In this document: one piece after another, positions 1-64,000 of the stretch
How the letters are laid out: each line of letters begins with the position of its first letter
How positions within the stretch are numbered: position 1 is the first letter of the stretch
Assembly (NCBI RefSeq): GCF_003018255.1
Contig: NZ_CP027440.1
DNA: 64,000 nucleotides
DNA from: Escherichia coli
GTDB lineage: Bacteria > Pseudomonadota > Gammaproteobacteria > Enterobacterales > Enterobacteriaceae
Strand: one strand, 5' to 3'
The notes under the pieces: generated by a model
The model's database searches: none
Told to the model about the DNA's origin: nothing
What the model saw: only the letters and a program-made list of their open reading frames with translations
Translations under genes and position numbers: made by a program

Positions 1-38
1 ATTTTAAATATCCACTATTAAGCCAGTGTTTAACGGCG

Positions 39-311
39 TTAAGATGGCAATGTGCAGATCATGTTATCAGAGTGGGGCGGTAGCGTATATTCCTTATACA
101 AACCATCATTCATTTCAATGATTGTTATTGAATTATTTATTGTTGTGAATAAAAAGACATTATGAATATTGGTTTGACTTTGCATATCAGGTTTTTTATT
201 ATTCGCTCTAATGTACGAGCCTGTCGTGAATAACGTCGAGAACCCATCCGTTGCGTTTGTGATTATTTTGTTGACTAAACAGACACCCGTTTCTCTGAAG
301 TAAAATCCCAT
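39..311 (-). CDS. hypothetical small protein (90 aa) in AT-rich DNA upstream of the first IS copy
   Basis: ORF track only; AT-rich, no recognisable motif; may be an orphan accessory remnant. Confidence 0.25.
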   Translation of the reverse strand: MGFYFRETGVCLVNKIITNATDGFSTLFTTGSYIRANNKKPDMQSQTNIHNVFLFTTINNSITIIEMNDGLYKEYTLPPHSDNMICTLPS

Positions 312-462
312 ACTAAATCATCACATAACCATGACATTTTTCTGATATTCCCCGGTAACGCCAGATGTCGACTCGCTTATCTCATCCGCCCGACATGTTG
401 TACATGCAATATGTGCGGATTATTATTCATTTTCACGGAGGTTGCTATGTCAACCGGATTAC

Positions 463-1753
463 CAGGGAAAGATCACGTAACGCTGCTTTTTTGCACTAAA
501 TAATTCGCATTTTATGTTTAAAAATTGAGATATTCCTCATTACCTGAAGCTGTTTTTTATTGCGTATACATGTTCAAATACTCCTTACATAATTAAGGAG
601 AACAAAATGGAACTTAAAAAATTGATGGAACATATTTCTGTTATCCCCGATTACAGACAAGCCTGGAAAGTGGAACATAAATTGTCGGATATTCTACTGT
701 TGACTATTTGTGCCGTTATTTCTGGTGCAGAAGGCTGGGAAGATATAGAGGATTTTGGGGAAACACATCTCGATTTTTTGAAGCAATATGGTGATTTTGA
801 AAATGGTATTCCTGTTCACGATACCATTGCCAGAGTTGTATCCTGTATCAGTCCTGCAAAATTTCACGAGTGCTTTATTAACTGGATGCGTGACTGCCAT
901 TCTTCAGATGATAAAGACGTTATTGCAATTGATGGAAAAACGCTCCGGCATTCTTATGACAAGAGTCGCCGCAGGGGAGCGATTCATGTCATTAGTGCGT
1001 TCTCAACAATGCACAGTCTGGTCATCGGACAGATCAGGACGGATGAGAAATCCAATGAGATCACAGCTATCCCAGAACTTCTTAACATGATGGATATTAA
1101 AGGAAAAATCATCACAACTGATGCGATGGGTTGCCAGAAAGATATCGCAGATAAGATACAAAAACAGGGCGGTGATTATTTATTCGCTGTAAAAGGAAAT
1201 CAGGGGCGGCTTAATAAAGCCTTTGAGGAAAATTTCCCACTGAAAGAATTAAATAATCCAGAGCATGACAGTTACGCAATTAGTGAAAAAAGTCACGGCA
1301 GAGAAGAAATCCGTCTTCATATTGTTTGCGATGTCCCTGATGAACTTATTGATTTCATGTTTGAATGGAAAGGTCTGAAGAAATTATGCGTGGCAGTCTC
1401 CTTTCGGTCAATAATAGCAGAACAAAAGAAAGAGCCAGAAATGACGGTCAGATATTATATCAGTTCTGCTGATTTAACCGCAGAGAAGTTCGCCACAGCA
1501 ATCCGAAACCACTGGCACGTGGAGAATAAGCTGCACTGGCGTCTGGACGTGGTAATGAATGAAGACGACTGCAAAATAAGAAGAGGAAATGCAGCAGAAT
1601 TATTTTCAGGGATACGGCACATCGCTATTAATATTTTAACGAATGATAATGTATTCAAGGCAGGGTTAAGACGTAAGATGCGAAAAGCAGCCATGGACAG
1701 AAACTACCTGGCGTCAGTCCTTGCGGGGAGCGGGCTTTCGTAATCTTTCCCTG
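463..1753 (+). mobile_element. ISAs1-family (H-repeat type) insertion sequence, copy 1, 1291 bp
   Basis: Imperfect terminal inverted repeats CAGGGAAAGATCACG (left, from 463) and CGTAATCTTTCCCTG (right, ending 1753); single 378-aa transposase ORF; near-identical second copy at 7125..8415. Confidence 0.8.
607..1743 (+). CDS. ISAs1-family DDE transposase (H-repeat-associated protein, YdcC/YhhI-like), 378 aa
   Basis: Protein begins [11 protein letters not shown] and carries the [13 protein letters not shown] region typical of H-rpt proteins; SD AAGGAG 7 nt upstream of ATG. Confidence 0.85.
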
Positions 1754-2359
1754 AACACCGAGGTGCTGAATAACCGCACCACGGATGTGATAAACAACCA
1801 TGCTGAGACCATCGGCAACAATCAGGTGATTGCGGTTACCAACAATCAGATACAGACGGTGGGCGTTAACCAGATAGAGACGGTGGGCAGTAACCAGATC
1901 ATTAAAGTGGGCTCTGTTCAGGTGGAAACGATTGGACTTGTTCGTGCGCTGACCGTGGGCGTGGCGTATCAGACGACGGTAGGTGGCATTATGAACACCT
2001 CGGTGGCCCTGATGCAGTCCTCGCAGATCGGTTTGCATAAATCGTTGATGGTCGGGCTGGGTTATGACGTCAAAGTCGGAAATAACGTTACCTTCACCGT
2101 TGGTAAAACGAAAAAGGATGATACCGGACAGACCGCGATTTACTCCGCCGGTGAGCATCTGGAACTCTGCTGTGGTAAGGCAAGGCTGGTGCTGACTAAG
2201 GACGGACAAATTTTTCTCAACGGCACAAAAATTCATTTGCAGGGTAAGGAGCAGGTTAATGGTGACTCACTGTTGATTAACTGGAACTGTGCAGCCTCGA
2301 AATCCCCACCGAAGACCCCTGATGAAAAGCAGGATACGCCGGATATGAGAGAGTACTGA
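1754..2359 (+). pseudogene. vgrG: vgrG 3' remnant (T6SS spike C-terminal repeat region), 5' part removed at the IS right end
   Basis: Translation shows VgrG-type repeats (VGVNQIETVGSNQIIKVGSVQVETIG); the track ORF start at 1721 lies inside the IS, so there is no native start. Confidence 0.65.
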
Positions 2360-2425
2360 TCCCGTACCTGTTCGGTATTCAGTAACAAACAAGCATTAAA
2401 AATAAACAGAAGAAGGAATTGAATC

Positions 2426-5400
2426 ATGAGCGGAAAACCAGCGGCGCGTCAGGGAGATATGACTCAGTATGGCGGTCCCATTGTCCAGGGTTCGGCAGGT
2501 GTAAGAATTGGCGCGCCCACCGGCGTGGCGTGCTCGGTGTGTCCGGGCGGGATGACTTCGGGCAACCCGGTAAATCCGCTGCTGGGGGCGAAGGTGCTGC
2601 CCGGCGAGACGGACCTTGCGCTGCCCGGCCCGCTGCCGTTCATTCTCTCCCGCACCTACAGCAGCTACCGGACGAAGACGCCTGCGCCGGTGGGGATTTT
2701 TGGCCCCGGCTGGAAAGCGCCTTCTGATATCCGCTTACAGATACGCGATGATGCACTGGTACTCAACGACAACGGCGGACGGAGCATTCACTTTGAGCCG
2801 CTGCTGCCGGGTGAGGCGGTGTACAGCCGCAGCGAGTCAATGTGGCTGGTGCGCGGTGGTAAGGCAGCGCAGCCGGACGGCCACACGCTGGGGCGGCTGT
2901 GGGGGGCGCTGCCGCCGGATATCCGGTTAAGCCCGCATCTTTACCTGGCGACCAGCAGCGCACAGGGACCGTGGTGGATACTGGGGTGGTCAGAGCGGGT
3001 GCCGGGTGCTGAGGACGTACTGCCAGCGCCGCTGCCGCCGTACCGGGTGCTGACGGGGCTGGCGGACCGCTTCGGGCGGACGCTGACGTACCGGCGTGAG
3101 GCCGCCGGCGACCTGGCCGGGGAAATCACCGGCGTGACGGACGGTGCCGGGCGTGAGTTCCGTCTGGTGCTGACCACGCAGGCGCAGCGTGCGGAAGAGG
3201 CCCGCACCTCTTCGCTATCTTCTTCTGACCGTCCCCGCCCTCTCTCAGTCTCAGCGTTCCCCGACACACTGCCCGGTACCGAATACGGCCCCGACAGGGG
3301 TATCCGCCTTTCGGCGGTGTGGCTGATGCACGACCCGGCATACCCGGAGAGCCTGCCCGGTGCGCCACTGGTGCGGTACACGTATACGGAAGCCGGTGAA
3401 CTGCTGGCGGTATATGACCGCAGCAATACGCAGGTGCGCGCTTTCACGTATGACGCGCAGCACCCGGGCCGGATGGTGGCGCACCGTTACGCGGGAAGGC
3501 CGGAGATGCGCTACCGCTACGACGATGCGGGGCGGGTGGTGGAGCAGCTGAACCCGGCAGGCCTGAGTTACCGCTACCAGTATGAGCAGGACCGCATCAC
3601 CGTCACCGACAGCCTGAACCGGCGTGAGGTGCTGCATACAGAAGGCGGGGCCGGGCTGAAGCGGGTGGTGAAAAAAGAACTGGCGGACGGCAGCGTCACG
3701 CACAGCGGGTATGACGCGGCAGGAAGGCTCACGGCACAGACGGACGCGGCGGGACGGCGGACAGAGTACGGCCTGAATGTGGTGTCCGGCGATATCACGG
3801 ATATCACCACGCCGGACGGGCGGGAGACGAAATTTTACTATAACGACGGGAACCAGTTAACGGCGGTGGTGTACCCGGACGGGCTGGAGAGCAGCCGGGC
3901 ATATGATGAGCTGGACAGACTGGTATCGGAGACATCGCGCAGCGGGGAGACAGTACGCTACCGCTACGATGACGTGCACAGTGAGTTACCGGCGACGACA
4001 ACGGATGCGACGGGCAGCACCCGGCAGATGACCTGGAGCCGCTACGGGCAGTTGCTGGCCTTCACCGACTGCTCGGGCTACCAGACCCGCTATGAATACG
4101 ACCGCTTCGGCCAGATGACGGCGGTTCACCGCGAGGAAGGTATCAGCCTTTACCGCCACTATGACAACCGTGGCCGGTTAACCTCGGTGAAAGACGCACA
4201 GGGCCGTGAAACGCAGTATGAGTACAACGCCGCAGGCGACCTGACTGCCGTTATCACCCCGGACGGCAACCGGAGCGAGACACAGTACGATGCGTGGGGA
4301 AAGGCGGTCAGCACCACGCAGGGCGGGCTGACGCGCAGTATGGAGTACGATGCTGCCGGACGTGTCATCAGCCTGACCAACGAGAACGGCAGTCACAGCG
4401 ACTTCAGCTACGATGCGCTGGACCGCCTGGTACAGCAGGGCGGCTTTGACGGGCGGACGCAACGTTATCATTATGACCTGACCGGAAAACTCACGCAGAG
4501 TGAAGATGAGGGGCTTGTCATCCTCTGGTACTACGATGAATCGGACCGTATCACTCACCGCACGGTGAACGGCGAACCGGCAGAGCAGTGGCAGTATGAT
4601 GGCCACGGCTGGCTGAGAGAAATCAGCCACCTGAGCGAAGGCCACCGTGTTGCCGTCCACTATGGCTACGACGATAAGGGCCGTCTGACCGGGGAGCGCC
4701 AGACGGTGGAGAACCCGGAGACGGGGGAACTGCTGTGGCAGCATGAGACGAAACAGGCATACAACGAACAGGGGCTGGCAAACCGCGTCACGCCGGACAG
4801 CCTGCCGCCGGTGGAGTGGCTGGCCTATGGCAGCGGTTATCTGGCGGGCATGAAGCTGGGCGGGACGCCGCTGCTGGAGTACATGCGGGACAGACTGCAC
4901 CGGGAGACGGTGCGCAGCTTCGGCAGCATGGCAGGCAATACAGCCGCATATGAACTGACCAGCACTTACACCCCCGCAGGCCAGTTACAGAGCCGGCACC
5001 TGAACAGCCTGGTGTTTGATTGTGACTATAACTGGAATGACAACGGCGACCTGATGCGCATCAGCGGCCCGCGACAGACGCGGGAATACGGCTACAGCGC
5101 CACGGGCAGGCTGGAGAGCGTGCGCACCCTCGCACCGGACCTGGACATCCGCATCCCGTATGCCACCGACCCGGCGGGCAACCGGCTGCCGGACCCGGAG
5201 CTGCACCCGGACAGTACACTCACAGTGTGGCCGGATAACCGAATCACCGAAGACGCGCACTACCTGTACCGTTACGATGAATACGGCAGGCTGGCGGAGA
5301 AGACGGACCGCATCCCGGCGGGTGTGATACGGACGGACGACGAGCGGACCCACCACTACCACTACGACAGCCAGCACCGCCTGGTGTTCTATACGCGGAT

Positions 5401-6586
5401 ACAGCATGGCGAGCCACTGGTCGAGAGCCGCTACCTTTACGACCCGCTGGGCCGCCGGACGGGTAAACGGGTATGGCGGCGGGAGCGTGACCTGACGGGG
5501 TGGATGTCGCTGTCGCGTAAACCGGAGGTGACGTGGTACGGCTGGGACGGCGACCACCTGACGACGGTGCAGACCGACACCACGCGTATCCAGACGGTAT
5601 ATCAGCCGGGGAGCTTCGCGCCGCTCATCCGCATCGAAACAGACAACGGTGAGCGGGAGAAAGCGCAGCGCCGCAGCCTGGCGGAGAAGCTGCAGCAGGA
5701 AGGGAGCGAGGACGGGCACGGCGTGGTATTTCCGGCTGAACTGGTGCGGCTGCTGGACAGACTGGAGGAAGAAATCCGGGCAGACCGCGTGAGCAGTGAA
5801 AGCCGGGCGTGGCTTGCGCAGTGCGGGCTGACGGTGGAGCAACTGGAAAAACAGGTGGAGCCGGAATACACACCGGCGCGAAAAGTTCATCTTTACCACT
5901 GCGACCACCGGGGACTGCCGCTGGCGCTTATCAGCGAAGACGGCAATACGGTGTGGAGCGCGGAGTATGATGAATGGGGAAACCTGCTTAATGAGGAGAA
6001 CCCGCATCATGTGTATCAGTCATACCGTCTGCCGGGGCAGCAGCATGATGAGGAGTCGGGGCTGTACTACAACCGGAACCGGTACTACGATCCGTTGCAG
6101 GGGCGGTATATCATCCAGGACCCGATAGGGCTGGCGGGGGGAATAAACCCGTACAGTTATGTTATGAACAATCCTGTGCAATGGATTGATCCATTGGGAT
6201 TAGCTCATACTTCAGGAAAATGGAAGGACTGTGGTAAAGGTTGTCGAATCCGAATAGATGGCGATGCTGTTGGTGACGGAAGACATTTGCATTGGGAGTG
6301 TAAAAATGGGAGTGGTGTAATGGGGGAATTTGGAGGTATGTCCCATGGTGAGGATTACTCATCAGCACCAAATAGCATTAAGAAATGTGCAAAAAAATAT
6401 GGTTTCGAGCCAGAACCAAGTAAAGATCTGTCATGCAAAACCTCCGGGCTATCAACTACTGATGCGGCTCTTGCAACTGGTGCTACAATTGGCGCAGGGT
6501 ATGTTATATATAGAGTGATTCGATTTATACCTTCACTTGCACCACCTCTTTGGTGGTCAATACCTGCAAACGTTGTTACTCCATGA
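2426..6586 (+). CDS. rhsE: Rhs family polymorphic toxin, full length (1386 aa): N-terminal domain, YD-repeat shell, PxxxxDPxGL motifs, divergent C-terminal tip
   Basis: N-terminus [31 protein letters not shown] and many YD repeats; DPIGLAGG at ~6120-6140 and WIDPLGL at ~6184-6204; GC-rich core then AT-rich ~125-aa tip; SD GAAGAAGGA upstream. Symbol is by position only. Confidence 0.85.
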
Positions 6587-6957
6587 TTAAAACGGATAAT
6601 GGAGATTATATAATGAGCGATTTTGACATTGTGAGTTCAATTGACTGGCATGATGGGGTTTTGTTAGAAGTAAAAACGACATTCAAAGAATCTCATTTTA
6701 ACATGACGTTATTTATTGACATTTATAAAAATGAGAACATTAGGGAAAAAATGATAGTTGAATTTTCTGATGTAGATGATTTAGTGTTCGCTATGGATTC
6801 TGCTGAGTTAATCGATAATCACAAGTCAGGTAATATAAGTAATGGGTATGTAAAGAAATTAAAAAACAAAAGGATATATAAATTTTTTCTTTATTTTTCT
6901 GATGGCTTATTAAGCATGACATTTAAAAATTTACAATTAATAAAACCATTAGAGTAA
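6583..6957 (+). CDS. putative cognate Rhs immunity protein (RhsI-like, ~124 aa)
   Basis: ATG overlaps the rhs TGA stop (ATGA) around 6583-6586; AT-rich like the toxin tip; no hydrophobic segment. Start could instead be 6550 or 6613. Confidence 0.6.
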
Positions 6958-6995
6958 CCAAATAAAAGGACTGGAGGAATCAGGGGAAGATCATT

Positions 6996-7021
6996 AAAGT
7001 TGTGATTATCATCACAACTTT
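6996..7021. repeat. perfect 11-bp inverted repeat AAAGTTGTGAT-TATC-ATCACAACTTT
   Basis: Read directly; lies ~40 bp after the immunity stop; terminator-like or protein-binding palindrome. Confidence 0.5.
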
Positions 7022-7124
7022 AATCTTGGTTTCACCTTGTTGATTTGATTAAAATTTAATCGCCAAATAATTAAATATATTAGAAAAGGACGTCTGGTGA
7101 ACATTCAAAGTCTTCTTGAGCATA

Positions 7125-8415
7125 CAGGGAAAGATCATCAGAAGTACACTTTTTGTACTAAATAATTCGCATTTTATGTTTAAAAATTGAGATATTCCTC
7201 ATTACCTAAAGCTGTTTTTTATTGCTTATACATGATCAAATACTCCTTACATAATTAAGGAGAACAAAATGGAACTTAAAAAATTGATGGGACATATTTC
7301 TATTATCCCCGATTACAGACAAACCTGGAAAGTGGAACATAAATTGTCAGATATTCTACTGTTGATTATTAGTGCCGTTATTTCTGGTGCAGAAGGCTGG
7401 GAAGATATAGAGGATTTTGGGGAAACACATCTCGATTTTTTAAAGCAATATGGTGATTTTAAAAATGGTATTCCTGTTCACGATACCATTGCCAGAGTTG
7501 TATCCTGTATCAGTCCTGCAAAATTTCACGAGTGCTTTATTAACTGGATGCGTGACTGCCATTCTTCAGATGATAAAGACGTCATTGCAATTGATGGAAA
7601 AACGCTCCGGCATTCTTATGACAAGAGTCGTCGCAGGGGAGCGATTCATGTCATTAGTGCATTCTCAACAATGCACAGTCTGGTCATCGGACAGATCAGG
7701 ACGGATGAGAAATCTAATGAGATTACAGCTATCCCTGAACTTCTTAACATGCTGGACATTAAAGGAAAAATTATCACAACTGATGCGATGGGTTGCCAGA
7801 AAGATATTGCAGAGAAGATACAAAAACAGGGAGGTGATTATTTATTCTCTGTAAAAGGAAACCCGGGGCGGCTGAATAAAGCTTTTGAGGAAAAATTTCC
7901 ACTGAAAGAATTAAATAATCCAGAGCATGACAGTTACGCAATTAGTGAAAAGAGTCACGGCAGAGAAGAAATCCGTCTTCACATTGTTTGCGATGTCCCT
8001 GATGAACTTATTGATTTCACGTTTGAATGGAAAGGTCTGAAGAAATTATGCGTGGCAGTCTCCTTTCGGTCAATAATAGCAGAACAAAAGAAAGAGCCAG
8101 AAATGACGGTCAGATATTATATCAGTTCTGCTGATTTAACCGCAGAGATGTTCGCCACAGCAATCCGAAACCACTGGCACGTGGAGAATAAGCTGCACTG
8201 GCGTCTGGACGTGGTAATGAATGAAGACGACTGCAAAATAAGAAGAGGAAACGCCGCAGAATTATTTTCAGGGATACGGCACATCGCTATTAATATTTTA
8301 ACGAATGATAAGGTATTCAAGGCAGGGTTAAGACGTAAGATGCGAAAAGCAGCCATGGACAAAAACTATCTGGCGTCAGTCCTTGCGGGGAGCGGGCTTT
8401 CGTAATCTTTCCCTG
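7125..8415 (+). mobile_element. ISAs1-family (H-repeat type) insertion sequence, copy 2, 1291 bp, same orientation as copy 1
   Basis: Same terminal repeats (CAGGGAAAGATCA ... CGTAATCTTTCCCTG) and same length as copy 1; internal sequence near-identical with scattered substitutions. Confidence 0.8.
7269..8405 (+). CDS. ISAs1-family DDE transposase (H-repeat-associated protein), 378 aa, copy 2
   Basis: Same length and register as 607..1743 with several substitutions (e.g. [15 protein letters not shown] vs [15 protein letters not shown]). Confidence 0.85.
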
Positions 8416-8419
8416 TATT

Positions 8420-8707
8420 GTGAAATCATCAAGAGTACATATAGATCATGATAAAGATATTTTTGATGGCCTTGACAAAATCTTGGCTTTTTCCGATAAA
8501 AATAAGCATGAGTATTTTTTATATATAAAGGCATATTGGCTCAGTTTATACTTTTGTGAAATTTCTCAGAAAGTGAGAGAAAGAGATAAGTTGTCATTTT
8601 ATTATGATGAATTTTCTGTCCGATTTCCTAATGTTGTCCTATATCCGACATACTTCCAATTGCATGGTTTAGCATCTGAAAAGTCATTGTTAATTCGAGA
8701 CGCTTGA
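8420..8707 (+). pseudogene. AT-rich ORF abutting the IS right end; possible orphan Rhs immunity remnant
   Basis: 95-aa ORF begins 5 bp after the IS end; composition resembles the immunity gene; no convincing native start context. Confidence 0.3.
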
Positions 8708-8986
8708 TTGTCCACTATATCAAAATAGTCATGCCCCGGAATTTTCTCACATTAGTCCATAAGGGATTCAATTTTTGTAATTGCACCCTGAAAAAACCGC
8801 AAAAGTGCTTTGTCGTGTCCTGTCGCAATGAAGTCTGGTGTTAATGTTATACTTTAATTGATATTTAAAGAGATGGCTTCTTTGCTTATATAAATACCCA
8901 TCTATTCTTTCTCAAAAATATTGGCTCAGATTAACCATGTTCCACGCAAACAATTTTCAAACATTCATCAATAGATAAGGAATTCC

Positions 8987-9454
8987 ATGATTATACGACC
9001 AGTCAAACCTTCAGATGTTGAACCATTACTGGATATGCTGCTTGCCAGTGGACAATTTAATCAAGATGGCCTTCATCATGTACAAAAAACACTAACACAT
9101 TATTTCTCAGGTCAATCTGCCGATTTATGGTTTAGTGCAGAACACTTAGGACTGGCAGGGATTGCCTATTGCGCTCCTGAAGTGATGACAAATGATGTCT
9201 GGAATTTATTAATGCACTGGATCAGTCCTTCCCATCAGCGCCAGGGAGTGGGACATCTGCTGATTAACGAAATAGAAAAGGAGCTCACAATTAAACAGGC
9301 AAGACTACTTTTAGTAGAGACCTCCAGCTATGTCGATTTTAGTGCCGCCCGCGCATTTTATACATAACAGGGCTTTATCAATGAAGCTATAATACGCAAT
9401 TACTATGATGTTGGTGAGGATAAATTAATCTTCACTAAAAATATGCAATCGTGA
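8987..9454 (+). pseudogene. GNAT-family N-acetyltransferase with an in-frame TAA (9365-9367); reading frame continues 28 codons to TGA at 9452-9454
   Basis: SD AAGG 7 nt upstream; acetyl-CoA motif QRQGVGH; the stop sits where GNAT motif B expects a lysine (AFYT-stop-QGF). Confidence 0.65.
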
Positions 9455-9520
9455 GATAAAATATGCTTTTAACTCATATTGAAACATTGCTTAAGCAACT
9501 TGGTTGCTGCATATGATTCT

Positions 9521-10090
9521 TTAGCCCGCGGTGACTCGCTTGCCGCTGGTAACAAACGTGCCAGCGCCTAAATGATGCAACGTATTGAGCTTATCATCAT
9601 CAAACTGCCAGCGGCCTTCGACAAATACCCGTGCGTCTGCCGCTGCTGATACCACTTCGCCAAACAGCGTGTCGTATTTCTCTTGCGCGGAAGTCGCTGG
9701 TAGCAATCGGCACTCCATCCACGCCAGACATTTCTCTTCAACAAGTGGCAAACCAAGCACCGGACCTTTCACCACCGGAATGCCATAGCAATAAAATTTA
9801 TCCTCTTCACGCCCAGATACACTTCCCACTGCCCACGTCCAGTTAGTCGCTGCAACGCCTGGGATAACGATGCCAAATTTACCGTTACGCTCAATCAACT
9901 CCCTGGTCCATGTCGACTTATCTACCACAATCGCCACGCGTGGAGGTTCAAACTCCACCGGCATTGACCAGGCTGCAGCCATAATGTTACGCCGCTGGGA
10001 TTGCTCATCGAAACTGGTGATCAAGACAGTTGGGCCATGATTTAACAGACGGCTGGCATGGTGTAATTCGACGGGAATGAATTGGCTCAC
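9521..10090 (-). CDS. yddH: flavin reductase-like protein YddH (189 aa)
   Basis: Full-length ORF; sequence recalled as K-12 YddH. Confidence 0.8.
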   Translation of the reverse strand: MSQFIPVELHHASRLLNHGPTVLITSFDEQSQRRNIMAAAWSMPVEFEPPRVAIVVDKSTWTRELIERNGKFGIVIPGVAATNWTWAVGSVSGREEDKFYCYGIPVVKGPVLGLPLVEEKCLAWMECRLLPATSAQEKYDTLFGEVVSAAADARVFVEGRWQFDDDKLNTLHHLGAGTFVTSGKRVTAG

Positions 10091-10264
10091 GATATCGCCT
10101 CGCTATGAAGGGTGTTTTAAAAGCGTAGCTCGTAACGCAATAAGTAACGAAATTAACGGGATTGGCGATTTGCGAACGTGATGCATGTCCGCGATCGCAC
10201 AAAATAGCCGGTGCGGCGTCTATTCCAGGTTATAAGTTGAGAAAACCACTAAGGGAAACGCCTG

Positions 10265-11110
10265 ATGACGCCCATTCTGAATCATTATTTTGCCCGTATT
10301 AACTGGTCGGGAGCTGCTGCGGCCAATATTGATACGCTTCGTGCATTGCACCTGAAACACAATTGCACCATTCCGTTTGAAAACCTCGACGTTTTGCTGC
10401 CGAGGGAAATACAGCTTGATGATCAATCGCTGGAAGAGAAACTGGTGATAGCCCGTCGTGGTGGTTACTGTTTTGAGCAGAATGGCGTGTTTGAGCGGGT
10501 GTTACGCGAGCTGGGGTTTAACGTTCGCAGCTTGTTAGGGCGCGTAGTGTTATCAAATCCGCCAGCATTACCGCCGCGCACCCATCGTTTGCTGTTGGTG
10601 GAACTGGAAGGGGAAAAATGGATTGCTGATGTCGGTTTCGGTGGGCAGACGCTAACCGCGCCGATTCGTTTAATGCCGGATATCATGCAAACCACGCCAC
10701 ACGGAGAGTATCGGTTGTTGCAAGAGGGTGATGATTGGGTGTTGCAGTTTAATCATCATCAGCACTGGCAGTCGATGTACCGTTTTGATCTCTGCGAGCA
10801 GCAACAAAGCGATTATGTGATGGGCAATTTCTGGTCGGCGCACTGGCCGCAGTCGCATTTTCGCCATCATTTGCTGATGTGTCGCCATTTGCCGGACGGT
10901 GGCAAGCTAACGCTGACCAATTTTCATTTTACCCATTATGAAAATGGGCACGCAGTTGAGCAGCGAAATCTACCAGATGTGGCGTCGTTATATGCCGTGA
11001 TGCAGGAACAGTTTGGTCTGGGCGTAGATGATGCGAAACATGGCTTTACTGTGGATGAGTTAGCGCTGGTGATGGCGGCGTTTGATACGCACCCGGAGGC
11101 GGGAAAATAA
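10265..11110 (+). CDS. nhoA: N-hydroxyarylamine O-acetyltransferase (281 aa)
   Basis: MTPILNHYFARINWSG N-terminus and arylamine N-acetyltransferase length. Confidence 0.9.
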   Translation: MTPILNHYFARINWSGAAAANIDTLRALHLKHNCTIPFENLDVLLPREIQLDDQSLEEKLVIARRGGYCFEQNGVFERVLRELGFNVRSLLGRVVLSNPPALPPRTHRLLLVELEGEKWIADVGFGGQTLTAPIRLMPDIMQTTPHGEYRLLQEGDDWVLQFNHHQHWQSMYRFDLCEQQQSDYVMGNFWSAHWPQSHFRHHLLMCRHLPDGGKLTLTNFHFTHYENGHAVEQRNLPDVASLYAVMQEQFGLGVDDAKHGFTVDELALVMAAFDTHPEAGK

Positions 11111-11119
11111 TTTATGTCA

Positions 11120-11200
11120 GGTTGCCGGATGTGGCGTAAACGCCTTATCCGGCCTACATTAGCCCGGTTGTAGACCTGATAAGCGAAGCGCATCAGGCAA
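11120..11200. repeat. two REP (repetitive extragenic palindromic) elements between convergent nhoA and yddE
   Basis: TGCCGGATGTGGCGTAAACGCCTTATCCGGCCTAC and TGTAGACCTGATAAGCGAAGCGCATCAGGCA match the E. coli REP family. Confidence 0.8.
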
Positions 11201-11205
11201 CGGTT

Positions 11206-12099
11206 TCAGAGTTCAATTGCCCATTCGGCATGAAACAAAATCACCGCCACGCCAGAAATGGTGACTTTCTCCGGTTGGTTATCACGAATTGTCACCGTCA
11301 CTTCAATCACGCCGTCACGCCCTAATGCGCGCCCCTGATGGCCTTTAACACGCAACACGTTGCCATCGTGGGGCAATACGTTGTGATGTACTAACCATGC
11401 ACCCATCGGGCCATTGGCATTGCCAGTCACCGGATCTTCCACAATACCAATGGCAGGCGAGAACATACGACCGTCGGTTTCGTTTTTGTCTGGGCGGATC
11501 TGGAACGGGAAGAAACCATTGCAGCCAATCTGTTTGCTGATAGCGGTCAGCGCATTAAGGTCAGGCGAAAGGGCGTCGATATCCACTTCCGGTTTCAGTG
11601 GGATCATCACTTTTGAGTGTCCTGTGGTTGCCACCTGAATTGGCAAGCCTGGCAGAATATCGTCTTCAGTGAGATGAAGCGCGTTGATAATCGCCGCACG
11701 TGTTTCACCTTCCAGCGGTGACTCAAAGCCCGGCGTACCTTGTTCCAGCGAAATACGATAATCATCGTTGTGCTTTTCGATAGTCACGCGATGTTTTCCT
11801 GCCAGCGATGTTTGCCAGACCGTGCAATTTCCTAAACCTAACACCTTTGCACGTACATAGTGCGCAGCTACTGTCGCGTGACCACAAATCGGAACTTCAA
11901 CCGTTGGCGTAAAGTAGCGGATGCGCACATCGCTGTCGTCGCTGTGCAGCAGAAAAGCAGTTTCCGAATGACCTAACTCGCGGGCGATAAGCTGCATTTG
12001 CGCTTCACTGAGATTATCGGCGGGGAAAACAACACCGGCAGAATTGCCGCGAAACGGTTGAGAGGTAAAAGCATCGACGTGGTAAACCTGCGGTTTCAT
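11206..12099 (-). CDS. yddE: PhzF-family isomerase-like protein YddE (297 aa)
   Basis: Full-length ORF; K-12 synteny. Confidence 0.8.
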   Translation of the reverse strand: MKPQVYHVDAFTSQPFRGNSAGVVFPADNLSEAQMQLIARELGHSETAFLLHSDDSDVRIRYFTPTVEVPICGHATVAAHYVRAKVLGLGNCTVWQTSLAGKHRVTIEKHNDDYRISLEQGTPGFESPLEGETRAAIINALHLTEDDILPGLPIQVATTGHSKVMIPLKPEVDIDALSPDLNALTAISKQIGCNGFFPFQIRPDKNETDGRMFSPAIGIVEDPVTGNANGPMGAWLVHHNVLPHDGNVLRVKGHQGRALGRDGVIEVTVTIRDNQPEKVTISGVAVILFHAEWAIEL

Positions 12100-12178
12100 T
12101 AATGTTCTCCTGTGGCTGGAGAACTATCATAGCCTGCAAGTGGCCGGAGAGCGAAGGGCTGTCCGGCCCGCGTGAGAA

Positions 12179-12859
12179 TTAACGCCGCGAACGCACAATC
12201 TGATACCGACGAGTAAAGTACTCAAACGGCGCGCTCCAGACATGCACCAGTCGGGTGAACGGGAAGAGCAGGAAGATGGTCATTCCAAGCACCAGATGAA
12301 CGCGGAATATAAAGGCGACACCATCAAGATGCGTAGATGCACCGCCCTGGAAAGTGACAATGCTTTGCGCCCAGCCCACCAGCTTCATCATTTCACTGCC
12401 GTCCGGATGTTGTGCTGAAAAAGGAATGGTGGTTAACCCAAGAATGCACTGAATTAACAAAATGGCGAGGATCAGGATATCCGCACCAGAAGACGTCGCC
12501 CTGATACGCGGATTTGTTAAACGACGCACCAGTAGCCCCGCACCGCCAATCAGCGTCAATACCCCGCATATTCCGCCGAGGATCATCGCCATCTGCTGTT
12601 TTACCGCCACCGGCAGAAACCACGCGTACATCCAGTGCGGCGTTAACATGCCGAACAGATGACCGAAGAAGATCCCCAGAATGCCGATATGGAACAAGTT
12701 CGACCATAGCACCATCCCGCGTTTATCCAGCATCTGGCTGGAGGCGGCACGCCAGGTATACTGCCCGTAATCGTAGCGCAGCCAGCTTCCAAGGATAAAA
12801 ACCGTGCCACACAAGTACGGGTAGATATCGTAAAAAAAGACGTTCAGATACTGAATCAT
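12179..12859 (-). CDS. narV: nitrate reductase Z gamma subunit (226 aa)
   Basis: Multi-span membrane protein; narZYWV order. Confidence 0.9.
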
Positions 12860-13551
12860 TTCCCACCTCCCGCACTGATGTCGACATACTGCGGCGCGAC
12901 ATCCTGGCTAAAGCGTCGCTGATATTGATTAAGCGGCGAGCTGTCACACGCCGTGGCGTTATCTTCAATAAACTTCACCTGTTCTTCTTCCCACACCGCA
13001 TCCAGCGCCTGGCGGGTGTCGTCACGCTCTTCACTGCGAATCTGTTTTGTGACACTGTCACTTGATAGAGGGCTTCCTGCCAGTTGCAACAGGGCGTCAA
13101 ATAACGCGTACCACGGTGCCTCGCGTTGTTTTAAGCGTCCGCCAAGCAGGGCGAGGATCGGCGCAACGTTGAGTAATCCTTCTTTCGCCTGATCGTCCGG
13201 AAGTATGCTTAAATACTCCAGATACAGCGGTAGATAATCGGGCAGTTCCCTACAATTCAGTTGCAGACCGACCTTTTCATACTCCGCCAGCAGGTCCACC
13301 ATTGCCTGGCCGCGATCGCGGGACTCGGCATGAACATGTTCAAACAGCAGCAGCGACGTGGTGCGCCCGCGGTCAAACACTTCACACCATTCGGCCTGTT
13401 TATCCAGCAGCGGCGCGTTGAGCAGGTCGAGTGCAAAATCGGTGAGCATCGGTGCGTCGCGGCGGATCAACGCCAGCGCGTCCTCCTTACATTCCCACAA
13501 CAGCTCGTCCGGATACTCCATCAACAGGCCGATCACTTTGAGGATCTGCAT
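12856..13551 (-). CDS. narW: nitrate reductase Z assembly chaperone (231 aa)
   Basis: NarJ-like; 4-bp overlap with narV. Confidence 0.9.
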
Positions 13552-15095
13552 TATTCGCCCTCCGCTTTGTCGCGCACTTCGGTGATGTTGATGGCATCGA
13601 TACGGCTACTGTTGAACAGGTTGAATTTGCTGTCCGAGCCGTGGCAACCGTCGCCAAAGGTAAAACCGCAGCCATTGCGTTCTGCGAAGGCATCGCCCGC
13701 CATTTCCCGATGACTGGTTGGAATGACAAAACGGTCTTCATAGTTGGCAATGGCGAGGTAGCGATACATCTCTTCGACCTGGGCGACGCTCAGGCCTACT
13801 TCGTCAATGGCGCGGGTATCGGTAACGCCTTCCACGGTTTGTGAACGCATATAGTGGCGCATCGCCATCATCCGTTTTAGCGCCCGCAGTACCGGACCGG
13901 TATCGCCAGCACTTAACATATTGGCGAGATATTGCACAGGAATACGCAGGCTTTCGATGGCGGGCAGCACGCCTTCGCTTTTCGGCAAGCCGCCCGCATC
14001 AGCGTAGGACTGAATCGGTGACAGCGGAGGAACGTACCAGACCATCGGCAGGGTGCGATATTCAGGGTGCAGCGGTAGCGCCAGTTTCCAGTCCATCGCC
14101 ATTTTGTAGACTGGCGAACGCTGGGCAGCTTCAATCACGTTTTGTGGAATACCTTGTTTCAGGGCTTCTTCGATCACTGAGGGATCGTGCGGATCGAGGA
14201 ACACTTCGCACTGGCGTTCATAGAGGTCAACTTCGCGCTCGGTGCTCGCCGCTTCCTCGATGCGGTCGGCGTCGTAAAGCAGCACGCCCAGATACCGGAT
14301 GCGACCCACGCAGGTTTCTGAGCACACGGTGGGTTGGCCTGACTCAATTCGTGGGTAACAGAAGATGCATTTTTCTGACTTGCCGCTTTTCCAGTTGAAG
14401 TAGATTTTTTTGTACGGACAACCGCTAATGCACAAACGCCAGCCACGGCATTTATCCTGATCGATCAGCACAATGCCGTCTTCTTCGCGTTTGTAGATAG
14501 CGCCGCTTGGGCAGGTCGCCACGCAGCTGGGATTGAGGCAGTGTTCGCACAAGCGCGGTAGGTACATCATGAAGGTGTTTTCAAACTGCCCGTACATCTC
14601 CTTTTGCATGGCCTCGAAGTTGCGGTCACGGGCGCGTTTTTCGAATTCGCCGCCCAACAATTCTTCCCAGTTTGGCCCCCAGATCACTTTGTCCATCCGT
14701 TTGCCGTCAATCAGTGAACGCGGGCGAGCAGTAGGGATATGTTTGCCTTCCGGTGCGCTATGCAAATGTTCGTAGTCGAAGGTGAAAGGTTCGTAGTAAT
14801 CATCAATCTGCGGCACCACCGGGTTGGCGAAGATTTTGGTTATTACGCCCATCTTGCTGCCCAGACGCGGGCGGATCTTGCCATTCACATCACGCACCCA
14901 GCCGCCTTGCCACTCTTCCTGATCTTCCCAGTTTTTCGGATAACCAATGCCCGGTTTGGTTTCGACGTTGTTAAACCATGCGTACTCCATGCCTTCGCGT
15001 CCGGTCCAGACGTTTTTACAGGTCACCGAACAGGTATGGCAGCCGATACATTTATCGAGGTTAAGCACCATGCCGACTTGCGAACGTATTTTCAT
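13551..15095 (-). CDS. narY: nitrate reductase Z beta subunit, Fe-S (514 aa)
   Basis: Several Cys clusters (CIGCHTC, CEHCLNPSCVATCP). Confidence 0.9.
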   Translation of the reverse strand: MKIRSQVGMVLNLDKCIGCHTCSVTCKNVWTGREGMEYAWFNNVETKPGIGYPKNWEDQEEWQGGWVRDVNGKIRPRLGSKMGVITKIFANPVVPQIDDYYEPFTFDYEHLHSAPEGKHIPTARPRSLIDGKRMDKVIWGPNWEELLGGEFEKRARDRNFEAMQKEMYGQFENTFMMYLPRLCEHCLNPSCVATCPSGAIYKREEDGIVLIDQDKCRGWRLCISGCPYKKIYFNWKSGKSEKCIFCYPRIESGQPTVCSETCVGRIRYLGVLLYDADRIEEAASTEREVDLYERQCEVFLDPHDPSVIEEALKQGIPQNVIEAAQRSPVYKMAMDWKLALPLHPEYRTLPMVWYVPPLSPIQSYADAGGLPKSEGVLPAIESLRIPVQYLANMLSAGDTGPVLRALKRMMAMRHYMRSQTVEGVTDTRAIDEVGLSVAQVEEMYRYLAIANYEDRFVIPTSHREMAGDAFAERNGCGFTFGDGCHGSDSKFNLFNSSRIDAINITEVRDKAEGE

Positions 15096-18000
15096 TTTTT
15101 CGCCTCCTGTACCTGATCGCGACCTTCATCATCCAGCCAGTTAACGTTCTTCATCTTGCGGATCATGATGAATTCGTCACGGTTCGAGCCGACGGTGCCG
15201 TAGTAATTAAAGCCCCAGGCCAGCTGCGCGTAACCGCCAATCATATGCGTTGGTTTCGGACAAACGCGGGTGACCGAGTTATGAATGCCGCCGCGCATGC
15301 CAGTTACTTCCGAACCAGGAATATTCATAATGCGTTCCTGGGCGTGATACATCATGGTCATACCCGGCGGTACACGTTGGCTGACCACCGCGCGGGCAGT
15401 CAGCGCGCCGTTGGCGTTAAACACTTCCACCCAGTCGTTATCGACAATGGTCAGTTCACGGGCATCGGTTTCGCTAATCCAGACAATCGGTCCACCGCGA
15501 GAGAGCGTCAGCATTAGCAGGTTTTCACTGTAGGTTGAGTGAATGCCCCATTTCTGATGCGGCGTCAGGAAGTTAAGTGCTTTTTCCGGGAAGCCGTTTG
15601 GCGGTATCTGGCGCATTTCACTGACGCTACGGGTGTCGATAGGCGGGCGATAAGCCACCAGGCTTTCACCAAAAGCACGCATCCACGGATGATCCTGATA
15701 GAGCTGCTGGCGTCCCGACAGCGTGCGCCACGGAATTAACTCATGAACGTTGGTGTACCCCGCGTTATAGGAAACGTGATCGCTTTCCAGACCGGACCAT
15801 GTGGGGCTGGAGATAATTTTACGTGGCTGCGCCTGAATATCGCGAAAGCGAATCTTCTCGTCCTCTTTGTGCAGCGCCAGATGGGTATGTTCGCGTCCGG
15901 TGATCTCGCCCAGCGCCTGCCACGCTTTGACTGCAACATGACCATTGGTTTCCGGTGCAAGAGCCAGAATCACTTCTGATGCGTCAATGGCGGTGTCAAT
16001 CAGCGGACGCCCCTGTGCCGGGCCTTCACGCTTGGTGTAGTTGAGTTTGCCGAGGAAATCGATTTCATCCTGGGTATTCCACGAAATCCCTTTACCGCCG
16101 TTGCCAAGTTTGTCCATCAATGGCCCGAGCGAGGTAAAGCGTTCATAGGTAGCAGGGTAGTCGCGTTCCACCGCTACAATATTCGGCGCGGTTTTACCCG
16201 GGATCAGATCGCATTCGCCTTTGCGCCAGTCGAGCACTTCACACGGCTGGGAGAGTTCTGCCGGAGAGTCATGCAGCAGTGGTTGTAATACCACGTCGGT
16301 TTCTTTGCCAAGATGGCCCACGCACACTTGCGAAAATGCTTTGGCAATACCTTTGTAGATTTCCCAGTCGCTGCGTGATTCCCAGGCCGGATCGACCGCC
16401 GCAGAAAGCGGATGAATAAATGGATGCATATCCGAGGTGTTCATATCGTCTTTTTCATACCAGGTGGCGGTGGGCAGAACGATATCGGAGAACAGGCAGG
16501 TACTGGACATACGGAAGTCGAGCGTCACCAGCAGGTCGAGCTTGCCTTCAATCGCCGCAGTTTGCCACTCGACTTCTTCTGGTTTGATCCCGTCGCTGGC
16601 ACCGAGTTCCTCACCCTGAATCCCACTTTCGGTTCCCAGCAGATACTTCTGCATATACTCGTGACCTTTGCCGGAGGAGCCAAGCAGGTTAGAACGCCAG
16701 ACAAACAAATTACGCGGATGATTGCTGCCCCTATCTGGTTGTTCGCAGGCCATGCGTAAATCGCCCGATTTCAGCGCCTGGGCGGTGAATTCTGTGGGGG
16801 ATAATCCGGCCTTGTCGGCTTCAGCTTTAATCCCGAGCGGGTTACACCCCAGCTGCGGCGCAGAAGGTAGCCAGCCCATACGTTCGGCACGAACGTTGAA
16901 ATCAATCAGATGACCGCTGTACTTACTGGCATCGGCGAGCGGTGAAAGTAACTCCTGAGCAGAGACTTTTTCATAGCGCCATTGACTGGAATGATTGTAG
17001 AAAAACGAGGTGCTGTTCATCTGGCGCGGTGGGCGGTTCCAGTCGAGCGCAAAGGCCAGCGGCAACCAGCCAGTTTGTGGGCGCAGTTTTTCCTGACCGA
17101 CATAGTGTGCCCATCCGCCACCGCTTTGCCCGACACAACCGCAGAAGATCAGCATATTGATCATTCCCCGGTAGTTCATGTCCATGTGGTACCAGTGGTT
17201 AACACCTGCGCCGAGGATAATCATCGAGCGCCCATGCGTTTTATGGGCAGTATCGGCAAATTCACGAGCGATGGTTTCAATATACTGGCGCGGCACACCG
17301 GTAATTTGCTCACCCCAGGCTGGGGTGTACGGTTTGATTTCAGCGTAATCTTTCGCGCTGTTTTCATCTTCCAGCCCGCGATCGAGGCCGTAATTCGCCA
17401 GTACCAAATCATAAACGCTGACCACCGGACAGGTGTTGCCATCGGCTAATGTCAGGTTTTTAACGGGCAATTGGCGCACCAGGACCGGATTGTGTTTTAC
17501 GCTGCGAAAATGCGGATTTTCAATGCCGCCAAAGTAGGGGAAGGCCACGCCTGCAACGGCATCATGTTGACCGAGCAGAGTTAACGACAATTCGGTTTCC
17601 GTACCGGCGGCAATGGATTCCAGATTCCATTTGCCTTTTTCTCCCCAGCGAAAACCAATCGAACCGTTCGGCACCACCAGTTCGCCTGCTGTATTAACTG
17701 CTACGGTTTTCCACTGCGGATTGTTGCTTTCGCCCAGTCCATCTACCAGGTCAGACGCGCGGATCATGCGCCCGGGTACGTAGCTGCCATCGTCGCGAGG
17801 TTCCAGCATTACCAGCATCGGCATGTCGCTGTAGCGGCGGCAGTAGTTGATAAAGTAGTCGCTGGGATTATCGAGATGAAACTCTTTTAAAATCACATGG
17901 CCCATTGCCATCGCCAGGGCGCTATCAGTGCCTTGTTTTGGTGCCAGCCACTGGTCGCACAATTTGGCCACTTCAGAGTAGTCAGGGGTAATTGCGATGG

Positions 18001-18832
18001 TTTTAGTGCCTTTGTAGCGTACTTCGGTAAAGAAATGGGCGTCCGGCGTACGTGTCTGCGGTACGTTAGACCCCCAGGCGATGATGTAACTGGAGTTATA
18101 CCAGTCGGCAGATTCTGGCACGTCGGTTTGCTCACCCCAGGTCATCGGCGAGGCGGGCGGCAGGTCGCAATACCAGTCGTAGAAGCTTAAACAGGTGCCA
18201 CCTAACAGCGACAGATAGCGTGTTCCGGCGGCGTAAGAAACCATCGACATCGCCGGAATCGGCGAGAACCCGGCAACGCGATCCGGGCCGTAAGTTTTGA
18301 TGGTCCAGACGTTAGCGGCGGCAATCAGCTGATTTAGCTCCTGCCAGTTGGAGCGGATAAAGCCACCGCGTCCACGCACTTGTTTATAGCTCAGGCACTT
18401 TTGCGGATCGTTCATAATCGATGCCCACGCCAGTACCGGATCGCTGTGTTGCTTGAGGGCTTCGCGCCACAGTTCAATCAGTCGTTTACGAATGAGCGGG
18501 TATTTCAGGCGGTTAGCGCTGTAGAGATACCAGGAGTAACTTGCGCCACGCGGGCAGCCGCGAGGTTCATGATTTGGCAGGTCAGGGCGAGTGCGCGGGT
18601 AGTCGGTCTGTTGGATTTCCCAGGTCACCAGACCATTTTTAACGTAGATTTTCCAGCTACAGGAGCCTGTACAGTTAACACCGTGGGTGGAACGCACGAT
18701 TTTGTCGAACTGCCAACGCTGGCGATAGCTGTCCTCCCAGTCGCGGTTGCTGTGCATCACCTGTCCGTGACCATCGGCAAAGGTTTCGCCCTTTTGTTTA
18801 AAGTAGCGAAAGCGATCCAAAAGTTTACTCAT
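15092..18832 (-). CDS. narZ: nitrate reductase Z alpha subunit, molybdopterin (1246 aa)
   Basis: Track ORF trimmed to the MSKLLDRFRYF start (ATG at 18830-18832); ATGA overlap with narY. Confidence 0.9.
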   Translation of the reverse strand: MSKLLDRFRYFKQKGETFADGHGQVMHSNRDWEDSYRQRWQFDKIVRSTHGVNCTGSCSWKIYVKNGLVTWEIQQTDYPRTRPDLPNHEPRGCPRGASYSWYLYSANRLKYPLIRKRLIELWREALKQHSDPVLAWASIMNDPQKCLSYKQVRGRGGFIRSNWQELNQLIAAANVWTIKTYGPDRVAGFSPIPAMSMVSYAAGTRYLSLLGGTCLSFYDWYCDLPPASPMTWGEQTDVPESADWYNSSYIIAWGSNVPQTRTPDAHFFTEVRYKGTKTIAITPDYSEVAKLCDQWLAPKQGTDSALAMAMGHVILKEFHLDNPSDYFINYCRRYSDMPMLVMLEPRDDGSYVPGRMIRASDLVDGLGESNNPQWKTVAVNTAGELVVPNGSIGFRWGEKGKWNLESIAAGTETELSLTLLGQHDAVAGVAFPYFGGIENPHFRSVKHNPVLVRQLPVKNLTLADGNTCPVVSVYDLVLANYGLDRGLEDENSAKDYAEIKPYTPAWGEQITGVPRQYIETIAREFADTAHKTHGRSMIILGAGVNHWYHMDMNYRGMINMLIFCGCVGQSGGGWAHYVGQEKLRPQTGWLPLAFALDWNRPPRQMNSTSFFYNHSSQWRYEKVSAQELLSPLADASKYSGHLIDFNVRAERMGWLPSAPQLGCNPLGIKAEADKAGLSPTEFTAQALKSGDLRMACEQPDRGSNHPRNLFVWRSNLLGSSGKGHEYMQKYLLGTESGIQGEELGASDGIKPEEVEWQTAAIEGKLDLLVTLDFRMSSTCLFSDIVLPTATWYEKDDMNTSDMHPFIHPLSAAVDPAWESRSDWEIYKGIAKAFSQVCVGHLGKETDVVLQPLLHDSPAELSQPCEVLDWRKGECDLIPGKTAPNIVAVERDYPATYERFTSLGPLMDKLGNGGKGISWNTQDEIDFLGKLNYTKREGPAQGRPLIDTAIDASEVILALAPETNGHVAVKAWQALGEITGREHTHLALHKEDEKIRFRDIQAQPRKIISSPTWSGLESDHVSYNAGYTNVHELIPWRTLSGRQQLYQDHPWMRAFGESLVAYRPPIDTRSVSEMRQIPPNGFPEKALNFLTPHQKWGIHSTYSENLLMLTLSRGGPIVWISETDARELTIVDNDWVEVFNANGALTARAVVSQRVPPGMTMMYHAQERIMNIPGSEVTGMRGGIHNSVTRVCPKPTHMIGGYAQLAWGFNYYGTVGSNRDEFIMIRKMKNVNWLDDEGRDQVQEAKK

Positions 18833-18861
18833 GACATAACTCCTGCTCCAGGAATGAATTG

Positions 18862-18923
18862 GGATCTGATGCCTTGTCGGATGCGACACGGTTGTAGCCT
18901 GATAAGACGTGTCAGGCATCGAT
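18862..18923. repeat. REP-like palindromic element between narU and narZ
   Basis: CGGATGCGACACGG ... GCCTGATAAGACGTGTCAGGCATC resembles REP units. Confidence 0.5.
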
Positions 18924-18926
18924 CTC

Positions 18927-20315
18927 TTATTTTTGGCTGAACTTCCGCCGACCATAAACCAGCCAGGTCAGTAGCACACAAACGATGTAGAAGATTAAAA
19001 ACACTTTCATCGCGCCCACCGGAGAGCCGGTCATATTGAGCGACATGCCAAACGCCTGCGGAATAAAAAAGCCGCCCACTGCGCCAATGGCTGAGATAAA
19101 GCCCAGAGCGGCTGCCGTTTCGGTGATGGCTTCTCTTTGAGCTTGCTCATCACTACCGCCTTTCATCTTCACCCGATAAATTGTTATCTGGCGAAAGATG
19201 ACGGCGATCATCTGGAAAGTAGAACCACTTCCCAGACCCGCGGTCAGAAACAGCCCCATAAATACGGCGTAAAATGCGATGAAATTACCGGAGCCTGTGC
19301 CCGGTAAGGTAAGGAACAGCAGGGCGCTGAAAATCGCCATAAAAATGAAGTTGATCAACGTCACCCGCACGCCGCCGAATTTATCGGAAATAGCACCACC
19401 AACCGATCGCGCGATGGCACCGATAAATGGGCCAAAGAACGCCAGGCGCAGAATATTCACATCCGGGAACTGGGTTTTTGCCAGCATGGCAAAACCCGCA
19501 GAAAAACCGATAAACGAACCGAAGGTGGCAAGGTAAAGCAGGCTCAGCAGCCAGAGATGCAGGCGTTGTAAGACAGGGAGCTGGTCGGCAATTGAGGCGC
19601 GTGAACTGGCGATATCATTCATCCCTGACCAGGCGGCGATCGTGGCAATCGCCAGTAATGGCACCCAAATCCATGCGGCATTCGCCAGCGACATCACCGA
19701 ACCGTCGGCCTGCGGTACGCCATTGACGCCGAGAAAGGCAAATACGGGGACAAAAATGACCAGCGGTGCAACCAGCTGCATCACACTTACACCTAAGTTT
19801 CCTAATCCGCCATTAATCCCAAGAGCGCTCCCTTGTTTGGCTTTTGGAAAGAAGAAACTGATATTGCCCATGCTCGAAGCAAAGTTCGCACCTGCAAAAC
19901 CGCATAGCAAAGCGATAACGATAAATATCCCAAAAGGAGTATTCGGATTCTGCACGGCAATTCCGAGCCAGACGCAAGGAATAATCAGGATTGCAGTACT
20001 AAAAACCGTCCATCGGCGTCCACCGAATATAGGCACCATAAAGGAGTAGGGGACACGCAATAATGCGCCAGAAACGGAGGGTAATGCGGTTAATAAAAAG
20101 AGTTGATCGGTAGTGAAATTAAAACCGATTTTATTGAGATTAACAGTAACTGCGCTAAATAGCATCCAGACACAGAAGGCAAGAAGTAGGCAACTGACTG
20201 ATATCCAGAGGTTTCTTCGTGCAATATGCTTTCCTTTATTTTCCCAGAAGGCCGGATTTTCTGGTTTCCAGTCGCGTAAAAGATAACGACTATTTTTCTC
20301 ATTTTGCAGTGCCAT
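18927..20315 (-). CDS. narU: nitrate/nitrite transporter NarU (462 aa, MFS)
   Basis: Start set at MALQNEKNSRYLL within the track ORF. Confidence 0.85.
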   Translation of the reverse strand: MALQNEKNSRYLLRDWKPENPAFWENKGKHIARRNLWISVSCLLLAFCVWMLFSAVTVNLNKIGFNFTTDQLFLLTALPSVSGALLRVPYSFMVPIFGGRRWTVFSTAILIIPCVWLGIAVQNPNTPFGIFIVIALLCGFAGANFASSMGNISFFFPKAKQGSALGINGGLGNLGVSVMQLVAPLVIFVPVFAFLGVNGVPQADGSVMSLANAAWIWVPLLAIATIAAWSGMNDIASSRASIADQLPVLQRLHLWLLSLLYLATFGSFIGFSAGFAMLAKTQFPDVNILRLAFFGPFIGAIARSVGGAISDKFGGVRVTLINFIFMAIFSALLFLTLPGTGSGNFIAFYAVFMGLFLTAGLGSGSTFQMIAVIFRQITIYRVKMKGGSDEQAQREAITETAAALGFISAIGAVGGFFIPQAFGMSLNMTGSPVGAMKVFLIFYIVCVLLTWLVYGRRKFSQK

Positions 20316-20587
20316 ATTGTTCCTCACATGCACACATTGGTAATGAAAAAAAGACAAAACAGGAGGTAAGGCGCAATAGCCAGTTATTAGAATTAAGGAT
20401 GAATCAGGTGAAGTGCTGATTAGAAGAATAGATAAGAAAGCGTAACTGCGGGGGCAGAATGTGGATTAAACAGACAGATATGTGTTACTAAATGTAACTA
20501 AAATGGCTTTCTGGTATTTGAAATTTATTTTTTAATATTGTCAGAATTTATCTGATTAACTGCCGGGCCGTAGACCCGACAATTATT

Positions 20588-21469
20588 TTAGCCACGACGT
20601 GTCGCCAGCCAGCAGAGCAGGGAACCGCCGCAGACCATTAGCGCGCCTTGCCAGAACGAGAACGACAGCGGGGCGCTGAGCAGCACGGCTGCAAGCGCTG
20701 AGGAAAGGACGGGCGTAAAATACGAACCTACCGCCATAATGGTGACGTTGCCATGTAATATACCGACGTTCCATGCAGCATAAGCAAATCCTAAGGTAAA
20801 TGCCGCAGAGATGAGTTTAATCATGACTGGCGTGCTAAATACCATTTCTGGTTGTGGCGTGAGAAAATAGTAAACCCACAGACTTGCTCCCGTTAGCAGG
20901 ACAAAAACGGTAATTCCGTTAAATCCGCGTGCGTATTTATTCGTTACTGTGCAGTAGGCTGCCCAGATAAACGCACCAATAAACGACAGGAAATAACTCA
21001 ATGGGCTGGTGGTGATATTATTGATGATTTCATCATAATGTAACCCATTGTCACCACCTAACACCCAGCAGACGCCGACCAGGGCTAATAATAATCCTGG
21101 TACAATCAGCCAGTTGGTTTTCTGACCATTAAACAGAATGGCAAAGAGAATTGTCAGGCTGGGCCATAGATAGTTCACCATCCCCACTTCAATCGCCTGA
21201 TGACGGGTCGCCGCATACCCTAAGGAAAGCGCCAGACAGATTTCATAGCTGACGAATAACAGACTCCCGGCGAGTAAATAGCCTTTCGGGATCTGCCGAA
21301 TACGCGGAAATCCAACCGTGAAGATTAACAGCAGCCCGCTTAATGAATAGATAGCAGCTGCGCCGCCGACCGGGCCGAGCCCCTCACTGACACCGCGAAT
21401 CAATCCTACCATCGTGCTCCACAGGACGATCGCTATTAGCCCTATGAGCGTTGCTTTTTGTCGTGTCAT
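20588..21469 (-). CDS. yddG: aromatic amino acid exporter YddG (293 aa, DMT family)
   Basis: 10-TM-type hydrophobic protein; K-12 synteny. Confidence 0.85.
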   Translation of the reverse strand: MTRQKATLIGLIAIVLWSTMVGLIRGVSEGLGPVGGAAAIYSLSGLLLIFTVGFPRIRQIPKGYLLAGSLLFVSYEICLALSLGYAATRHQAIEVGMVNYLWPSLTILFAILFNGQKTNWLIVPGLLLALVGVCWVLGGDNGLHYDEIINNITTSPLSYFLSFIGAFIWAAYCTVTNKYARGFNGITVFVLLTGASLWVYYFLTPQPEMVFSTPVMIKLISAAFTLGFAYAAWNVGILHGNVTIMAVGSYFTPVLSSALAAVLLSAPLSFSFWQGALMVCGGSLLCWLATRRG

Positions 21470-21559
21470 GCTCGCTGTTTTGTCTCTCTTGCCGTTAAAA
21501 ATTAAGCTGAATTTTATAGCATTTTTTTAACTGGCCTGTCAGGCAGTGGTGCGTTTTTC

Positions 21560-21636
21560 TACCGCTATTGAGGTAGGTCAATTTGCGCAGGCGGATTATT
21601 TTGTGGCAAACACGTGTTCTTTTTGATTTCGCGCAA
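21560..21636 (+). promoter_or_regulatory. fdnG control region: NarL 7-2-7 inverted heptamers (TACCGCT-AT-TGAGGTA) and FNR-like half-sites (TTGAT-TTCG-CGCAA)
   Basis: Motifs read directly at 21560-21575 and 21623-21636; spacing to the fdnG ATG fits a class II FNR promoter with an upstream NarL site. Confidence 0.55.
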
Positions 21637-21700
21637 AAAGATTCAGAATTTTACTGTTAGTTTCCTCGCGCAGTAATACCCCTGAAAAAAGAGGAAAGCA

Positions 21701-24700
21701 ATGGACGTCAGTCGCAGACAATTTTTTAAAATCTGCGCGGGCGGTATGGCTGGAACAACGGTAGCGGCATTGGGCTTTGCCCCGAAGCAAGCACTGGCTC
21801 AGGCGCGAAACTACAAATTATTACGCGCGAAAGAGATCCGTAACACCTGCACATACTGTTCCGTAGGTTGCGGGCTATTGATGTATAGCCTGGGTGATGG
21901 CGCGAAAAACGCCAGAGAAGCGATTTATCACATTGAAGGTGACCCGGATCATCCGGTAAGCCGTGGTGCGCTGTGCCCGAAAGGGGCCGGTTTGCTGGAT
22001 TACGTCAACAGCGAAAACCGTCTGCGCTACCCGGAATATCGTGCGCCAGGTTCTGACAAATGGCAGCGCATTAGCTGGGAAGAAGCATTCTCCCGTATTG
22101 CGAAGCTGATGAAAGCTGACCGTGACGCTAACTTTATTGAAAAGAACGAGCAGGGCGTAACGGTAAACCGTTGGCTTTCTACCGGTATGCTGTGTGCCTC
22201 CGGTGCCAGCAACGAAACCGGGATGCTGACTCAAAAATTTGCCCGCTCCCTCGGGATGCTGGCAGTAGACAACCAGGCGCGCGTCTGACACGGACCAACG
22301 GTAGCAAGTCTTGCTCCAACATTTGGTCGCGGTGCGATGACCAACCACTGGGTGGATATCAAAAACGCTAACGTCGTAATGGTGATGGGCGGTAACGCTG
22401 CTGAAGCGCATCCCGTCGGTTTCCGCTGGGCGATGGAAGCGAAAAACAACAACGATGCAACCTTGATCGTTGTCGATCCCCGTTTTACGCGTACCGCTTC
22501 TGTAGCGGATATTTACGCACCTATTCGTTCCGGTACGGACATTACGTTCCTGTCTGGCGTTTTGCGCTACCTGATCGAAAACAACAAAATCAATGCCGAA
22601 TACGTTAAGCATTACACCAATGCCAGCCTGCTGGTGCGTGATGATTTTGCTTTCGAAGACGGTCTGTTCAGCGGCTACGACGCTGAAAAACGGCAATACG
22701 ATAAATCGTCCTGGAACTATCAGTTCGATGAAAACGGCTATGCGAAACGCGATGAAACACTGACTCATCCGCGCTGTGTGTGGAACCTGCTGAAAGCGCA
22801 CGTTTCCCGCTACACGCCGGACGTTGTTGAAAACATCTGCGGTACGCCAAAAGCCGACTTCCTGAAAGTGTGTGAAGTGCTGGCCTCCACCAGCGCACCG
22901 GATCGCACAACCACCTTCCTGTACGCGCTGGGCTGGACGCAGCACACCGTGGGTGCGCAGAACATCCGTACTATGGCGATGATCCAGTTGCTGCTCGGTA
23001 ACATGGGTATGGCCGGTGGCGGCGTGAACGCATTGCGTGGTCACTCCAACATTCAGGGCCTGACCGACTTAGGTCTGCTCTCAACCAGCCTGCCGGGTTA
23101 TCTGACGCTGCCGTCAGAAAAACAGGTTGATTTGCAGTCGTATCTGGAAGCGAATACGCCGAAAGCGACGCTGGCTGATCAGGTGAACTACTGGAGCAAC
23201 TATCCGAAGTTCTTCGTTAGCCTGATGAAATCTTTCTACGGCGATGCCGCGCAAAAAGAGAACAACTGGGGCTACGACTGGCTGCCGAAGTGGGACCAGA
23301 CCTACGACGTCATCAAGTATTTCAACATGATGGACGAAGGCAAAGTCACCGGTTATTTCTGCCAGGGCTTTAACCCGGTTGCGTCCTTCCCGGACAAAAA
23401 CAAAGTGGTGAGCTGCCTGAGCAAGCTGAAGTACATGGTGGTTATCGATCCGCTGGTGACTGAAACCTCTACCTTCTGGCAGAACCACGGCGAGTCGAAC
23501 GATGTCGATCCGGCGTCCATTCAGACTGAAGTATTCCGTCTGCCTTCGACCTGCTTTGCTGAAGAAGATGGTTCTATTGCTAACTCCGGTCGCTGGTTGC
23601 AGTGGCACTGGAAAGGTCAGGACGCGCCGGGCGAAGCACGTAACGACGGCGAAATTCTGGCGGGTATCTACCATCATCTGCGCGAGCTGTACCAGGCCGA
23701 GGGTGGTAAAGGCGTAGAACCGCTGATGAAGATGAGCTGGAACTACAAGCAGCCGCACGAACCGCAATCTGACGAAGTGGCGAAAGAGAACAACGGCTAT
23801 GCGCTGGAAGATCTCTATGACGCTAATGGCGTGCTGATTGCGAAGAAAGGTCAGTTGCTGAGTAGCTTTGCGCATCTGCGTGATGATGGTACAACCGCAT
23901 CTTCTTGCTGGATCTACACCGGTAGCTGGACAGAGCAGGGCAACCAGATGGCTAACCGCGATAACTCCGACCCGTCCGGTCTGGGGAATACGCTGGGATG
24001 GGCCTGGGCGTGGCCGCTCAACCGTCGCGTGCTGTACAACCGTGCTTCGGCGGATATCAACGGTAAACCGTGGGATCCGAAACGGATGCTGATCCAGTGG
24101 AACGGCAGCAAGTGGACGGGTAACGATATTCCGGACTTCGGCAATGCCGCACCGGGTACGCCAACCGGGCCGTTTATCATGCAGCCGGAAGGGATGGGAC
24201 GCCTGTTTGCCATCAACAAAATGGCGGAAGGTCCGTTCCCGGAACACTACGAGCCAATCGAAACGCCGCTGGGCACTAACCCGCTGCATCCGAACGTGGT
24301 GTCTAACCCGGTTGTTCGTCTGTATGAACAAGACGCGCTGCGGATGGGTAAAAAAGAGCAGTTCCCGTATGTGGGTACGACCTATCGTCTGACCGAGCAC
24401 TTCCACACCTGGACCAAGCACGCATTGCTCAACGCAATTGCTCAGCCGGAACAGTTTGTGGAAATCAGCGAAACGCTGGCGGCGGCGAAAGGCATTGCCA
24501 ATGGCGATCGTGTCACTGTCTCCAGCAAGCGTGGCTTTATCCGCGCGGTGGCTGTGGTAACGCGCCGTCTGAAACCGCTGAATGTAAACGGTCAGCAGGT
24601 TGAAACGGTGGGTATTCCAATCCACTGGGGCTTTGAGGGTGTCGCGCGTAAAGGTTATATCGCTAACACTCTGACGCCGAATGTCGGTGATGCAAACTCG

Positions 24701-24748
24701 CAAACGCCGGAATATAAAGCGTTCTTAGTCAACATCGAGAAGGCGTAA
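21701..24748 (+). CDS. fdnG: formate dehydrogenase-N alpha subunit, selenoprotein (1015 aa), in-frame UGA at 22286-22288 decoded as Sec
   Basis: Track ORFs 21701..22288 and 22337..24748 are in one frame separated only by TGA; Tat signal MDVSRRQFFKICAGG. Confidence 0.95.
22289..22330 (+). promoter_or_regulatory. putative SECIS stem-loop directly 3' of the fdnG UGA
   Basis: Small palindrome GCAAG-TC-TTGC within ~25 nt of the UGA; exact structure not computed. Confidence 0.4.
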
Positions 24749-24760
24749 GGGGGCGAACAG

Positions 24761-25645
24761 ATGGCTATGGAAACGCAGGACATTATCAAAAGGTCCGCAA
24801 CTAACTCCATCACGCCGCCTTCTCAGGTGCGTGATTACAAAGCAGAAGTCGCAAAACTTATCGACGTTTCCACCTGTATCGGCTGTAAAGCCTGTCAGGT
24901 GGCGTGTTCGGAGTGGAACGACATCCGTGATGAAGTGGGGCACTGCGTCGGGGTTTACGATAACCCCGCCGATCTGAGCGCCAAGTCCTGGACGGTGATG
25001 CGCTTTAGCGAAACCGAACAGAACGGCAAGCTGGAGTGGCTGATCCGTAAAGACGGCTGTATGCACTGTGAAGATCCGGGCTGCCTGAAGGCGTGCCCGT
25101 CTGCTGGTGCAATCATTCAGTACGCTAACGGGATTGTCGATTTCCAGTCGGAAAACTGCATCGGCTGTGGTTACTGCATTGCCGGGTGTCCGTTTAATAT
25201 TCCGCGCCTCAACAAAGAGGATAACCGGGTATATAAATGCACGCTCTGCGTCGATCGCGTCAGCGTCGGCCAGGAACCGGCTTGTGTGAAAACCTGTCCG
25301 ACCGGGGCTATCCACTTCGGCACCAAGAAGGAGATGCTGGAGCTGGCGGAACAGCGCGTGGCGAAACTGAAAGCGCGTGGTTACGAACATGCTGGCGTCT
25401 ACAACCCGGAAGGGGTCGGTGGTACGCACGTTATGTACGTGCTGCATCACGCCGATCAGCCGGAGCTGTATCACGGTCTGCCGAAAGATCCGAAGATCGA
25501 CACCTCGGTAAGCCTGTGGAAAGGCGCGTTGAAACCGCTGGCAGCGGCTGGCTTTATTGCCACTTTTGCCGGGTTGATTTTCCACTACATCGGTATTGGC
25601 CCGAATAAGGAAGTGGACGATGACGAGGAGGATCATCATGAGTAA
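24761..25645 (+). CDS. fdnH: formate dehydrogenase-N beta subunit, 4Fe-4S (294 aa)
   Basis: Ferredoxin-type Cys motifs ([23 protein letters not shown]). Confidence 0.95.
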
Positions 25646-26291
25646 GTCGAAAATGATTGTGCGCACCAAATTTATTGATCGCGCCTGTCACTGGACCGTG
25701 GTGATTTGCTTCTTCCTGGTGGCGCTGTCCGGGATTTCGTTCTTCTTCCCGACGCTGCAATGGCTGACGCAAACCTTCGGTACGCCGCAGATGGGACGCA
25801 TTTTGCACCCGTTCTTCGGCATTGCGATTTTCGTCGCGCTGATGTTTATGTTTGTGCGTTTTGTACATCACAATATCCCGGATAAGAAGGATATTCCGTG
25901 GCTGTTGAACATTGTCGAAGTATTAAAAGGCAATGAGCACAAAGTGGCGGATGTTGGTAAGTACAACGCCGGGCAGAAGATGATGTTCTGGTCGATCATG
26001 AGCATGATTTTCGTGCTGCTGGTGACCGGGGTGATTATCTGGCGTCCGTACTTTGCGCAGTACTTCCCGATGCAGGTTGTTCGCTACAGCCTGCTGATTC
26101 ACGCGGCTGCGGGTATCATCCTGATCCACGCCATCCTGATCCATATGTATATGGCATTCTGGGTGAAAGGATCGATTAAAGGGATGATCGAAGGGAAGGT
26201 GAGCCGTCGCTGGGCGAAGAAACACCATCCGCGCTGGTATCGTGAAATCGAGAAGGCGGAAGCGAAAAAAGAGAGTGAAGAAGGGATATAA
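25638..26291 (+). CDS. fdnI: formate dehydrogenase-N gamma subunit, cytochrome b556 (217 aa)
   Basis: Start set at [12 protein letters not shown]; overlaps fdnH end. Confidence 0.9.
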
Positions 26292-26312
26292 TCTCTTTTG
26301 AACTTTAAGCTG

Positions 26313-26345
26313 AAAATGGCGCTTTAAGAAGCGCCATTTTTTTAT
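26313..26345. terminator. rho-independent terminator after fdnI (usable from both strands)
   Basis: AATGGCGC-TTTAAGAA-GCGCCATT hairpin followed by a T7 run. Confidence 0.75.
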
Positions 26346-26626
26346 TGCGTAACCAGACGGCGCAGTCGCGACACATCCACCGTTTTTTCAGCCTCTGCCA
26401 GGCTCCAGGCGTTTTGCAGATTCAGCCACATTTGCGGCGAACTGCCGATCACCACGGAAAGTTTAATCGCCATTTCCGGAGTGAGCGCCGCTTTTCCGGT
26501 CAGCAATCGGCTTGCCGTTGAGGGCGCAATTTCCATTGCTCTGGCAAACTCGCGCAGGCTGACATTAAGTTCGTCCAGTGATTCCTGAATAATGTCCCCC
26601 GGGCGGGGATGATTGGCCATTTTCAT
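26342..26626 (-). CDS. yddM: HigA-like HTH (XRE-family) antitoxin (94 aa)
   Basis: Short HTH protein directly downstream of the toxin gene with a 1-nt overlap. Confidence 0.75.
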
Positions 26627-26904
26627 CAGTGATAGTCCTCGTAATCCAGTATGTATGCATCGCCATTGACGAATTCAAATGTGATTCGCCAGTTGCCCGA
26701 GACAGATATCGCCCAAATTCCATCGCGATCGCCGCTTAACGGGTGTAGTCGGTAACCGGGCATATCGATATCAGCAAGACAGCTTGCTGCATCAATCACA
26801 GCGAGTCGGTGGCGTAATCGTTTGACTTGCGTCGGTATAACGCCGGAGGTTTTGCCGAGAAGAAACAAGTCACGCAATCCCTTGTGTCTGAAATTCATTA
26901 TCAT
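26626..26904 (-). CDS. HigB-like RelE/ParE-superfamily toxin (92 aa)
   Basis: Toxin-first gene order; size and sequence consistent with HigB-type killer proteins. Confidence 0.7.
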
Positions 26905-26916
26905 CTCTTCATCCTT

Positions 26917-26933
26917 GTTCCTTCAAAAGGAAC
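26917..26933. promoter_or_regulatory. palindrome GTTCCTT-CAA-AAGGAAC just upstream of the toxin start; candidate autoregulatory operator
   Basis: Perfect 7-bp inverted arms 13-31 nt upstream of the higB-like start codon. Confidence 0.4.
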
Positions 26934-27089
26934 ACTATCACTATTGTTCCGTGCAGCGCAACAAATTTCGCTACGTTTTTGCGAATTGTGAGGGGAAATA
27001 TGGGGGAGGAAAAGAAGAAGAGTGAAATTGCGGAAAGCGTCTCGCAAAACAGGCTGCGACCCGAACATGGCAGTCGCAGCAAAGGCCTC

Positions 27090-28100
27090 TTAGCGGCGGA
27101 AATCAATCACCATACGGCCACGGATTTTGCCTTCTTCCATCTCGGTAAAGATGGTGTTGATGTCCGCTAACGGACGCAGGGCGACTTTCGGCACCACTTT
27201 GCCTTCGGCGGCAAACTGGAAGGCTTCGGTTAGATCCTGGCGCGTGCCGACCAGCGAACCGACCACTTCAATACCATCCAGCACAAGGCGTGGGATGTCC
27301 AGGCTCATAGACTCCGGCGGCAGACCGACAGCCACAACACGACCGCCTGCTCGTACAGCATCAACCGCCGAGTTAAACGCAGCTTTAGCTACCGCTGTCA
27401 CCACCGCGGCGTGAGCGCCACCGGTTTTTTCTTGCACAATTTTGGCGGCGTCTTCAGTGCGTGAGTTAATCGCTAAATCAGCGCCCATTTCGGTTGCCAG
27501 TTTTAACTGCTCATCATTGACATCAATGGCGATCACTTTGGCGTTAAAGACATTCTTCGCGTATTGCAGGGCGAGGTTACCCAGACCGCCAAGACCGTAG
27601 ATAGCAATCCACTGACCGGGACGAATTTTTGACAGTTTCACCGCTTTATAGGTGGTGACCCCCGCACAGGTAATGCTGCTGGCCGCCGCCGAGTCCAGGC
27701 CATCTGGCACTTTTACCGCGTAATCGGCGACCACGATGCACTCTTCCGCCATCCCGCCATCAACGCTGTATCCGGCATTTTTAACTGAACGGCAGAGCGT
27801 TTCGTTACCACTGTTACAGTATTCGCAATGACCGCATCCTTCGTAAAACCACGCCACGCTGGCACGATCGCCTGGTTTTAATGAGGTGACACCTGGGCCA
27901 ACTTCTGCCACCACACCGATGCCTTCATGGCCCAGAATTACGCCGGTTTTGTCACCAAAATCGCCATTCTTAACATGAAGATCGGTATGACATACACCAC
28001 AACACTCCATTTTCAGCAGGGCTTCGCCATGTTTCAGTGAGCGCAGTGTTTTATCCGTAACGTCAACATGATGATCCTTCGTAACAACTGCAGCCTTCAT
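27090..28100 (-). CDS. adhP: alcohol dehydrogenase, propanol-preferring (336 aa)
   Basis: Zn-ADH motifs ([14 protein letters not shown]); start set at MKAAVV. Confidence 0.9.
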
Positions 28101-28233
28101 AGTTCCTCCTTTTCGGATGATGTTCTGCATAGCAGGTGAGGCAAATGAGATTTATTCGCCACTACCCAGTATGGATGAGATCTGAAAAAGGGAGAGGAAA
28201 ATTGCCCGGCAGCTTTCACCACCGGGCGCAGGC

Positions 28234-29931
28234 TTAGATGGAGGTACGGCGGTAGTCGCGGTATTCGGCGTGCCAGAAATTATCATCAATGGCCTGTTGC
28301 AGAGCTTCGGCAGACGTTTTCACCGCCACGCCTTGCTGCTGCGCCATTTTGCCAACCGCAAAGGCAATTGCGCGGGAGACTTTCTGAATATCTTTCAGTT
28401 CCGGTAGTACCAGACCTTCGCCGTTCAGGACCAGCGGCGAATACTGAGCAAGCGTTTCACTTGCCGACATCAGCATCTCATCGGTGATACGTGACGCGCC
28501 GGAAGCAATAACGCCCAGCCCGATGCCCGGGAAAATAAAGGCGTTGTTACACTGGGCGATAGGGTAGATTTTATCTTTCCATACCACTGGGTTAAACGGA
28601 CTGCCAGTGGCGACCAGCGCGTTACCTTCAGTCCAGGCGATAATGTCCTGCGGTGTGGCTTCCACGCGTGAAGTCGGGTTAGACAGCGGCATCACGATCG
28701 GACGCGGACAGTGTTTATGCATCTCACGGATAATCTCTTCCGTAAACAGCCCGGTCTGTCCTGAGACGCCAATCAGAATATCTGGTTTTACATTACGCAC
28801 CACATCCAGCAGTGACAGCACATCGCTGTCGGTATCCCAGTCACTGAGGTTTTCGCGCTTCTGCACCAGTTTGGTCTGGAAAGGCAGCAGGTTCGGCATC
28901 TTGTCGGTCAGCAGGCCAAAGCGATCAACCATAAAGACTTTCTGCCGCGCCGCTTCCTCGCTTAATCCTTCACGCTGAGTCTGGGCGATGATCATTTCGG
29001 CAATGCCGCACCCCGCAGAGCCTGCGCCGAGGAAGACAATCTTTTTCTCGCTCAGTTGACCACCTGCCGCGCGGCTGGCTGCGATCAGTGTGCCGACCGT
29101 TACCGCCGCGGTGCCCTGAATGTCATCGTTAAAAGAACAAATTTCATTGCGATAGCGGTTAAGTAACGGCATCGCATTTTTTTGTGCGAAGTCTTCAAAC
29201 TGCAACAGTACGTCCGGCCAGCGTTGTTTCACAGCCTGGATAAATTCATCAACGAATTCATAGTATTCGTCGTCAGTGATACGCGGATTACGCCAGCCCA
29301 TATACAGCGGATCGTTAAGCAGCTGTTGGTTGTTCGTCCCGACATCCAGCACCACCGGAAGGGTATACGCCGGGCTGATGCCGCCACAGGCGGTATAGAG
29401 CGACAGTTTACCGATCGGAATGCCCATCCCGCCGATGCCCTGGTCACCAAGCCCCAGAATACGTTCACCGTCAGTCACCACAATCACTTTAATATTATGG
29501 TTCGGCACGTTTTGCAGAATATCGTCCATATTGTGGCGGTTCTGGTAAGAGATAAACACGCCGCGTGAACGGCGGTAGATCTCAGAAAAACGCTCACAGG
29601 CTGCGCCGACGGTTGGGGTATAAATAACAGGCATCATCTCATCAAGATGATTGTTTACCAGACGGTAGAAGAGGGTTTCGTTAGTGTCCTGGATGTTACG
29701 CAGGTAGATGTGTTTGTCGATTTCGGTTTTGAATCCCTGATACTGGATCCATGCTCGTTCCGCTTGTTCTTCGATGGTTTCGACCACTTCCGGCAGTAAC
29801 CCCAGCAGGTTGAAGTTACGGCGTTCTTCCATGCTGAAGGCGCTGCCTTTATTCAACAACGGAAATTCCAGCAGTACAGGGCCAGCGTAAGGAATATAAA
29901 GCGAACGCTGTCTTTTTGTTTTTGGTTCCAT
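28234..29931 (-). CDS. maeA: NAD-dependent malic enzyme (565 aa)
   Basis: Start set at MEPKTK within the track ORF. Confidence 0.9.
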
Positions 29932-30020
29932 GTCACTCACTCTTTTTTGAATATCCATCCCTGGCACGCTTTTATCGTCTTTGCTTTACCGCCAGGGCGT
30001 CGGCCCCAAGTATAAAGCAG

Positions 30021-30058
30021 ATAAAAACAAAAACACCATTGCGCAGGCAATGGTGTTT
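30021..30058 (-). terminator. rho-independent terminator downstream of sra
   Basis: 10-bp stem ACACCATTGC-GCAG-GCAATGGTGT with a U-run on the minus strand. Confidence 0.7.
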
Positions 30059-30087
30059 AATCGTCATTGAGGACTGATGGTTATGAA

Positions 30088-30225
30088 TTACTTTTCAGCG
30101 GGGCGTTTTCTGCCTGTTGGGTTATTTACCACGCTGGATTTGTCACCTTCGGTAACTATTTTGCGCTGGTTAGAAATTTTATGGTCCAGTCCAAGAATAT
30201 GACGTGCCTGACGGTTCGATTTCAT
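30088..30225 (-). CDS. sra: stationary-phase ribosome-associated protein Sra (45 aa)
   Basis: Manual translation [45 protein letters not shown]; below the ORF-track size cutoff. Confidence 0.85.
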
Positions 30226-30326
30226 TTTAACTCCTCAATCCTGTTACTAGTTTTAAGGACAACATCGCCGTAGCGAAGAAACACGTGCTAAACCCCTAAA
30301 TTAGGTTGCCGATCAAGCATAGCACC

Positions 30327-30542
30327 TTAAAGCGTAGGGTGCTGACCACTGACCACATAATTGATCGTTTGCTGGTAGATATCACTGAGGATGTCGTTAT
30401 CAGATGCTTCCACCCATTTGGTCAGCTCCATGAGAATGTCATCTTCAGTGACAACACCGTGCTCTGCCCGAAGGCCTTGCTCAATGGCATTAACCAGAGC
30501 GGGTTCTGCTGTTGAATTTTCTGCCTGATAATAAGTAAACAT
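30327..30542 (-). CDS. bdm: biofilm-dependent modulation protein Bdm (71 aa)
   Basis: Start set at MFTYYQAENSTAEP inside the track ORF. Confidence 0.8.
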   Translation of the reverse strand: MFTYYQAENSTAEPALVNAIEQGLRAEHGVVTEDDILMELTKWVEASDNDILSDIYQQTINYVVSGQHPTL

Positions 30543-30886
30543 AGTGATTCTCCGTGTCTGTGTATTTATGGTGTCTGCTACGGATCGCAGATTTATAAAG
30601 CACATTCAGCATGGCAAATATTTGCCGCTTCGTTGTTAAGATTAGTCCTGGTTGATGATTTTTATATTTTAACTCCATGATATTGATAGGTATTATTATT
30701 GTGATGAGTTGATTGATATTGATGCAATATCTCTTGAGTTATATATTTCCGGTTATCTATTGTGGAAATTTAATTTAAGTGCAGGAATTATATTTTCGCC
30801 GGATTTTATTCGGATTATCCTGCTTATCCTCGTGCTGTTTCTCACGTAGTCTATAATTTCCTTTTTAAGCCCACAGGAGAGCAACA

Positions 30887-31318
30887 ATGACAATCCATAA
30901 GAAAGGTCAGGCACACTGGGAAGGCGATATCAAACGCGGGAAGGGAACAGTATCTACTGAGAGCGGCGTGCTGAACCAACAGCCGTATGGATTTAACACG
31001 CGTTTTGAAGGCGAAAAAGGAACCAACCCTGAAGAACTGATTGGCGCAGCGCATGCCGCATGTTTCTCAATGGCGCTTTCATTAATGCTGGGGGAAGCGG
31101 GATTCACGCCAACATCGATTGATACCACCGCAGATGTGTCGCTGGATAAAGTGGATGCCGGTTTTGCGATTACTAAAATCGCACTGAAAAGCGAAGTTGC
31201 GGTGCCGGGTATTGATGCCTCCACCTTTGACGGCATTATCCAGAAAGCAAAAGCAGGATGCCCGGTTTCTCAGGTACTGAAAGCGGAAATTACGCTGGAT
31301 TACCAGTTGAAATCGTAA
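30887..31318 (+). CDS. osmC: osmotically inducible peroxiredoxin OsmC (143 aa)
   Basis: Full-length OsmC/Ohr-family ORF; the only plus-strand gene in this stretch. Confidence 0.9.
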   Translation: MTIHKKGQAHWEGDIKRGKGTVSTESGVLNQQPYGFNTRFEGEKGTNPEELIGAAHAACFSMALSLMLGEAGFTPTSIDTTADVSLDKVDAGFAITKIALKSEVAVPGIDASTFDGIIQKAKAGCPVSQVLKAEITLDYQLKS

Positions 31319-31373
31319 AGCGTTGCCGGATGACGCGTCAGGCGTGTGATTGCCTGATGCGTTGTTAGCGTCT

Positions 31374-32300
31374 CTACAGCGCCCGCCAGCACCGGATCTC
31401 ACGTTCGTCCTCCCTTATTGTTAATGATTGCCGGACTTCACATCCGTGGGTTGTCAGAGGGCAGCGTTCGCGGAAAAAACAGCCTTGTGGCAACGTGCGG
31501 TTTCCTGGTAGATCCGTTTTACGTAATGCCCATTCTTCCTCCAGCGGTTTATCAATGGCGGGGAGGGAATCCAGCAATAATCGGGTGTATGGATGTGCCG
31601 GAGCTGTCAGCACCTGTTGCGCGTCTCCTAGTTCCACAATCTGTCCGAGATACATCACCGCCACCCGATCGCTCATATGACGTATCACCGAGACATTGTG
31701 TGAAATCAGCACATAAGTCAGCTCGCGATTTTCCTGTAGCGTTACCAGTAAATTGAGGATCTGCGCCTGCACGGAGATATCCAGCGCCGAGGTTGGTTCA
31801 TCAAGCACAATCACGTCAGGCTGCGAAGAGAGTGCTCTGGCAATGGCGATACGTTGCCGCTGCCCGCCGGAAAACGCATGAGGCAAGCGGTCGAGATACT
31901 CCGGACGAATACCCACCTGCACAGCCAGCTCCTCTGCCAACGCTCGCCGCTGTTGTTCACTACTACGCTTAGCAATCCAGAGCGGTTCCGTGATGATGCG
32001 CCACACCGGTAAGCGCGGATTAAGCGAAGAGAGCGGGTCCTGAAACACCATCTGCATAATGCGTTGTGATCCTGAACGGATGTACTGCCCGTGGCTCGGT
32101 TGCAGCATACCCATTAAAAGCTGTGCGAGGGTGCTTTTGCCGCAGCCTGACTCACCGACGATCCCTAAGGTTTCACCACGACGGATCTGTAAATCAATAC
32201 CATTGATGGCATGAACATGTTCCGTAGTTTTACCAAGCCAGTTTTTACGGGCCGGGAAATTGATATGGACGTCGCGTAACGTTAATAATGTATCAGACAC
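31374..32300 (-). CDS. ddpF: D,D-dipeptide ABC transporter ATP-binding protein (308 aa)
   Basis: Walker A GESGCGKST; probable GTG start overlapping ddpD end. Confidence 0.8.
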   Translation of the reverse strand: MSDTLLTLRDVHINFPARKNWLGKTTEHVHAINGIDLQIRRGETLGIVGESGCGKSTLAQLLMGMLQPSHGQYIRSGSQRIMQMVFQDPLSSLNPRLPVWRIITEPLWIAKRSSEQQRRALAEELAVQVGIRPEYLDRLPHAFSGGQRQRIAIARALSSQPDVIVLDEPTSALDISVQAQILNLLVTLQENRELTYVLISHNVSVIRHMSDRVAVMYLGQIVELGDAQQVLTAPAHPYTRLLLDSLPAIDKPLEEEWALRKTDLPGNRTLPQGCFFRERCPLTTHGCEVRQSLTIREDEREIRCWRAL

Positions 32301-33279
32301 TAATGACCTCCTGCTGCGGATACCAACAGGCGCAGCGGTGGTTGTTGTCACCATACGCTGTTAGCACCGGGACGTTTTCACACTGTGCACCTGCCGCATA
32401 GCAACGATCGCGAAAAGCGCAGCCGTCAGGCAAATGGGTGAGGTTTGGTACCGTCCCCGGAATAGCGGGTAATGGCTGGCGCGGTATTCCATGTTCCGGT
32501 GCGCATTGCAGCAAACCAATGGTATACGGATGCCGGGGATGATGGATAACGTCTGCCGTCACGCCGCTCTCAATCACGCTTCCGGCATACATCACGTAAA
32601 CGCTATCGCACAGTTGCGACACCACGGCCATATCATGGCTGATGAACAGTACCGCAGTTCCACTGGCGCGGGCTTTATGTTTAAGCAGACGCAGTACCTG
32701 CAACTGTACCGTGACGTCCAGCGCCGTAGTCGGTTCGTCGGCAATAATCAATTGCGGCTCGCAGGAGAATGCCAGCGCAATCATTACCCGCTGGCGCATA
32801 CCACCTGAAAGCTCAAACGGATAGCGCGACATAACTTCCACGGCATCCGGGATTTGCATCTCTTCCAGCAGGGCAATCGCTTTAGCTCTGGCTTCCCGAC
32901 GACTTATTGGTTGATGATGGCGGATCACGTCCATCATCTGAAGACCTATTCGACGTGTCGGATTAAGGGCGGTCATCGGTTCCTGAAAGATCATCGCCAC
33001 TCGTGCGCCGCGCCACTGACGAAGCTGCTTTTCCCGAGCGTTAAGAACATCTTCTCCCAGCAGTGAAATATGTCCCCGATGTACGCAATAACTGCCCGTC
33101 GGTAGCAGACGCATAATCAACATTGCAGTGACTGATTTACCCGAGCCGGATTCTCCCACCAGACCGACAATTTCACCGCGGTTGATTTTCAATGACACAT
33201 TGTTGAGCGCGTGAACGTCGCCGTTAAAACCGGGGAAACTCAAATGCAGTTGTTGAATGTCCAGAACGGGTTGGGTCAT
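32293..33279 (-). CDS. ddpD: D,D-dipeptide ABC transporter ATP-binding protein (328 aa)
   Basis: Walker A GESGSGKS. Confidence 0.85.
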   Translation of the reverse strand: MTQPVLDIQQLHLSFPGFNGDVHALNNVSLKINRGEIVGLVGESGSGKSVTAMLIMRLLPTGSYCVHRGHISLLGEDVLNAREKQLRQWRGARVAMIFQEPMTALNPTRRIGLQMMDVIRHHQPISRREARAKAIALLEEMQIPDAVEVMSRYPFELSGGMRQRVMIALAFSCEPQLIIADEPTTALDVTVQLQVLRLLKHKARASGTAVLFISHDMAVVSQLCDSVYVMYAGSVIESGVTADVIHHPRHPYTIGLLQCAPEHGIPRQPLPAIPGTVPNLTHLPDGCAFRDRCYAAGAQCENVPVLTAYGDNNHRCACWYPQQEVISV

Positions 33280-43701: not shown

Positions 43702-45102
43702 TCAGGTGTGTTTAAAGCTGTTCTGCTGGGCAATACCCTGCAGTTTCGGGTGGTCGCTGAGATATTTCAGGGAGGCTTTGTAGTCTTCCAGCAACAGTTC
43801 AGCAAAGTCCATTTCGAAGCCGCGACGGCACATAATGCGCATCACCACGATGTCGGTGGCTTCACCGCCTAGAGTGAAAGCCGGAACCTGCCAGCCGCGC
43901 AGACGCAAACGTTCAGAGAGGTCATACAGGGTGTATCCCGGATCTTCACCATCTTTCAGTTTGAAGCAAACCGCCGGGATGCCTTCGTCCGGGCGACCCG
44001 TACAGATGAACTCATACGGCCCCAGTTTGGCGATTTCATCCGCCAGATAAGCAGCAACCTGGTAGGAAGCGTTCTGTACTTTGGTATAGCCTTCACGACC
44101 GAGGCGCAGGAATTCATAGTACTGTGCAATCACCTGACCCGCCGGGCGGGAGAAGTTGATGGCGAAAGTACCAATCTGACCGCCGAGGTAGTCAACGTTG
44201 AACACCAGTTCCTGCGGCAGCGCTTCTTCATCACGCCAGATAACCCAGCCGCAGCCCAGCGGAGCCAGACCGAATTTATGGCCTGAAGCACTGATCGATT
44301 TCACACGCGGCAGGCGGAAGTCCCAGACGATATCCGGGGCGACGAACGGTGCCAGGAAGCCACCGCTGGCGGCGTCGATGTGCATGTCGATGTCGATACC
44401 GGTGTCGGCCTGGAATTTATCCAGCGCATCGTGCAGCGGCTGCGGGAACTCATAGTTACCGGTGTAGGTCACGCCGAAAGTCGGCACCACGCCGATGGTG
44501 TTTTCGTCGCAGGCTTCAATCATGCGTTTCGGGTCCATAAACAACTGACCGGGGCGCATAGGGATCTCACGCAGCTCCACATCCCAGTAGCGGGCGAATT
44601 TATGCCAGCAGATTTGCACCGGACCGCACACCAGGTTGGGTTTATCCGTTGGTTTGCCTGCAGCTTCCATACGCTTGCGCCAACGCCATTTCATCGCCAT
44701 CCCGCCGAGCATACAGGCCTCGGAAGAACCAATGGTGTTGGTGCCAACGGCCTGACCATTTTTCGGCGCAGGCGCATGCCACAGATCGGCAACCATGTTT
44801 ACGCAACGCAGGTCGATGGCTGCAGATTGCGGATATTCTTCTTTGTCGATCCAGTTTTTATTGATCGACAAATCCATCAATTTATGGACGTTTTCGTCGT
44901 CCCAGGTCTGGCAGAAAGTGGCCAGGTTCTGACGAGCGTTGCCATCAAGATATAATTCATCATTGATAATCTGAAATGCAACATCATCGCGCATTTCGTG
45001 CAGCGGAAAACGTTTTGATTCTGCGATAGTGGAAATAGACTTCGCACCAAAACGTGAATCGAGTAGTTCCGACCTTAAATCCGTTACTAGCTTCTTATCC
45101 AT
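43702..45102 (-). CDS. gadB: glutamate decarboxylase B (466 aa)
   Basis: Start set at [24 protein letters not shown] lysine motif [15 protein letters not shown]. Confidence 0.9.
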
Positions 45103-45432
45103 TTTAAACTCCTTAAAATGATTGGATCGCATTAAAAAAGTAGGATTTATCGATAAAGTAAGCAAGTGCAAAGGACTCGTGTTTAAATAACAAAATCCTA
45201 ATGTTATTTATCGTGAGATATTATGCGAATAATATTTTTTCATTGAAAATCAATACATTATTGAATTATTGGGTGGTAGCAAGGTGTTTTGTGTTGTTAT
45301 TTTTATGCACTTTCTACGCCTCCTGAATTATCACGTAAAAATCAGACCTTAAAATATCACTATTAGTACTTGGTTATTATTTTGAACGCATTTATAAAAT
45401 TATTACATAAAAATAGCGAATATTGATAAAAT

Positions 45433-45457
45433 CCCCGCCAACGATGTGTTGACGGGG
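45433..45457 (-). terminator. hairpin with U-run just after the pqqL stop
   Basis: CCCCGCCAAC-GATGT-GTTGACGGGG, then ATTTTAT on the minus strand. Confidence 0.55.
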
Positions 45458-45463
45458 CTGTTA

Positions 45464-48247
45464 TTATTTTGGCAATAATACTCCGGTATAGGTATTCACC
45501 GGATGAGAAAGATATTGTTTAACGGCAGTGTTAACATTCTCTACCGTCATTTGTTTCAATAATTGCTCCTGCTCAGTCCATGCTGCAGGATCGTCATATT
45601 GAATAAGACTATTTACAATGGTGTTCGCTAATTGTTGAACGCTACGCTGTTGGATATCGAGGCTGCGCTGAACGTTTTGCTGGTATTCGTTCAGTTCTTG
45701 CTCACTGATCCCTTTAGCCAGACGCTTAACCATCACTTCATTCGCTAACGTTAACAGTTCATCATGTCGTTCCGGTTGACAAGTAAAAGCCAGCAAATGA
45801 CTGATATCTTTGGCCTGAGGATCAACCGAGAGGCGAGAAGAAACGCTGTATGCCCCAGAGGCCTGTTCACGAATATTAACGCGTAGATCTTTTGCCAGTG
45901 CGACGTTAAAAGCATCGAGCGCCATACGCGTCTCCAGATTAACCGGTGTCCGGGAATCATAACGCTTCCACTGTGAAACCTGTGCCACAGGTTCATTTTG
46001 TTCTTTTACAGTAACCGATGCGTTGTCCGTCGCGCGAGTTAATGGTTTACCTGCGGCTAATGGCGAATCAGAGTGTTTGATTGATCCTAAGTAAAGCGTA
46101 ATTAACGGCAGGAGTTTGTCTTCTGCGACATTACCGACAATGACAAACGTGATATCCGCTGGAGATGAAAACAACTGGCGATCGGCAGCCAGCGCATCTG
46201 CGGCAGTAAACTGTGCAATCTGATTTTCTTGCAGTAATTTCGTGCGGTCATCAGCATAGCGCGTCTCATACATCTGCTGGGCGAATTTCTCCGCTGGACG
46301 CTGGTCGAGCGTTTTCAACGCCTGAATTTGAGCATTTTGTAGCGATGCCCAAATATTATCGTTAATCGTGCTGTGGGTGATTCGCTGGTTAATCAACTGG
46401 AAACCAGGTTCAGGGTTATTAGTCCGCGCGCTAACAGAGAGCAATGTATTCATGCCACTGACTTTACTGCTCATGGTTACCGAGTTTTCCGCACTCCAGC
46501 GTTTCAGGCTGGAAGAGGAGAGTTCACCAACGCCGCTTCCGCTTACTGCTTTATTTGCCAGCGCGATAAGTGATTTTTGCTGCGCAGGGAAACTTAAATC
46601 GCCTTTATTAGATACGGCAGTAATTTGTAGCTTTTGCTCTTCACCCGCGGATTTTGCCAGAATAACCCTGGCACCATTGGAAAGTGTTAATGATGTCAGA
46701 TTCTCAGCCAGCGTTTCTTTGCTGCTAATTTCCGCCTGTGGGTCAGCGTCTACTGTTAACGATAAATTTCTGCCTGGGAAGATGTAAGCCGCCAGCTTTT
46801 TGTTGGCGTACTCTTTTTCCAGCGCCAGGATAGCCGCAGGAGACAATGCTTTTTTGGCAGCAACCTCATTGTTTACCATTTGCTCCCAAAATGCATCCTG
46901 GTTCTTTCTTAACTGCTGCCATTTTTCCGCCAGACTTTGCACGGTAATTTGCTGCCACAGACGTTTCGAAAGTTGATATGTCTCTTCCGGCGACAAGAAC
47001 GGCGTATTATTTAATGAGCTGGATGCCAGGCGACTGGTCAGCATACGTAAATCACGCTCAGCTTGCTGATCAACCGCATTTTTCAGCCAGGTAAGGCGGG
47101 TAGATTTAACATCATCGAGTTCTTCAGCAGAAAAGCCATGCTGATCAATGGTTGCCAACTCTGCCATTAATGCATTCGCAGCATCCTGCATATTATCGTC
47201 TTGTGCATTTACACGGAAAAACAGCGACTGATAATCGGGTGCAATTTTGACGCTGCGCGCAGTGCCGCCAGAAATAGTCTTCAACTCGCCCGACTGTATG
47301 CGTTCTTGCAGACGTTGGTTGAACAGCTGAACCAACATGCTCCATTCAGCTTGTTCGATAAAGCTTTGCTCATCGTTCACTTGTACCATTGGCAGGCGAT
47401 AATAGAGTGCGATGCCGTTCACCCGGTTTTCTTTATCATTGATGATATTAAAGCGCAGGTGGTTTTCGGCTTTTGTCGGCCAGACGCGATTTTCAGCTGC
47501 TTTGTTAGCCGGAAGCTTACTTAAATTATCCTTTATCAGCGCCAGCGCTTCTTTACTGTCGATATCGCCGACCACAATAAAGGTCATATTATTTGGTTGA
47601 TACCAGCGTTGATAAAATTGGCGCAATTGTGCCGGTGTGACCGTAGCGACAGTATCCATCAGGCCGATAGGTTCACGGTCTAAATTACGGGTATTTGCCA
47701 GCAGGAAAGGGCGGCGCGCCTGAGAGGTGCGCCATTTCGCATCCTGATGGGCACGCCATTCCTCAGTAATTACGCCGCGTTCAGCGTCTACTTCGAGTTT
47801 TTCAAAGGTTGCGGCATTACTCCATTCACTGAAGATTGCCATCACTTGTTGCAGATTTTGTTTCTGCGTAGTCGGCAAACTCACCTGATACACTGTTTCG
47901 TCATAGCTGGTATAGGCATTAACATCGCGACCAAAACGCAGGCCCATTGACTCAAATGTTTCGATGACTTTATTACCCGGCCATGTTTTTGTGCCGTTAA
48001 ACATCATATGTTCTACAAAATGAGCCACGCCGCGCTCATTGTCCTCTTCCTGCAATGAACCGGTATGAATTTGCAGCCATAAATTTACCTGATCCTTTGG
48101 TTGAGCATGCGGATAAATCATATATCGCAAGCCATTGTCCAGTTGCCCGGTAATTAACTTTTCATCCTGCGGTAAGGCGGCGGCAATCAGTCGCCCGGGG
48201 AGCAACAGAGTTGCCACTAACATCAGTAAGAAACAGAGGTTTCTCAT
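45464..48247 (-). CDS. pqqL: periplasmic M16-family zinc peptidase PqqL
   Basis: HFVEH zinc motif near the N-terminus; start set at MRNLCFLLMLVA. Confidence 0.8.
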   Translation of the reverse strand: MRNLCFLLMLVATLLLPGRLIAAALPQDEKLITGQLDNGLRYMIYPHAQPKDQVNLWLQIHTGSLQEEDNERGVAHFVEHMMFNGTKTWPGNKVIETFESMGLRFGRDVNAYTSYDETVYQVSLPTTQKQNLQQVMAIFSEWSNAATFEKLEVDAERGVITEEWRAHQDAKWRTSQARRPFLLANTRNLDREPIGLMDTVATVTPAQLRQFYQRWYQPNNMTFIVVGDIDSKEALALIKDNLSKLPANKAAENRVWPTKAENHLRFNIINDKENRVNGIALYYRLPMVQVNDEQSFIEQAEWSMLVQLFNQRLQERIQSGELKTISGGTARSVKIAPDYQSLFFRVNAQDDNMQDAANALMAELATIDQHGFSAEELDDVKSTRLTWLKNAVDQQAERDLRMLTSRLASSSLNNTPFLSPEETYQLSKRLWQQITVQSLAEKWQQLRKNQDAFWEQMVNNEVAAKKALSPAAILALEKEYANKKLAAYIFPGRNLSLTVDADPQAEISSKETLAENLTSLTLSNGARVILAKSAGEEQKLQITAVSNKGDLSFPAQQKSLIALANKAVSGSGVGELSSSSLKRWSAENSVTMSSKVSGMNTLLSVSARTNNPEPGFQLINQRITHSTINDNIWASLQNAQIQALKTLDQRPAEKFAQQMYETRYADDRTKLLQENQIAQFTAADALAADRQLFSSPADITFVIVGNVAEDKLLPLITLYLGSIKHSDSPLAAGKPLTRATDNASVTVKEQNEPVAQVSQWKRYDSRTPVNLETRMALDAFNVALAKDLRVNIREQASGAYSVSSRLSVDPQAKDISHLLAFTCQPERHDELLTLANEVMVKRLAKGISEQELNEYQQNVQRSLDIQQRSVQQLANTIVNSLIQYDDPAAWTEQEQLLKQMTVENVNTAVKQYLSHPVNTYTGVLLPK

Positions 48248-48303
48248 AATTATCTCCATGCGAAAACCGGGCAAATTTACCCGGTAAAGTAAAATCCGAA
48301 CTA

Positions 48304-50676
48304 TTAAAATTTCATGCTGACATCAAGCCAGAAAGTACGGCCACTGGCGTAGGTCGCCACGCCGGTATTCGTTGTATCAACCGCGGTTTTGCTATCCAGT
48401 ACATTGAGAATATCGGCACTGATCGTCAGGTTTTGTTGTTTCAGAAATTGTGGCGTCCAGGACAAGCGGGTGTCCCAGGTCAGGCTGCTATCCAGTTTCT
48501 CGTCAACATACTGCTTGTAATCTGAATATTCGTTGATGTATTGCGCATTCGTCTTACCCAGGATAATGCGAGCTTTACGCGCTTCTTGCCAGGTCAGCGT
48601 ATTCGCCCACACCAACCCGCTCGGTTGATGCGTGAAATCCATGTTTAAGGAGATCTTTAATGGATTATTAAAATCCGCCACTGGAACGCTATCATAAGAG
48701 ACCAGATTACCGTTATAAACCACCCGGTTATCATCGGTATTGCTTTCCTCATAACCATTGTTTAACGACAAGTTGCCCTTGCTCTTGATATAGCTAAAGA
48801 CAATTTGCGGGTTAACATCTACCTGGCTGATATGCAGGGGTTCGGCCAGTTCAAAACTGAGGTTGAACGAATGCGTTTTGGTTTTGCCGTCGTTGTTATA
48901 TTCAGTAATGGTGGTTTTAGTCGCGCTGTCGGTACGACTGCTTTTGCTGATTTGATCATGCGCTTCACGGTAAACATAGTTTGCGCGCGCAATAACGTTC
49001 TTACCGATTTTCTGCTGCAACCCCATTGCCAGTTCATCGTTATAAGGCGTTTTCAAATCCTGATAACGCGTCAGGGTTTTATTGCCTGATACCGATTCCG
49101 TCCAGCTATTGCGGATATCACGTAATCCCATATCAAGAATATTCCCGCCATAGTAACGGTTATAACCTGCGGTAATCATTGAGGTTTGATCAGCAAAAAT
49201 ATCCCATTCCGTCATAAAGCGCGGGGAGATATTGTGGTTTGACAGATAGTTGTCATAGTCATACCGCACACCGGGCATTAACGACACATTCCGCCAGCTA
49301 ATGCGATCCGCCATATACAGCGTGTAGTTGTCAATTCCCAGACTGCCTTTACCTTTATGGTAAATGGTATGGTTAGTTTTCTTTCCTGCAGCATTAATCA
49401 CATAGGATTCAGACTGGTTATGGCGTTCAGTCCATGCATCGGAATAGATGTATTCCGCGCCGAAGTAGGGTTGATGCGAAACATCACCCACGGCGAATTT
49501 TTGCCAGTCCAGGCGTGTTTTGAAGGTGTAATTATCTACAGCCTGGGAAATGTGTCCTAATCCACCACGGGTGCAACGACCTGAAATATCACCATATGTA
49601 CATGAAAGTTCGGTGTACCAGATGTCATGATCGTGACGGGTATAATCACTAATATGATCCCAACCAACGGTAGTACGTAGTTTGGCCCATGCGAGCTGCG
49701 TATCCATATCCCATGCCAGACCGTAGGATTTATTACCCATTTCGCGATCAGACTGCGGGAAGGTGCTGGTATTATAATCACGACTGGAGCCGGTATATTT
49801 TAAGGTAAAATCGTGGGTAAAGCGGTCGCTGGCAAACCAAGTAAATTTGCTCAATGCGGTATCGATAACGTTTTTATACTGTGCCCGACCGGCGACAATG
49901 CCGTCATTCGAAACATAATCCGCGCGGGTGATATCAGACTGGCGGCGCGATAAACCGGCGGTAACGCCAAAGTTATCAGCGAGTTCCTGATTAAACGACA
50001 AGGTATAAAAGTTCTTTTTAAAATCTGGAGAGTAATAAGTACTTCCTGAAGAACCTTGATTAAATGCGCTCTTGTTATTCTCATCGATATGCGATGTTAA
50101 CCAGTCCGAACGCGTAGTGCGATAACCCAGTTTCACGCTGCTATCATCAGCGTTGAAGCGTTTGATCTTTGCATCAATTACCCCGCCATTGAAGCGACCG
50201 AATTCAACCGGCACAAAACTGTCATAAAGCGTCACATTGTCCAGTAAGCTGACATCAAGATAATAGCCCTGTGACATCCCGCTAATATTGGTTGCACTAC
50301 TGGCATCGGACTCATTCGCTGGGTTCAGGTTATTAGTTGCACTAATACCATCAATCAAATAGGCATTCTGGTAGGGCGACGCACCGTGAATAGAGATTTT
50401 CTCCGGGCGAATATCTCCCTGGTTCAATGAGGTACTTTGCGTTGAATCCATGCGCACCGCAGGGTTGGTTCTCAGCAGATCGCTGATATTGCCATTCCCG
50501 GTCGGTAAACGCTCGATGCTTTCACTGGTGTAATGCGTGTTGCCGTTTACGGGTACAGGGACAGGAGCATAGACCGTCATCTCTTCAAAAACATGCATGT
50601 ACATGTTTTTGTCATCGACGGCCTGCGCTACATCAGCGCCACATAAAATGACGCCAGGAATAAGAACTCGCTTCAT
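48304..50676 (-). CDS. yddB: TonB-dependent outer membrane receptor-like protein (790 aa)
   Basis: C-terminal phenylalanine and beta-barrel composition. Confidence 0.8.
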   Translation of the reverse strand: MKRVLIPGVILCGADVAQAVDDKNMYMHVFEEMTVYAPVPVPVNGNTHYTSESIERLPTGNGNISDLLRTNPAVRMDSTQSTSLNQGDIRPEKISIHGASPYQNAYLIDGISATNNLNPANESDASSATNISGMSQGYYLDVSLLDNVTLYDSFVPVEFGRFNGGVIDAKIKRFNADDSSVKLGYRTTRSDWLTSHIDENNKSAFNQGSSGSTYYSPDFKKNFYTLSFNQELADNFGVTAGLSRRQSDITRADYVSNDGIVAGRAQYKNVIDTALSKFTWFASDRFTHDFTLKYTGSSRDYNTSTFPQSDREMGNKSYGLAWDMDTQLAWAKLRTTVGWDHISDYTRHDHDIWYTELSCTYGDISGRCTRGGLGHISQAVDNYTFKTRLDWQKFAVGDVSHQPYFGAEYIYSDAWTERHNQSESYVINAAGKKTNHTIYHKGKGSLGIDNYTLYMADRISWRNVSLMPGVRYDYDNYLSNHNISPRFMTEWDIFADQTSMITAGYNRYYGGNILDMGLRDIRNSWTESVSGNKTLTRYQDLKTPYNDELAMGLQQKIGKNVIARANYVYREAHDQISKSSRTDSATKTTITEYNNDGKTKTHSFNLSFELAEPLHISQVDVNPQIVFSYIKSKGNLSLNNGYEESNTDDNRVVYNGNLVSYDSVPVADFNNPLKISLNMDFTHQPSGLVWANTLTWQEARKARIILGKTNAQYINEYSDYKQYVDEKLDSSLTWDTRLSWTPQFLKQQNLTISADILNVLDSKTAVDTTNTGVATYASGRTFWLDVSMKF

Positions 50677-50713
50677 TTATTTATATCTCCGTACAGCAGG
50701 GCTTTTATTGTTT

Positions 50714-52399
50714 TTATATAACCGCGCTAATGTCACAAATATCATCAGCCAGGTTCCAGACACCGGGTTGATGTGTAACCATAATGACGCCGCTTGTGGG
50801 TAGTTTTTCACGCACTAAACGCAGTAAGCGGATAGCCTCTTGTTCCTCAAGATGAGAGGTAGTTTCGTCAAGAAATATCCATTTCGGACGTCGTAAAATT
50901 AATCGTGCCAGGGCGATACGTTGTTTTTCGCCGCTGGAAAGAATATCGCCCCAGCGATCGTGGTCATGAATACGCGCAGCCAATTTCCCCAGACCAACCT
51001 GATGCAGTACTTCGCTCAACGATTTATCGTCTACGGACAGGGGAAGTGCTTTACAAATTATCTCTTTCAGTAAGCCGGTTTTGATTAACGGTGTTTGTGA
51101 CACATACCAACTGTCAGCAGGAGAAGAAATATCACCTTTAAACCACGGCCAGCAGTGGGATAATGTTTTAAGCAGTGTGGTTTTTCCCGCACCAGAGTAA
51201 CCTTTCAGTAATAGCCATTTGCCTGGCGAAACATGAAAGTTCAGGTTCTCTAATATGATCTTATTATCAGGAGTACGAATACTCGCGTCAGCCACTTGTA
51301 CCGCATGTTGGCAATTTTTAGGCTTATTCGTAGGGCGCTGTTCGGTGAGTTGATGGAACTCATACAAACGATCGATAACCGCAGCCAGTTCAGCAAGTTC
51401 GTCATATTTATAAATAAACCAGCTTAAATTGTTCGATACCAGCATAAATGCCTGGCGCGATTTCATCAGTCCGCCCAGATTGATCTGTCCGCTAATAAAC
51501 TGCGGCAATAACAGAAAGTAGGGAAGAACGCTAAGCGAGCGCGAATAAATATTCTGCCAGTAATCAAGCCACCGCTGACGATTCATTAAACGATGCCAGT
51601 TCTCTTTAATGGTATGAAAATTGTCGCTTAACTCCTGGCGTTGTAGAGACTCAGCATTGCTTAGCGCAATCAGTTCTGCCTGCTTATTATGCTGCACAAG
51701 ATTAGTTCGAAATGTCGCTTCGCTACGTTGTTTTTCCACATTAAGCGGACGAATACGTTTACCAACCTTATGGGTAAATAAAGTTCCACCGATCACAATG
51801 AGCACAACGGTATAGACCATATACCCCTGGATATTCCATTCTGTTCCACCAACAGTGAATGAGAGCGTACCCGCGCTTTGCCAAAGAATAACGGTAAAGG
51901 TGATCAACATGCTAAGTGACTGGATGAAGCCAAATGAAAGGCTGAGCGTTTTACTGATCAGTAAGAGAATGTCCTCAGCGATACGTTGGTCAGGGTTATC
52001 TGTATTTTTATGCTCACCGTAGATCTGCGTGAAGTAGTAGTTTTTATCTGCAAACCAGCGATTAAGGTAGTAATCTGTTAACCATTCGCGCCAGCGAATA
52101 GTCAGTAGTTTAATTAGCCATGTTTTGTTTACGGATATTAATACAAAGATCCCCAGCAGGGCAGGGAACCAAAGGACAAGCTGCCAAAGCTTATCGGTTT
52201 CTTTCTGGCTTAGCGCATTGAAAAAATCATTATTCCAGTCGTTTAACCAGACCTGAATTTTAACCACGCCAAGGATCATGGCGAGGATAATAATGATTAA
52301 CAACACTGAAGTTTTATTATTCTTACGCAGCCAAAATGGCTTCAGCAGACAGAGATACTTTGCTATCAACATACAAAACGTAATGGGAATGGTTATCAT
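50714..52399 (-). CDS. yddA: ABC transporter, fused permease/ATPase (561 aa)
   Basis: Walker A GYSGAGKTT in the C-terminal half. Confidence 0.8.
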   Translation of the reverse strand: MITIPITFCMLIAKYLCLLKPFWLRKNNKTSVLLIIIILAMILGVVKIQVWLNDWNNDFFNALSQKETDKLWQLVLWFPALLGIFVLISVNKTWLIKLLTIRWREWLTDYYLNRWFADKNYYFTQIYGEHKNTDNPDQRIAEDILLLISKTLSLSFGFIQSLSMLITFTVILWQSAGTLSFTVGGTEWNIQGYMVYTVVLIVIGGTLFTHKVGKRIRPLNVEKQRSEATFRTNLVQHNKQAELIALSNAESLQRQELSDNFHTIKENWHRLMNRQRWLDYWQNIYSRSLSVLPYFLLLPQFISGQINLGGLMKSRQAFMLVSNNLSWFIYKYDELAELAAVIDRLYEFHQLTEQRPTNKPKNCQHAVQVADASIRTPDNKIILENLNFHVSPGKWLLLKGYSGAGKTTLLKTLSHCWPWFKGDISSPADSWYVSQTPLIKTGLLKEIICKALPLSVDDKSLSEVLHQVGLGKLAARIHDHDRWGDILSSGEKQRIALARLILRRPKWIFLDETTSHLEEQEAIRLLRLVREKLPTSGVIMVTHQPGVWNLADDICDISAVI

Positions 52400-52689
52400 T
52401 AGCGAAAATTGATTGTGCCATCCAATGATTATCTATGGCAATGATTTACTGATAAAATTTATTTAAGTATCATTTAACAATATGAAATATAAAGAAATAT
52501 TTCATTTTCAGTGGTTATGGTTATGCTATTGATAATCAAGGGTATTGCTAATGCCCTGACGCATGCCGCGTAAGCCAGAATTTTCGCAAGGGAAGATGAT
52601 GATGACGAAACACCCAACAGGAATTTATGTCGGGTGCTTTGTTAAGGTCATAAGACGGAGGCTAAGACTGGAGCAAAGAAGGAGCGTTA

Positions 52690-53847
52690 TTAATTATTCT
52701 CCATTTGTTTTGCAACATCCATAATGTGGTAAAGCGGTACTCTGTTCTTGGCTAACTCCACCATGGCGTTCATATAAGGTACCATGGTTGAAAAAAGGAT
52801 TTTATAACCTTCGCAAAAATAGGAAATAGTCTCATTGTTTACTTTAGTAATACGATGCTTAGGGCAACCACCATTGCAGATAGGTTTATATACACATTGC
52901 TGACATTTCGCTGAAATCCGTTTTTTTTGCGCTGTCAGTTGTACACTGTTCATCGTTTTGAGTTCCGATTTATTAATGTTTCCAATTTTGTACTGTGGAT
53001 AGACAAAATGGTCGCATTCGTAAATGTCTCCATTACTTTCAACAACCAGATTATCCTTGCAGGACTCCTGGAAAATACAACTGGTATGCCCATTCCCCAA
53101 AAAACGGCTGACAAAGCTTTCAAACTGACGGATGAAAATTTCACCCACATCGTTTTTAACCCATTGCATAAAAATGGTTGACATAAACTTGCCATAAGCC
53201 GTGGGAGGCACAGAAAAATCAATGATACGGAATGTATTCTCAGTATGACCACTGAAATCAATATTCGGCGTCCCGGTTTCGAGCAATTCGATAAATTGCA
53301 TATGTTTACTGCCGATAGATTTTAAAAAATGATAAACCTCAAGAGGGTAATGGACATTAATGTTATTAATAACGGTTAACGTATTAAACTCTATTTGATA
53401 TGATTTCAGACGCTCGATGGCTGCTATCACTTTTGCAAAAGTACCGTTACCTGAATTACTGCGTCTGTAACGGTCATGTAGCTCTTGGGGGCCATCGATC
53501 GAGATACCAACCAGAAACTCATGTTCTTTGAGAAAGGCACACCATTCATTATTCAATAAAATGCCATTCGTTTGTAATGCATTAAAAATACGTTTTTGGC
53601 CTGCATAGCGTTGTTGATAGTGAATAACTTTACGGAAAAAATCCAGGCCAGCCAGAGTGGGTTCACCGCCTTGCCAGGTAAAATAGACCTGATTGCCAGA
53701 CGCTGCGATATATTGTTTGATGAACTCTTTCAGAGTGCTGTCATCCATCCATTTTTCATGAGTAAACTGCGACTCTTTTTCAAGGTAAAAACAGTAATCA
53801 CATTTGAGATTACATTGAAAACTGGAGGGCTTGGCTGTAACGTGCAT
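52690..53847 (-). CDS. ydeM: anaerobic sulfatase-maturating enzyme homolog, radical SAM (385 aa)
   Basis: CxxxCxxC motif (CNLKCDYC) near the N-terminus. Confidence 0.8.
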
Positions 53848-53898
53848 CGCTATCTCGCTCAATAAGGCGGCGGAAAAATCCGCCGCATGAAGGTTTAG

Positions 53899-55581
53899 TT
53901 ATTTCGCTTCGCTTAGTGCTTTCTTGATATTGTTAAACTTCTCCTGATTTACCTCGCTAAGCGGTGGCTGGCTGTTGTCGATAAACTCTCTTACCACGCC
54001 TTGCATCTCTTTAACGACCTGCGGATTGGCGGCGGCAAGGTTATCTTTTTGCTGTAGATCCGTCAGTTTGTAGAGACCTAACTGATTATTTTCTACTGTA
54101 TAGACAAGCGAATAATCGTTATTTCTCACCGTATAAGAGAATTGGCTTAAGTCCTCGGTGTTGGGGTTATGCGGGTAATCGTCTGACTGATGGCGGACAA
54201 ATTTGTGGTAATTATCCCAGAATGGAATATTTTCCTCATCAAACCAGTGAGAATAAGAGGTTATCCAGGTCAGATTTTTATGTGGCTCGCCTTGTTTCTT
54301 ATCTTGCAACCAGGGCAGCAAGGAAACGCCATCCAGCTTAAGGTCTTTTGGAATGCTGATATCGGCTGCATCAAGAGCTGTCGGGTAGAAATCCATTGCG
54401 GAAATCAGCTTGTCATAATTACCGGGTTGAAGTTTTCCTTTCCACCACATAAACATTGGGGTGTGAGTACCGCCAGGATAGGTCTGACTCTTATAGCCTT
54501 TTTGCGCCCCGTTCAGCGGCAGAGGACCATCGATAACCGCACCATTATCGGAGGTAAAGAGAATAATAGTATTGTCATACTGTCCGTTTTTCTTCAGTTG
54601 TTCGAGAATGCGTTTTACACCCTGATCAACAGAATAAACGGAAGCGTAGTAGTTATCTGCTGTTTGACTACCGGTATTAAATTGCTTCTGATATTGCTCC
54701 GGTGCAGGATTATCATTTGGCAGATGCGGAGCATTATAAGCCAGGTAAAGCATAAAAGGCTGGTCAAGTGTTTTGGCACGATCAACAACGCCAATTGCCT
54801 CATCGGTTAACTGATCGCTGATATAACCTTTTGCGGGGACGCGTTCACGGTTTTTGAACAGTGAAGGGGAGTTGTAATATGCCGTTCCTGCAGCGTGGAA
54901 TCCCATAAAGTAATCAAAGCCACGGTTTTGCGGTTGCCATTCTTCCGCAGAATAGGTGGTGAAGTTGTCATGATAGTCACGCGTTTGTTTATCTTCCGGT
55001 ACCGGCACATTACTGATTTTTGACAAGTGCCATTTACCTACTGCTGCAGTGTAATAACCATGATTCTGGAATAATTCAGGCAGGAAAGTTTCTGTTAGCG
55101 GAATACCATCCTGAGCATCGGTATTGGAATAGACACCAAAGCGGGCGGGCGCTCGACCGGTCATTATTGCGGCGCGGGAGGGGCCGGAAACACCGTGCGC
55201 CACATAGCCGTTAGTAAAACGTACGCCTTCATCCATTAATGACAGGAGCGTCGGCGTTGATTTTTGCGCAGCTTCAATGGCTTTATCTATCCCTATTTTG
55301 TAGGTATCGACAACTTCACGATTTTCCATTGTTTTTGGGTCAAAAGATCCCTTATCAAAAGGAAGTTGTCCATAACCAAGATCATCCATAGTCAGTACGA
55401 TAATATTTGGCTTTCCCTTGGTACTGTATTCAGTCGGCGTAAAGTCTGAGAAAGCAACGTTTGTTTTGGTTGCTTTCAGCTTTACATCATCTGCCGCATG
55501 AGCAGCAAATGCAGCCATACCAGATGCCAGTATCAAAGATATCGAGGTACTTACGACACTTTTCTTTAATGCAGACTTCAT
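53899..55581 (-). CDS. ydeN: putative sulfatase (560 aa) with signal peptide
   Basis: Alkaline-phosphatase-superfamily sulfatase next to its maturase homolog. Confidence 0.8.
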   Translation of the reverse strand: MKSALKKSVVSTSISLILASGMAAFAAHAADDVKLKATKTNVAFSDFTPTEYSTKGKPNIIVLTMDDLGYGQLPFDKGSFDPKTMENREVVDTYKIGIDKAIEAAQKSTPTLLSLMDEGVRFTNGYVAHGVSGPSRAAIMTGRAPARFGVYSNTDAQDGIPLTETFLPELFQNHGYYTAAVGKWHLSKISNVPVPEDKQTRDYHDNFTTYSAEEWQPQNRGFDYFMGFHAAGTAYYNSPSLFKNRERVPAKGYISDQLTDEAIGVVDRAKTLDQPFMLYLAYNAPHLPNDNPAPEQYQKQFNTGSQTADNYYASVYSVDQGVKRILEQLKKNGQYDNTIILFTSDNGAVIDGPLPLNGAQKGYKSQTYPGGTHTPMFMWWKGKLQPGNYDKLISAMDFYPTALDAADISIPKDLKLDGVSLLPWLQDKKQGEPHKNLTWITSYSHWFDEENIPFWDNYHKFVRHQSDDYPHNPNTEDLSQFSYTVRNNDYSLVYTVENNQLGLYKLTDLQQKDNLAAANPQVVKEMQGVVREFIDNSQPPLSEVNQEKFNNIKKALSEAK

Positions 55582-55982
55582 AAATGTTCCTCTTCTTATT
55601 GTACTTAATTCCAAAGTAATTTTACGAAGAGAAATAAGTGGATGTAAGTGAAGTTAGTCACATAAAGAGATAGCAGATTAAGCTAAAAAAAGAGAAATAA
55701 CAGTCCATAAACTGTTGACATTACTTTCTATTCTACTAAGTAATTTCTCGCCGATAAACAACTAATCTATTGATATTTAATAAATTATTGTATTTTACTG
55801 ACAAAATTCCGAATTGAGATCATAAATAATCATGCAACAGGTTATGCAAATGCATAAATATGTGATGAATGTCACTTATTTATTTCAATAATATATCGCC
55901 TAAAAACAACGCGGGGCAGGGAATGGCTGCCCCATTTTAATTTCTACGTAACGTGCGTGGTTGACTACTCGTTAGCAAATAA

Positions 55983-56744
55983 TCAAATAGCTAAAGCACT
56001 CATCGTGTTATCCGTGTTCATACCCGTGTGCCTTTGACAACGGTACTCCTTAGAAACTCTCTTCGGACTGTTGCCGAAATGTTTGCGGAACGCATAAATA
56101 AAATAAGATGTACTCGCATAACCACATTGTTCGGCAATTTTATTGACTGAACCTTCTACGCGTATCAAATTTTTTGCGTGCTGCATTCTGGCATCTAAAA
56201 GAATCTGTGAGAATGTCGTTTGCTCTTGCTTTAGTTTTTTCTTCAACAGGCTTTCACTAATGTACAGGCAGTCACAAATATCTTTCAGCTTCCATGGGTG
56301 CGCCAGCTTCATGTTGACAATATTTCTCACTTTCCCGGAAACGGATAGCACACCGTTAGTTAATAGTGTAATGAAACCTTTGCATGTGGCAAAAATAGAC
56401 AGGCAAGAAAAAAGCAAAAGTTCTGAAAAGTTATGATGATTGCGTTCTTCCGAGTTGAGATAAGCAATCATTTCATTAAGCAATCCAGTCGGTACATTTG
56501 AAGCACGTAAAAACTTCGCAGGGACAGGCATCGTCACTGTCTGGATGTTAGTGCATTGTAGATATTTTTTAATGGTGTTTTCATTAAATCCGATTTCTTT
56601 GAAATGCCGCTCATAAGGTTCAAAATGCGTACGAACAGCGTTATCTACCATCAGGATCTCGCCGTCAGAGAAGGCGTAATCTTTATCTGAAATGTTAGCG
56701 TTGAAGGCATGATGAATAAATATAACAGAACAAACGAGCGACAT
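55983..56744 (-). CDS. ydeO: AraC-family acid-resistance regulator YdeO (253 aa)
   Basis: C-terminal AraC-type HTH. Confidence 0.85.
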   Translation of the reverse strand: MSLVCSVIFIHHAFNANISDKDYAFSDGEILMVDNAVRTHFEPYERHFKEIGFNENTIKKYLQCTNIQTVTMPVPAKFLRASNVPTGLLNEMIAYLNSEERNHHNFSELLLFSCLSIFATCKGFITLLTNGVLSVSGKVRNIVNMKLAHPWKLKDICDCLYISESLLKKKLKQEQTTFSQILLDARMQHAKNLIRVEGSVNKIAEQCGYASTSYFIYAFRKHFGNSPKRVSKEYRCQRHTGMNTDNTMSALAI

Positions 56745-56818
56745 TTTATCTCCTTAAAATAATAAAGTTTTTATCGATAATTTTTTAACATTTCATATTT
56801 ATAATTTGCTGTTTATTT

Positions 56819-57016
56819 TCAGTCTTGCAAACTATTGATAATGAAATGTGTAAGATCTCTTGCAATGCGACCCATTTCTGAAATACCCAGCTGATCAATT
56901 GCCGAAAAAATGGCTATCAACGTAAGTGTCAGTAATAAGACAACCACAATTACAGACATGATTTCTTTATAGTTGTCTCTTTGCGTGATTTTGTTTTTCA
57001 CTGTGGTCGCATGCAT
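56819..57016 (-). CDS. safA: small membrane protein SafA, PhoQ activator (65 aa)
   Basis: Single TM segment; immediately upstream of ydeO. Confidence 0.8.
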   Translation of the reverse strand: MHATTVKNKITQRDNYKEIMSVIVVVLLLTLTLIAIFSAIDQLGISEMGRIARDLTHFIINSLQD

Positions 57017-57127
57017 TTCAAATATGTTAATTTAGCGGATAACGTTAAAAATCGTTAATCAGTATGCTTAATATAACAGGCTGGAGAAAAGAGGAAATAG
57101 GACTGGCACTTCAGTACTGAGCGGAGT

Positions 57128-57146
57128 TTCTTACAGCTGTAGGCAG
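57128..57146. promoter_or_regulatory. EvgA-box-like inverted repeat TTCTTACA-GC-TGTAGGCA upstream of safA
   Basis: Close to the EvgA consensus TTCYTACA-N2-TGTARGAA; nearly the same 18-mer recurs upstream of ydeP. Confidence 0.5.
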
Positions 57147-57263
57147 AAGTTTATATCTTATAGGATGTGGTTTAATTTAATCCATGTGAGCAAATTGCGC
57201 GATAATAGTCAATGAGGAATTCTTCTGCTGTGCGGATGACAGCAGAAGAAATGAGAAGAGGCA

Positions 57264-59543
57264 TTAATTTGATGGTTCTAATTCAACCGGAATACTTTTA
57301 TAGCCTGGAATGCCACTTAATGGATCGTGGTTATCAAGTGTTAGCATGTGATTCGATTCTGGAAAATAGGTCACCAGTGAGCGGTCAGCCATAGGGTAAA
57401 TGACCACTTTTAATCTATCCATGCGGCGTGAGCTTCGCTTACCGTCTGGCGTAAGCGCAATAAGATTAACTCTTTCGCCGTTTTTTACACGGCAAATTTT
57501 AGCTTGTTTAGCACTCATAAAGACCACATCTCGTTGACCGAATACCCCTCGATAGCGATCATCCATACCATAAATCGTCGTGTTGTACTGATCGTGACTG
57601 CGTACTGTCGCCATGACTAGCTTACTGTTAAACGCTGAAGAGGGATCTTCTAACAGCCCTTTACTGGTAATGAAATTAGCCTTACCTGACGACGTCCTCC
57701 AGCGCCTTTCAGCAGCTGCGTTTATCAGGTGAAAACCTCCAGGATGTCGGATGCGCTGGTTATAGTCGGCGAACTCTGGCAGTACAGCTTCAATGTCATT
57801 GCGAATGCGATCATAATCTTCCACCAGATACTCCCAGGCTACCACGCTCTGGGGGAGTGCTGCCTGCGCGATTCCCGCAACCACTGCACACTCTGATTTC
57901 AGCATTACACCGGCGGGTTTTAACACGCCACGCGAGGCATGAATCATCGACATTGAATCCTCAACGGTTACCGCCTGCGTACCGCTTTTTTGCATGTCAA
58001 TCTCGCTGCGTCCCAGAACCGGCAGAATATAGCTATGCCGTGCGGTCAGCAGATGAGAGCGGTTAAGCTTAGTGGCAACGTGTACCGCCAGATCTAATTG
58101 CGTTAACGGTACAGCGCTCGCTTCCCGATCTGGCATTGCCAGTGCAAAGTTGCCCCCCATGCAGATCAATGCGCGAGCCTGCCCCGTACATATTGCTTGC
58201 ATGCTGGCAATTGCAGCATGTCCAGGTGCATGAGGTGGGGTGAAACCATAGCGCTCACCCAGGCGAGCCAGAAACTCTGCAGACGGTTTCTCGGTGATAC
58301 CGACGGTTCGGTCGCCCTGTACATTAGAGTGACCTCGTAGTGGGCAGATACCCGCACCAGGCTTACCAATGTTACCTTTCATCAACAGCAGATTGACCAG
58401 TTGCTGTACGTTCTGGGTACCATGTTCGTGCTGAGTGATCCCCATTCCGTAACAGATAATGGTTCGTTCGGCAGCGGCATATGCATCAGCAAGTTCGGCG
58501 ATTTGTGTCTGACTTAGTCCAGAAATACGTTCGATATCTTTCCACTCGGAATTGAGCACGTCACGGCGTAGCTCGTCAAAGCCGATGGTATGCGTTTGAA
58601 TAAATTCGTCATCCAGCAATGAGGGCCGACCTGCGGCGCTTGCAGCATCATCGCGCTCAATTAACAGGCGCATCATCCCCTTGAGCAACGCCATATCACC
58701 ACCAATGCGCACGTTGTAGTAGGCACTGGCCAACTGAGTCTCAGAGTTCGTCAGCATTTCAAACGGGTTTTGCGGTGCGGTAAATCGCTCCAGGCCACGT
58801 TCCTGTAGAGGATTGATGGCGATCATTTTCGCTCCCCGTTTCACTAAAGCGCGCAACGAAGTCAACATGCGAGGGTGGTTTGTACCAGGGTTATGCCCAA
58901 TGCAAATGACTAAATCGCATTTCTCAAAGTCTTCCAGCAACACGGTCCCTTTACCTACACCGATACTCGCTGCCAAACCCACACTGGTCGGTTCATGGCA
59001 CATGTTGGAGCAGTCGGGGAAGTTATTGCTCCCGTATTCACGGGCAAAAAGCTGATAAAGAAAGGCAGCTTCATTGGAAGTGCGGCCCGAAGTATAGAAT
59101 TCAACCTGATTGGGATCACTATAGCTTTGAAGGCGTTCGCCAATTTCGTCGAAAGCTTGTTGCCAGCTTAATGGCTTGTAACAGTCGCTGACGTCATCAT
59201 ATTTCAAAGGCTGAGTGAGACGTCCCGCAGCCTCAAGCTCGTGATCTCCCCAGGTAAGTAATGATTGAACCGTATTCTCAGCAAAGAAAGAGGCATTTAC
59301 CTGCTTATCCGTGACTTCCCAGGCGATTGCTTTTGCGCCGTTTTCACAAATGTCGAATGACGCACTGTGCTTAGGATCTGGCCATGCACATCCCGGACAG
59401 TCAAAGCCCTCTGGCTTATTCATATCAAACATGGCAATAACATCCTGGCGTATATCCATCTGCTTACGTACTGCATTTGCTACGGATTTAACAGCACCCC
59501 AACCACCGGCAGCTCCCTGGTAGGATTCAATTTTTTTCTTCAT
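57264..59543 (-). CDS. ydeP: molybdopterin oxidoreductase-like acid-resistance protein YdeP (759 aa)
   Basis: Formate-dehydrogenase-like fold, full length. Confidence 0.85.
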
Positions 59544-59785
59544 CTGCTTATCCTGTGTGGAAATGAATTATTAGGATTTGTAATAGCGATGATGCACAGT
59601 ATATACAAAGGGATTATCGTCAACATGGATATATAAGAGTAGGGGACTACTCTCTTTCTATTTTAATCTATTATCGTTAAACAAAAGATTAAATACGATA
59701 AATTAAGCATCATCTCTCATAGTGTTTAAATTAACATATTTTTCAATATAAAAAATAAGACTCTGGCGTTAATTGTGCGCGGATT

Positions 59786-59803
59786 TTCTTACAGGTGTAG
59801 GAT
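59786..59803. promoter_or_regulatory. EvgA-box-like inverted repeat TTCTTACA-GG-TGTAGGAT upstream of ydeP
   Basis: Second copy of the motif seen at 57128; flanked by an imperfect inverted repeat AATTGTGCGCGGAT ... ATCCGCGCAATT. Confidence 0.5.
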
Positions 59804-59875
59804 AATAGCCTTCACAAAATAATTATCCGCGCAATTTTCGCGAATGGAGCGCATAGACTAAGGTCAAAATCACAA

Positions 59876-60790
59876 TTATTCATAGATAAAAGTGACACCA
59901 ATGACTGACTGAACTGTTCCGGCTGAAACTTTGTTTCCTGTTTGTCCATAGGTTGCGCTTAAACCCAGAGGTACTTTGCTTTTATTTACTGTCCCCAGGG
60001 AGACGTTTTCTCCCGTAGCCAGTATTTTTCCATTACGCATCAGAGAGACACCCACTCCCGATGCTTTTGTTGCATCTGGTGCTGTGTTAGCAAACACTTG
60101 TCTGGCACTGTCAGTGGTAGCACCCGAAAGATAAAATGAGAGCTTTTGTTCACTTGAGCAATATACGCCAAGGGGTATTTCTGCGCTTCCAAGAAAGTCC
60201 GGGAGATTCACGTTGACATTACGACTATCAACGGTGCAGCCGCCTGTTGGCATAACAACACTGTTATTTGAAATAATATTCCACGTAAAATTACGCGGAT
60301 TTCCGCTTCCTAACGTGGCAATTTTATACATATGAATACGGGCAATAACTTCCCCTGCTTTTATGACAACTCCACCGGCCACTCCGACTGGGGTAATATA
60401 GAGTTTTAACGGTAATGGCATCGGTGTCTTATCACCAATATCCAATACGTTGGTATTTGTCGTCAACGGGAAGGGGTAGGTCACATTATTCCAGTACAGT
60501 GATCCTTTATATGACTGTAGGGAGCCTGCGAAAGCTGATCCTTGTACCAGGTTTATATGATCAGTGTCGTACCAGCCGCCGTAATCATTCCAGCAACTTA
60601 TATGCTGAGACAAGTCTACAACCAGATTCTGGCCCGGTTGTATTACAGGATCGAGATTAACATAAACAGAGGTTGTACCTGCTCCAATACTTGACCCGCC
60701 ATCGACATTACAACTGAAGGCAAAAACTTTGCCTGCCATTAATAGAAGATAAATACCGAACAGGACCTTTATACTGAATGTTTTATCCAT
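59876..60790 (-). CDS. ydeQ: fimbrial adhesin-like protein (304 aa)
   Basis: Signal peptide; FimH-like size; last gene of a chaperone-usher cluster. Confidence 0.75.
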
Positions 60791-60849
60791 GATATATCCT
60801 AAGGTTAAAAAATTGATTTAAAAAGGAGGCAAAAAAAATCAAATTGATG

Positions 60850-61353
60850 TTATTGCCAGGTATAGATCACATTGATTAGCGCCTCGATCGTTCCCTGGCT
60901 TGCGTTTCCATTCACCGTGATAGCTCTTGCCTTAAGTGGAAACTGTGCATTACGAGTGATCTCATCAACAATAACCGTTTTGCTATCGCCATTTTTTAAC
61001 GTCGCATCCTGGTCATCCCTTAGCTCTATCTGAATATTTTCGGCAGTACCTTCATTTTTGTAATAACCCGTATTGTCAGTTGAACCTGTCACGATTGCCG
61101 TCACTGCACTTGTTTCAACCGGACAATCGGTTAATGACAAAGTAATATTGTGCCAGCCTGATGCAGAACCAGGTTGTTGCAGATTGCGCGTATAAAGATC
61201 CCCGAGATTAACGTTAGCTTCTTTGGTTTGAATAGTGCAGGGTTTAGCGACTACCCGACCATTAACAGTGATAGTGACATCGGCGGCCTGGAGAGTTGCT
61301 GTGAATAACGCGCAAAACGTCGCTAACAGGAACCTCTTGTGAAGTCTTTTCAT
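60850..61353 (-). CDS. ydeR: fimbrial minor subunit (167 aa)
   Basis: Signal peptide and pilin-like C-terminus. Confidence 0.75.
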   Translation of the reverse strand: MKRLHKRFLLATFCALFTATLQAADVTITVNGRVVAKPCTIQTKEANVNLGDLYTRNLQQPGSASGWHNITLSLTDCPVETSAVTAIVTGSTDNTGYYKNEGTAENIQIELRDDQDATLKNGDSKTVIVDEITRNAQFPLKARAITVNGNASQGTIEALINVIYTWQ

Positions 61354-61365
61354 ATCTGGCTCTGA

Positions 61366-61896
61366 TTATTGAAATTCAAGGGTAAAGGTTGCCGAAGCCC
61401 TCACCAGTCCCGGATTGACGGACTTCTGAGTTGACTTCAGACGAGCGGAGTAAGGCAAAATATTGTTCTGTTCTGGTACCAGTGGGATCCACTGCATCCC
61501 GGCATGAAGGTCATTCAATTTCACCGGACGCATATTTCCGTCCAGTATTTCTATACCCAAACCGGAGGCCGTGTTGCTTCCTTCATCCAGTTTCAACAGA
61601 GTATTATTTTCTGCATCCTCAATACCGTTAAATGCAACCCGAACCCCCGTTGTCCCTTTACTGCATTCACTTAACGTAATCTGAAAAGGGACGGCTGGAC
61701 TTGTGCTACCGGTCGTTGGAAATTGTCTGGCACTGTTTTTTTGGAGATCTACGGTAAAATTAAGCGAATCCGATGAGACTGTGCAGCCATAATCGAGAAC
61801 GCGCCCGCTAATTTTAATAACGCTATCTGCAGATAAAGCAGAATAGGTGGTTAACCCCAGACATAAACCGAGGAAAATAACGTTATTGTATTTCAT
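61366..61896 (-). CDS. ydeS: fimbrial minor subunit (176 aa)
   Basis: Signal peptide and pilin-like C-terminus. Confidence 0.75.
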   Translation of the reverse strand: MKYNNVIFLGLCLGLTTYSALSADSVIKISGRVLDYGCTVSSDSLNFTVDLQKNSARQFPTTGSTSPAVPFQITLSECSKGTTGVRVAFNGIEDAENNTLLKLDEGSNTASGLGIEILDGNMRPVKLNDLHAGMQWIPLVPEQNNILPYSARLKSTQKSVNPGLVRASATFTLEFQ

Positions 61897-61909
61897 AATC
61901 TATTGTTCC

Positions 61910-63922
61910 TTAGCGACAGATTGCTGTCTGCTGGTTCAGCAAGGTTTCAGGAGAGACTGCAGGAAGCTTGTACTCGACAATACAGTTTGAGTTTTTATCT
62001 TTGCCCCATGAAACCTGTAATTTCCCTGACTGTGGAAGTCCAGTCAGATAAACCTGACCGTTTTCCGCGACAATGCTGCCATTTTTATTCTCCCCATGTG
62101 TGACAATTGCACCGAATGGAACGCTCTTATTACCGTACTTCAACGTCATTAATACTTTCCCGCCGATTTGTGCATTAAATGTTGCTCTGGCAATAGCACC
62201 GTGAGTTGGGATGACAGTGACAACGGTTTCATCCAGTTCAACATTATCTGCAAGGGAATTCGCGTTAAGAGCGACACGATTTTCTCTATATTCTGTCGCA
62301 AATGGTAATATGGCATAGCCACGCCAGTCGGTATGAATTCCGGTCTGGTTCTCTATTTTGACATTATCAGCGCCAGGAGCCTTAACCAGAACCATTGTGT
62401 CGCCCAGCGGCTGTCCAAAGGTGATGCCATCAGCATGAGCAATAATGCCACCACTCATTCCGTAATAAATCTGGCTGCTGTCACCACTCCGACTGTAACC
62501 GACATTCGTATTACCGTAAGCTCCACGATAATTAAGAGAACTGTAACCACTGGTGCCAGACGATGTATTACCCCCTTGGGTGTTACCGACCTGAACGCTA
62601 TAATTCAGGTTATTATCCGGCAGCAGAGTGCCATAAACCCCTGATAGGTTGGTCATGCCGCCTTTCAAATCGTTTGACATACTGTAACTGGCGTTTGAAT
62701 TACGAAATGCCGACTGACTGTCTGTACGCATCCAATGACTGAAGGGAACATTAAGCGTAAAAGCAAGTAAATGATCCCGATCGTTTTGCCATATATTATT
62801 GGAATAGCTGTAATTCAGCGAAGTCGTAATATCACCAAACGGCACATTTAATCCAAATGATATTTGCTGGTCGCTGCGTGACGTGTTCCAGTAACTTTGG
62901 CGACTGGCACTGAAAAATGTCGTACCGTAATGTCCAAGCTGCTGAGAGATGCTTATTTGTTCCTGACCACGCTTACTGTAAAACAGATTAAAATAATCAA
63001 TAAATAGTGTCTGCTCATTGCTGTCTCCGGTAGGAGGCTTGACGGTGTAACCACTCATTCGACTGTAGGCACTGTCGGATAAGTTATAAAAACCTTGCGT
63101 AGAATAGCGATATCCTGCGACCTGGATATTGGTTCCCGTCTGGTAGAAGGATTTGCTGTAGACGGATTTAACCGATTGTCCGCTGTGACGGGTGTCATCT
63201 GCAAGCGTCGTATTGGCCTGCGTGATATCGAAAGAAAAGGCACCAAAAAGTCCTAAATCTTTACCAATACCAAGGTTGAAGGCCTGATATTCTTCTGCAA
63301 TTTGCATTCCGCCATAAGGTGTCCAGTTTCCTTCCAGTCCATGCATCAAGCTACCTTGTATGAATTTGGGGGAGCTTTGCAGGTTATTTCCACTACGATA
63401 TTCCCCCATGGCAAGCGCATAACGCGTATATCCAGCACGTTGGAGAACCGGAACAGACGAATAAGGAACATATAATGTCTGAATACTGCCGTCTGCATCT
63501 TTTATGGTTACTTGCAGATCACCACCATTGGCCGCAGAGTTGATATCATCAATAGTAAAAGGGCCGGGTGGGACAGTAGTCTGATAAACATCGTATCCAT
63601 TCTGTTTTACACTCACTTGTGCGGTGCCGCGGGCAATACCATGAATCACCGGAGCGAAACCATGTTGGCTATCGGGCAACATCGCTTCTGTTGAATTTAT
63701 TTTGAGGCCACGAAAGTTTACACTATCAAAAATATCGCCATCGGTATAACTATCACCTACCGTTAAGCGTGAGCGTAAGGGAATAATGTCACGTTCAGCC
63801 GACGTATTGATATGCTGCCATTTATTGCTGTCAGATGAATTGCTACTCCCACTGTTATAACTCCACGTTGAGTTATCGCGCAGTCGCCAACTACCAATGT
63901 TGATGCCACTCTGTAAATTCAA
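61910..63922 (-). CDS. ydeT: fimbrial usher (FimD-like), C-terminal 670 codons; N-terminal part lies at or beyond the window edge
   Basis: Usher-type beta-barrel sequence; the track ORF starts at the first in-window Met, so intact versus truncated cannot be decided here. Confidence 0.6.
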   Translation of the reverse strand: MNLQSGINIGSWRLRDNSTWSYNSGSSNSSDSNKWQHINTSAERDIIPLRSRLTVGDSYTDGDIFDSVNFRGLKINSTEAMLPDSQHGFAPVIHGIARGTAQVSVKQNGYDVYQTTVPPGPFTIDDINSAANGGDLQVTIKDADGSIQTLYVPYSSVPVLQRAGYTRYALAMGEYRSGNNLQSSPKFIQGSLMHGLEGNWTPYGGMQIAEEYQAFNLGIGKDLGLFGAFSFDITQANTTLADDTRHSGQSVKSVYSKSFYQTGTNIQVAGYRYSTQGFYNLSDSAYSRMSGYTVKPPTGDSNEQTLFIDYFNLFYSKRGQEQISISQQLGHYGTTFFSASRQSYWNTSRSDQQISFGLNVPFGDITTSLNYSYSNNIWQNDRDHLLAFTLNVPFSHWMRTDSQSAFRNSNASYSMSNDLKGGMTNLSGVYGTLLPDNNLNYSVQVGNTQGGNTSSGTSGYSSLNYRGAYGNTNVGYSRSGDSSQIYYGMSGGIIAHADGITFGQPLGDTMVLVKAPGADNVKIENQTGIHTDWRGYAILPFATEYRENRVALNANSLADNVELDETVVTVIPTHGAIARATFNAQIGGKVLMTLKYGNKSVPFGAIVTHGENKNGSIVAENGQVYLTGLPQSGKLQVSWGKDKNSNCIVEYKLPAVSPETLLNQQTAICR

Positions 63923-64000
63923 ATATGCATAGTTGGATTTTCCTGCATTATGGTTACTACGATTATTAATAGAATTACCATTAAAACTATAGTTTAGTAG

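Follow-up and report, generated by a model that had tools for sequence, protein, structure and literature searches.

Organization of the RhsE locus

The stretch of Escherichia coli DNA that we analysed (64 kb, hereafter the window) carries at its left end a vgrG remnant, an rhs gene and a presumed immunity gene, with one insertion sequence on either side of this group and the stump of a third element. The locus is RhsE, the region that yncG-yncH and yddH-nhoA flank both in K-12 and in the three nearest genomes. Over 11.9 kb the window and strain JNE112863 are 99.96% identical, while strain DETEC-S792 is 1.7% divergent over these 12 kb, with most of the differences near yddH or within the rhs core. 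The features are collected in Table 1.

Table 1. Features of the RhsE locus in the window (position 1 is the first nucleotide of the window).
Feature	Coordinates	Strand	Characteristics
First 16 nt of vgrG (ATG TCA ACC GGA TTA C)	447..462	+	GGAGG ribosome-binding site upstream; intact in ATCC 8739
ISEc1/H-repeat-type ISAs1-family IS, copy 1	463..1753	+	1291 bp; left end type A CAGGGAAAGATCACGTAACGCTGCT; no target-site duplication
Transposase ORF, copy 1	607..1743	+	378 aa; NF033564 413.5 bits; Pfam PF13808 and PF01609
3' vgrG remnant, codons 502-702 and stop	1754..2359	+	Alignment to 19KM1776 and ATCC 8739; PGAP remnant call
rhs gene, 1386 aa, with Tox-WTIP C-terminal toxin domain	2426..6586	+	NF041261 RHS_core 2704.7 bits; Pfam PF15654 E 2.5e-13, last 148 aa
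Presumed cognate immunity gene, 114 aa, annotated hypothetical protein WP_001279013.1	6613..6957	+	Position directly 3' of the rhs toxin tip
Left end (144 bp) of third ISAs1-family element, K-12 yncI type	6981..7124	+	Terminal repeat CAGGGGAAGATC; 72% nucleotide identity to K-12 yncI left end
ISEc1/H-repeat-type ISAs1-family IS, copy 2	7125..8415	+	1291 bp; left end type B CAGGGAAAGATCATCAGAAGTACAC; no target-site duplication
Transposase ORF, copy 2	7269..8405	+	378 aa; NF033564 405.6 bits; 15 aa differences from copy 1
3' fragment of 220-aa backbone gene ('aminopeptidase' or hypothetical)	8416..8707	+	Truncated precisely where copy 2 ends

The product of the 114-aa gene gave no family match in a profile search, and it is from its position after the toxin tip of rhs that we presume it to be a putative immunity protein. 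WP_001279013.1 stands behind the same toxin tip in other genomes too, including a case where the pair lies within an orphan module. On the distal side of the locus, 8416 is the exact point at which homology of the rhs-less genomes GF4-3 and PT62 to the window begins, and in those genomes this point falls within an intact 663-bp gene. The right junction of copy 2 is present in 46 genomes, and the other genomes listed for RhsE have a 'ydcC' ISEc1-type element downstream of rhs. Copy 2 is thus the long-resident 'ydcC' H-repeat at the distal edge of the vgrG-rhs island.

Two diverged ISEc1-type copies

Elements of the ISAs1 family are about 1.2-1.5 kb long, have terminal inverted repeats that begin with CAGGG and on insertion produce a target-site duplication of about 8-10 bp. 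Both copies have the size (1291 bp) and the CAGGG-type repeats of the family, and each has a single intact ORF for a DDE transposase that fits the family profile NF033564 ('ISAs1 family transposase', NCBIfam), with scores far above its cut-off of 70 bits, which bears out the original prediction on this point; the Pfam search was run on the ORF of copy 1. The copies lie in direct orientation. Homology between them starts at 463/7125 and stops at 1753/8415 without indels, so that the length and coordinates predicted for both proved exact, and both have the ends CAGGGAAAGAT...ATCTTTCCCTG.

The copies differ at 50 nucleotides (3.9%; 96.1% identity). The coding sequence holds 36 of these, in 21 synonymous and 15 non-synonymous codons (dN/dS 0.18), and 11 of the 50 are bunched at IS positions 14-25 and 32, for which reason the left inverted repeats are common to both copies for 13 bp only. 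The terminal repeat reads CAGGGAAAGATCA at the left end and, as the reverse complement, CAGGGAAAGATTA at the right end; copy 1 has 20 of 25 positions in common between its left and right ends, and copy 2 has 12 of 13, after which its match ends. The two copies had been described as sharing the same terminal inverted repeats and differing by scattered substitutions. The extreme ends are indeed shared and alignment confirms the substitutions, but the left repeats agree only over those 13 bp and the cluster just inside them is not scattered. A promoter scan placed a promoter-like site at 565-593, upstream of the copy 1 transposase ORF. No further ISEc1 copies were found in the 64-kb window. We also considered a conserved terminator hairpin in the ISEc1 left end and dropped it, since the folding of the left ends did not surpass that of shuffled sequence (z +1.1 and +0.25).

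We named the elements by comparison with annotated genome copies (K-12, ATCC 8739 and the RhsC locus). Identity is 97.1-97.3% to the PGAP-named ISEc1 copy in ATCC 8739 and 96.0-96.5% at the nucleotide level to the K-12 ydcC and yhhI elements. Copy 2, whose gene PGAP calls ydcC in other genomes, is 96.5% identical to the ydcC element that K-12 carries at this same locus, and it has closer relatives among RhsC-locus copies in other genomes (98.6%). Of 5,426 complete E. coli genomes only 3 have copy 1 at 100% identity, always at the same site, and its next best matches (98.8%) are RhsC-locus copies annotated 'ISAs1-like element ISEc1 family transposase'. As both copies have closer relatives elsewhere than each other, the view that they are old copies and not the result of a recent duplication holds. 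The three related genomes, JNE112863, JNE23-011 and DETEC-S792, have 11 ISEc1-like places, against a median of 5. By a rough count in which many flanks were short, Rhs or VgrG genes lie near 7 of about 24 enterobacterial close relatives and VgrG lies within 10 kb of 1 of about 56 distant ISAs1 relatives, and on this difference we rejected Rhs association as a trait of the whole ISAs1 family.

Interruption of vgrG by copy 1

The intact vgrG of ATCC 8739 reads ATGTCAACCGGATTAC followed directly by GTTTCAC. In the window 1,487 bp of the gene (codon 6 to 501) are absent between 462 and 1754, and copy 1 is flanked by vgrG codon 5 on the left and codon 502 on the right, from which it follows that the gene was interrupted in place and not brought along with the element. 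The placement of the remnant comes from alignment of window positions 1752-7124 to positions 4948-10314 of the 19KM1776 locus, where vgrG occupies 3447-5555, and the ATCC 8739 coordinates agree. PGAP describes the remnant in three related genomes as 'T4 gp5 trimerisation domain protein, missing N-terminus'. Three of 5,426 complete E. coli genomes have the junction between IS and vgrG codon 502, each of them at RhsE, and in the genomes listed for it the upstream region 1-462 runs unbroken into an annotated VgrG gene; among 3,579 genomes with region 1-462, 3,485 have 80% or more of it covered at a single place.

Since 1,487 bp were removed when copy 1 arrived or in a later event at one of its ends, the vgrG spike gene upstream of rhs is now a pseudogene, and the Tox-WTIP Rhs may be undeliverable unless another VgrG carries it. 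The window and DETEC-S792 have this vgrG::IS allele in common despite their 1.7% divergence, so that the allele may be older than the word 'recent' implies or may have spread by recombination.

A yncI-type stump and the origin of the upstream frames

The original prediction overlooked the third ISAs1-family element, which copy 2 cuts off. Its stump comprises a hairpin (6993-7024; -25.3 kcal/mol, z -6.7), which was listed as a terminator-like site, a T-rich run, a ribosome-binding site and a GTG at 7097 with 9 transposase codons; the N-terminus of K-12 yncI scores 198.7 bits against NF033564. Strain 19KM1776 retains 21 codons of the yncI-type ORF, VNIQSLLEHIPIILDLNEPNG. At least four states of the left junction of copy 2 exist, namely the window type, one longer by 35 bp, one longer by 92 bp and the 1.2-kb K-12 yncI. 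A simple nested-deletion series at this end holds in part only: the +35-bp variant carries on the yncI-type ORF, and the +92-bp variant has unrelated sequence after codon 10. We likewise rejected copy 2 as a nested insertion in the yncI-type element, as the missing 3' end was looked for to the right of the IS, in K-12 and in the window, and was not found. An empty site for copy 2 was sought by joining its flanks (6900-7124 and 8416-8700), and these were contiguous in 0 of 601 matching genomes.

In both copies a short upstream frame with its own Shine-Dalgarno sequence had been noted to read into the left end and stop at the same TAA. Both frames do enter the IS in the same phase and share a TAA stop at IS positions 39-41. 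The start at ATG 447 is correct, but the GTG start lies at 7097 and not at 7099. The frames are not a feature of the IS: ATG 447 is the start of vgrG and the GTG is the start of the truncated yncI-type transposase, and the fresh ISEc1 insertions of JNE112863 and ATCC 8739 sit in intergenic DNA upstream of vgrG.

Target-site duplications and recent ISEc1 transposition

Target-site duplications had been proposed as a check at 463/1753 and 7125/8415; comparison of the flanks revealed none at copy 1, at copy 2 or around the pair taken as a unit. Nearly identical genomes do contain such duplications. Two fresh ISEc1 insertions, 65 and 396 bp upstream of copy 1, have perfect 10-bp duplications, GATCATGTTA in JNE112863 and GCCCGACATG in ATCC 8739, and thereby fix the element boundaries independently. 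As this type of element makes 10-bp duplications, their absence from the window points to later rearrangement of the flanks and not to non-membership in the family. A target duplication was kept by only 2 of 22 sampled copies.

Together with the vgrG junction these insertions give three independent insertion or junction sites within about 400 bp on the 5' side of vgrG (57-66, 388-397 and 462/463), all in the orientation of rhs and none derived from the resident neighbouring copy. The places where vgrG, rhs fragments and another IS are cut short also coincide with IS ends. This comparison of near-identical genomes provides clean evidence of ongoing ISEc1 transposition with 10-bp duplications, for which a literature search found no published account. 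It suggests, as a mildly new observation, that in this lineage ISEc1 is still transposing and has remodelled the vgrG-rhs locus more than once. The broader claim, that ISEc1/H-repeat elements are currently active in some E. coli lineages and are preferential remodellers of vgrG-rhs loci, we regard as doubtful. If the clustering does reflect target choice, or selection on the switching off or on of orphan T6SS effector modules, H-repeats would help to cut and reshuffle Rhs toxin arrays and would not be just passengers.

Origin of the bracketed arrangement

Two direct copies with intact transposases and intact outer ends (left for copy 1, right for copy 2) bracket the cargo, which had been likened to that of a composite transposon, and the demonstrable mobility of ISEc1, with fresh 10-bp duplications, would suit movement of the vgrG remnant, rhs and immunity gene as a single 7,953-bp unit. 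The flanks of this unit, which end in CCGGATTAC on the left and begin with TATTGTGAA on the right, show no duplication, however, and the cargo is neither foreign nor present in a second context: it occupies its native position in RhsE, where the backbone genes on either side are those of compared genomes that have no upstream IS, and the unit is found only at RhsE, in three genomes. With copies 3.9% diverged and of separate origin, and with copy 1 an interruption of vgrG in place, we consider such a transposon highly improbable; most genomes with the locus have an intact vgrG and no upstream IS, and the likeness goes unsupported. Even less credence can be given to the idea that copy 1 arose from copy 2 by local duplication or gene conversion, that is, by a hop of ydcC into vgrG 6.7 kb away. 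The copies do agree in orientation, locus and length, but a freshly transposed copy should nearly equal its donor, and this idea is refuted by their 50 differences, which include a replaced 12-bp subterminal patch. Copy 1 is closer to RhsC-locus elements of other strains (98.8%) than to copy 2 (96.1%), and neither window copy closely resembles the additional third copy of JNE112863 (97.1% and 96.1%).

The two direct repeats could serve as an active recombination substrate that often loops out the toxin/immunity module as a circle and leaves the population mixed for rhs presence and absence. It had been suggested that homologous recombination between the copies could excise or invert the module. 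Direct repeats cannot invert what lies between them, but RecA-dependent deletion is possible in principle, as identical runs of 128, 121 and 102 bp are enough for RecA, and Rhs loci are known recombination hot spots, the source of their name (PMC3032704). Deletions of the intervening segment were sought among complete genomes; the predicted product, an upstream region joined through one IS to 8416 onward (query 1-1753 plus 8416-9000), had full coverage in no genome, which is weak evidence against recombination because only three genomes carry both copies. A K-12 mobilome study, of another strain and arrangement, found no circular DNA from the rhsA-E regions (bioRxiv 10.1101/2024.07.17.603846). 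We think frequent excision unlikely.

We favor, with considerable confidence, an RhsE locus that has gathered three ISAs1-family elements of different ages, with copy 2 the resident and copy 1 a separate, recent variant in vgrG. Copy 2 adjoins an older yncI-type ISAs1 stump on its left and a truncated backbone gene on its right. Copy 1, a separate ISEc1 variant, would have entered vgrG recently in a small lineage, and its arrival, or a later event at one end, would have deleted the 1,487 bp. The likely route is either an adjacent deletion made by the transposase or recombination between two copies inserted in vgrG. Both of these events leave the same scar. Any transcription of rhs would then probably be by read-through from the promoter of the copy 1 transposase. 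Very probably the composite look is an accident of position and the cargo never moved with the copies. The copy pair is an ordinary by-product of IS activity and not a mobile toxin transposon, which is a caution that a toxin module between IS copies needs comparison with the native locus before it is called a transposon.

Comparison with known systems

Composite transposons bounded by direct IS copies are well known, for example Tn9 with IS1. The window resembles them in having two direct IS copies with intact outer ends around about 5.4 kb of non-IS genes, and differs in that its unit has no target duplication and is found nowhere else, its cargo is native and its IS copies are 3.9% diverged and of independent origin. 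There is also a likeness to the scars of IS-mediated adjacent deletion and of recombination between IS copies, which are known for IS1, IS10 and IS903; to our knowledge this mechanism has not been demonstrated for ISAs1-family elements. As in those scars, an IS end abuts a truncated gene without target duplication; examples are copy 1 (vgrG), either side of copy 2 (the yncI-type stump and the 220-aa gene) and the RhsC-locus copies, where the base next to the IS end is the first of an rhs fragment.

The H-rpt elements of K-12 (YdcC at RhsE, YhhI at RhsB and YbfL/YbfD at RhsC) are also 1291 bp long, with CAGGG...CCCTG ends and one 378-aa DDE transposase, and K-12 ydcC has the same locus and the same orientation relative to rhs as copy 2. 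Resident H-repeat copies mostly lack a target duplication, like those in the window. Unlike the K-12 elements, copy 1 interrupts vgrG, from which 1,487 bp are deleted, and only 3 public genomes have it in this position; the window copies also have different alleles of the 12-bp patch just inside the left terminal repeat. An H-repeat/ISEc1 element beside rhs is a textbook trait of E. coli Rhs loci, and annotation pipelines already label both copies. Knowledge of the family and of its association with Rhs goes back to 1993, when H-repeat (H-rpt) elements were described (Zhao et al. 1993, J Bacteriol 175:2799, as cited in PMC3032704). Transposition of H-rpt was reported as not observed (PMC3032704), whereas the comparison with JNE112863 and ATCC 8739 reveals two clean insertions with 10-bp duplications.

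A further system for comparison is that of Rhs C-terminal displacement with its orphan toxin/immunity arrays (Jackson et al. 2009, PMC2935791). In the window the main rhs has the Tox-WTIP tip and the 114-aa partner gene fused to it, and in TUM9757, CV839-06 and ATCC 8739 the same tip and partner form an orphan module behind another tip. The account of these arrays makes no mention of insertion sequences or transposases (Jackson et al. 2009), whereas the modules have ISEc1 copies between them or next to them both here and at RhsC.

Anatomy of the two H-repeat copies

A module comprising a vgrG remnant, rhs and a presumed immunity gene is bracketed by two ISEc1/H-repeat elements of the ISAs1 family (463-8415 overall). 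When window 400-1800 was aligned with 7062-8462, homology between copy 1 and copy 2 began at 463 and 7125 and ended at 1753 and 8415; each copy is 1291 bp long, with zero indels between them. Both transposase ORFs match NF033564 (cut-off 70 bits) over the whole model, and that of copy 1 also matches Pfam PF13808 and PF01609. The alignment and these matches bear out the coordinates, lengths, ORFs and family assignment of the original prediction.

The copies differ at 50 positions (3.9%). These had been described as scattered substitutions; the differences exist, but 11 of the 50 fall close together, at IS positions 14-25 and 32, where a subterminal patch reads CGTAACGCTGCT in copy 1 and TCAGAAGTACAC in copy 2. 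Both elements open with CAGGGAAAGATCA on the left and close with TAATCTTTCCCTG on the right, but because of the clustered patch the left terminal repeats are common to both copies for 13 bp only. Left and right ends agree at 20 of 25 positions in copy 1, while in copy 2 the agreement ends after 13; each patch allele recurs in other copies and other species. The transposase proteins differ at 15 residues, and the codon differences between their genes (21 synonymous, 15 non-synonymous) yield a dN/dS of 0.18, which indicates purifying selection on both genes for most of their separation.

Genes and other features within the flanked region, and elements of two RhsC loci (window coordinates unless a strain is named)
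Feature	Coordinates	Description
Transposase ORF, copy 1	607-1743	378 aa; NCBIfam NF033564 'ISAs1 family transposase', 413.5 bits
rhs	2426-6586	Full RHS core protein, 2704.7 bits; Tox-WTIP toxin tip PF15654, E 2.5e-13
Presumed immunity gene	6613-6957	114 aa; presumed from position after rhs only
Terminal sequence of yncI-type stump	from 6981	Opens with CAGGGGAAGATC
Hairpin in stump	6993-7024	Perfect 14-bp stem, -25.3 kcal/mol, z -6.7, then T-rich run
Ribosome-binding site, then GTG	GTG at 7097	3' of the hairpin in the stump
Transposase ORF, copy 2	7269-8405	378 aa; NCBIfam NF033564 'ISAs1 family transposase', 405.6 bits
ISEc1-like copy, strain 104 RhsC locus	4305-5596	
rhs fragment, strain 104 RhsC locus	5597-6244	
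ISEc1-like copy, strain SCU-171 RhsC locus	19489-20780	

Copy 2 and its flanks at the RhsE locus

The nearest public genome, strain JNE112863, is 99.96% identical over 11.9 kb. In this strain and two further relatives the region sits between ansP-yncG-yncH and yddH-nhoA-yddE, and by these neighbors we identify it as RhsE. In E. coli K-12 this locus contains rhsE, ydcD, the H-repeat pseudogene yncI, and ydcC ('H repeat-associated putative transposase'). Elsewhere the 64-kb window carries ordinary core-chromosome genes, nar, fdn, ddp, dos and gad among them. In the JNE112863 annotation, dosC (diguanylate cyclase) is reduced to a 165-bp C-terminal remnant (∼40020-40184 of the window, minus strand) between dosP and digH; a full dosC would not fit in this gap, so the dosCP operon appears truncated. 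Identity to JNE112863 is 99.96% over window 57-12000 and 99.46% over 8785-57782 (259 mismatches), a drop suggestive of recombination within some segment downstream.

The K-12 ydcC element, in the same place and orientation as copy 2, shares 96.5% identity with it, and the gene downstream of rhs and the immunity gene at this locus is annotated ydcC in other genomes. We regard copy 2 as the resident H-repeat of the RhsE locus. Strains GF4-3 and PT62, which lack rhs, align with the window from exactly 8416 onward, within an intact 220-aa gene, and on this comparison we take the right end of copy 2 to be a true island boundary; no genome in our search had the flanks of copy 2 joined as an empty site. 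To the right, 8416-9486 holds the 3' part of the 220-aa gene and a GNAT acetyltransferase gene (8987-9367). This segment is absent from K-12, where pptA follows the ydcC element and homology returns at 9487, so the IS right end borders different DNA in different lineages.

To the left of copy 2, the 144 bp at 6981-7124 are not anonymous spacer but the left terminus of another member of the ISAs1 family, of the K-12 yncI type, which had been overlooked. This stump is 72% identical to the K-12 yncI left end, and the N-terminal part of K-12 yncI matches the ISAs1 transposase model (198.7 bits). Strain 19KM1776 retains 35 bp more of the stump, where the ORF reads VNIQSLLEHIPIILDLNEPNG, a typical ISAs1 transposase N-terminus. 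The junction between stump and ydcC exists in at least four states across genomes, namely the window type (3 genomes), one with an additional 35 bp, one with an additional 92 bp that includes unrelated filler sequence, and the 1.2-kb K-12 yncI pseudogene, which points to repeated rearrangement at the IS left end. The stump hairpin, located just inside the terminal repeat, probably also terminates the rhs-immunity transcript. The K-12 yncI element carries the same hairpin with two compensatory changes; ISEc1 has no comparable structure at the matching position.

Copy 1 and the loss of vgrG

The intact vgrG of ATCC 8739 reads ATGTCAACCGGATTAC followed by GTTTCAC, and in the window copy 1 comes after the same 16 nt, so vgrG starts at ATG 447, which has a GGAGG before it. 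Right of copy 1 the sequence picks up at vgrG codon 502, 1,487 bp of the gene being missing. This junction was found in three of 5,426 complete genomes (JNE112863, JNE23-011 and DETEC-S792), to which the exact copy 1 sequence is also confined. The upstream region 1-462 is carried by 3,579 genomes (3,485 of them covering at least 80% in one place), and among the genomes listed it continues unbroken into an annotated VgrG gene. We interpret copy 1 as a rare later arrival that destroyed vgrG, a lineage-specific knockout. Elsewhere it is most similar (98.8%) to elements annotated as ISEc1 within the orphan arrays of RhsC loci in other strains, and such arrays also hold the closest relative of copy 2 (98.6%). 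Derivation of copy 1 from copy 2 was rejected, copy 1 being nearer to the RhsC-locus elements; the view that the copies are old and separately derived holds.

DETEC-S792 has the identical vgrG::IS allele, and its IS copies and junctions are identical to those of the window. Nearly all differences between the two fall in the rhs core (some 150 of 189, at window 2500-6000) and in another cluster at 9500-10000 near yddH, a pattern that suggests gene conversion among rhs paralogues.

A scan of the plus strand between the IS and rhs gave no promoter-like site, so any rhs expression would probably depend on read-through from the IS; vgrG promoter candidates sit upstream of copy 1, and a transposase promoter-like site lies at 565-593. 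The 114-aa gene after rhs had no family match in a profile search. In TUM9757, CV839-06 and ATCC 8739 its homologue comes after an incomplete rhs fragment, in an orphan module that lies 3' of a different tip, an arrangement that fits C-terminal displacement (PMC2935791).

Mobility of ISEc1

JNE112863 has an extra ISEc1 copy (3067-4357 of its locus) at window 57-66, with GATCATGTTA on either side as a perfect 10-bp duplication; the window holds the empty target site. Its identity is 97.1% with copy 1 and 96.1% with copy 2, which makes neither of them its donor. At a second, independent site, ATCC 8739 and ∼20 other genomes carry ISEc1 60 bp upstream of an intact vgrG (window 388-397), flanked by GCCCGACATG, again a 10-bp duplication. 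These two insertions fix the element ends at CAGGG/CCCTG and demonstrate conventional transposition, which for H-rpt is stated in a passage of PMC3032704, citing Zhao et al. 1993, not to have been observed. Together with 462/463, the sites make three within ∼400 bp, each with ISEc1 oriented as rhs is. Homology with K-12 halts at window 379, 9 bp from the ATCC 8739 insertion site, and restarts at 4623, just 7 bp on in K-12, implying a single deletion there of vgrG together with the 5' 2.2 kb of rhs.

We inspected 22 full-length ISEc1-like copies, several redundant between related genomes, from K-12, RhsC arrays, E. albertii, E. whittamii and Pseudocitrobacter among others. Two keep a duplication, those of JNE112863 and ATCC 8739, and the flanks of resident copies have evidently been rearranged.

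Mobility of the flanked module

The original prediction likened the arrangement to a composite transposon, a reading in which the two ISAs1 copies would move the toxin/immunity cargo as a unit. The structural resemblance is real: the repeats are direct, and outer ends and transposases are intact. As a mobile unit, the module fails every test. The flanks inspected show no target-site duplication at copy 1, at copy 2 or around the 463-8415 unit; the cargo is at its native RhsE site, the unit was seen at the RhsE locus only, and the two copies are of separate origin. A composite transposon is thus not supported. Excision or inversion by homologous recombination had also been proposed. Because the copies share identical runs of 128, 121 and 102 bp, recombination is physically plausible and the module could be deleted; inversion is ruled out because the repeats are direct. 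No genome in our search had the deletion product, though with just three carriers of both copies this says little about frequency.

Short frames upstream of each copy do read into the IS; they share a phase and end at one TAA (IS positions 39-41). A function for them was not borne out, since that at copy 1 is the vgrG start and that at copy 2 the start of the truncated yncI-type transposase. Two frames share a phase by chance one time in three, and the fresh insertions in JNE112863 and ATCC 8739 are intergenic, upstream of vgrG, and interrupt no gene; the shared phase is a coincidence and not a feature of the element.

Comparison with other ISEc1 loci

ISEc1-like sequence occurs in 5,342 of 5,426 E. 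coli genomes, at a median of 5 places per genome (11 in each of three relatives of the window). Among 80 loci with transposase relatives from other species, Rhs or VgrG coding sequence lay in the available flanks of 7 of ∼24 close enterobacterial relatives and near 1 of ∼56 distant ones (Vibrio, Alishewanella, Photorhabdus and others); many flanks were short, which makes the figures rough. On these counts the Rhs association, itself incomplete, belongs to the ISEc1 group and not to the whole family.

Overall, the original observation is confirmed and its interpretation partly supported. What appears mildly novel is that ISEc1 is demonstrably mobile and has repeatedly hit and trimmed this vgrG-rhs locus. 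The element itself is of a known kind in its classical setting. The RhsC loci of strains 104 and SCU-171 likewise contain several ISAs1 copies, all rhs-oriented and interspersed among SymE toxins and orphan toxin/immunity modules, and there an rhs fragment annotated 'missing N-terminus' directly abuts an ISEc1-like right end, much as the vgrG remnant does at copy 1.

What the first reader, a model, noticed from the sequence alone, without database searches (positions are those of the whole stretch)
2426..6957. Full-length Rhs toxin with a C-terminal tip of unknown function and an overlapping immunity gene
The 1386-aa Rhs ORF is intact from its conserved N-terminus through the YD-repeat shell to the DPxGL motifs (~6120-6204). 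Immediately after, GC content drops sharply and about 125 residues of unrelated sequence follow. The tip is Cys/His-rich ([21 protein letters not shown]) and ends in a glycine-zipper-like hydrophobic tail ([26 protein letters not shown]). I cannot assign it to a named toxin fold, so it is a candidate uncharacterised effector. The next ORF starts on the Rhs stop (ATGA overlap), has matching AT-rich composition and no transmembrane segment, as expected for a cognate immunity protein. In K-12 as I recall it, the Rhs gene at this locus is a truncated pseudogene, so an intact copy is a real strain difference.
Basis: partly seen in the sequence, partly recalled or inferred. Interest (0 to 1): 0.7.

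Follow-up and report, generated by a model that had tools for sequence, protein, structure and literature searches.

The report
Rhs toxin tip with membrane tail
This is an intact E. coli Rhs contact-dependent toxin gene whose 127-residue tip combines an unnamed, conserved His/Cys-rich domain (matched by a soluble immunity protein) with an interchangeable C-terminal membrane tail already catalogued as Tox-WTIP; it is an ordinary kind of system with an uncharacterised payload.

Summary
There is a 1386-aa intact Rhs ORF (2426-6586), a GC drop after DPLGL, a 127-aa tip and a small downstream gene.

That family was predicted in 2012 to form pores, and I found no experimental work on it.

The other ~73 residues (aa 1260-1332) hit nothing in Pfam, NCBIfam or PDB, and no solved fold. 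They still define a real family: 64 cluster representatives, placed right after the Rhs cleavage motif wherever upstream sequence allows the check (43 of 44). H1287 and H1307 are invariant, and four Cys are near-invariant. AlphaFold2 gives a confident four-strand-plus-helix model.

In this family the domain is followed by hydrophobic tails of unrelated types. Conversely, WTIP tails follow many unrelated domains in 38 genomes.

The soluble, TM-free immunity protein tracks the His/Cys domain, not the tail. Its conserved start is probably 6613, not the ATGA overlap.

My best reading is that the His/Cys domain is the toxic module and the tail inserts, anchors or translocates it at the membrane. 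The activity is unknown.

In this strain the upstream vgrG is cut by ISAs1.

Verdict: an ordinary system with a new tip architecture. Interest is moderate.

The parts
463..1753 (+). ISAs1-family insertion sequence (H-repeat), copy 1; the transposase ORF is 607-1743. It has replaced the 5' part of vgrG.
   Evidence: NCBIfam transpos_ISAs1, E 5e-124. It is 96.3% identical over 1293 nt to copy 2, in direct orientation. Annotation of the near-identical genome DETEC-S792 agrees.
1748..2359 (+). vgrG remnant: only the C-terminal gp5-trimerisation part remains and the N-terminus is missing.
   Evidence: PGAP marks the equivalent stretch as 'incomplete; missing N-terminus' in DETEC-S792 and JNE112863. 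PCN033 has a full-length but frameshifted vgrG at this position.
2426..6202 (+). Rhs N-terminal region, YD-repeat shell and RHS-associated core (aa 1-1259). DUF6531 covers aa 46-123. The putative aspartyl autoprotease pair is D1232 (DPIGL, 6119-6133) and D1255 (DPLGL, 6188-6202).
   Evidence: NF041261 full-length match at 2704.7 bits; TIGR03696 on aa 1181-1259. Pfam RHS and RHS_repeat hits. DUF6531, E 1e-18. The 23-residue Asp spacing and the cut site 4 residues after the second Asp match Tse5, D1141/D1164 with CT from 1169 (PMC10684867).
6203..6421 (+). Tip module 1: an unnamed ~73-aa His/Cys-rich soluble domain (aa 1260-1332). H1287 and H1307 are invariant. R1276, R1286, H1289, E1301, S1306 and C1269, C1273, C1292, C1321 are at least 90% conserved.
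   Evidence: Profile search of 1.84 billion representatives found 64 hits at E<1e-3 and 50 at E<1e-10. Conservation is from the 54-sequence alignment A4. The AF2 model has pLDDT 85-98 with four strands plus one helix. There is no Pfam, NCBIfam, PDB-sequence or fold match.
6422..6460 (+). Ser/Thr/Pro-rich linker (aa 1333-1345).
   Evidence: Low pLDDT in the AF2 model. This stretch is variable and Pro-rich in homologues.
6461..6586 (+). Tip module 2: the Tox-WTIP C-terminal hydrophobic tail (aa 1346-1386) plus the stop codon. RxxR is R1363-R1366 and Wx[ST]IP is W1376-P1380.
   Evidence: Pfam PF15654 at E 6.1e-12 and 1.8e-13, model positions 36/40-79. The maximum 19-mer hydropathy is 1.32, at tip residues 88-106 = aa 1347-1365. 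The same tail follows many unrelated domains in 38 genomes.
6613..6957 (+). Cognate immunity gene: 114 aa, soluble and acidic (pI 5.3), from an unnamed family. An alternative, probably spurious, start is the ATG at 6583, which overlaps the rhs stop.
   Evidence: PGAP start and product WP_001279013.1. GGAG 8 nt upstream. Homologues sit downstream of toxins carrying the same His/Cys domain with four different tail types. No TM segment. No Pfam or PDB hit.
7125..8415 (+). ISAs1 copy 2 (ydcC, H-repeat); the transposase ORF is 7269-8405.

Best explanation
**What it is.** An intact Rhs polymorphic toxin with its immunity gene sits at the E. coli rhsE locus.

**Release of the tip (inferred).** By analogy with Tse5, RhsA and Rhs1, the shell encapsulates the tip, and the D1232/D1255 aspartyl site cuts after L1259. 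This would release a 13.5-kDa tip.

**Two modules (shown).**
- Module 1 (aa 1260-1332) is a small, well-folded domain of four beta-strands and one helix. It has invariant His1287 and His1307, conserved His1289, Arg1276, Arg1286, Glu1301 and Ser1306, and a cluster of four conserved Cys.
- Module 2 (aa 1346-1386) is a Tox-WTIP hydrophobic tail.

**Comparative pattern (shown).** Within the module-1 family the tail is swapped for unrelated hydrophobic tails. WTIP tails are attached to many unrelated soluble domains. The soluble, cytoplasmic-type immunity protein co-varies with module 1 only.

**Proposed mechanism (inferred).** Module 1 is the toxic, immunity-neutralised unit. It is most likely a metal-binding or His-dependent enzyme working in the cytoplasm or at the cytoplasmic face of the inner membrane. 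The tail is an accessory device that inserts into the target's cytoplasmic membrane, either to anchor the small domain or to help carry it across. The immunity protein blocks module 1 by direct binding in the cytoplasm.

**Not established.** The chemistry of module 1 is unknown.
For: **Real Rhs and tip boundary.**. The cleavage geometry is the same as in Tse5.

**Module 1 is a genuine, selected domain.**
- The profile search found 64 cluster representatives.
- In 43 of 44 members with enough upstream sequence, the D..G cleavage motif lies within 12 residues before the domain.
- Polar residues are invariant or near-invariant.
- The AF2 model has pLDDT 85-98.

**Tails are interchangeable.** Among 54 family members there are 7 WTIP tails, 6 'AEPCG' glycine-zipper tails, 3 'WWAPLL' tails and 24 other hydrophobic tails. 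Ten members have no hydrophobic segment.

**The immunity protein tracks module 1 across tail types.**
- L002, AEPCG tail: 35% identity, E 3e-22.
- L006, WTIP tail on a VgrG-Rhs fusion inside a T6SS cluster.
- L008, WWAPLL tail.
- L009, a tandem-duplicated immunity gene.
- Reciprocally, a 23%-identical immunity homologue in Xanthomonas lies just after an Rhs carrying module 1.

**WTIP tails elsewhere.** 38 loci were found in Proteobacteria, Firmicutes, Verrucomicrobia and other phyla. Only 3 carry module 1. Their downstream ORFs fall into at least 18 unrelated clusters, none has a TM segment, and the window-type immunity appears only in those 3 loci.

**Immunity protein.** It has no signal peptide and no TM segment.

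**Precedent.** The Rhs shell can carry a membrane-inserting cargo (Tse5, PMC10684867).
Against: - No activity, toxicity or binding has been measured.
- I could not inspect model coordinates, so the proposed His cluster and Cys cluster are inferred from strand topology only.
- The WTIP segment is only moderately hydrophobic (KD 1.32), contains two Arg and is Pro-rich. True membrane insertion is therefore unproven.
- Four conserved Cys could be disulfides, which would fit a periplasmic site of action and clash with a cytoplasmic immunity protein.
- Downstream-ORF calling in the 38 WTIP loci was crude: the first ORF of at least 60 codons.
- A soluble immunity protein could in principle also stop a membrane toxin by holding its soluble head.
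Confidence: 0.55

Rival explanations
1. The WTIP tail is itself the killing element, as Zhang et al. predicted for Tox-WTIP. It would be a small membrane hairpin that forms pores or depolarises the inner membrane, like Tse5-CT. The His/Cys domain would be a soluble head for folding, oligomerisation or immunity docking. The immunity protein would protect by holding that head and blocking insertion.
For: - Tox-WTIP is listed under pore-forming toxins with two membrane helices (PMC3482391).
- The Pfam match is significant and both motifs are present.
- Most module-1 relatives end in a hydrophobic, often glycine-zipper-like, segment: 42 of 54 have KD of at least 1.2.
- An Rhs-borne pore former is a proven precedent.
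Against: - No common immunity family accompanies WTIP tails. There are at least 18 unrelated downstream families, all without TM segments.
- From my own knowledge, not tested here, characterised membrane-acting toxins usually have membrane or periplasmic immunity proteins.
- The tail is the variable part and the soluble domain is the part with invariant polar residues.
- 10 of 54 family members have no hydrophobic tail.
- The WTIP segment is weakly hydrophobic and Pro-rich.
Confidence: 0.25
2. In this particular strain the locus is a silent or non-deliverable relic. The ORFs are intact, but the cognate vgrG is destroyed by ISAs1, so the toxin is not loaded on a T6SS spike. Only the immunity gene would matter, as protection against kin that do fire this toxin. 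This concerns functional state and can be true together with either mechanism.
For: - vgrG is reduced to a C-terminal fragment by an ISAs1 insertion.
- vgrG is also frameshifted in PCN033, which carries the same tip.
- The PAAR motif at the Rhs N-terminus is not significant in Pfam (E 0.14).
- K-12 shows that this locus decays.
- Many truncated or frameshifted copies of this tip exist in public data.
Against: - The 4.2-kb rhs ORF and the immunity ORF are both uninterrupted.
- The tip is at least 99% identical in 374 genomes, which suggests recent maintenance.
- Other vgrG genes elsewhere in the genome could load it; the window does not show the rest of the genome.
Confidence: 0.3
3. Module 1 is a disulfide-bonded domain that acts in the periplasm, for example on the cell wall or the outer leaflet of the inner membrane, held at the membrane by the tail.
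For: Four near-invariant Cys, plus extra CxxC or CxxxC motifs next to the tail in 14 of 54 members. From my own knowledge, T6SS often delivers into the periplasm.
Against: - The immunity proteins in all examined loci lack a signal peptide and TM segments.
- Cys-less relatives exist: L033 (hhalign probability 83%) and P0102.
Confidence: 0.05

Closest known systems
E. coli Rhs elements (RhsA-E family; NCBIfam NF041261 'RHS element core protein') with a variable tip and a downstream immunity gene
   Same: It has a full-length core, YD shell and DPxGL...DPxGL end, followed by an AT-rich tip and a small immunity gene. It sits at the same chromosomal site as K-12 rhsE.
   Different: The tip and immunity sequences differ from the K-12 arrangement: in K-12 rhsE is a pseudogene followed by ydcD, a CDS of 483 nt. 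Here the tip is bipartite and ends in a membrane tail.
Tox-WTIP (Pfam PF15654; Zhang et al. 2012, predicted pore-forming toxin)
   Same: The extreme C-terminus matches at E 6e-12 to 2e-13 and carries both the RxxR and Wx[ST]IP motifs.
   Different: Only the second half of the model (positions 36-79) is matched, covering about 40 of 127 tip residues. Comparative evidence here indicates the motif is a portable tail, not the immunity-matched toxin. I found no experimental paper on it.
Tse5 (PA2684) of Pseudomonas aeruginosa: an Rhs whose C-terminal fragment is a membrane-inserting, ion-selective pore former
   Same: Tse5 is an Rhs cocoon carrying a ~15-kDa cargo with hydrophobic segments. The two-aspartate autoprotease has the same spacing and cut position.
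   Different: No sequence relation was tested. Tse5-CT is hydrophobic along much of its length. Here about 60% of the tip is a polar, well-folded domain and the immunity protein is soluble.
prePAAR/Eag-dependent Rhs and Tse6-type effectors with N-terminal transmembrane helices (from my own knowledge; not tested here)
   Same: The idea is shared: hydrophobic helices attached to a soluble toxin help it reach the target cytoplasm across the inner membrane.
   Different: In those effectors the helices are N-terminal, lie outside the cocoon and need Eag chaperones. Here the hydrophobic element is at the C-terminal end of the released tip and would travel inside the shell.

Membership tests
Rhs polymorphic toxin (RHS element core protein, NF041261) | Full-length match to the curated core model above its cut-off | tested here: met
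   2704.7 bits against a cut-off of 2000; aa 1-1259 cover model positions 1-1261 of 1261.
Rhs polymorphic toxin (RHS element core protein, NF041261) | YD/RHS repeats forming the shell | tested here: met
   TIGR01643, E 6e-49, six stretches. More than 10 significant Pfam RHS_repeat hits.
Rhs polymorphic toxin (RHS element core protein, NF041261) | C-terminal RHS-associated core with the DPxGL-x18-DPxGL aspartyl autoprotease motif demarcating the tip | tested here: met
   TIGR03696 on aa 1181-1259. DPIGL is at aa 1232 and DPLGL at aa 1255. The spacing equals that of Tse5 D1141/D1164. Cleavage itself cannot be tested here.
Rhs polymorphic toxin (RHS element core protein, NF041261) | Variable tip followed by a cognate immunity gene | tested here: met
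   The downstream gene is conserved next to the same tip domain in distant taxa, and the reciprocal search agrees. Protection itself is not testable here.
T6SS-delivered Rhs effector | N-terminal PAAR or PAAR-like domain | tested here: inconclusive
   Pfam PAAR_motif reaches only E 0.14 and 1.4 on aa 2-29. DUF6531 is significant.
T6SS-delivered Rhs effector | Intact linked vgrG | tested here: not met
   vgrG is truncated by ISAs1 in the window. A family member in Paraburkholderia is a VgrG-Rhs fusion inside a T6SS cluster, so the family as a whole is T6SS-linked.
Tox-WTIP (PF15654) | Significant match to the family HMM | tested here: met
   E 6.1e-12 and 1.8e-13. The match is partial, covering model positions 36/40-79 of 79.
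Tox-WTIP (PF15654) | RxxR and Wx[ST]IP motifs (Zhang et al. 2012) | tested here: met
   R1363-V-I-R1366 and W1376-W-S-I-P1380.
Tox-WTIP (PF15654) | Two membrane-spanning helices | tested here: inconclusive
   There is one 19-mer with mean hydropathy 1.32. The remainder is Pro-rich. AF2 gives one low-confidence helix.
Tox-WTIP (PF15654) | Pore-forming toxicity | not testable with these tools
   I found no experimental report. The comparative immunity pattern argues against the tail being the immunity-matched toxin.
Membrane pore-forming Rhs/T6SS toxins (Tse5-CT-like) | Membrane-embedded or periplasmic immunity protein (typical of characterised cases; from my own knowledge) | tested here: not met
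   The immunity protein has no TM segment and no signal peptide. The same holds in all 38 WTIP loci.
Named nuclease, deaminase or peptidase tip families (HNH/His-Me, Tox-REase, Ntox and others) | Profile or fold match of the His/Cys domain | tested here: not met
C-terminal sorting signals (PEP-CTERM, GlyGly-CTERM and similar) | Motif, then TM helix, then basic cluster, recognised by NCBIfam models | tested here: not met
   No NCBIfam hit on the tip. The order here is reversed: hydrophobic segment, then RxxR, then the WxSIP motif.

The most novel reading that the evidence does not exclude
C-terminal hydrophobic tails, of the WTIP type and several unrelated types, would be a general, portable module that lets small soluble Rhs toxin domains insert into and cross (or dock on) the target's cytoplasmic membrane by themselves. 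This would apply in both Gram-negative and Gram-positive bacteria. 'Tox-WTIP' would then be an entry or anchor device rather than a toxin. The 73-aa His/Cys domain would be a new minimal enzyme fold with its own new immunity family.
Probability: 0.25. Interest if true: 0.8.

Novelty: new variant of a known kind. Interest (0 to 1): 0.5.

Why it matters
**Open question.** How Rhs and T6SS toxins that act in the cytoplasm get across the recipient's inner membrane is still unresolved. This work gives a tractable E. coli case:
- a 73-residue soluble domain;
- a 40-residue tail that nature swaps freely;
- a soluble immunity protein.

Toxicity, topology and tail-swap experiments with these parts would be simple.

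**Database annotation.** The results also suggest that one Pfam 'toxin' family (Tox-WTIP), classed as pore-forming since 2012, may be mislabelled as to its role.

**New families.** The work defines two unnamed families. One is a toxin domain with 64 cluster representatives. The other is its immunity partner, with 37 database clusters, including fragments. Both could be added to annotation resources. About 7% of complete E. coli genomes (404 of 5426) carry this exact tip.

**If the ordinary reading holds.** It is then simply one more uncharacterised Rhs tip.

Tried and rejected
1. **Profile libraries.** NCBIfam, PADLOC and Pfam searches of the His/Cys domain and of the immunity protein gave no hits. 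This includes alignment-based scans of 54 and 9 members. The immunity protein gave only insignificant DUF6981 and SAUGI hits.

2. **PDB sequence and profile searches.** There were no hits for the tip. For the immunity protein only chance G-alpha hits appeared, at E of 0.09 or worse.

4. **Immunity protein model.** The AF2 model was too weak (pLDDT 62) to use for a fold search.

5. **Motif readings by eye.** I considered HNH/His-Me, HxE...CxxC deaminase, cupin HxH...E and M23 HxxxD/HxH. None is supported by any profile or fold result, and I make no claim from them.

6. **A single 'HxH' superfamily upstream of all WTIP tails.** hhalign supports only one Cys-less relative (L033, probability 83%). 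The PHxHDW, DHWHHNG and GTHGLRYRF groups are unrelated.

7. **The ATGA-overlapping start of the immunity gene.** It is not conserved and has no Shine-Dalgarno sequence.

8. **A C-terminal sorting signal.** There is no NCBIfam hit, and the order of elements is wrong.

9. **Literature.** No experimental paper on Tox-WTIP or on this tip was found in the searchable library.


Full report
**1. The observation**

The window holds a 1386-aa ORF at 2426-6586 on the + strand. It matches the curated NCBIfam model for the RHS element core protein end to end: aa 1-1259, 2704.7 bits, cut-off 2000. Pfam adds many RHS repeats, the RHS domain and DUF6531 at aa 46-123.

The two DPxGL motifs are at 6119-6133 and 6188-6202, so the tip begins at A1260 (nt 6203) and is 127 aa long. 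GC falls from about 0.6 in the core to 0.42-0.48 in the tip and 0.26-0.35 in the next gene.

K-12 MG1655 carries rhsE as an annotated pseudogene at the same site.

One detail is not. An ATG at 6583 does overlap the rhs stop. But the ATG at 6613 has a GGAG 8 nt upstream. It is the start PGAP uses in near-identical genomes, and it is where distant homologues begin.

**2. What the tip is**

Pfam places the last 40 residues in Tox-WTIP, PF15654 (E 6.1e-12; 1.8e-13 on the tip alone). Both motifs that Zhang et al. 2012 gave for the family are present: RxxR as R1363-R1366 and Wx[ST]IP as W1376-P1380. Those authors listed the family as a predicted pore-forming toxin with two membrane helices and no known immunity protein (PMC3482391). 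I found no other paper that mentions it.

The first 73 residues of the tip hit nothing:
- Pfam, NCBIfam and PADLOC;
- PDB sequences and profiles.

**3. The N-terminal part is a real domain family**

A profile of this part, searched against 1.84 billion representative proteins, gave 64 hits at E<1e-3 and 50 at E<1e-10.

In 43 of 44 members with enough upstream sequence, the Rhs cleavage motif lies within 12 residues before the domain. The domain is always followed by a further 31-71 residues.

A 54-sequence alignment shows H1287 and H1307 invariant. At least 90% conserved are R1276, R1286, H1289, W1290, E1301, S1306 and four Cys: C1269, C1273, C1292 and C1321.

AlphaFold2 with this alignment models residues 1-75 at pLDDT 85-98 as four antiparallel strands plus one helix. 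The tail is modelled at low confidence.

Fold searches found no solved relative:
- Foldseek against PDB found nothing below E 0.001.
- AFDB50 returned only uncharacterised Rhs proteins from E. coli, Salmonella, Xanthomonas and Ottowia.

From strand pairing I infer two clusters at opposite edges of the sheet. One holds the four Cys. The other holds H1287, H1289, R1276, E1301 and H1307. I could not read the coordinates, so this remains an inference.

**4. The tip is modular**

Within the family the tails are of unrelated kinds:

| Tail type | Members (of 54) |
|---|---|
| WTIP | 7 |
| 'AEPCG' glycine zipper | 6 |
| 'WWAPLL' | 3 |
| Other hydrophobic (hydropathy at least 1.6) | 24 |
| Weakly hydrophobic (1.2-1.6) | 4 |
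| No hydrophobic segment | 10 |

I then ran the converse test. A scan of one genome per species (100,044 species) for the WTIP tail found 38 loci in Proteobacteria, Firmicutes, Verrucomicrobia, Aminicenantes, Chloroflexi and Bacteroidales. In all 38 loci the match lies at or within a few residues of the C-terminus, except L050, which continues for about 40 more residues.

Only three of these loci (Citrobacter, Paraburkholderia and a gammaproteobacterial MAG) carry the window's domain. In 19 representatives, Pfam recognises nothing in the tip upstream of the tail other than the tail itself; one also has a PAAR-like domain and one a YD-shell match. hhalign links only one Cys-less protein (L033) to the window's domain.

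**5. The immunity gene follows the soluble domain**

Homologues of the 114-aa protein lie directly downstream of toxins that carry the His/Cys domain with four different tails:
- L002, AEPCG tail: 35% identity, E 3e-22.
- L006, WTIP tail, on a VgrG-Rhs fusion inside a T6SS cluster.
- L008, WWAPLL tail.
- L009, another tail type, with the immunity domain duplicated in tandem.

The reciprocal test agrees. Starting from a 23%-identical immunity homologue in Xanthomonas axonopodis, the upstream gene is an Rhs with the same domain.

Among the 38 WTIP loci, the downstream ORFs fall into at least 18 unrelated clusters. None has a TM segment. The window-type immunity occurs only where the His/Cys domain occurs.

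The immunity protein is acidic (pI 5.3) and lacks a signal peptide or TM segment. It has no Pfam or PDB relative. Its AlphaFold2 model is weak (pLDDT 62).

**6. Mechanism**

Shown:
- an intact Rhs;
- a bipartite tip;
- pairing of the immunity protein with module 1;
- portability of the tail.

Inferred by analogy with Tse5: two aspartates 23 residues apart cut four residues after the second Asp, and the shell carries a membrane-inserting cargo (PMC10684867). On that basis the tip is released after L1259.

My best reading (confidence 0.55) is that module 1 is the toxic unit and is neutralised in the cytoplasm. It is probably a His- or metal-dependent enzyme. The tail inserts into the target's cytoplasmic membrane to anchor the domain or help translocate it.

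Two observations fit a self-entry role for the tail. WTIP tails occur on Rhs-type toxins of Gram-positive bacteria. One family member has a Sec-type signal peptide instead of a T6SS adaptor.

The main rival (0.25) is the 2012 prediction that the tail itself kills by forming pores. It is weakened by three findings: there is no shared immunity family, no membrane-embedded immunity protein, and the conservation pattern favours the soluble domain.

Independently of mechanism, the copy in this strain may not be deliverable (0.3). vgrG just upstream is truncated by an ISAs1 element, and the PAAR motif is not significant.

**7. Comparison and novelty**

The system is a member of the Rhs polymorphic-toxin kind, and all sequence-level criteria are met. 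The tail belongs to Tox-WTIP by HMM and by motifs, and public databases already say so for an identical fragment. The His/Cys domain and the immunity protein belong to no named family.

The tip plus immunity is at least 95% identical in 403 of 5426 complete E. coli genomes (404 have a match in all), and always chromosomal. It is common and annotated only as 'hypothetical'.

I class it as a new variant of a known kind: an ordinary Rhs system whose payload architecture, a small soluble domain plus an exchangeable membrane tail, has not been described in the papers I could search.

Interest is moderate (0.5). The finding is not surprising as an Rhs element. It does offer a simple, testable handle on how small Rhs toxins deal with the inner membrane, and it prompts a re-reading of one Pfam 'toxin' family.

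Noticed in passing
window 463-1753 and 7125-8415: Two ISAs1 (H-repeat) copies, 96.3% identical over 1293 nt and in direct orientation, bracket the vgrG remnant, rhs and the immunity gene. The arrangement resembles a composite element and could be a substrate for deletion by recombination. The closest genome, JNE112863, has a third copy just upstream.
   Followed up: partly
window 8987-9367: A 126-aa GNAT N-acetyltransferase gene lies between ydcC (ISAs1) and yddH. At that position K-12 has pptA instead. An unannotated 95-aa ORF at 8420-8707 directly follows the IS.
   Followed up: no
L009:7769-8464: The immunity gene next to a family member (P0090, genome GCA_030818125.1) is a 232-aa tandem duplication of the immunity domain.
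   Followed up: partly
L009:8561-9109 and L011:3843-4241: A SymE_toxin (PF08845) gene lies close downstream of the immunity gene in two independent loci of this toxin family. In L009 it is on the opposite strand.
   Followed up: no
L012:3001-3321 (Thiosocius teredinicola): An immunity homologue sits with no toxin upstream, among a run of small unrelated ORFs. This looks like an orphan-immunity island.
   Followed up: no
L008:2989-7206: The Rhs protein P0070 carries the same His/Cys domain but starts with a Sec-type signal peptide (...AVKAWLIALATVALSLPAWAQ). It follows a gene of more than 2000 aa, which suggests non-T6SS export.
   Followed up: no
L006:3001-8898 (Paraburkholderia lycopersici): A 1965-aa VgrG-Rhs fusion carries the same tip (His/Cys domain plus WTIP tail). 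It lies inside a T6SS cluster, in the order TssF, VgrG-Rhs, immunity, PAAR, DotU, TssG.
   Followed up: partly
tails of family members (one search list): 14 of 54 family members have a CxxC or CxxxC pair directly before the hydrophobic tail segment, for example MCDNTCQ and VCGENCQ. Its meaning is unknown.
   Followed up: no
P0005, P0009, P0014, P0017, P0018: Many public copies of this E. coli tip are frameshifted or truncated inside the tip. One such cluster has 52 member sequences. These could be pseudogenes or homopolymer sequencing errors in the AT-rich tip.
   Followed up: no
L024 and L026 (Lachnospiraceae): Here a WTIP tail follows a domain with an E-x-K motif (GTFEIYEIKP) that resembles a PD-(D/E)xK nuclease by eye. 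Pfam did not confirm this.
   Followed up: no

Follow-up and report, generated by a model that had tools for sequence, protein, structure and literature searches.

A putative truncated ISEc26-like left end behind a presumed Rhs immunity gene in Escherichia coli

Layout of the RhsE-type locus

The window, as we call the whole 64-kb stretch of Escherichia coli DNA that was analysed, contains an RhsE-type T6SS locus. A vgrG remnant split by H-rpt copy 1 is followed there by the Rhs gene, a 114-aa ORF, a 144-bp segment that we refer to as the stub, and H-rpt copy 2; further to the right lie a 95-aa ORF and a GNAT gene, then yddH and nhoA (Table 1). The 114-aa ORF belongs to no Pfam family, and RefSeq relatives list it as a hypothetical protein; its immunity role is presumed from its position after the Rhs/Tox-WTIP gene. 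The stop codon of this ORF lies 23 nt before the left terminal repeat (IRL) of the stub and 35 nt before a hairpin, the first base of which is the last base of the 13-bp repeat core. In the RefSeq relatives nothing is annotated under these 144 bp.

Table 1. Coordinates of the features in and around the stub (positions in the window)
Feature	Position	Strand	Remarks
H-rpt copy 1, ISAs1 family, 1291 bp	463-1753	+	Context
Rhs protein, 1386 aa, Tox-WTIP tip	2426-6586		Upstream of the 114-aa ORF
Presumed immunity gene, 114-aa ORF	6613-6957	+	Position directly after the Rhs toxin gene
Stub, putative truncated ISEc26-like left end	6981-7124	+	Gapless homology; once per genome
IRL core CAGGGGAAGATCA	6981-6993	+	Position and sequence class of ISAs1 IRLs; GATC at 6989-6992
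Subterminal hairpin, 14-nt arms ATTAAAGTTGTGAT / ATCACAACTTTAAT, loop TATC	6993-7024	.	Arms at 6993-7006 and 7011-7024
Putative remnant of transposase 5' UTR, Shine-Dalgarno AAGGA at 7086-7090	7025-7096	+	AAAAGGACG block
First 9 transposase codons (GTG; VNIQSLLEH) plus 1 nt	7097-7124	+	Frame broken off at H-rpt copy 2
H-rpt copy 2, ISAs1 family, 1291 bp	7125-8415	+	Pfam DDE_Tnp_1_assoc + DDE_Tnp_1; IRL 7125-7137, transposase 7269-8405, IRR 8403-8415

The two H-rpt copies are 96.3% identical, and an association of H-rpt with Rhs C-terminal tips was reportedly described by Zhao in 1993 and Hill in 1994. Just inside the IRL, at nt 14-25, the copies are nearly unrelated (CGTAACGCTGC vs TCAGAAGTACAC; 476-495 vs 7138-7157), and this same stretch of H-rpt is also the insertion spot of a group II intron and the end of the similarity to ISEc26. 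H-rpt copy 1 lies between a vgrG-like start (ATG 447, MSTGL), apparently the first five vgrG codons, and a Gp5_trimer_C region at 1757-2356 (the whole spanning 447-2359); most of vgrG was apparently deleted beside this copy, and no target-site duplication is visible there. Each ISAs1-type left repeat holds a Dam site, GATC (6989-6992, 471-474 and 7133-7136), whereas the right repeats read GATTA (H-rpt) or GAGCA (ISEc26), an asymmetry that recalls IS ends regulated by Dam.

Between H-rpt copy 2 and yddH (8416-9520), the 95-aa ORF has no Pfam family and the GNAT acetyltransferase has 126 aa; pptA, which holds that position in K-12, ATCC 8739, and WCHEC035148, is absent, and strain N3 shares parts of this DNA with the window and lacks 8830-9292. 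An imperfect 22-nt tandem direct repeat at 6939-6982 (AATAAAACCATTAGAGTAACCA / AATAAAAGGACTGGAGGAATCA, 73%), which runs over the immunity-gene stop codon up to the IRL, is probably due to chance.

Homology of the stub to ISEc26-type left ends

An earlier note on this DNA had singled out the 13-mer CAGGGGAAGATCA at 6981-6993 as a solo motif, similar to the ISAs1 terminal repeat and not followed by IS sequence. The 13-mer is indeed there, on the plus strand, and is a genuine family terminal repeat, of the position and sequence class of the IRLs of H-rpt (463 and 7125), ISEc26, K-12 yncI, ISKpn31, and ISAeme1. Terminal inverted repeats of the ISAs1 family begin with CAGGG and are 14-22 bp long (ISfinder). 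At up to two mismatches the 13-mer has seven matches in the window, vs 1.09 expected, four of which are the true ends of both H-rpt copies, and the motif is not common apart from IS ends. The description of the motif as solo, with no IS sequence behind it, did not hold: the 13-mer heads 144 nt of homology to a second, divergent ISAs1-family element, and all that is missing is H-rpt, to which the match is confined to the first 14 nt, the 131 nt after the 13-mer being of ISEc26 type.

Over its 144 bp the stub aligns without gaps to a copy in Superficieibacter electus (87.5% identity, E = 6e-50), and over 140 bp it is 70.7% identical to the full-length ISEc26 of O157; K-12 yncI, O157 ISEc26, the SCU-301 copy, and the S. 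electus copy can all be aligned to it column for column. A 72%-identical relative carries the RefSeq label "ISAs1-like element ISEc26 family transposase". The anatomy is shared as well, with AAAAGGACG invariant in 7/7 aligned left ends, 6 nt 5' of the start codon, and with a spacing of 89-90 nt from the 13-mer to AAAAGGACG in every copy. The segment ends in GTG AAC ATT CAA AGT CTT CTT GAG CAT A, which encodes VNIQSLLEH and is comparable to the transposase N-termini of ISEc26 (VSIQSLLDYISVIPD, VSIQSLLDY) and of the S. electus copy (VNIQSLLDHISIIPD), and the frame breaks off at 7124/7125, where the IRL of H-rpt copy 2 begins.

Terminal repeat and internal homology thus both place the stub in the ISAs1 family. 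The O157 ISEc26 transposase has 390 aa and both the DDE_Tnp_1_assoc and DDE_Tnp_1 domains; in the stub only nine codons are left, a complete DDE transposase gene (PF13808 + PF01609) being absent, and tblastn of the window found no ISEc26-type coding remnant besides the two H-rpt copies. The ISEc26 IRL and IRR match at 17/18 positions, and a motif search of the window gave no further repeat; the stub ends at the H-rpt IRL, with neither a matching right repeat nor a target-site duplication. Because the transposase gene and the right end are missing, the stub is a remnant and not an intact family member, and for the same reason it is immobile. Neither can it be a MITE, since it has no right repeat, is present in one copy per genome, and contains the start of a transposase ORF.

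We consider it highly probable (roughly 85%) that 6981-7124 is the decayed, truncated left end of an older ISEc26-like IS of the ISAs1 family, as judged from these comparisons. The 13-mer and the palindrome that follows it are, on this reading, an ordinary mobile-element remnant and no new kind of signal, and the segment would best be annotated as the truncated left end of an ISAs1-family (ISEc26-like) element, rather than as an IS target site or a regulatory signal belonging to the immunity gene.

The arrangement has a close counterpart in K-12, where ydcD, the RhsE immunity gene, is followed by CAGGGCAAGATCA, a 14-bp-stem hairpin, about 60 nt, AAAAGGACG, and GTG AGT ATT CAA AGT TTG CTT, the start of yncI; yncI is a divergent ISAs1-family pseudogene, and the H-rpt gene ydcC comes after it. 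With ISEc26 and yncI the stub shares the terminal repeat class CAGGGNAAGATCA, the hairpin with a 14-bp stem at nt 13-44, the AAAAGGACG spacing of 90-91 nt, a GTG or ATG start with a V/M-x-IQSLL N-terminus, and a site in the same orientation behind a T6SS/Rhs immunity gene and before H-rpt. It differs from ISEc26 in three compensated stem positions and in the loop, and since it is only about 71% identical to ISEc26 at the nucleotide level, with its closest copy in S. electus (87.5%), it forms a separate sub-lineage. The surviving length also differs, 144 bp in the stub vs ~1.2 kb in K-12 yncI vs the full element in O157.

H-rpt (ydcC, ybfD, and the two window copies) is an ISAs1-family element with transposases 58% identical and the same first 13-14 nt, but unlike the stub it has no comparable hairpin, and its similarity ends at nt 14. 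It has long been associated with Rhs C-terminal tips (PMC3032704).

No intact element of the stub's subtype was found: a contig pattern scan gave the S. electus copy, itself truncated after 84 codons, together with K-12-type copies in contaminated MAGs and 13 chance matches, and a search of plasmids gave no copy. The lack of an intact copy with its right end counts against the reading as an ISEc26-like left end.

Conservation and possible roles of the subterminal hairpin

The perfect inverted repeat AAAGTTGTGAT-TATC-ATCACAACTTT that had been described at 6996-7021 is present and unique in the window, but its arms are 14 nt long and not 11. Folded as RNA, the window hairpin has an energy of -14.8 kcal/mol (z = -5.8 vs shuffles), and the folding energies obtained for the hairpin span -14.8 to -18 kcal/mol, with z about -6. 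All 14 pairs are perfect in both the window type and O157 ISEc26, and the three positions at which these two stems differ are all compensated (T-A/G-C, G-C/A-T, and T-A/C-G). The K-12 hairpin has one G·U pair, that of S. electus two G·U pairs and one mismatch, and that of SCU-301 two unpaired positions (C·A inner, A·A outermost); the copy in ECNB21 is badly decayed and has lost its pairing. Across the seven left ends 90.8% of cells are paired, vs 31-49% when the partner columns are slid, and the observed covariation score was reached by 0 of 500 shuffles. These figures, which come from seven related sequences, several of them pseudogenes, are suggestive of maintained pairing; a symmetric protein site or palindrome-correcting mutation could yield the same compensatory pattern.

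Within the set of elements examined, the hairpin is confined to the ISEc26 clade. H-rpt does not have it (energies of -4.9 and -2.4 kcal/mol; z-scores of -1.5 and +1.1), and neither do ISKpn31, ISAeme1, and further members of the ISAs1 family, in which a CAGGGNNAGAT-type terminus is the only shared part. We therefore rejected it as an ISAs1-wide feature, given its absence from H-rpt, ISKpn31, ISAeme1, and elements of the Aeromonas, Photobacterium, and Klebsiella grimontii types. It is also absent at the ISEc26 right end, for which reason a symmetric transposase site at both ends was dropped. Rfam 15 has no family for the hairpin, a search of 6500-7400 giving only a chance miRNA match (E = 0.92).

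A hairpin at the left end only argues against symmetric transposase binding and favours a role linked to expression. We tentatively propose, at somewhat less than even odds, that the hairpin acts as an RNA structure in transcripts from the upstream gene, where it would terminate weakly, be a site of processing, or stabilise the 3' end. In an intact IS it would form in read-in transcripts and limit or process read-through before the transposase gene, and at the window locus it would probably mark or stabilise the 3' end of the rhs-immunity mRNA. It resembles read-through-blocking or 5'-UTR hairpins and Rho-independent terminators in being a stable stem-loop between outside DNA and a transposase gene, and differs from them in its A/T-rich stem, in the lack of a clean U-tract, and in that the ribosome-binding site 60 nt downstream is not sequestered. 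A lenient terminator scan flags it (14 pairs, 3 of them G-C; tail CTTGGTTTCA), with the weak features of an A/U-rich stem (3 G-C/14) and a poor T-run; the tail of the O157 homologue would fail the scan criteria, judged by reading those criteria alone. YncO is translated on the opposite strand through the homologous hairpin in K-12, which indicates that the hairpin is no strong block in that direction. The left-end hairpin of the ISEc26 clade may thus be a small lead on how ISAs1 transposase expression is shielded from upstream operons.

The DNA sequence of the palindrome also invites a reading as a site for CRP-cAMP or another dimeric regulator that would control the transposase or a neighbouring promoter. 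TGTGA-N6-TCACA is the CRP core consensus, and the perfect match at 7001-7016 is the sole one in 64 kb (0.10 expected), lies at the left end specifically, the usual place of IS promoters, and is kept as TGTGA...TCACG in K-12. O157 ISEc26, however, has CGTGA...TCACG, and no sigma-70-like promoter was found by scanning the plus strand between the site and the GTG start. Further, the 22-bp CRP footprint does not include the compensated pair 6995/7022, a sign of selection on pairing and not on half-sites. We regard regulation through such a site as unlikely.

Four unrelated T6SS/Rhs immunity genes each have an ISEc26-type left end immediately behind them, always in one orientation: the gene in the window, K-12 ydcD, that of the M23-peptidase effector cassette in ECNB21-M121, and Superficieibacter Tli3. 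In S. electus (L018, 2376-5003), the closest relative of the stub comes right behind the T6SS effector-immunity pair Tle3/Tli3, with an Rhs-repeat fragment and a SUKH immunity gene downstream of it; left ends of this type are therefore associated with T6SS immunity genes outside Escherichia as well. Given these four contexts and the pairing kept through compensatory changes, we have entertained the speculative and rather improbable view that the left end is a selected boundary of effector-immunity cassettes or a recombination anchor, or that stacks of such stubs arise by ISAs1 self-targeting. Were it right, the left end might uncouple transposase and toxin operon, as an insulator or a 3'-end element, or it might be a shared right-hand anchor for recombination in cassette exchange, and the stacks might reflect targeting of resident ISAs1 left ends by elements of the family.

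Two observations concern transcription and translation outward across the IS end. K-12 YncO (L004, 5320-5505; 61 aa), which has been detected experimentally, has its GTG start inside the homologous hairpin and reads outward over the IS end into the ydcD antisense strand; a YncO-like minus-strand ORF was sought in the window (6920-7015) and rejected, as the frame closes after 11 codons. On the minus strand at 7074-7101, a promoter-like arrangement (TTCACC, 16 nt, TATATT) overlaps the start codon of the remnant and points outward through the hairpin, and may be the source of an antisense or outward transcript such as YncO would need in K-12.

Junction types in the population and the origin of the truncation

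About 360 of 5426 complete E. coli genomes contain the stub, each in a single, chromosomal copy; in every locus examined it occupies the RhsE-type position. Its right-hand junctions fall into three types in 361 genomes (319, 39, and 3), each of which stops at an intact H-rpt IRL. In the most frequent type, a 154-bp stub is followed by a 92-bp fragment and then the H-rpt IRL; the fragment (L003, 3565-3656), which had no match in the compared loci before its assignment, starts with GTAAGCG and is the left end of an IS66-family element up to the first tnpA codons. The second type has a stub of 179 bp with 21 codons (VNIQSLLEHIPIILDLNEPNG), and in strain N3 we find 12 more homologous codons than in the window stub before the same H-rpt IRL. 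The window-type stub of 144 bp occurs in three genomes: DETEC-S792, JNE23-011, and JNE112863. No junction type can be derived from another through insertion alone, and the DNA to the right of H-rpt varies between strains.

A comparison with empty sites, as the earlier note had envisaged, finds no such site: 403/403 genomes with the immunity gene carry the 13-mer. Of these, 357 also have the hairpin, and ~45 genomes of the ATCC 8739 type are without it while still carrying the immunity gene and CAGGGGAAGATCA. In the latter type, CAGGGGAAGATCA is followed by CG, a group II intron (Rfam RF01999, RF00029), and the H-rpt body from TAGAAGTACAC onward, and the G at position 6 of the 13-mer suggests a deletion between the 13-mers of the stub and of H-rpt.

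If the stub is the left end of an older IS, an ISEc26-like element would formerly have stood close behind the Rhs immunity gene, both facing the same way, and the 13-mer would be the IRL core at which the DDE transposase of that element recognized and cleaved it. The ancestor was likely K-12-like, with the immunity gene, an ISEc26-like IS, and H-rpt in this order, and the right part of the older IS would have been lost through an IS-associated deletion bounded on the right by H-rpt copy 2, the left terminus of which (7125) is intact. This loss may have arisen by intramolecular transposition from the H-rpt end (adjacent deletion), or H-rpt may have inserted into the older IS and then recombined with a downstream H-rpt copy. 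Across the population, independent deletions bounded by the H-rpt left terminus would have removed differing amounts of the older IS, and in one lineage the deletion would also have taken part of an IS66 element inserted in it. A deletion extending leftward beyond the IS would have disrupted the immunity gene, a possible reason for the confinement of the endpoints to the IS. H-rpt copy 1, beside which most of vgrG has apparently been lost, behaves in a similar way. The three truncation classes offer comparative evidence that H-rpt has repeatedly remodelled the RhsE region.

Adjacent deletions and deletion by recombination between copies are classical for IS1, IS10, and IS903. The junctions described here are like these in having one endpoint at an intact IS terminus and the other endpoint variable. 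They are unlike them in that we infer the H-rpt events, and with them the deletion mechanism, from comparison; since H-rpt transposition has not been observed experimentally (PMC3032704), its making adjacent deletions is no more than a model.

The earlier note had suggested that the motif might be the footprint of an earlier insertion or recombination, or a preferred target site. It does appear to be the trace of an earlier insertion, but not an excision footprint of H-rpt, and there is neither need nor evidence for a preferred target site, as no consensus is seen in the flanks upstream of 13 IRLs. We judge it very unlikely that the 13-mer serves H-rpt as a target or decoy, or is an excision footprint or duplicated end of H-rpt copy 2. 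The 13-mer is one base off the H-rpt IRL and lies 144 bp upstream of it, there is weak extra similarity in the 10 nt before the 13-mer and before the H-rpt IRL, the 13-mer is joined to the H-rpt body via a group II intron in the ~45 ATCC 8739-type genomes, and EC14 has a bare copy of the 13-bp IRL before another IRL. Yet the 131 nt after the 13-mer are of ISEc26 and not of H-rpt type, the G at position 6 is found in no canonical H-rpt IRL, no consensus emerges upstream of the 13 IRLs, and the ATCC 8739 layout is explained more simply by a deletion between near-identical 13-mers. A footprint or target-site duplication of H-rpt (at most 10 bp, with no IS homology) was rejected, as the motif opens a stretch of 144 bp homologous to another IS, and the idea of a solo repeat or H-rpt footprint was dropped on the comparison with K-12 and the identity figures.

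The palindrome, for its part, is no independent feature of the immunity-gene 3' end. It is a conserved subterminal part of the IS that moves with it into unrelated contexts, among them K-12 ydcD, S. electus Tli3, and another IS fragment in SCU-301; it may still be a terminator or a protein-binding site, as the earlier note had suggested. That the hairpin is instead an intrinsic terminator of the rhs-immunity cassette itself, beside an IS end by accident, accords with its position 35 nt past the stop codon, with its being flagged as terminator-like, and with the presence of the 13-mer in 403/403 genomes with the immunity gene and of the hairpin in 357. The comparative data already contradict this account, since a homologous hairpin at the same distance from the IRL stands behind K-12 ydcD, S. 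electus Tli3, and a transposase fragment in SCU-301, and since the ATCC 8739 types keep the immunity gene and the 13-mer with the hairpin gone; we find it scarcely credible. A chance resemblance without biological meaning, to which short motifs in an AT-rich region might lend themselves, is ruled out for practical purposes by 144 bp of gapless 87.5% homology at E = 6e-50, a perfect 14-bp inverted repeat, and the presence of the stub in ~360 genomes.

Group II intron sequences recur near H-rpt left ends. In ATCC 8739 (L001, 3437-5323), a group II intron with ltrA lies ~15 nt inside the left end of H-rpt, and 2534 of 5426 E. coli genomes have the 5' part of the intron attached to an H-rpt IRL. 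AR_0162 (L035, 2519-2677) and EC14 (L036, 2517-2709) have only a 5' fragment of the intron, ~160-195 nt long, which is cut by another H-rpt IRL. The possibility that 6994-7124 is an intron leftover was rejected, as the intron sequence is unrelated and the Rfam domains are placed elsewhere.

At several Rhs loci, ISAs1 left-end stubs are stacked, each of them cut exactly by the next IRL. In SCU-301 (L005, 2360-3100) an ISAs1 fragment, an ISEc26 fragment, and H-rpt follow one another; in AR_0162 (L035, 2425-2690) a decayed H-rpt stub precedes an IRL with an intron 5' fragment and then H-rpt; and in EC14 (L036, 2488-2722) a bare 13-bp IRL stands directly before an IRL with an intron fragment, again followed by H-rpt. 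Such stacks may reflect self-targeting or repeated deletions bounded by left ends.

Follow-up and report, generated by a model that had tools for sequence, protein, structure and literature searches.

The AT-rich segment at positions 8416-8707 (+ strand) of the 64,000-nucleotide stretch of the Escherichia coli chromosome analyzed here (the window) is very probably a non-functional 3' remnant, comprising the last ~40%, of an orphan gene that most likely encoded an immunity protein against EndoU-type RNase toxins. The window spans the yncH - rhs island - yddH - nhoA - yddE - narVWYZ region, and the island is composed, in order, of ISAs1 copy 1, a vgrG remnant, the Rhs core gene, a presumed rhsI, ISAs1 copy 2, the ORF under study, a GNAT acetyltransferase gene and yddH.

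The sequence-only reading had pointed to an AT-rich ORF of 95 codons directly after the second IS copy, and this ORF is real (8420..8707, + strand, GTG start), with a GC content of 31.2%, whereas the window as a whole has 48.9% and the Rhs core 63.8%. Its length by itself is only mildly unusual, as 153 of 5000 shuffles of the 571-nt spacer (3%) contained 95 or more consecutive codons free of stops in at least one of the six frames. Neither an ATG nor a Shine-Dalgarno sequence was found before the GTG, and the frame differs from that of the transposase and meets stops upstream. The Rfam scan and the promoter/terminator scan of 8300-9100 returned nothing relevant, with no promoter-like site on the + strand of this interval. 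The window is 100% identical to strains DETEC-S792, JNE23-011 and JNE112863 over the 581 bp queried, and no RefSeq annotation covers the ORF in identical strains.

A megablast search of 5426 complete E. coli genomes with window positions 8410-8990 revealed that some strains hold the same DNA inside an annotated CDS of 220 amino acids. In the reverse comparison, tblastn of the intact protein against the window matched positions 8417-8680 with 92% identity over residues 130-217 (E = 3e-51), and the nucleotide identity between the remnant and the intact gene is about 95%. This homology settles the question of a chance origin: although 3% of composition-matched shuffles reach such a stop-free run, a fortuitous ORF in an AT-rich spacer would hardly be expected to resemble so closely an intact gene at the same locus, and we regard that explanation as practically dismissed. 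Alignment to the intact alleles of strains GF4-3, PT62 and 118UI showed that the native coding sequence picks up again at 8416 (TATTGT...), immediately after the IS end at 8415, whereas the mechanically called ORF is 8420-8707; the proposed start of the ORF 5 bp past the right end of the second IS copy thus proved accurate. The suspected lack of a native start was likewise borne out, since the GTG corresponds to codon Val131 in the interior of the parent gene and is preceded by IS DNA with in-frame stops. The intact alleles read GTA at this codon; the two remnant alleles that were aligned (those of the window and of strain 1190) read GTG. At the other end, the A-run 8679-8682 has an extra A, with the result that the frame runs past the native TAA (8691-8693) to a TGA at 8705-8707 and the native tail ESHC is replaced by EKSLLIRDA; according to the protein alignment, the affected tail belongs to a non-conserved, E. 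coli-specific extension. A premature stop in the remnant of strain 1190 was considered as a further sign of decay and rejected, because it corresponds to the natural stop of the 211-aa allele that is intact in 118UI.

The longer version that was to be looked for in other strains was therefore found, as a gene of 211-220 aa of which the window ORF represents residues 130-217. It is present at full length in 194 of the 5426 complete genomes (4% of E. coli), at the same yncG-yddH locus, while any part of it occurs in 237 genomes, invariably as a single copy at this locus, and a truncated copy in about 43. Of the eight truncated genomes listed, seven match the gene from nt 387 onwards and the remaining one (GF43), where the remnant has been eroded further, from nt 442. 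In the Rhs-less strains GF4-3 and PT62, yncG is followed by four or five small hypothetical genes, the 220-aa gene, the GNAT gene and yddH. Homology between the Rhs-bearing and Rhs-less arrangements ends at the end of yncG and resumes exactly at window position 8416, equivalent to position 9001 of the L002 contig and 9007 of the L001 contig, in the middle of the 220-aa gene.

The breakpoint coincides with the right end of the second of two ISAs1 copies, which are 96.3% identical to each other over 1293 bp. Copy 1 (463..1753, + strand, transposase 607-1743) truncates vgrG with its right end, removing the N-terminus, and copy 2 (7125..8415, + strand, transposase 7269-8405; an H-repeat, ydcC-like) truncates the immunity gene in the same manner. 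Copy 2 is an ISAs1-family element, as both transposase domains (Pfam DDE_Tnp_1_assoc and DDE_Tnp_1; E = 1e-28 and 7e-32) and terminal inverted repeats (CAGGGAAAGAT / ATCTTTCCCTG) are present, and RefSeq names its product in DETEC-S792 an 'ISAs1 family transposase'. The right end ATCTTTCCCTG (CCCTG) lies at 8415, with an uncertainty of 3 nt, since a perfect 14-nt inverted repeat (7122-7135 / 8405-8418), which has an equivalent in copy 1, reaches position 8418. No target-site duplication was detected at either IS copy: copy 2 is flanked by CTTGAGCATA and TATTGTGAAA, and the sequences bordering copy 1 do not match these either. This absence favours a rearrangement or deletion at the IS boundary over a simple insertion, so that of the earlier proposal of a gene interrupted by the IS, truncation at the ISAs1 right end holds and simple insertion is the less likely route.

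Further, the two ISAs1 copies bracket the vgrG remnant, rhs and rhsI in the manner of a composite transposon. In strain 118UI, the order is yncG, an ISAs1 left-end fragment (L012:3835-3988), PAAR, VgrG, peptidase M35, a hypothetical gene, the right-hand part of ISAs1 (8511-8982), a 186-aa gene and then the intact 211-aa allele, the ISAs1 right end being located about 1.4 kb further to the left, before the 186-aa gene. The module of PAAR, VgrG, M35 and immunity genes lying between ISAs1 pieces in such ST131-like strains indicates that ISAs1 ends recur as module boundaries. As judged from the missing target-site duplication, a rearrangement at the ISAs1 right end would have removed the upstream ~386 bp of the gene together with its start codon and promoter region, most likely as an IS-adjacent deletion or as an IS-mediated replacement that brought in the truncated vgrG-rhs-rhsI module, and the same event would also have removed the 186-aa gene. 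It may have occurred when, or after, this module between two ISAs1 copies took over the site, leaving a fragment with neither start codon nor ribosome-binding site that would since have gained the frameshift in its tail. A single truncation event is suggested by the common breakpoint and by the GTA-to-GTG change that both aligned remnant alleles have.

Within the island, the vgrG 3' remnant (1754..2359, + strand; Pfam Gp5_trimer_C, N-terminus missing, a RefSeq pseudogene) is followed by a gene for a 1386-aa Rhs core protein with a Tox-WTIP C-terminal tip (2426..6586, + strand) and by a small AT-rich gene (6613..6957, + strand) which, from its position, is presumed to encode the cognate RhsI of the resident toxin. 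The latter comprises 114 aa in RefSeq, while a 135-aa ORF begins at 6550, and it has no family match in Pfam or NCBIfam. As the resident tip is Tox-WTIP and not EndoU, the remnant and this toxin are not a cognate pair. To the right, the GNAT gene (8987..9367, + strand) forms a conserved border shared with the Rhs-less strains. It encodes 126 aa after a nonsense codon (AAA-to-TAA at codon 127, stop 9365-9367), compared with 155 aa in strain PT62; GF4-3 carries another truncation (108 aa), and decay of this gene seems to be under way in several lineages.

The 186-aa neighbour of the intact gene (L002:7696-8256 in GF4-3) belongs to no Pfam family. Its Citrobacter homolog starts 2 bp after a 1481-aa protein that comes after VgrG and DUF2169, and its E. 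coli homolog 2 bp after an orphan Rhs C-terminal fragment (homologs at L021:7001-7534 and L023:6159-6716). Because its homologs start 2 bp after Rhs proteins, the 186-aa gene can be considered a Rhs-type immunity homolog, i.e., a further candidate RhsI family, likewise uncatalogued and retained in orphan form, and the 186-aa and 220-aa genes would constitute an array of orphan immunity genes at the yddH-side end of the island. Three small AT-rich hypothetical genes (90, 108-110 and 129-140 aa; L002:6495-7588), located in Rhs-less strains between yncG and the orphan immunity genes and giving no family matches, may be more orphan immunity genes.

The link between the parent gene and EndoU toxins comes from its relatives. 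Homologs were found 9-16 bp downstream of an EndoU_bacteria toxin domain (PF14436) at four independent loci (five contigs), and they are co-oriented with the EndoU ORF upstream in L005/L006/L007, L010, L014, L016 and L018. The homolog from Pseudocitrobacter faecalis (L005/L006/L007; 65% identical) lies 16 bp after a 135-aa EndoU_bacteria (PF14436) ORF that closes a DUF2169 - Tox-PAAR-like T6SS effector cassette. The gene calls divide this effector (L005:3235-4400, also in L006 and L007) into two ORFs that overlap in different frames, of 272 aa and of 135 aa, the latter being the EndoU; the calls agree in three samples and could reflect a frameshifted or split effector. In Shigella flexneri (L010), the homolog is located 16 bp after an 88-aa ORF which represents a truncated EndoU tip (PF14436 positions 46-126 of 129, E = 1e-5) and is 71% identical to the Pseudocitrobacter toxin. 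The ~120 bp just upstream of this tip (L010:7600-7723) show 75-77% identity to E. coli vgrG 3' ends, with blastn matches in thousands of complete E. coli genomes, which hints at an orphan module cut out of a vgrG-linked effector. The more divergent P0022 homolog (L014 and L016; 31% identical) is positioned 14 bp after a Pyocin_S + EndoU tip, within an array of orphan toxin-tip/immunity pairs (a ColD tip with a colicin immunity gene, and others) that follows VgrG, DUF4123, a deaminase effector and SMI1. Finally, the P0024 homolog (L018; 25% identical) is found 9 bp after an EndoU ORF and is followed by RHS-repeat fragments. The homology search for Rhs- or CDI-linked immunity relatives thus returned homologs right after toxin domains in T6SS or Rhs contexts; none was found in a CDI context.

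The five EndoU domains constitute one clade with 57-71% identity, and their partner proteins diverge to 25-65%. A toxin-then-partner order that is kept across wide divergence is an accepted signature of a cognate immunity gene, and its conservation here points to the family as most likely consisting of the cognate immunity proteins of this EndoU clade, a role for the parent protein that we infer from gene order. In E. coli itself, tblastn with three EndoU toxins detected nothing significant, whether across the 64-kb window or in the DNA preceding the intact gene, and the Shigella EndoU tip was not found when it was compared by blastn, together with the adjacent homolog, with all complete E. 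coli genomes; the E. albertii locus shows only a weak trace of a toxin tip at the right position (E about 1). Hence, of the upstream toxin-tip fragment that had been anticipated, a truncated EndoU tip exists in Shigella, and in E. coli no such fragment can be detected ahead of the intact gene. With no EndoU toxin in either place and a resident Rhs tip of the Tox-WTIP type, the E. coli copy is an orphan. The anticipated orphan immunity remnant at an Rhs locus is consequently supported by the EndoU-linked homologs, the intact allele and the distal position in the island.

The parent family is enterobacterial and very small. It comprises 17 clusters in a search of 5.8 billion proteins (E. coli, E. 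albertii, Shigella and Pseudocitrobacter), and an exhaustive profile search through 1.84 billion proteins yielded 17 representatives. Pfam and NCBIfam scans (E <= 1) gave no meaningful match for the remnant, the intact protein and eight further members, PDB sequence searches and profile searches with two family alignments returned only noise, and no significant match was obtained to the catalogued EndoU-associated immunity families (SMI1_KNR4/SUKH, Imm28, Imm-SuFu, MafI and CdiI-STECO31). The intact protein is predicted to adopt an all-alpha fold of ~205 aa with 14 helices. The most conserved block of the family, AYWLSLYF, with invariant Y169, W170, L171, L173 and Y174, falls in the C-terminal part that is retained in the remnant and that is also the highest-confidence part of the model. 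Two members deserve separate mention: P0019 was not located on any contig, and P0021 (L020:7001-8206), a 401-aa protein of which residues 71-257 match the family, could be a fusion or a mis-called gene; it is encoded immediately behind flgN in a flagellar cluster, and no toxin lies close to it.

Some members are named 'aminopeptidase' in RefSeq and UniRef, and the intact E. coli gene stands without an adjacent toxin, both of which would suit the remnant of a housekeeping or enzyme gene that merely borders the Rhs island and has no connection with toxin immunity. This seems improbable for a gene whose product gave no peptidase domain, or any other, in the Pfam and NCBIfam scans (E <= 1), whose family is tiny and patchy (the above 17 representatives in 1.84e9 proteins, and 4% of E. 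coli), and which is AT-rich and repeatedly occurs 9-16 bp after EndoU toxin domains. The name is unsupported, as no Pfam, NCBIfam or PDB sequence relative was detected, and no recognisable peptidase domain or fold was found in the parent protein. The all-helical family of ~205 aa is instead, in our judgement, likely to be an undescribed immunity family specific to one clade of EndoU RNase toxins that T6SS PAAR/VgrG/Rhs effectors would deliver.

As for the remnant itself, the alignment and the model indicate that it is devoid of the N-terminal 129 residues, which correspond to about eight of the 14 helices. Retention of the AYWLSLYF block makes some residual activity conceivable, if only faintly so, and a fragment that still works, either as a mini-immunity protein or as a new small protein, and that owes its expression to read-through or to an outward ISAs1 promoter, could be argued from the preservation of the most conserved and best-modelled part and from the occurrence of the same junction, in two allele classes, in seven of the eight truncated genomes listed (of about 43). 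Such a fragment would have to be translated from a GTG with no Shine-Dalgarno sequence or ATG, in a frame that is out of register with the transposase and stops upstream, and transcribed where no promoter-like site is found on the + strand; its tail is frameshifted here and it is eroded further in GF43, and RefSeq leaves the locus unannotated in identical strains. We therefore consider it very improbable that the fragment is functional, and rate just as low the specific case in which it keeps toxin-binding activity and is expressed from the adjacent ISAs1. The segment is best regarded as a pseudogene remnant, because 129 residues, the start codon, the ribosome-binding site, a detectable + strand promoter and any RefSeq annotation are all missing.

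For annotation, this reading assigns to a pseudogene the AT-rich DNA that follows the H-repeat of an rhsE-type island and is left unannotated, and it corrects a propagated misnomer, 'aminopeptidase'. What is new is of modest novelty, namely an uncatalogued and mis-named candidate EndoU immunity family, which would add one more to the immunity families of bacterial EndoU toxins, together with one more case in which orphan immunity arrays at T6SS effector islands are eroded at ISAs1/H-repeat boundaries. Both the occurrence of orphan immunity genes and their decay beside Rhs loci are well documented; the feature, an orphan immunity gene decaying at an Rhs/H-repeat boundary, is ordinary and leaves the current understanding unchanged.

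A close point of comparison is the RhsE element of E. coli K-12 with its H-repeat (ydcC, ISAs1 family) at the yncH-yddH locus, in agreement with the RefSeq gene names. The island shares with it the chromosomal locus and the order vgrG, rhs, small downstream ORF and H-repeat/ISAs1, but unlike K-12 this lineage keeps the immunity remnant and the GNAT gene between the H-repeat and yddH. With respect to function, the known immunity partners of EndoU toxins include CdiI-STECO31 (PDB 5HKQ; PMC9086364) and MafI (PMC10469887, PMC4287609), as well as Imm28, SUKH/SMI1_KNR4 and Imm-SuFu (Zhang et al., 2012; PMC3482391). The parent protein would do the same job as these, its gene lying immediately 3' of a PF14436 EndoU_bacteria domain, although it shows no sequence similarity to them (Pfam scan of nine members, E <= 1; PDB profile searches). 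CdiI-STECO31 has been described as a mixed alpha/beta protein (PMC9086364), whereas the parent family is predicted to be all-alpha, and a PDB search with the partner EndoU toxin gave no match and hence no sequence link to CdiA-CT STECO31.

Orphan rhs-CT/rhsI and cdiA-CT/cdiI modules occur downstream of Rhs and CDI loci (Poole et al., 2011; PMC3150448), and immunity arrays formed by sequential displacement have been described at T6SS clusters (Kirchberger et al., 2017; PMC5361080). As in those systems, the gene described here is located at the distal end of a vgrG/rhs island beside another orphan Rhs-immunity homolog, is AT-rich with no cognate toxin next to it, and has relatives elsewhere that form pairs of a truncated toxin tip and an immunity gene. 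It differs from them in that the last 40% of the immunity gene survives, with no toxin-tip fragment in E. coli, and in that the truncation lies at an ISAs1 boundary instead of arising by displacement through rhs-core recombination.

Follow-up and report, generated by a model that had tools for sequence, protein, structure and literature searches.

A single-base ochre codon very probably marks a nonsense pseudogene allele of a GNAT acetyltransferase gene in Escherichia coli

Introduction

In a 64,000-nucleotide stretch of Escherichia coli DNA (contig NZ_CP027440.1; the whole stretch is called the window here), an open reading frame for a GNAT acetyltransferase ends at a TAA codon, and the same frame continues behind it to a TGA. 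This arrangement raises the question of whether the 126-residue product is a natural protein or what is left of a longer enzyme. If it is a remnant, one has to ask whether the stop codon is real, whether it could be bypassed, what the truncation would do to the protein and how the gene came to be broken. We compared the gene with other E. coli genomes, with homologous proteins and with solved and predicted structures.

Results

Gene layout and reading frame

The original prediction, which was made from the letters of the window, described a good Shine-Dalgarno sequence, an intact QRQGVGH stretch, a TAA at 9365-9367 and an in-frame TGA at 9452-9454. These coordinates are correct to the base (Table 1). 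The QRQGVGH stretch comprises residues 84-90 (nucleotides 9236-9256). Translated in one frame, 8987-9454 ends in SAARAFYT, a stop, QGFINEAIIRNYYDVGEDKLIFTKNMQS and a second stop; the TAA is the sole one in frame, and 28 sense codons lie between it and the TGA. The string originally given for the part behind the stop was QGFINEAIIRNYYDVGEDKLIFTKNMQS without its last two residues, QS. In these 28 codons, 27 residues are identical to the C-terminus of the intact 155-residue E. coli alleles.

Table 1. Features of the GNAT gene in the window
Feature	Position	Strand	Remarks and basis
Shine-Dalgarno-like AAGGA	8977..8981	+	5-nt spacer to ATG; read from the sequence
GNAT start codon ATG	8987-8989	+	Sequence
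Truncated GNAT ORF, 126 codons plus TAA	8987..9367	+	ORF list, translation, Pfam, RefSeq WP_001563339.1
Codon 25, AAT (Asn), derived D25N	9059..9061	+	Column is Asp in 51 of 59 homologues
Codon 77, CAC (His), derived L77H, strand β4	9215..9217	+	Column is Leu or Ile in 59 of 59 homologues
Acetyl-CoA-binding motif A, Q84-R-Q-G87-V-G89, intact in the window allele	9236..9253	+	Translation
Premature ochre TAA; ancestral AAA (Lys127)	9365..9367	+	DNA alignments to intact alleles and the 042 remnant
Orphaned 3' coding remainder, 28 codons plus original TGA	9368..9454	+	Translation; β6 (131-141) and β7 (144-152) in the intact protein

The stop codon replaces a conserved lysine codon

When 8420-9520 was compared by megablast with 5426 complete E. 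coli genomes, three copies proved identical and 13 were ~96-98% identical. The coding sequence in the latter group is 468 bp long and encodes 155 amino acids. In the DNA alignment, the codon at the position of the TAA is AAA in the intact E. coli alleles, and there is no other difference in length. Strain 042 retains a 3' remnant with the same Y115 and V116 codons as the window, and this remnant also has AAA at the position. In an alignment of 59 homologues, the column of the stop codon is Lys in 49 sequences, Arg in 5 and another residue in 5, so that Lys or Arg is found in 54 of 59. Given the AAA of the intact alleles and the 042 remnant and the lysine column in the homologues, the lesion is evidently a single A-to-T transversion at 9365, which converted Lys127 (AAA) to an ochre stop. 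This agrees with the original proposal of one AAA or AAG to TAA change at a conserved lysine.

The protein search found full-length homologues of 154-157 amino acids in Salmonella, Enterobacter, Phytobacter, Kluyvera, Citrobacter, Serratia, Yokenella, Aeromonas and others. It could be argued that the protein naturally ends at residue 126 and that the open frame downstream is a coincidence, since RefSeq/PGAP lists the 126-residue ORF as an ordinary GNAT coding sequence, with no pseudogene flag, and the truncated product still passes the Pfam cut-offs. However, every one of the 59 homologues extends at least 26 residues past the stop column, and this part of the alignment contains an invariant residue (K146) and several nearly invariant ones (G129, F130, E133, A134 and K151). 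None of the 73 database matches ends at the stop column. The near-identity of the codons behind the stop to the intact C-terminus also argues against a natural end, as does the fact that the missing part forms strands β6 and β7. A natural short form of the GNAT protein is ruled out by the length of the homologues and their conservation past the stop, and a coincidental open frame is correspondingly implausible in the extreme. The stop codon is located at a sense codon of both close and distant orthologues and the homologous frame continues beyond it, as in a nonsense pseudogene. The orthologue alignment that had been proposed as a check thus places Lys at the stop codon and shows that the orthologues do not end there.

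The TAA allele is present in independent genomes

The three identical copies are from the strains DETEC-S792, JNE23-011 and JNE112863. They are independent complete genomes from China and Japan, and their 1101-bp regions are identical. We also searched with a 55-base query centred on 9365, which under the 28-base word rule of megablast matches only genomes carrying T at that position; T was found in exactly 3 of the 5426 complete genomes, the same three. In public assemblies (NCBI, ENA and Logan), 391 contigs encode exactly the 126-residue product.

The TAA could be a sequencing or assembly error in a gene that is intact in the source strain. This is conceivable beforehand, and the window differs from the intact alleles by a single base at the codon in question. 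Against it, the TAA is present in the identical 1101-bp region of three independently sequenced complete genomes and its exact product on the 391 contigs, and the base change, a transversion, is not in a homopolymer run. A sequencing error is ruled out by the three genomes and the contigs, and there is next to no chance that the source gene is intact. The TAA allele is real, and it is established in a lineage or a recombining segment rather than confined to a single isolate.

The window comes from a fourth genome with the TAA allele. It differs from JNE112863 by 5 mismatches over 57-13500, after which the two diverge in narW/H/Z. DETEC-S792 diverges from the window within yddH, directly 3' of the GNAT gene. 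The jumps in divergence among the genomes with the TAA allele are sharp: ~1-5% in narW/H/Z relative to the JNE strains (window 13500-18500), and in yddH relative to DETEC-S792 (window 9550-10000). Judged from the alignments, these jumps indicate recombination breakpoints close to the GNAT locus.

Suppression or readthrough of the stop codon is unlikely

A real stop codon could still be bypassed by an ochre suppressor tRNA or by readthrough, and full-length enzyme would then be made. The downstream frame is fully open and unchanged, as this explanation predicts, but the same is equally expected of a young lesion. A lysine tRNA with the anticodon TTA, i.e. a tRNA-Lys(UUA) ochre suppressor, was found in 0 of the 5426 complete E. 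coli genomes, including the three with the TAA allele; this exclusion covers the tRNA-Lys-derived type and the complete-genome collection, and the source genome lies outside that collection. The control query, wild-type tRNA-Lys, matched 32,017 places in 5425 genomes. The 64-kb window contains no tRNA gene. One derivative of the TAA allele has acquired a further substitution, R85C, within the QRQGVG stretch of motif A, which also speaks against continued production of the enzyme. Of the stop codons, UAA is terminated most efficiently in E. coli. We therefore regard bypass of the TAA as very unlikely. The originally suggested check for an ochre suppressor was thus negative for the tRNA-Lys-derived type in the complete genomes, with a working control.

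The gene encodes a GNAT protein that is distinct from RimI

The assignment of the gene to the GNAT family, first made from the sequence alone, is borne out by Pfam. The 126-residue product scores 28.9 bits with PF13508 (Acetyltransf_7, cut-off 27) and 24.8 bits with PF00583 (Acetyltransf_1, cut-off 20.7). The intact orthologue scores 39.7 and 33.5 bits, respectively, both above the gathering scores. The acetyl-CoA pyrophosphate-binding loop has the motif A pattern Q/R-x-x-G-x-G/A in the form Q84-R-Q-G87-V-G89. In the homologue alignment, G87 is kept in 58 of 59 sequences and G89 is invariant.

The best match of the sequence to a solved structure is PDB 2r7h (E = 1.4e-14, residues 2-150), the putative GNAT protein DDE_3044 from Desulfovibrio desulfuricans. 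The same entry also ranks first when the model of the intact orthologue is compared with known folds (TM 0.89, rmsd 1.8 Å, 25% identity), and it shares its length and its β1-β7 topology with that model. Compared with 2r7h, the window product lacks the last 29 residues, which align to β6-β7. This is a structural-genomics entry and is itself functionally uncharacterised. RimI, the bS18-alanine N-acetyltransferase (PDB 5isv and 2cnm), has the same GNAT fold, and both its motif A and its A..(F/L)Y...GF stretch align with the protein. Residues E111 and Y125 align with the region that holds the catalytic Glu and Tyr of RimI. However, the gene is in a variable island and not at the rimI locus, and its scores are well short of the RimI equivalog models (37.4 against a cut-off of 86.4 for TIGR01575, 26.7 against 173 for NF007025). 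The gene is therefore not a RimI orthologue. The AAC(6')-Ia family model is not reached either (NF033078, 20.9 against a cut-off of 265), and that match is confined to residues 66-103. As for a TacT/AtaT-type toxin or a defence component, there is no conserved adjacent partner or antitoxin gene and no PADLOC match. A literature search for four RefSeq accessions of the gene returned no papers.

The stop codon removes the last two strands of the fold

An AlphaFold model of the intact allele was built from the 59-sequence alignment (mean pLDDT 96.3, pTM 0.90). The predicted elements are, in order, β1 (2-5), α1 (8-21), α2 (26-40), β2 (47-52), β3 (56-64), β4 (71-79), α3 (88-102), β5 (107-113), α4 (116-127), β6 (131-141) and β7 (144-152). 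The model of the intact orthologue thus has the full canonical GNAT topology, β1-α1-α2-β2-β3-β4-α3-β5-α4-β6-β7. The stop codon falls on codon 127, the last residue of α4 in the model, and β6 and β7 are not encoded in the 126-residue product, which does not have the complete fold.

In GNAT enzymes, β6 and β7 complete the central sheet and contribute to the acceptor-substrate site. With the A-to-T change at 9365, translation would end after Thr126 at the C-terminal end of α4. The product would be without two of the seven strands of the central sheet, and it would retain motif A as well as E111 and Y125, the residues that align with the RimI catalytic pair. Since the stop removes both strands, a folded and active 126-residue enzyme is improbable. 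The protein is most likely misfolded or inactive, and by the model a loss of enzyme function is very likely. A weaker alternative is that the 126-residue product has been kept as an acetyl-CoA-binding fragment with some residual role.

Other E. coli lineages carry other broken alleles

Several other disabled forms of the gene are found in E. coli. The allele of the B2 type (Nissle 1917, ATCC 11775 and others) carries three lesions, namely W72* (TGG to TGA), the loss of 1 bp from an A run, and the substitution G89R of the invariant glycine; a diagnostic 55-mer found it in 415 genomes. Its 71-residue fragment (Nissle 1917 locus 3001-3467) is listed in RefSeq as the plain hypothetical protein WP_000470661.1. 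In the 042 type, a 463-bp 5' deletion corresponding to 8830-9292 of the window has removed the first 306 bp of the gene together with the region upstream of it. Only codons 103-155 are kept, as an unannotated 162-bp 3' remnant (042 locus 4411-4572). The 042 type accounts for ~228 genomes (660 with a match of any extent, less the 432 in which coverage is 80% or more), a class defined from 40 listed matches, among which every match of this type covered only gene positions 307 (or 313) to 466-468. Strain GF4-3 has a separate frameshift, its own 1-bp deletion in the same A run as the B2 type.

An intact ORF is present in 12 of the 5426 complete genomes, or 12 of the ~660 with any trace of the gene, a count in which LP5-1 was inferred from coordinates identical to those of PT62 and one further full-length record was left out. 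Three of the 12 have missense changes: G87E in VE-T9 and D145G in XJ5.2 affect strongly conserved positions, and I79N affects a variable one. The remaining ~4766 of the 5426 complete genomes have no trace of the gene. By these comparisons, the GNAT gene has been disabled independently at least four times in E. coli, and K127* is one of these events. The lesion in the window is thus not an isolated accident.

The gene lies at the end of a variable region

The GNAT gene is located beside yddH at the end of a low-GC variable region of the Rhs-core/ISAs1 type. Its GC content is 40%, compared with 51% in the adjacent core segment yddH-yddE. At a larger scale, a low-GC block at ~6400-9500 (28-42%, against 51-53% in yddH-nhoA-yddE-nar) marks an accessory segment. 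Two ORFs for ISAs1/H-repeat transposases (607-1743 and 7269-8405), which are ~96% identical to each other, bracket an Rhs core ORF of 1386 amino acids (2426-6586) and a small ORF downstream of it. A vgrG/gp5-like fragment is present at 1721-2359. The 95-residue ORF at 8420-8707 is a 3' remnant of a gene annotated as 'hypothetical protein' or 'aminopeptidase' (e.g. WP_044697422.1), which is full length in 6EVA-type genomes. Its homology begins at 8416, right behind the ISAs1 transposase gene, and it has no Pfam match.

In other Enterobacterales, the gene has different neighbours. The Salmonella orthologue is in an island of the integrase/AlpA/CbtA type. The Phytobacter copies are beside an IS3-type transposase gene or copper-response genes, and upstream of genes for a MarR-family protein and an MFS transporter. 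By tblastx and gene tables, the GNAT gene itself is all that the E. coli, Salmonella and Phytobacter loci have in common. PADLOC defence-system models gave no match at the locus. For the long upstream region, the Rfam search for structured RNAs and riboswitches gave only a chance-level snoRNA match inside the ORF, and a promoter and terminator scan found nothing above shuffled expectation. The gene behaves like stand-alone cargo.

Discussion

Combining the comparisons, we consider it highly probable that the allele in the window is a true nonsense pseudogene of a GNAT gene for ~155 amino acids that stands alone and was acquired horizontally, and we infer that its activity is lost. The pseudogene is an ordinary one, and its significance is mainly one of annotation. 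What has been gained is the exclusion of an artefact, a map of the structural elements that are missing, and a place for the lesion among several parallel inactivations.

The original prediction called the lesion very recent, and this is borne out only in part. The stop is young in evolutionary terms only inasmuch as the downstream frame is untouched and still open. On the other hand, the allele is fixed in a well-sampled lineage, and it stands on a haplotype that also carries D25N and L77H. Relative to the closest intact allele, that of strain 2014C-3075, the window has 2 synonymous changes, 6 nonsynonymous changes and 1 nonsense change. Between the two intact allele types, 8 of the differences are synonymous and 3 nonsynonymous. 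The nonsynonymous excess on the TAA haplotype is suggestive only and not significant (Fisher p = 0.07). We also constructed ten sequences of possible precursor haplotypes and searched for exact matches among 15 billion proteins. Only the intact variant of the 2014C type was present; that collection contains neither an intact ORF with the missense changes of the window nor a TAA allele that lacks these changes.

The several independent inactivations would fit a cargo gene in the low-GC Rhs/ISAs1 region that is dispensable and under relaxed selection. It has also to be considered that the loss is adaptive, i.e. that the acetyltransferase activity is costly in E. coli and that independent knock-outs, including the TAA, were selected and did not merely drift. 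In line with this, at least four independent disabling events have hit one 468-bp gene, intact ORFs survive in only 12 of the ~660 genomes that retain any trace of it, and some of these 'intact' alleles themselves carry missense changes at conserved positions (G87E and D145G). However, a dispensable gene of horizontal origin that decays neutrally is expected to leave the same pattern. The broken copies are mostly of just two clonal types, B2/Nissle and 042, and hence represent few independent events. Intact orthologues persist in many other Enterobacterales, and the gene has neither a match to known defence or toxin models nor a partner gene. Adaptive loss is therefore improbable. Neutral decay appears sufficient to explain the pattern, and nothing in it seems to require a selected loss.

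The allele resembles ordinary nonsense pseudogenes among E. coli accessory genes, such as the many strain-specific ones that PGAP flags. Like them, it has a single premature stop with an open frame downstream, it is restricted to a lineage, and parallel lesions are found in other lineages. Unlike them, it carries no flag in RefSeq, since GNAT models still recognise the truncated ORF. WP_001563339.1 (126 amino acids) and WP_000470661.1 (71 amino acids) are both listed as ordinary RefSeq proteins, yet they are fragments of a 155-residue enzyme. Pan-genome or functional inferences are therefore in error wherever they treat the two as working genes.

The locus provides a case in which a cargo gene of horizontal origin has decayed in parallel, at the junction between the Rhs/ISAs1 region and yddH. 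It is also a single chromosomal slot with alternative gene content, either pptA or the GNAT gene. The original prediction placed pptA at the corresponding position in K-12, and this proved right: in K-12, the gene for the tautomerase PptA, a protein unrelated to GNAT, occupies the same slot between an ISAs1/H-repeat transposase gene (ydcC) and yddH. Of K-12 pptA, the window contains a degenerate stretch from the final ~45 bp, at 9487-9522 between the GNAT stop and the yddH stop, and no other PptA-like coding sequence. The arrangement suggests that the low-GC segment bearing the GNAT gene has displaced most of pptA.

Follow-up and report, generated by a model that had tools for sequence, protein, structure and literature searches.

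The 272-bp spacer between narU and yddG is, with high probability, a deletion ("empty") allele of the variable locus O-island 62/yddJKL. It occupies positions 20316-20587 of the 64,000-nucleotide stretch of Escherichia coli DNA analysed here (the window), lies at the same place as the islet, between narU and yddG, and carries flanks homologous to those of the islet with no islet DNA between them, and its junction is common to other E. coli genomes.

Both flanking genes are on the minus strand, and the divergent fdnG adjoins. The first gene of narUZYWV, narU (18927-20315), codes for a nitrate/nitrite transporter (NCBIfam NF011608, 1020 bits) and is annotated as narU in the near-identical JNE23-011, while yddG (20588-21469) codes for an aromatic amino acid exporter of the DMT family (NCBIfam NF008676, 470 bits). 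The original prediction had put the gap at about 270 bp and described it as AT-rich, with neither an ORF nor an IS remnant, and this description holds: the GC content of the spacer is 35.7%, versus 49-50% in the flanking genes, no ORF of 30 or more amino acids lies wholly within it, and all but 6 bp align to the K-12 flanks, which leaves no room for an IS remnant. No tRNA was found in the spacer, nor elsewhere in the searched part of the window (15000-27000), and there is no Rfam match to the spacer at E ≤ 1, the sole chance match, to a miRNA, being inside the yddG-fdnG spacer. We also considered a small RNA in this AT-rich DNA, which was rejected given the missing Rfam match and the fact that the sole promoter-like site does not score above shuffled sequences.

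The side of the spacer next to yddG (20508-20587, minus strand) is homologous to K-12 from 1546207 onward, and in islet-bearing strains this homologous DNA continues into a porin promoter. It includes a hairpin with a 13-bp stem (20557-20585, minus strand), which starts 3 nt past the yddG stop codon and has no U-tract (minimum free energy of −29.8 kcal/mol for a 101-nt segment, z = −5.9). The stem is kept despite base changes in K-12, O157 and E. albertii, and is probably the 3′-end or terminator stem of yddG; a simple terminator scan did not call it. On the other side of yddG, fdnG (21701-24748) reads as two ORFs (21701-22288 and 22337-24748) parted by an in-frame stop, and is annotated in RefSeq as a single protein of 1,015 amino acids. 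The stop presumably corresponds to the known selenocysteine codon of formate dehydrogenase-N.

To place the breakpoints, we compared the window with K-12 by BLAST. The left homology ends at 20501 (K-12 1544246) and the right homology begins at 20508 (K-12 1546207), so that every base of the spacer is accounted for by the K-12 flanks except the junction AATGGC (20502-20507), a 6-bp sequence in place of 1,960 bp of K-12 DNA and about 4.1 kb of O157 DNA. The left breakpoint is 186 bp upstream of the narU start codon and the right one 81 bp downstream of the yddG stop codon.

The original prediction had suggested a search for short direct repeats at the junction, and none bracket the islet: in the K-12, O157 and window loci we found neither direct nor inverted repeats around it, only scattered short AT-rich matches. 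Likewise, there is no target-site duplication at the islet boundaries of K-12 or O157, no terminal inverted repeats were found on the islet, and the islets of O157, ES5, 405 and K-12 contain no transposase or integrase gene, coding solely for porin and leucine-rich-repeat (LRR) proteins. No adjacent tRNA or tmRNA was found either, so that none of the features expected of a mobile-element insertion site is present. One 8-bp repeat, GATATGTG, might have served as a deletion substrate, with copies 17 bp into the left flank and 49 bp into the right end of the islet. We rejected it, because the product retains a dyad (see below) that this crossover would delete.

The occupied alleles differ among strains. 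The K-12 gene order given in the original prediction, with yddJ, yddK and yddL between narU and yddG, is indeed present in MG1655, and the two genes are thus not adjacent in K-12. The MG1655 spacer measures 2,227 bp and holds yddJ (a pseudogene), yddK (LRR) and yddL (a 96-residue N-terminal porin fragment). In O157:H7 the spacer is 4.4 kb long, and from narU to yddG contains espR1, which codes for a 419-residue LRR effector of the type III secretion system, LRR fragments and a gene for a 366-residue porin, all in the orientation narU < espR1 < LRR fragments < porin < yddG. Relative to the O157 form, the K-12 form lacks two internal segments, of 641 bp and 1,536 bp, and that of strain 405 lacks a different internal segment, of 1,616 bp. 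These distinct deletions indicate that the islet block decays independently in several lineages. This locus has been described as O-island 62 of the EHEC O157:H7 strain EDL933 (z2239-z2242), placed between yddG and narU, with yddL and yddJ as remnants of z2239 and z2242; the LRR-bearing islet was listed in O157, O55, UMN026, IAI39, SMS-3-5 and 042, and the AT-rich island was read as a recent acquisition (Okeke et al. 2011, PMC3079680). The GC content of the islet is 36% overall in O157 and 33.7% in K-12, and that of its porin gene is 44%, versus 49-52% in the orthologues.

In a census of 5,426 complete E. coli genomes, the undivided, empty junction was present in 1,117-1,133 (about 21%), the decayed K-12 form (at least 80% of the K-12 islet) in 3,131 (about 58%), and a full-length porin, which in O157 accompanies espR1, in 1,112 (about 20%). 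E. coli thus shows at least four structural states between narU and yddG. The recurrence of the same junction in so many genomes indicates that the allele of the window is real, and not an assembly artefact. The empty junction is close to a single haplotype (1,108 of 1,117 genomes are at least 99% identical over 210 bp) and is found in the type strain ATCC 11775, in ST131 and in the B2 strain 536. The empty allele is an ordinary, lineage-typical polymorphism of a variable locus that has already been published.

The narU-junction haplotype of the window is of the phylogroup B2 type. From narU through the spacer (18816-20587) the window is 99.6-100% identical to strain 536, and the spacer itself differs at a single base (20506), which makes the junction AATGAC in 536. 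The 3′ half of yddG (20588-21087) is 97.8% identical to 536, yet 99.6% identical to the islet-bearing strain 405, and this shift in identity places a recombination breakpoint near the yddG stop. We rejected the possibility that the window is a plain B2 genome, since it is B2-like in narU and the spacer alone, the surrounding 10-20 kb being about 97.8-98% identical. The closest genome, JNE23-011, matches the junction query at 100% and the first 26 kb at 99.06%, and is thus a different strain.

Several differences between these genomes lie elsewhere in the window. JNE23-011 has an IS200C between fdnI and yddM (window position about 26338-26343), which is absent from the window and from 536. The window carries the D-Ala-D-Ala dipeptide operon ddpXABCDF (about 31363-37516), which 536 does not have, osmC being followed directly by dosP. 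A diguanylate cyclase gene upstream of dosP, which we take to be dosC of K-12, is annotated as a short remnant at about 40020-40184 of the window (offset from 40731-40895 in a related genome), and likewise in 536. Near the start of the window (about 460-8415), two copies of ISAs1, which share 96.3% identity, lie on either side of a VgrG fragment and an RHS core gene, and in a related genome a further ISAs1 runs off the window start.

The genome of HH97 (NZ_CP116409.1; locus 2000-2273) has narU and yddG that are 99.9% identical to those of K-12, yet it carries the B2-type junction, with AATGAC. At most about 10-16 genomes resemble it. Such a mosaic needs either very short recombination tracts at the junction or replacement of the flanks on both sides, and it is not explained by a simple history of one deletion.

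The direction of the change was determined from other Enterobacteriaceae, by a search for YddG relatives in a single genome of each species and a subsequent tblastn. In Citrobacter, Salmonella enterica subsp. arizonae and diarizonae, Enterobacter and Lelliottia, the gene that immediately follows yddG on the same strand codes for a porin. The remainder of the Citrobacter spacer contains smvA and smvR, and the order in C. koseri is yddG > porin > gfa > < smvA, smvR > narU > narZ. E. coli has been described as a species lacking smvAR (PMC6362122). In a neighbour-joining tree, the islet porin clusters with these syntenic porins, to which it is 70-75% identical, versus 59-62% to OmpC, OmpF, PhoE and OmpN of E. 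coli. Its nearest relatives in a database search follow the phylogeny: E. albertii (91%), C. koseri (77%) and Salmonella (72-73%), where the NCBI name of the matching proteins is porin OmpD; they may correspond to the characterised OmpD of S. Typhimurium. In the occupied alleles the gene thus has both the same-strand position next to yddG and the orthology expected of an ancestral OmpD-type porin; it is absent from the window.

In E. albertii the porin gene is also directly downstream of yddG, split by an IS1, and about 130 bp separate the porin stop from the narU dyad and promoter. At the right breakpoint, the E. albertii sequence (ATACCAG followed by TAATTCACCT) is collinear with that of O157 and K-12 (ATATAAG followed by TATTTAACCT) and continues into the porin promoter, which is conserved across genera; the window diverges from all three exactly at this breakpoint (20508). 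Since E. albertii is collinear with islet-bearing E. coli across the breakpoint, the occupied state is ancestral and the window carries a derived deletion. By sequence and synteny, we regard the islet porin as an ancestral, vertically inherited gene of the OmpD type. No LRR genes were found in the E. albertii locus or in the other genera; they were seen solely in E. coli loci, and for this reason they look like a later gain. The original prediction left open whether the strain had never acquired the islet or had lost it cleanly; our results favour clean loss, and "never acquired" fails at least for the porin part, which is ancestral and occupies this position in E. albertii, Citrobacter, Salmonella, Enterobacter and Lelliottia.

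The narU side of the spacer (20316-20501, minus strand; K-12 1544061-1544246) is shared by empty and islet-bearing alleles. We consider this region to be regulatory, since narUZYWV expression in K-12 is reported to increase through a point mutation upstream of narU (PMC11417348). In an alignment of 15 taxa from seven genera, the region could be followed in all seven up to a dyad, GTTACTAAATGTAAC (20484-20498), which resembles an operator and borders the conserved narU promoter on its distal side. Its consensus, kTTACAwTywGTAACA, is conserved in Escherichia, Citrobacter, Enterobacter, Kluyvera, Raoultella and Pseudenterobacter. Closer to narU, the block CTTTCTTATCTATTCTT on the narU strand (20424-20440, minus strand; also given as AAGAATAGATAAGAAAG) is nearly invariant in all 14-15 aligned taxa and, like the dyad, is kept across seven enterobacterial genera; it may possibly be a sigma-S-like −10 region. 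Homology between lineages ends 1-3 bp outside the dyad in every case. The simplest reading would be that the dyad is the distal edge of a promoter under selection, so that only rearrangements ending outside it survive, and we infer that selection for the narU promoter, rather than a site-specific mechanism, set the left breakpoint. By eye, none of ArcA, NarL, CRP, FNR and PhoP gave a convincing fit as regulator acting on the dyad. There is a small chance that the dyad is an operator for an uncharacterised narUZYWV regulator shared by at least seven enterobacterial genera, in which case the deletion, which sets the dyad about 55 bp from the yddG hairpin, could alter read-through into, or regulation of, this stationary-phase nitrate reductase operon in B2; the alternative of the dyad as a recurrent recombination breakpoint is included in that same small chance.

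Other rearrangements are found at or near this site. In Escherichia sp. MOD1-EC7003 the yddG stop is joined to the nhoA-yddE spacer, and narUZYWV is missing altogether (locus L007, 8883-9040). In E. coli ZH142 a deletion associated with IS1 extends from inside yddG to yncG, the IS1 truncating yddG (locus L088, 5288-6464). An E69-like strain has an IS1 in the narU-yddG spacer (locus L094, 3999-4274), and in E. albertii a truncated narU was observed beside an rhs gene (locus L102, 6137-9053). Taken as a whole, the site is variable mostly through loss, by repeated decay and deletion of a dispensable block. Of the proposed strain-variable insertion hotspot, the variability is thus borne out, by at least four states in E. 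coli, and the emphasis on insertion is misplaced, since no sign of a mobile element, repeat, integrase or tRNA was found and the changes are mostly decay or deletion, the LRR genes alone looking like a gain.

Two other histories of the islet have to be weighed. It is highly improbable that the empty form is the ancestral state of E. coli, and that the whole islet, porin and LRR genes alike, was inserted horizontally into non-B2 lineages and never reached this one. The low GC content of the islet in K-12 and O157 would fit such an insertion, as would the recent acquisition suggested for O-island 62 (PMC3079680) and the adjacency of narU and yddG in other Escherichia lineages. However, the orthologous porin has the same position and strand in E. 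albertii, C. koseri and other Citrobacter, Salmonella, Enterobacter and Lelliottia, the islet is without mobile-element features, and the collinearity of the porin promoter and of the yddG-porin spacer between E. albertii and islet-bearing E. coli largely refutes an ancestral empty state. As for the adjacency, it was observed in two divergent Escherichia lineages, represented by the records named E. coli E69 and SCPM-O-B-8794, in which narU is 88.6-89.8% identical to that of the window. Taken alone, it could suggest that the empty form is old in the genus, but in these records the spacer next to yddG is unrelated to that of E. coli, and YddG ends in TRHR or TRQR, versus TRRG in E. coli and Salmonella. 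These differences point instead to a separate, older deletion that clipped the end of the gene, and in its 80-bp yddG flank the window agrees with islet-bearing E. coli and not with the empty forms of E69 and SCPM-O-B-8794. A different possibility, which we consider improbable, is that the ancestor had just yddG, porin and narU, as E. albertii does, and lost only the porin, so that the LRR genes (espR1/yddK) were never acquired. This would agree with the distance of about 130 bp between porin and dyad in E. albertii, where no LRR genes intervene, with the confinement of these genes to E. coli loci, and with a junction that holds no LRR-derived bases. Against it, the LRR islet is found in IAI39 and SMS-3-5, among others (PMC3079680). 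In the empty allele, the 12 bp to the left of the dyad also resemble the islet allele at 7 of 11 positions, a weak likeness. IAI39 and SMS-3-5 belong to phylogroup F, the sister group of B2, which would date the LRR genes to before B2 diverged.

The common left boundary could also reflect a true recombination hotspot, site-specific or structure-driven, with recurrent insertions and deletions at the same nucleotide beside the narU dyad. Four rearrangements end 1-3 bp from the dyad (the E. coli LRR block, the B2-type deletion, the deletion of the E69/SCPM-O-B-8794 type and the E. albertii arrangement), and HH97 has the same junction in an unrelated flank background. We nevertheless hold a hotspot to be extremely improbable, because conservation across seven genera extends over the dyad and the next 170 bp downstream, as part of the narU promoter, and selection against promoter damage explains the shared boundary. 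In addition, each right-hand breakpoint is different, neither a recombinase gene nor a repeat is present, and the junction, essentially a single haplotype (identity of at least 99% in 1,108 of 1,117 genomes), fits one event better than recurrence. The deletion reading, which we prefer, has counter-points of its own: the AT-richness of the islet, the adjacency of narU and yddG in E69 and SCPM-O-B-8794, and the HH97 mosaic.

According to the deletion reading, the ancestral enterobacterial order would have been fdnGHI, divergent from yddG > OmpD-type porin > (gfa) < smvA, smvR > narU > narZYWV. The smvAR genes would then have been lost in Escherichia, after which E. coli would have carried genes of the LRR effector family (espR1 and relatives) between porin and narU, in an islet block that has decayed since by several independent routes. 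In the lineage of the window, a single illegitimate deletion would have begun about 81 bp past the yddG stop and reached the outer limit of the narU promoter. It would have taken away the porin gene with its promoter, and probably the LRR genes as well, while sparing the 3′ hairpin of yddG and all of the conserved narU promoter. The deletion most likely had a single origin, and its ancestor likely also had the LRR genes, whose presence the junction sequence itself cannot reveal.

The finding adds little new biology, since the site is a published variable locus whose empty form occurs in roughly a fifth of complete E. coli genomes, among them the type strain of the species. Its sole refinement to the literature is the vertical inheritance of the porin, which corrects the published view of the whole O-island 62 as a recent import: yddL of K-12 and the "OmpC-like" z2239 of O157 belong with the OmpD-type porin of Salmonella, as its remnants or orthologues. 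As a polymorphism with three states (intact, decayed, deleted), the locus provides a simple lineage marker, and the islet boundaries delimit the functional narU promoter.

Compared with the locus known as O-island 62, or yddL-yddK-yddJ, the window has the same chromosomal site and the same flanks up to the breakpoints, but no islet DNA at all, its 6 bp corresponding to 1,960 bp in K-12 and about 4.1 kb in O157. The O-island 62 paper does not describe the empty allele and takes the whole island as a recent import, unlike the result obtained here for the porin (PMC3079680). The B2-type genomes (536, ATCC 11775 and ST131) have the same 272-bp spacer, differing from the window at 0-1 nt. The other counterpart is the yddG-ompD-smvA-smvR-narU region of Salmonella and Citrobacter. 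In S. Typhimurium LT2 yddG and ompD are adjacent, our own check of this adjacency having covered S. enterica subsp. arizonae and diarizonae, and the Salmonella yddG-ompD region was reportedly the subject of work by Santiviago et al. in 2002, going by its title. In contrast to that region, the window has no porin, gfa, smvA or smvR, whereas the order and orientation of fdnG, yddG and narU, as well as the narU promoter elements, are shared between the two.

Follow-up and report, generated by a model that had tools for sequence, protein, structure and literature searches.

The fdnG gene in a 64-kb stretch of Escherichia coli DNA (the whole stretch analysed, referred to here as the window) is interrupted by an in-frame TGA at 22286–22288, which we read, with a probability of about 98%, as the programmed selenocysteine (Sec) recoding site of E. 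coli fdnG. A hairpin follows the codon, and its main support comes from a covariance model and comparative data, not from free energy. The site is already known in every respect and is entirely ordinary. Its value is that of a calibration point, or positive control, for a programmed in-frame stop in the window, a use that the initial annotation had suggested for what it called a known feature. The hallmarks of a programmed stop seen here are a UGA codon, agreement with a curated RNA family, conservation both within the species and beyond it, and covariation at synonymous sites. Coordinates are collected in Table 1.

Table 1. Positions in the window of the recoding site, its hairpin, the fdn genes and two further in-frame stops; hairpin numbering counts the U of UGA as +1
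Feature	Position	Strand	Basis or remark
fdnG, catalytic alpha subunit of formate dehydrogenase-N	21701–24748	+	1015 residues, selenocysteine at 196; TIGR01553, 1KQF_A, RefSeq
UGA codon 196, recoded as selenocysteine	22286–22288	+	C next (UGAC); opposite X196 of 1KQF_A
Peptide at Sec196, V-U-HGPTVASLAPTFGR			expected tryptic peptide
Rfam SECIS_3 (RF01989), full match, UGA included	22283–22341	+	84.3 bits (gathering score, 63); model positions 1–59 of 59
Apical SelB-binding stem-loop, GGUAGCAAGUCUUGCUCC	22300–22317 (+15 to +32)	+	Rfam structure line, ViennaRNA minimum-energy fold, RNAalifold (74 sequences)
Lower stem, +6 to +13 with +38 to +46	22291–22331	+	minimum-energy fold; 8 pairs around one bulge, register 1 off the Rfam consensus
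fdnH, iron–sulfur beta subunit, operon shared with fdnG	24761–25645	+	TIGR01582, 482 bits
fdnI, cytochrome b gamma subunit, operon shared with fdnG	25638–26291	+	NF007558, 486.5 bits
ddpB	34169–35191	-	TAG at codon 76 (34964–34966); CAG in the closest genome
GNAT ORF	8987–9367		ends at TAA 9365–9367 within ARAFYT*QGF; 28 in-frame codons beyond

A single in-frame TGA in fdnG

The translated fdnG frame runs on the plus strand from ATG at 21701 to TAA at 24746–24748, a total of 1016 codons. Its sole internal stop is the TGA at codon 196, which lies in the context GCG CGC GTC TGA CAC GGA CCA ACG GTA GCA AGT CTT GCT CCA ACA TTT GGT CGC GGT, and 819 more codons follow in the same frame, free of stops up to the TAA. 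The initial annotation had stated that only this TGA interrupts the frame, which then resumes in register, and had identified the triplet as the Sec196 codon of formate dehydrogenase-N; both statements stand, as there is one internal stop, its codon number is 196 and it falls opposite the non-standard residue X196 of chain 1KQF_A. The split that had been foreseen for a naive ORF caller also occurred, since the mechanical ORF list cuts fdnG into 21701–22288 (195 amino acids) and 22337–24748 (803 amino acids). RefSeq annotation in the matching genomes listed has one fdnG coding sequence spanning the TGA. The two ORFs should accordingly be replaced by one fdnG coding sequence in which selenocysteine is entered as a translation exception at codon 196.

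The gene had been named fdnG beforehand, and the name was confirmed by profile, synteny and nucleotide identity. NCBIfam TIGR01553 (formate dehydrogenase-N alpha) matches on both sides of the TGA, with profile positions 1–194 in the N-terminal half (279.5 bits) and 196–1009 in the C-terminal half (1316.8 bits; cut-off, 814.2), so that the halves abut at the Sec codon. Over residues 1–1015, FdnG aligns with the crystal-structure chain PDB 1KQF_A at 2395 bits. The translation contains a twin-arginine signal, SRRQFFK, at residues 4–10 and an N-terminal Cys cluster of the CxxCxxxC type for a [4Fe-4S] centre (C-TY-C-SVG-C, residues 50–57), and the stretch holding the Tat signal and the Cys cluster is identical to 1KQF_A. 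The gene order is yddG–fdnG–fdnH–fdnI, with yddG divergent and upstream, and with yddM/adhP beyond fdnI on the other side.

K-12 fdnG (b1474) is the same gene, with the same codon number, operon and neighbours. The UGA and the 48 nt downstream of it are identical in the window, and the differences between the two genes, 47 of 3048 nt and four amino acids (L342F, E366A, S666A and N933A relative to K-12), all lie outside the site. Against its closest genome, the window fdnG shows 28 differences. Gene conversion from fdoG, the paralogue encoding formate dehydrogenase-O, was considered as their source and rejected because most of the 28 sites carry the K-12 fdnG base and not an fdoG-specific one.

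A SECIS hairpin directly downstream of the UGA

The hairpin lies inside the coding sequence directly 3′ of the UGA and spans +6 to +46. Rfam SECIS_3 aligned over its full length, with an E-value of 1.6e-19 when 7 kb was searched and of 1.4e-18 for the full window, and its match at 22283–22341 was the only one in the 64-kb window at which any Rfam family reached its gathering score. Membership of SECIS_2 (RF01988), the fdhF type, was rejected, the score being 28.8 bits against a gathering score of 70.

The base of the apical stem is formed by the pairs G15–C32 and G16–C31. These are followed by a bulged U17 (22302) and by a 5-bp helix, 18–22/26–30, composed of A18–U30, G19–C29, C20–G28, A21–U27 and A22–U26, which carries the loop G23 U24 C25 (22308–22310). 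The apical helix thus begins at +15, 11 nt past the UGA; an 11-nt spacing rule for the E. coli SECIS was reportedly set out by Liu et al. in 1998. In bacterial SECIS elements a bulged U is conserved, as are a G and a U that lie side by side and unpaired in the loop (PMC8704476); the 11-nt spacing and the U17/G23/U24 numbering used here follow that review and a direct comparison with K-12 fdhF. The two strands of the window together contain 2354 TGA trinucleotides, of which one alone, that of the fdnG site, combines U17, G23 and U24 with a 7-bp apical helix.

Folding of about 45 nt after the UGA, the check that the initial annotation had put forward, gave the expected hairpin, but its energy alone was not significant: the free energy is -11.9 kcal/mol (z = -1.18), and 21 of 200 shuffled sequences fold equally well. 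Because z is only -1.18, we did not use folding energy as evidence of function. The claim of a SelB-type hairpin is instead carried by the SECIS_3 score of 84.3 bits, the bulged U17, the loop G23/U24 and the covariation described below. The interval proposed for the site, 22286–22330, was also right in that it takes in the UGA and all but the very end of the hairpin, whose outermost pairs, in both Rfam and ViennaRNA, extend to 22331, 1 base further. By sequence, structure and evolutionary criteria, the hairpin is a bacterial SECIS.

Covariation at synonymous positions

For comparison, 100,044 species genomes were scanned with the pattern GTNTGACAYGGNCCNACNGTNGC, which encodes V-U-H-G-P-T-V-A with third positions free, and at least 120 sites were obtained. 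Among the matches listed, 119 of 120 stand in the formate dehydrogenase context DNQARV*HGPTVA(S/G)LAPTFGRGAMTN; one match in Streptomyces (L054), outside any such context, was treated as a chance occurrence of the pattern and left out. At least 119 homologous sites, from many genera and also from other phyla, have a TGA at the aligned position. The pattern itself fixes +1 to +8, +10–11, +13–14, +16–17 and +19–20, and the invariance of U17 and C4 was therefore not counted as evidence. Together with the window, the 119 sites listed gave 74 distinct 66-mers, which were counted on the Rfam structure.

Among the matches listed, the apical helix is 99.4% paired over the 74 distinct sequences, and G23 and U24 are invariant (74 of 74). 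The pair +18/+30 is G–C in 59 sequences, A–U in 9 and G–U in 6; +21/+27 is A–U in 53, C–G in 19 and G–C in 2; and +22/+26 is A–U in 44 and G–U in 30, again among the matches listed. Two of the apical pairs, +18/+30 and +21/+27, have changed on both sides (30 cells), and all four positions involved are synonymous third positions, as is +24. Since the conservation and covariation of the apical hairpin affect synonymous third positions, protein constraint cannot explain them.

In 500 shuffles, neither the covariation score nor the percentage paired of the real alignment was ever reached, and sliding the 3′ partners by 1–3 columns reduced pairing from 92% to 26–50%. RNAalifold, run on the 74 sequences, independently predicted the same apical helix. 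Among the matches listed, the codon for Thr200 is ACG in 114 of 115 sites and that for Ser203 is AGU in 75 of 75. The fourfold-degenerate sites of the flanks have an entropy of 1.3–1.7 bits, in contrast to the constrained synonymous sites of the apical hairpin. The aligned sequences indicate that the apical helix is maintained in evolution by compensatory change.

The lower stem behaves differently. Among the matches listed, it is 86.3% paired in the Rfam register with 0 pairs changed on both sides, and 49 of 74 sequences can form a canonical +9/+41 pair, whereas 21 of 74 have the alternative +9/+42. The register appears to shift between lineages, enterics departing from the Rfam consensus. 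Neither the Rfam register nor the one preferred by ViennaRNA holds in all sequences, and we therefore make no claim for the lower stem.

Relation to known selenocysteine sites

The experimentally defined model of a bacterial SECIS is that of K-12 fdhF at Sec140 (SECIS_2, RF01988). It shares the architecture and register of the fdnG hairpin, with UGACACGG at its start, an apical helix from +15, a bulged U17 and G23/U24 in the loop, but has the loop GGUC on a 4-bp helix where fdnG has GUC on a 5-bp helix. Unlike FdnG, the fdhF product is the cytoplasmic Fdh-H, of 715 amino acids with Sec at 140. In the 119 sites listed, the periplasmic Sec formate dehydrogenases of Pseudomonadota and other phyla have a TGA at the aligned codon, followed by the same apical hairpin; they differ by compensatory changes in the stem (GGUGGCAGGUCUUGCCCC, GGUGGCCAGUCUGGCCCC and others) and in a loop that is sometimes GUU. 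At the protein level, the alpha subunits of Desulfovibrio FdhAB (6SDR and 8CM4), which are selenocysteine-containing according to their depositors, are homologous to the window protein, at about 959 bits.

K-12 fdoG has Sec196 and the same 48 nt after the UGA as the window, although its locus adjoins fdhD and fdhE and identity over the remainder of the gene is about 75%. Between K-12 fdnG and fdoG, the longest stretch free of differences is 71 nt (gene positions 583–653); it comprises codon 195, the UGA and 65 nt beyond it, through +68, with the SECIS included, and the runner-up is 36 nt.

Proposed decoding of UGA196

In the mechanism that we propose, the mRNA encoding H197–G211 (HGPTVASLAPTFGRG) doubles as the bacterial SECIS hairpin, and the apical stem-loop would be bound by the C-terminal domain of SelB, as in the literature on the identical sequence. 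SelB would carry GTP together with the selC product in its charged form, Sec-tRNA(Sec), which is made via SelA and SelD. With UGA196 in the ribosomal A site, the tethered SelB would compete with release factor 2 by delivering Sec-tRNA(Sec), and translation would run on to give a 1015-residue FdnG in which Sec196 is expected to serve as a ligand of the molybdenum centre. For delivery by SelB–GTP, competition with release factor 2 and molybdenum ligation we draw on established knowledge of E. coli; the binding of SelB, the need for selC and the presence of selenium in the peptide come from literature concerning the identical sequence. The genes annotated across the 64-kb window include none of selA, selB, selC and selD, and no tRNA genes lie within it; the sel genes are assumed from the species to be present in the source strain.

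Mass spectrometry, the other check put forward in the initial annotation, has already been published for E. coli MC4100: residue 196 of both FdnG and FdoG was Sec and in no case Cys, and translation in E. coli ends at codon 196 when Sec-tRNA(Sec) is missing (PMC3636253). For the transfer of the MC4100 data to the window, the comparison is with K-12 MG1655, whose site sequence is identical to that of the window.

Alternative explanations

A TGA that splits a gene in a mechanical ORF list could have arisen by nonsense mutation or by an error in sequencing, which would make fdnG a pseudogene here; the window does hold an unprogrammed nonsense codon, in ddpB, and the free energy of the hairpin taken alone is not significant. 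Against this stand the identity of the TGA and the next 48 nt to K-12 fdnG, the recurrence of TGA at the same position in the homologous sites of many genera, and the 819 stop-free codons downstream. All but one of 5426 complete E. coli genomes match the 3.5-kb fdnG region, and each of these 5425 also matches the 171 bases that surround the Sec196 site, with at least 95% identity in 5406 of 5451 matching records, whereas the ddpB TAG is in none of the complete genomes searched. The SECIS_3 match and the covariation likewise speak against decay, and we hold a pseudogene to be extremely improbable. UGA followed by C, as here, is regarded as a leaky stop context in E. coli, and the region encodes the highly conserved peptide HGPTVA(S/G)LAPTFGRGAMTN; the UGA might thus be read by a standard near-cognate tRNA (for Trp or Cys), with the downstream conservation reflecting protein constraint only. 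However, conservation and covariation fall on synonymous third positions, residue 196 of PDB 1KQF is non-standard, and both the exclusive presence of Sec over Cys at that residue and the termination at codon 196 that follows loss of Sec-tRNA(Sec) (PMC3636253) argue against standard decoding, which we consider very unlikely.

The same recoding mechanism would also operate if the locus were fdoG and the enzyme formate dehydrogenase-O, since FdoG likewise has Sec196 and the first 48 nt after its UGA are identical. We assign the gene to fdnG and not to this paralogue because only 47 of its 3048 nt depart from K-12 fdnG, against an overall identity of 74.9% between K-12 fdnG and K-12 fdoG. Its neighbours are yddG, fdnH, fdnI and yddM rather than fdhD and fdhE, and the gamma subunit scores 486.5 bits with NF007558 (Fdh-N) against 268.1 bits with NF007924 (cytochrome b556 formate dehydrogenase subunit). 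That the locus is fdoG is thus practically inconceivable, and selenocysteine recoding of fdnG is the reading that we retain.

Other in-frame stops in the window

The initial annotation had set the fdnG site against two unprogrammed in-frame stops, and both are present: the TAG at codon 76 of ddpB and the TAA at 9365–9367 of the GNAT ORF. The identical 61-mer around the ddpB TAG was found in 0 of 4035 matching complete genomes, and this TAG can thus be put down to a private nonsense mutation or to a read error. The sequence at the GNAT TAA is identical in three complete-genome records. Neither stop is a UGA, and in the 64-kb window neither coincides with an Rfam match. Both lack the hallmarks given above for the fdnG site and look like ordinary gene decay or sequencing error.

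An extended identical block in Enterobacterales

An identical block of at least 66 nt around Sec196 is common to fdnG, fdoG and 24 sampled Enterobacterales sites; the set was selected for identity over the 66-nt block, and a nearly invariant peptide of the active site is encoded by the same block. Enterobacter, Citrobacter, Klebsiella, Yersinia, Photorhabdus and Providencia are among the genera that have it. The block might exceed what the SelB hairpin needs, through a constraint beyond the SECIS (acting, for instance, on ribosome pausing, the lower stem or the 20 nt that follow the hairpin) or through recurrent gene conversion between fdnG and fdoG, a suggestion that we offer tentatively and think unlikely to hold. 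In the flanks of those 24 sites, synonymous sites are only about 50–60% identical.

Sequence identity around the Sec codon and divergence of the fdn genes

The paralogous K-12 formate dehydrogenase genes fdnG and fdoG are 74.9% identical overall, and their longest identical run, of 71 nt, lies around the Sec codon. Taking the U of UGA as +1, this run spans codon 195 to position +68 (22283–22353 in the window), ending about 20 nt beyond the outermost pair of the SECIS hairpin. At least 24 of the sampled sites, drawn from several genera of Enterobacterales, shared the same 66-mer; this set was chosen for identity over the block, and the flanking third positions of its sites were only about 50–60% identical.

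We compared the genes of the window with those of the closest genome (NZ_AP045072.1). Nearly all other genes compared were 100% identical, with a 1-nt difference each in ddpF, ddpD, ddpB and fdnI, whereas narH (98.1%) and narZ (96.4%, with 2 gaps), within 13551–18832, and fdnG (99.1%) and fdnH (98.6%), within 21701–25645, had diverged. In sequence, the two divergent pairs look like patches of recombination. Conversion from fdoG was considered as the source of the fdnG differences and rejected, because at most of these positions the window has the K-12 fdnG base.

Features of the window discussed here (coordinates in nt)
Feature	Position	Strand	Remarks
ISAs1 transposase, two copies	607–1743; 7269–8405		About 97% identical to one another
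VgrG/gp5 C-terminal fragment	1748–2359		Between the ISAs1 copies
Rhs core protein gene	2426–6586		Between the ISAs1 copies
Small ORF	6613–6957		Between the ISAs1 copies
GNAT acetyltransferase ORF	8987–9367	+	126 aa; TAA at 9365–9367
HigA-family antitoxin (yddM) and RelE/ParE-family toxin genes	26342–26904	−	One-base overlap
ddpB	34169–35191	−	340 codons; TAG at codon 76 (34964–34966)
dosC (diguanylate cyclase) remnant	40020–40184	−	165 nt; adjoins intact dosP
ydeP	57264–59543	−	Annotated as acid resistance putative oxidoreductase

In-frame stops and a non-Sec relative

The initial annotation had set the programmed UGA of fdnG against in-frame stops in ddpB and a GNAT ORF. Codon 76 of ddpB, TAG in the window, is CAG in NZ_AP045072.1, and this change is the sole difference between the two copies of the gene. 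Because an identical 61-mer around the TAG was absent from all 4035 complete E. coli genomes that gave a match, and because the closest genome has CAG, the stop is either a nonsense mutation private to this sequence or an error of sequencing. At the GNAT stop, the reading frame (...ARAFYT*QGFINEAII...) continues for 28 more in-frame codons, which look like the missing C-terminus. The 61 nt at this stop had an identical copy in three complete-genome records; the remaining sampled matching genomes carried no annotation at the position of the ORF.

NCBIfam ties ydeP to formate dehydrogenase H through a subfamily model (TIGR01701, 'FdhF/YdeP family oxidoreductase'). As its 759 codons contain no internal stop and no SECIS match, ydeP is a natural non-Sec relative.

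Flanks of the fdn operon and other features

Upstream of fdnG, which is anaerobically regulated, an FNR-like TTGAT-N4-xxCAA motif, TTGATTTCGCGCAA, occupies 21623–21636 (+), starting about 78 nt before the start codon, and there is another, weaker match at 21568. The motif would fit the anaerobic regulation. Between fdnI and yddM, AAAAAAUGGCGCUUCUUAAAGCGCCAUUUU (26307–26353, both strands) contains a GC-rich hairpin with a U-run on its 3′ side, and is most simply read as a bidirectional intrinsic terminator common to these convergent genes. All Rfam matches to this segment were below threshold: STnc320 scored 28.8 bits (cut-off 50), and the others were STnc240, TarB and SdsR. The yddM–toxin pair lies directly 3′ of the fdn operon, and the genome of strain 14EC020 carries an IS200C transposase between fdnI and yddM.

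Elsewhere, the closest genome carries a third ISAs1 copy upstream of the region at 607–8405, and its dosC fragment is annotated as a partial pseudogene.
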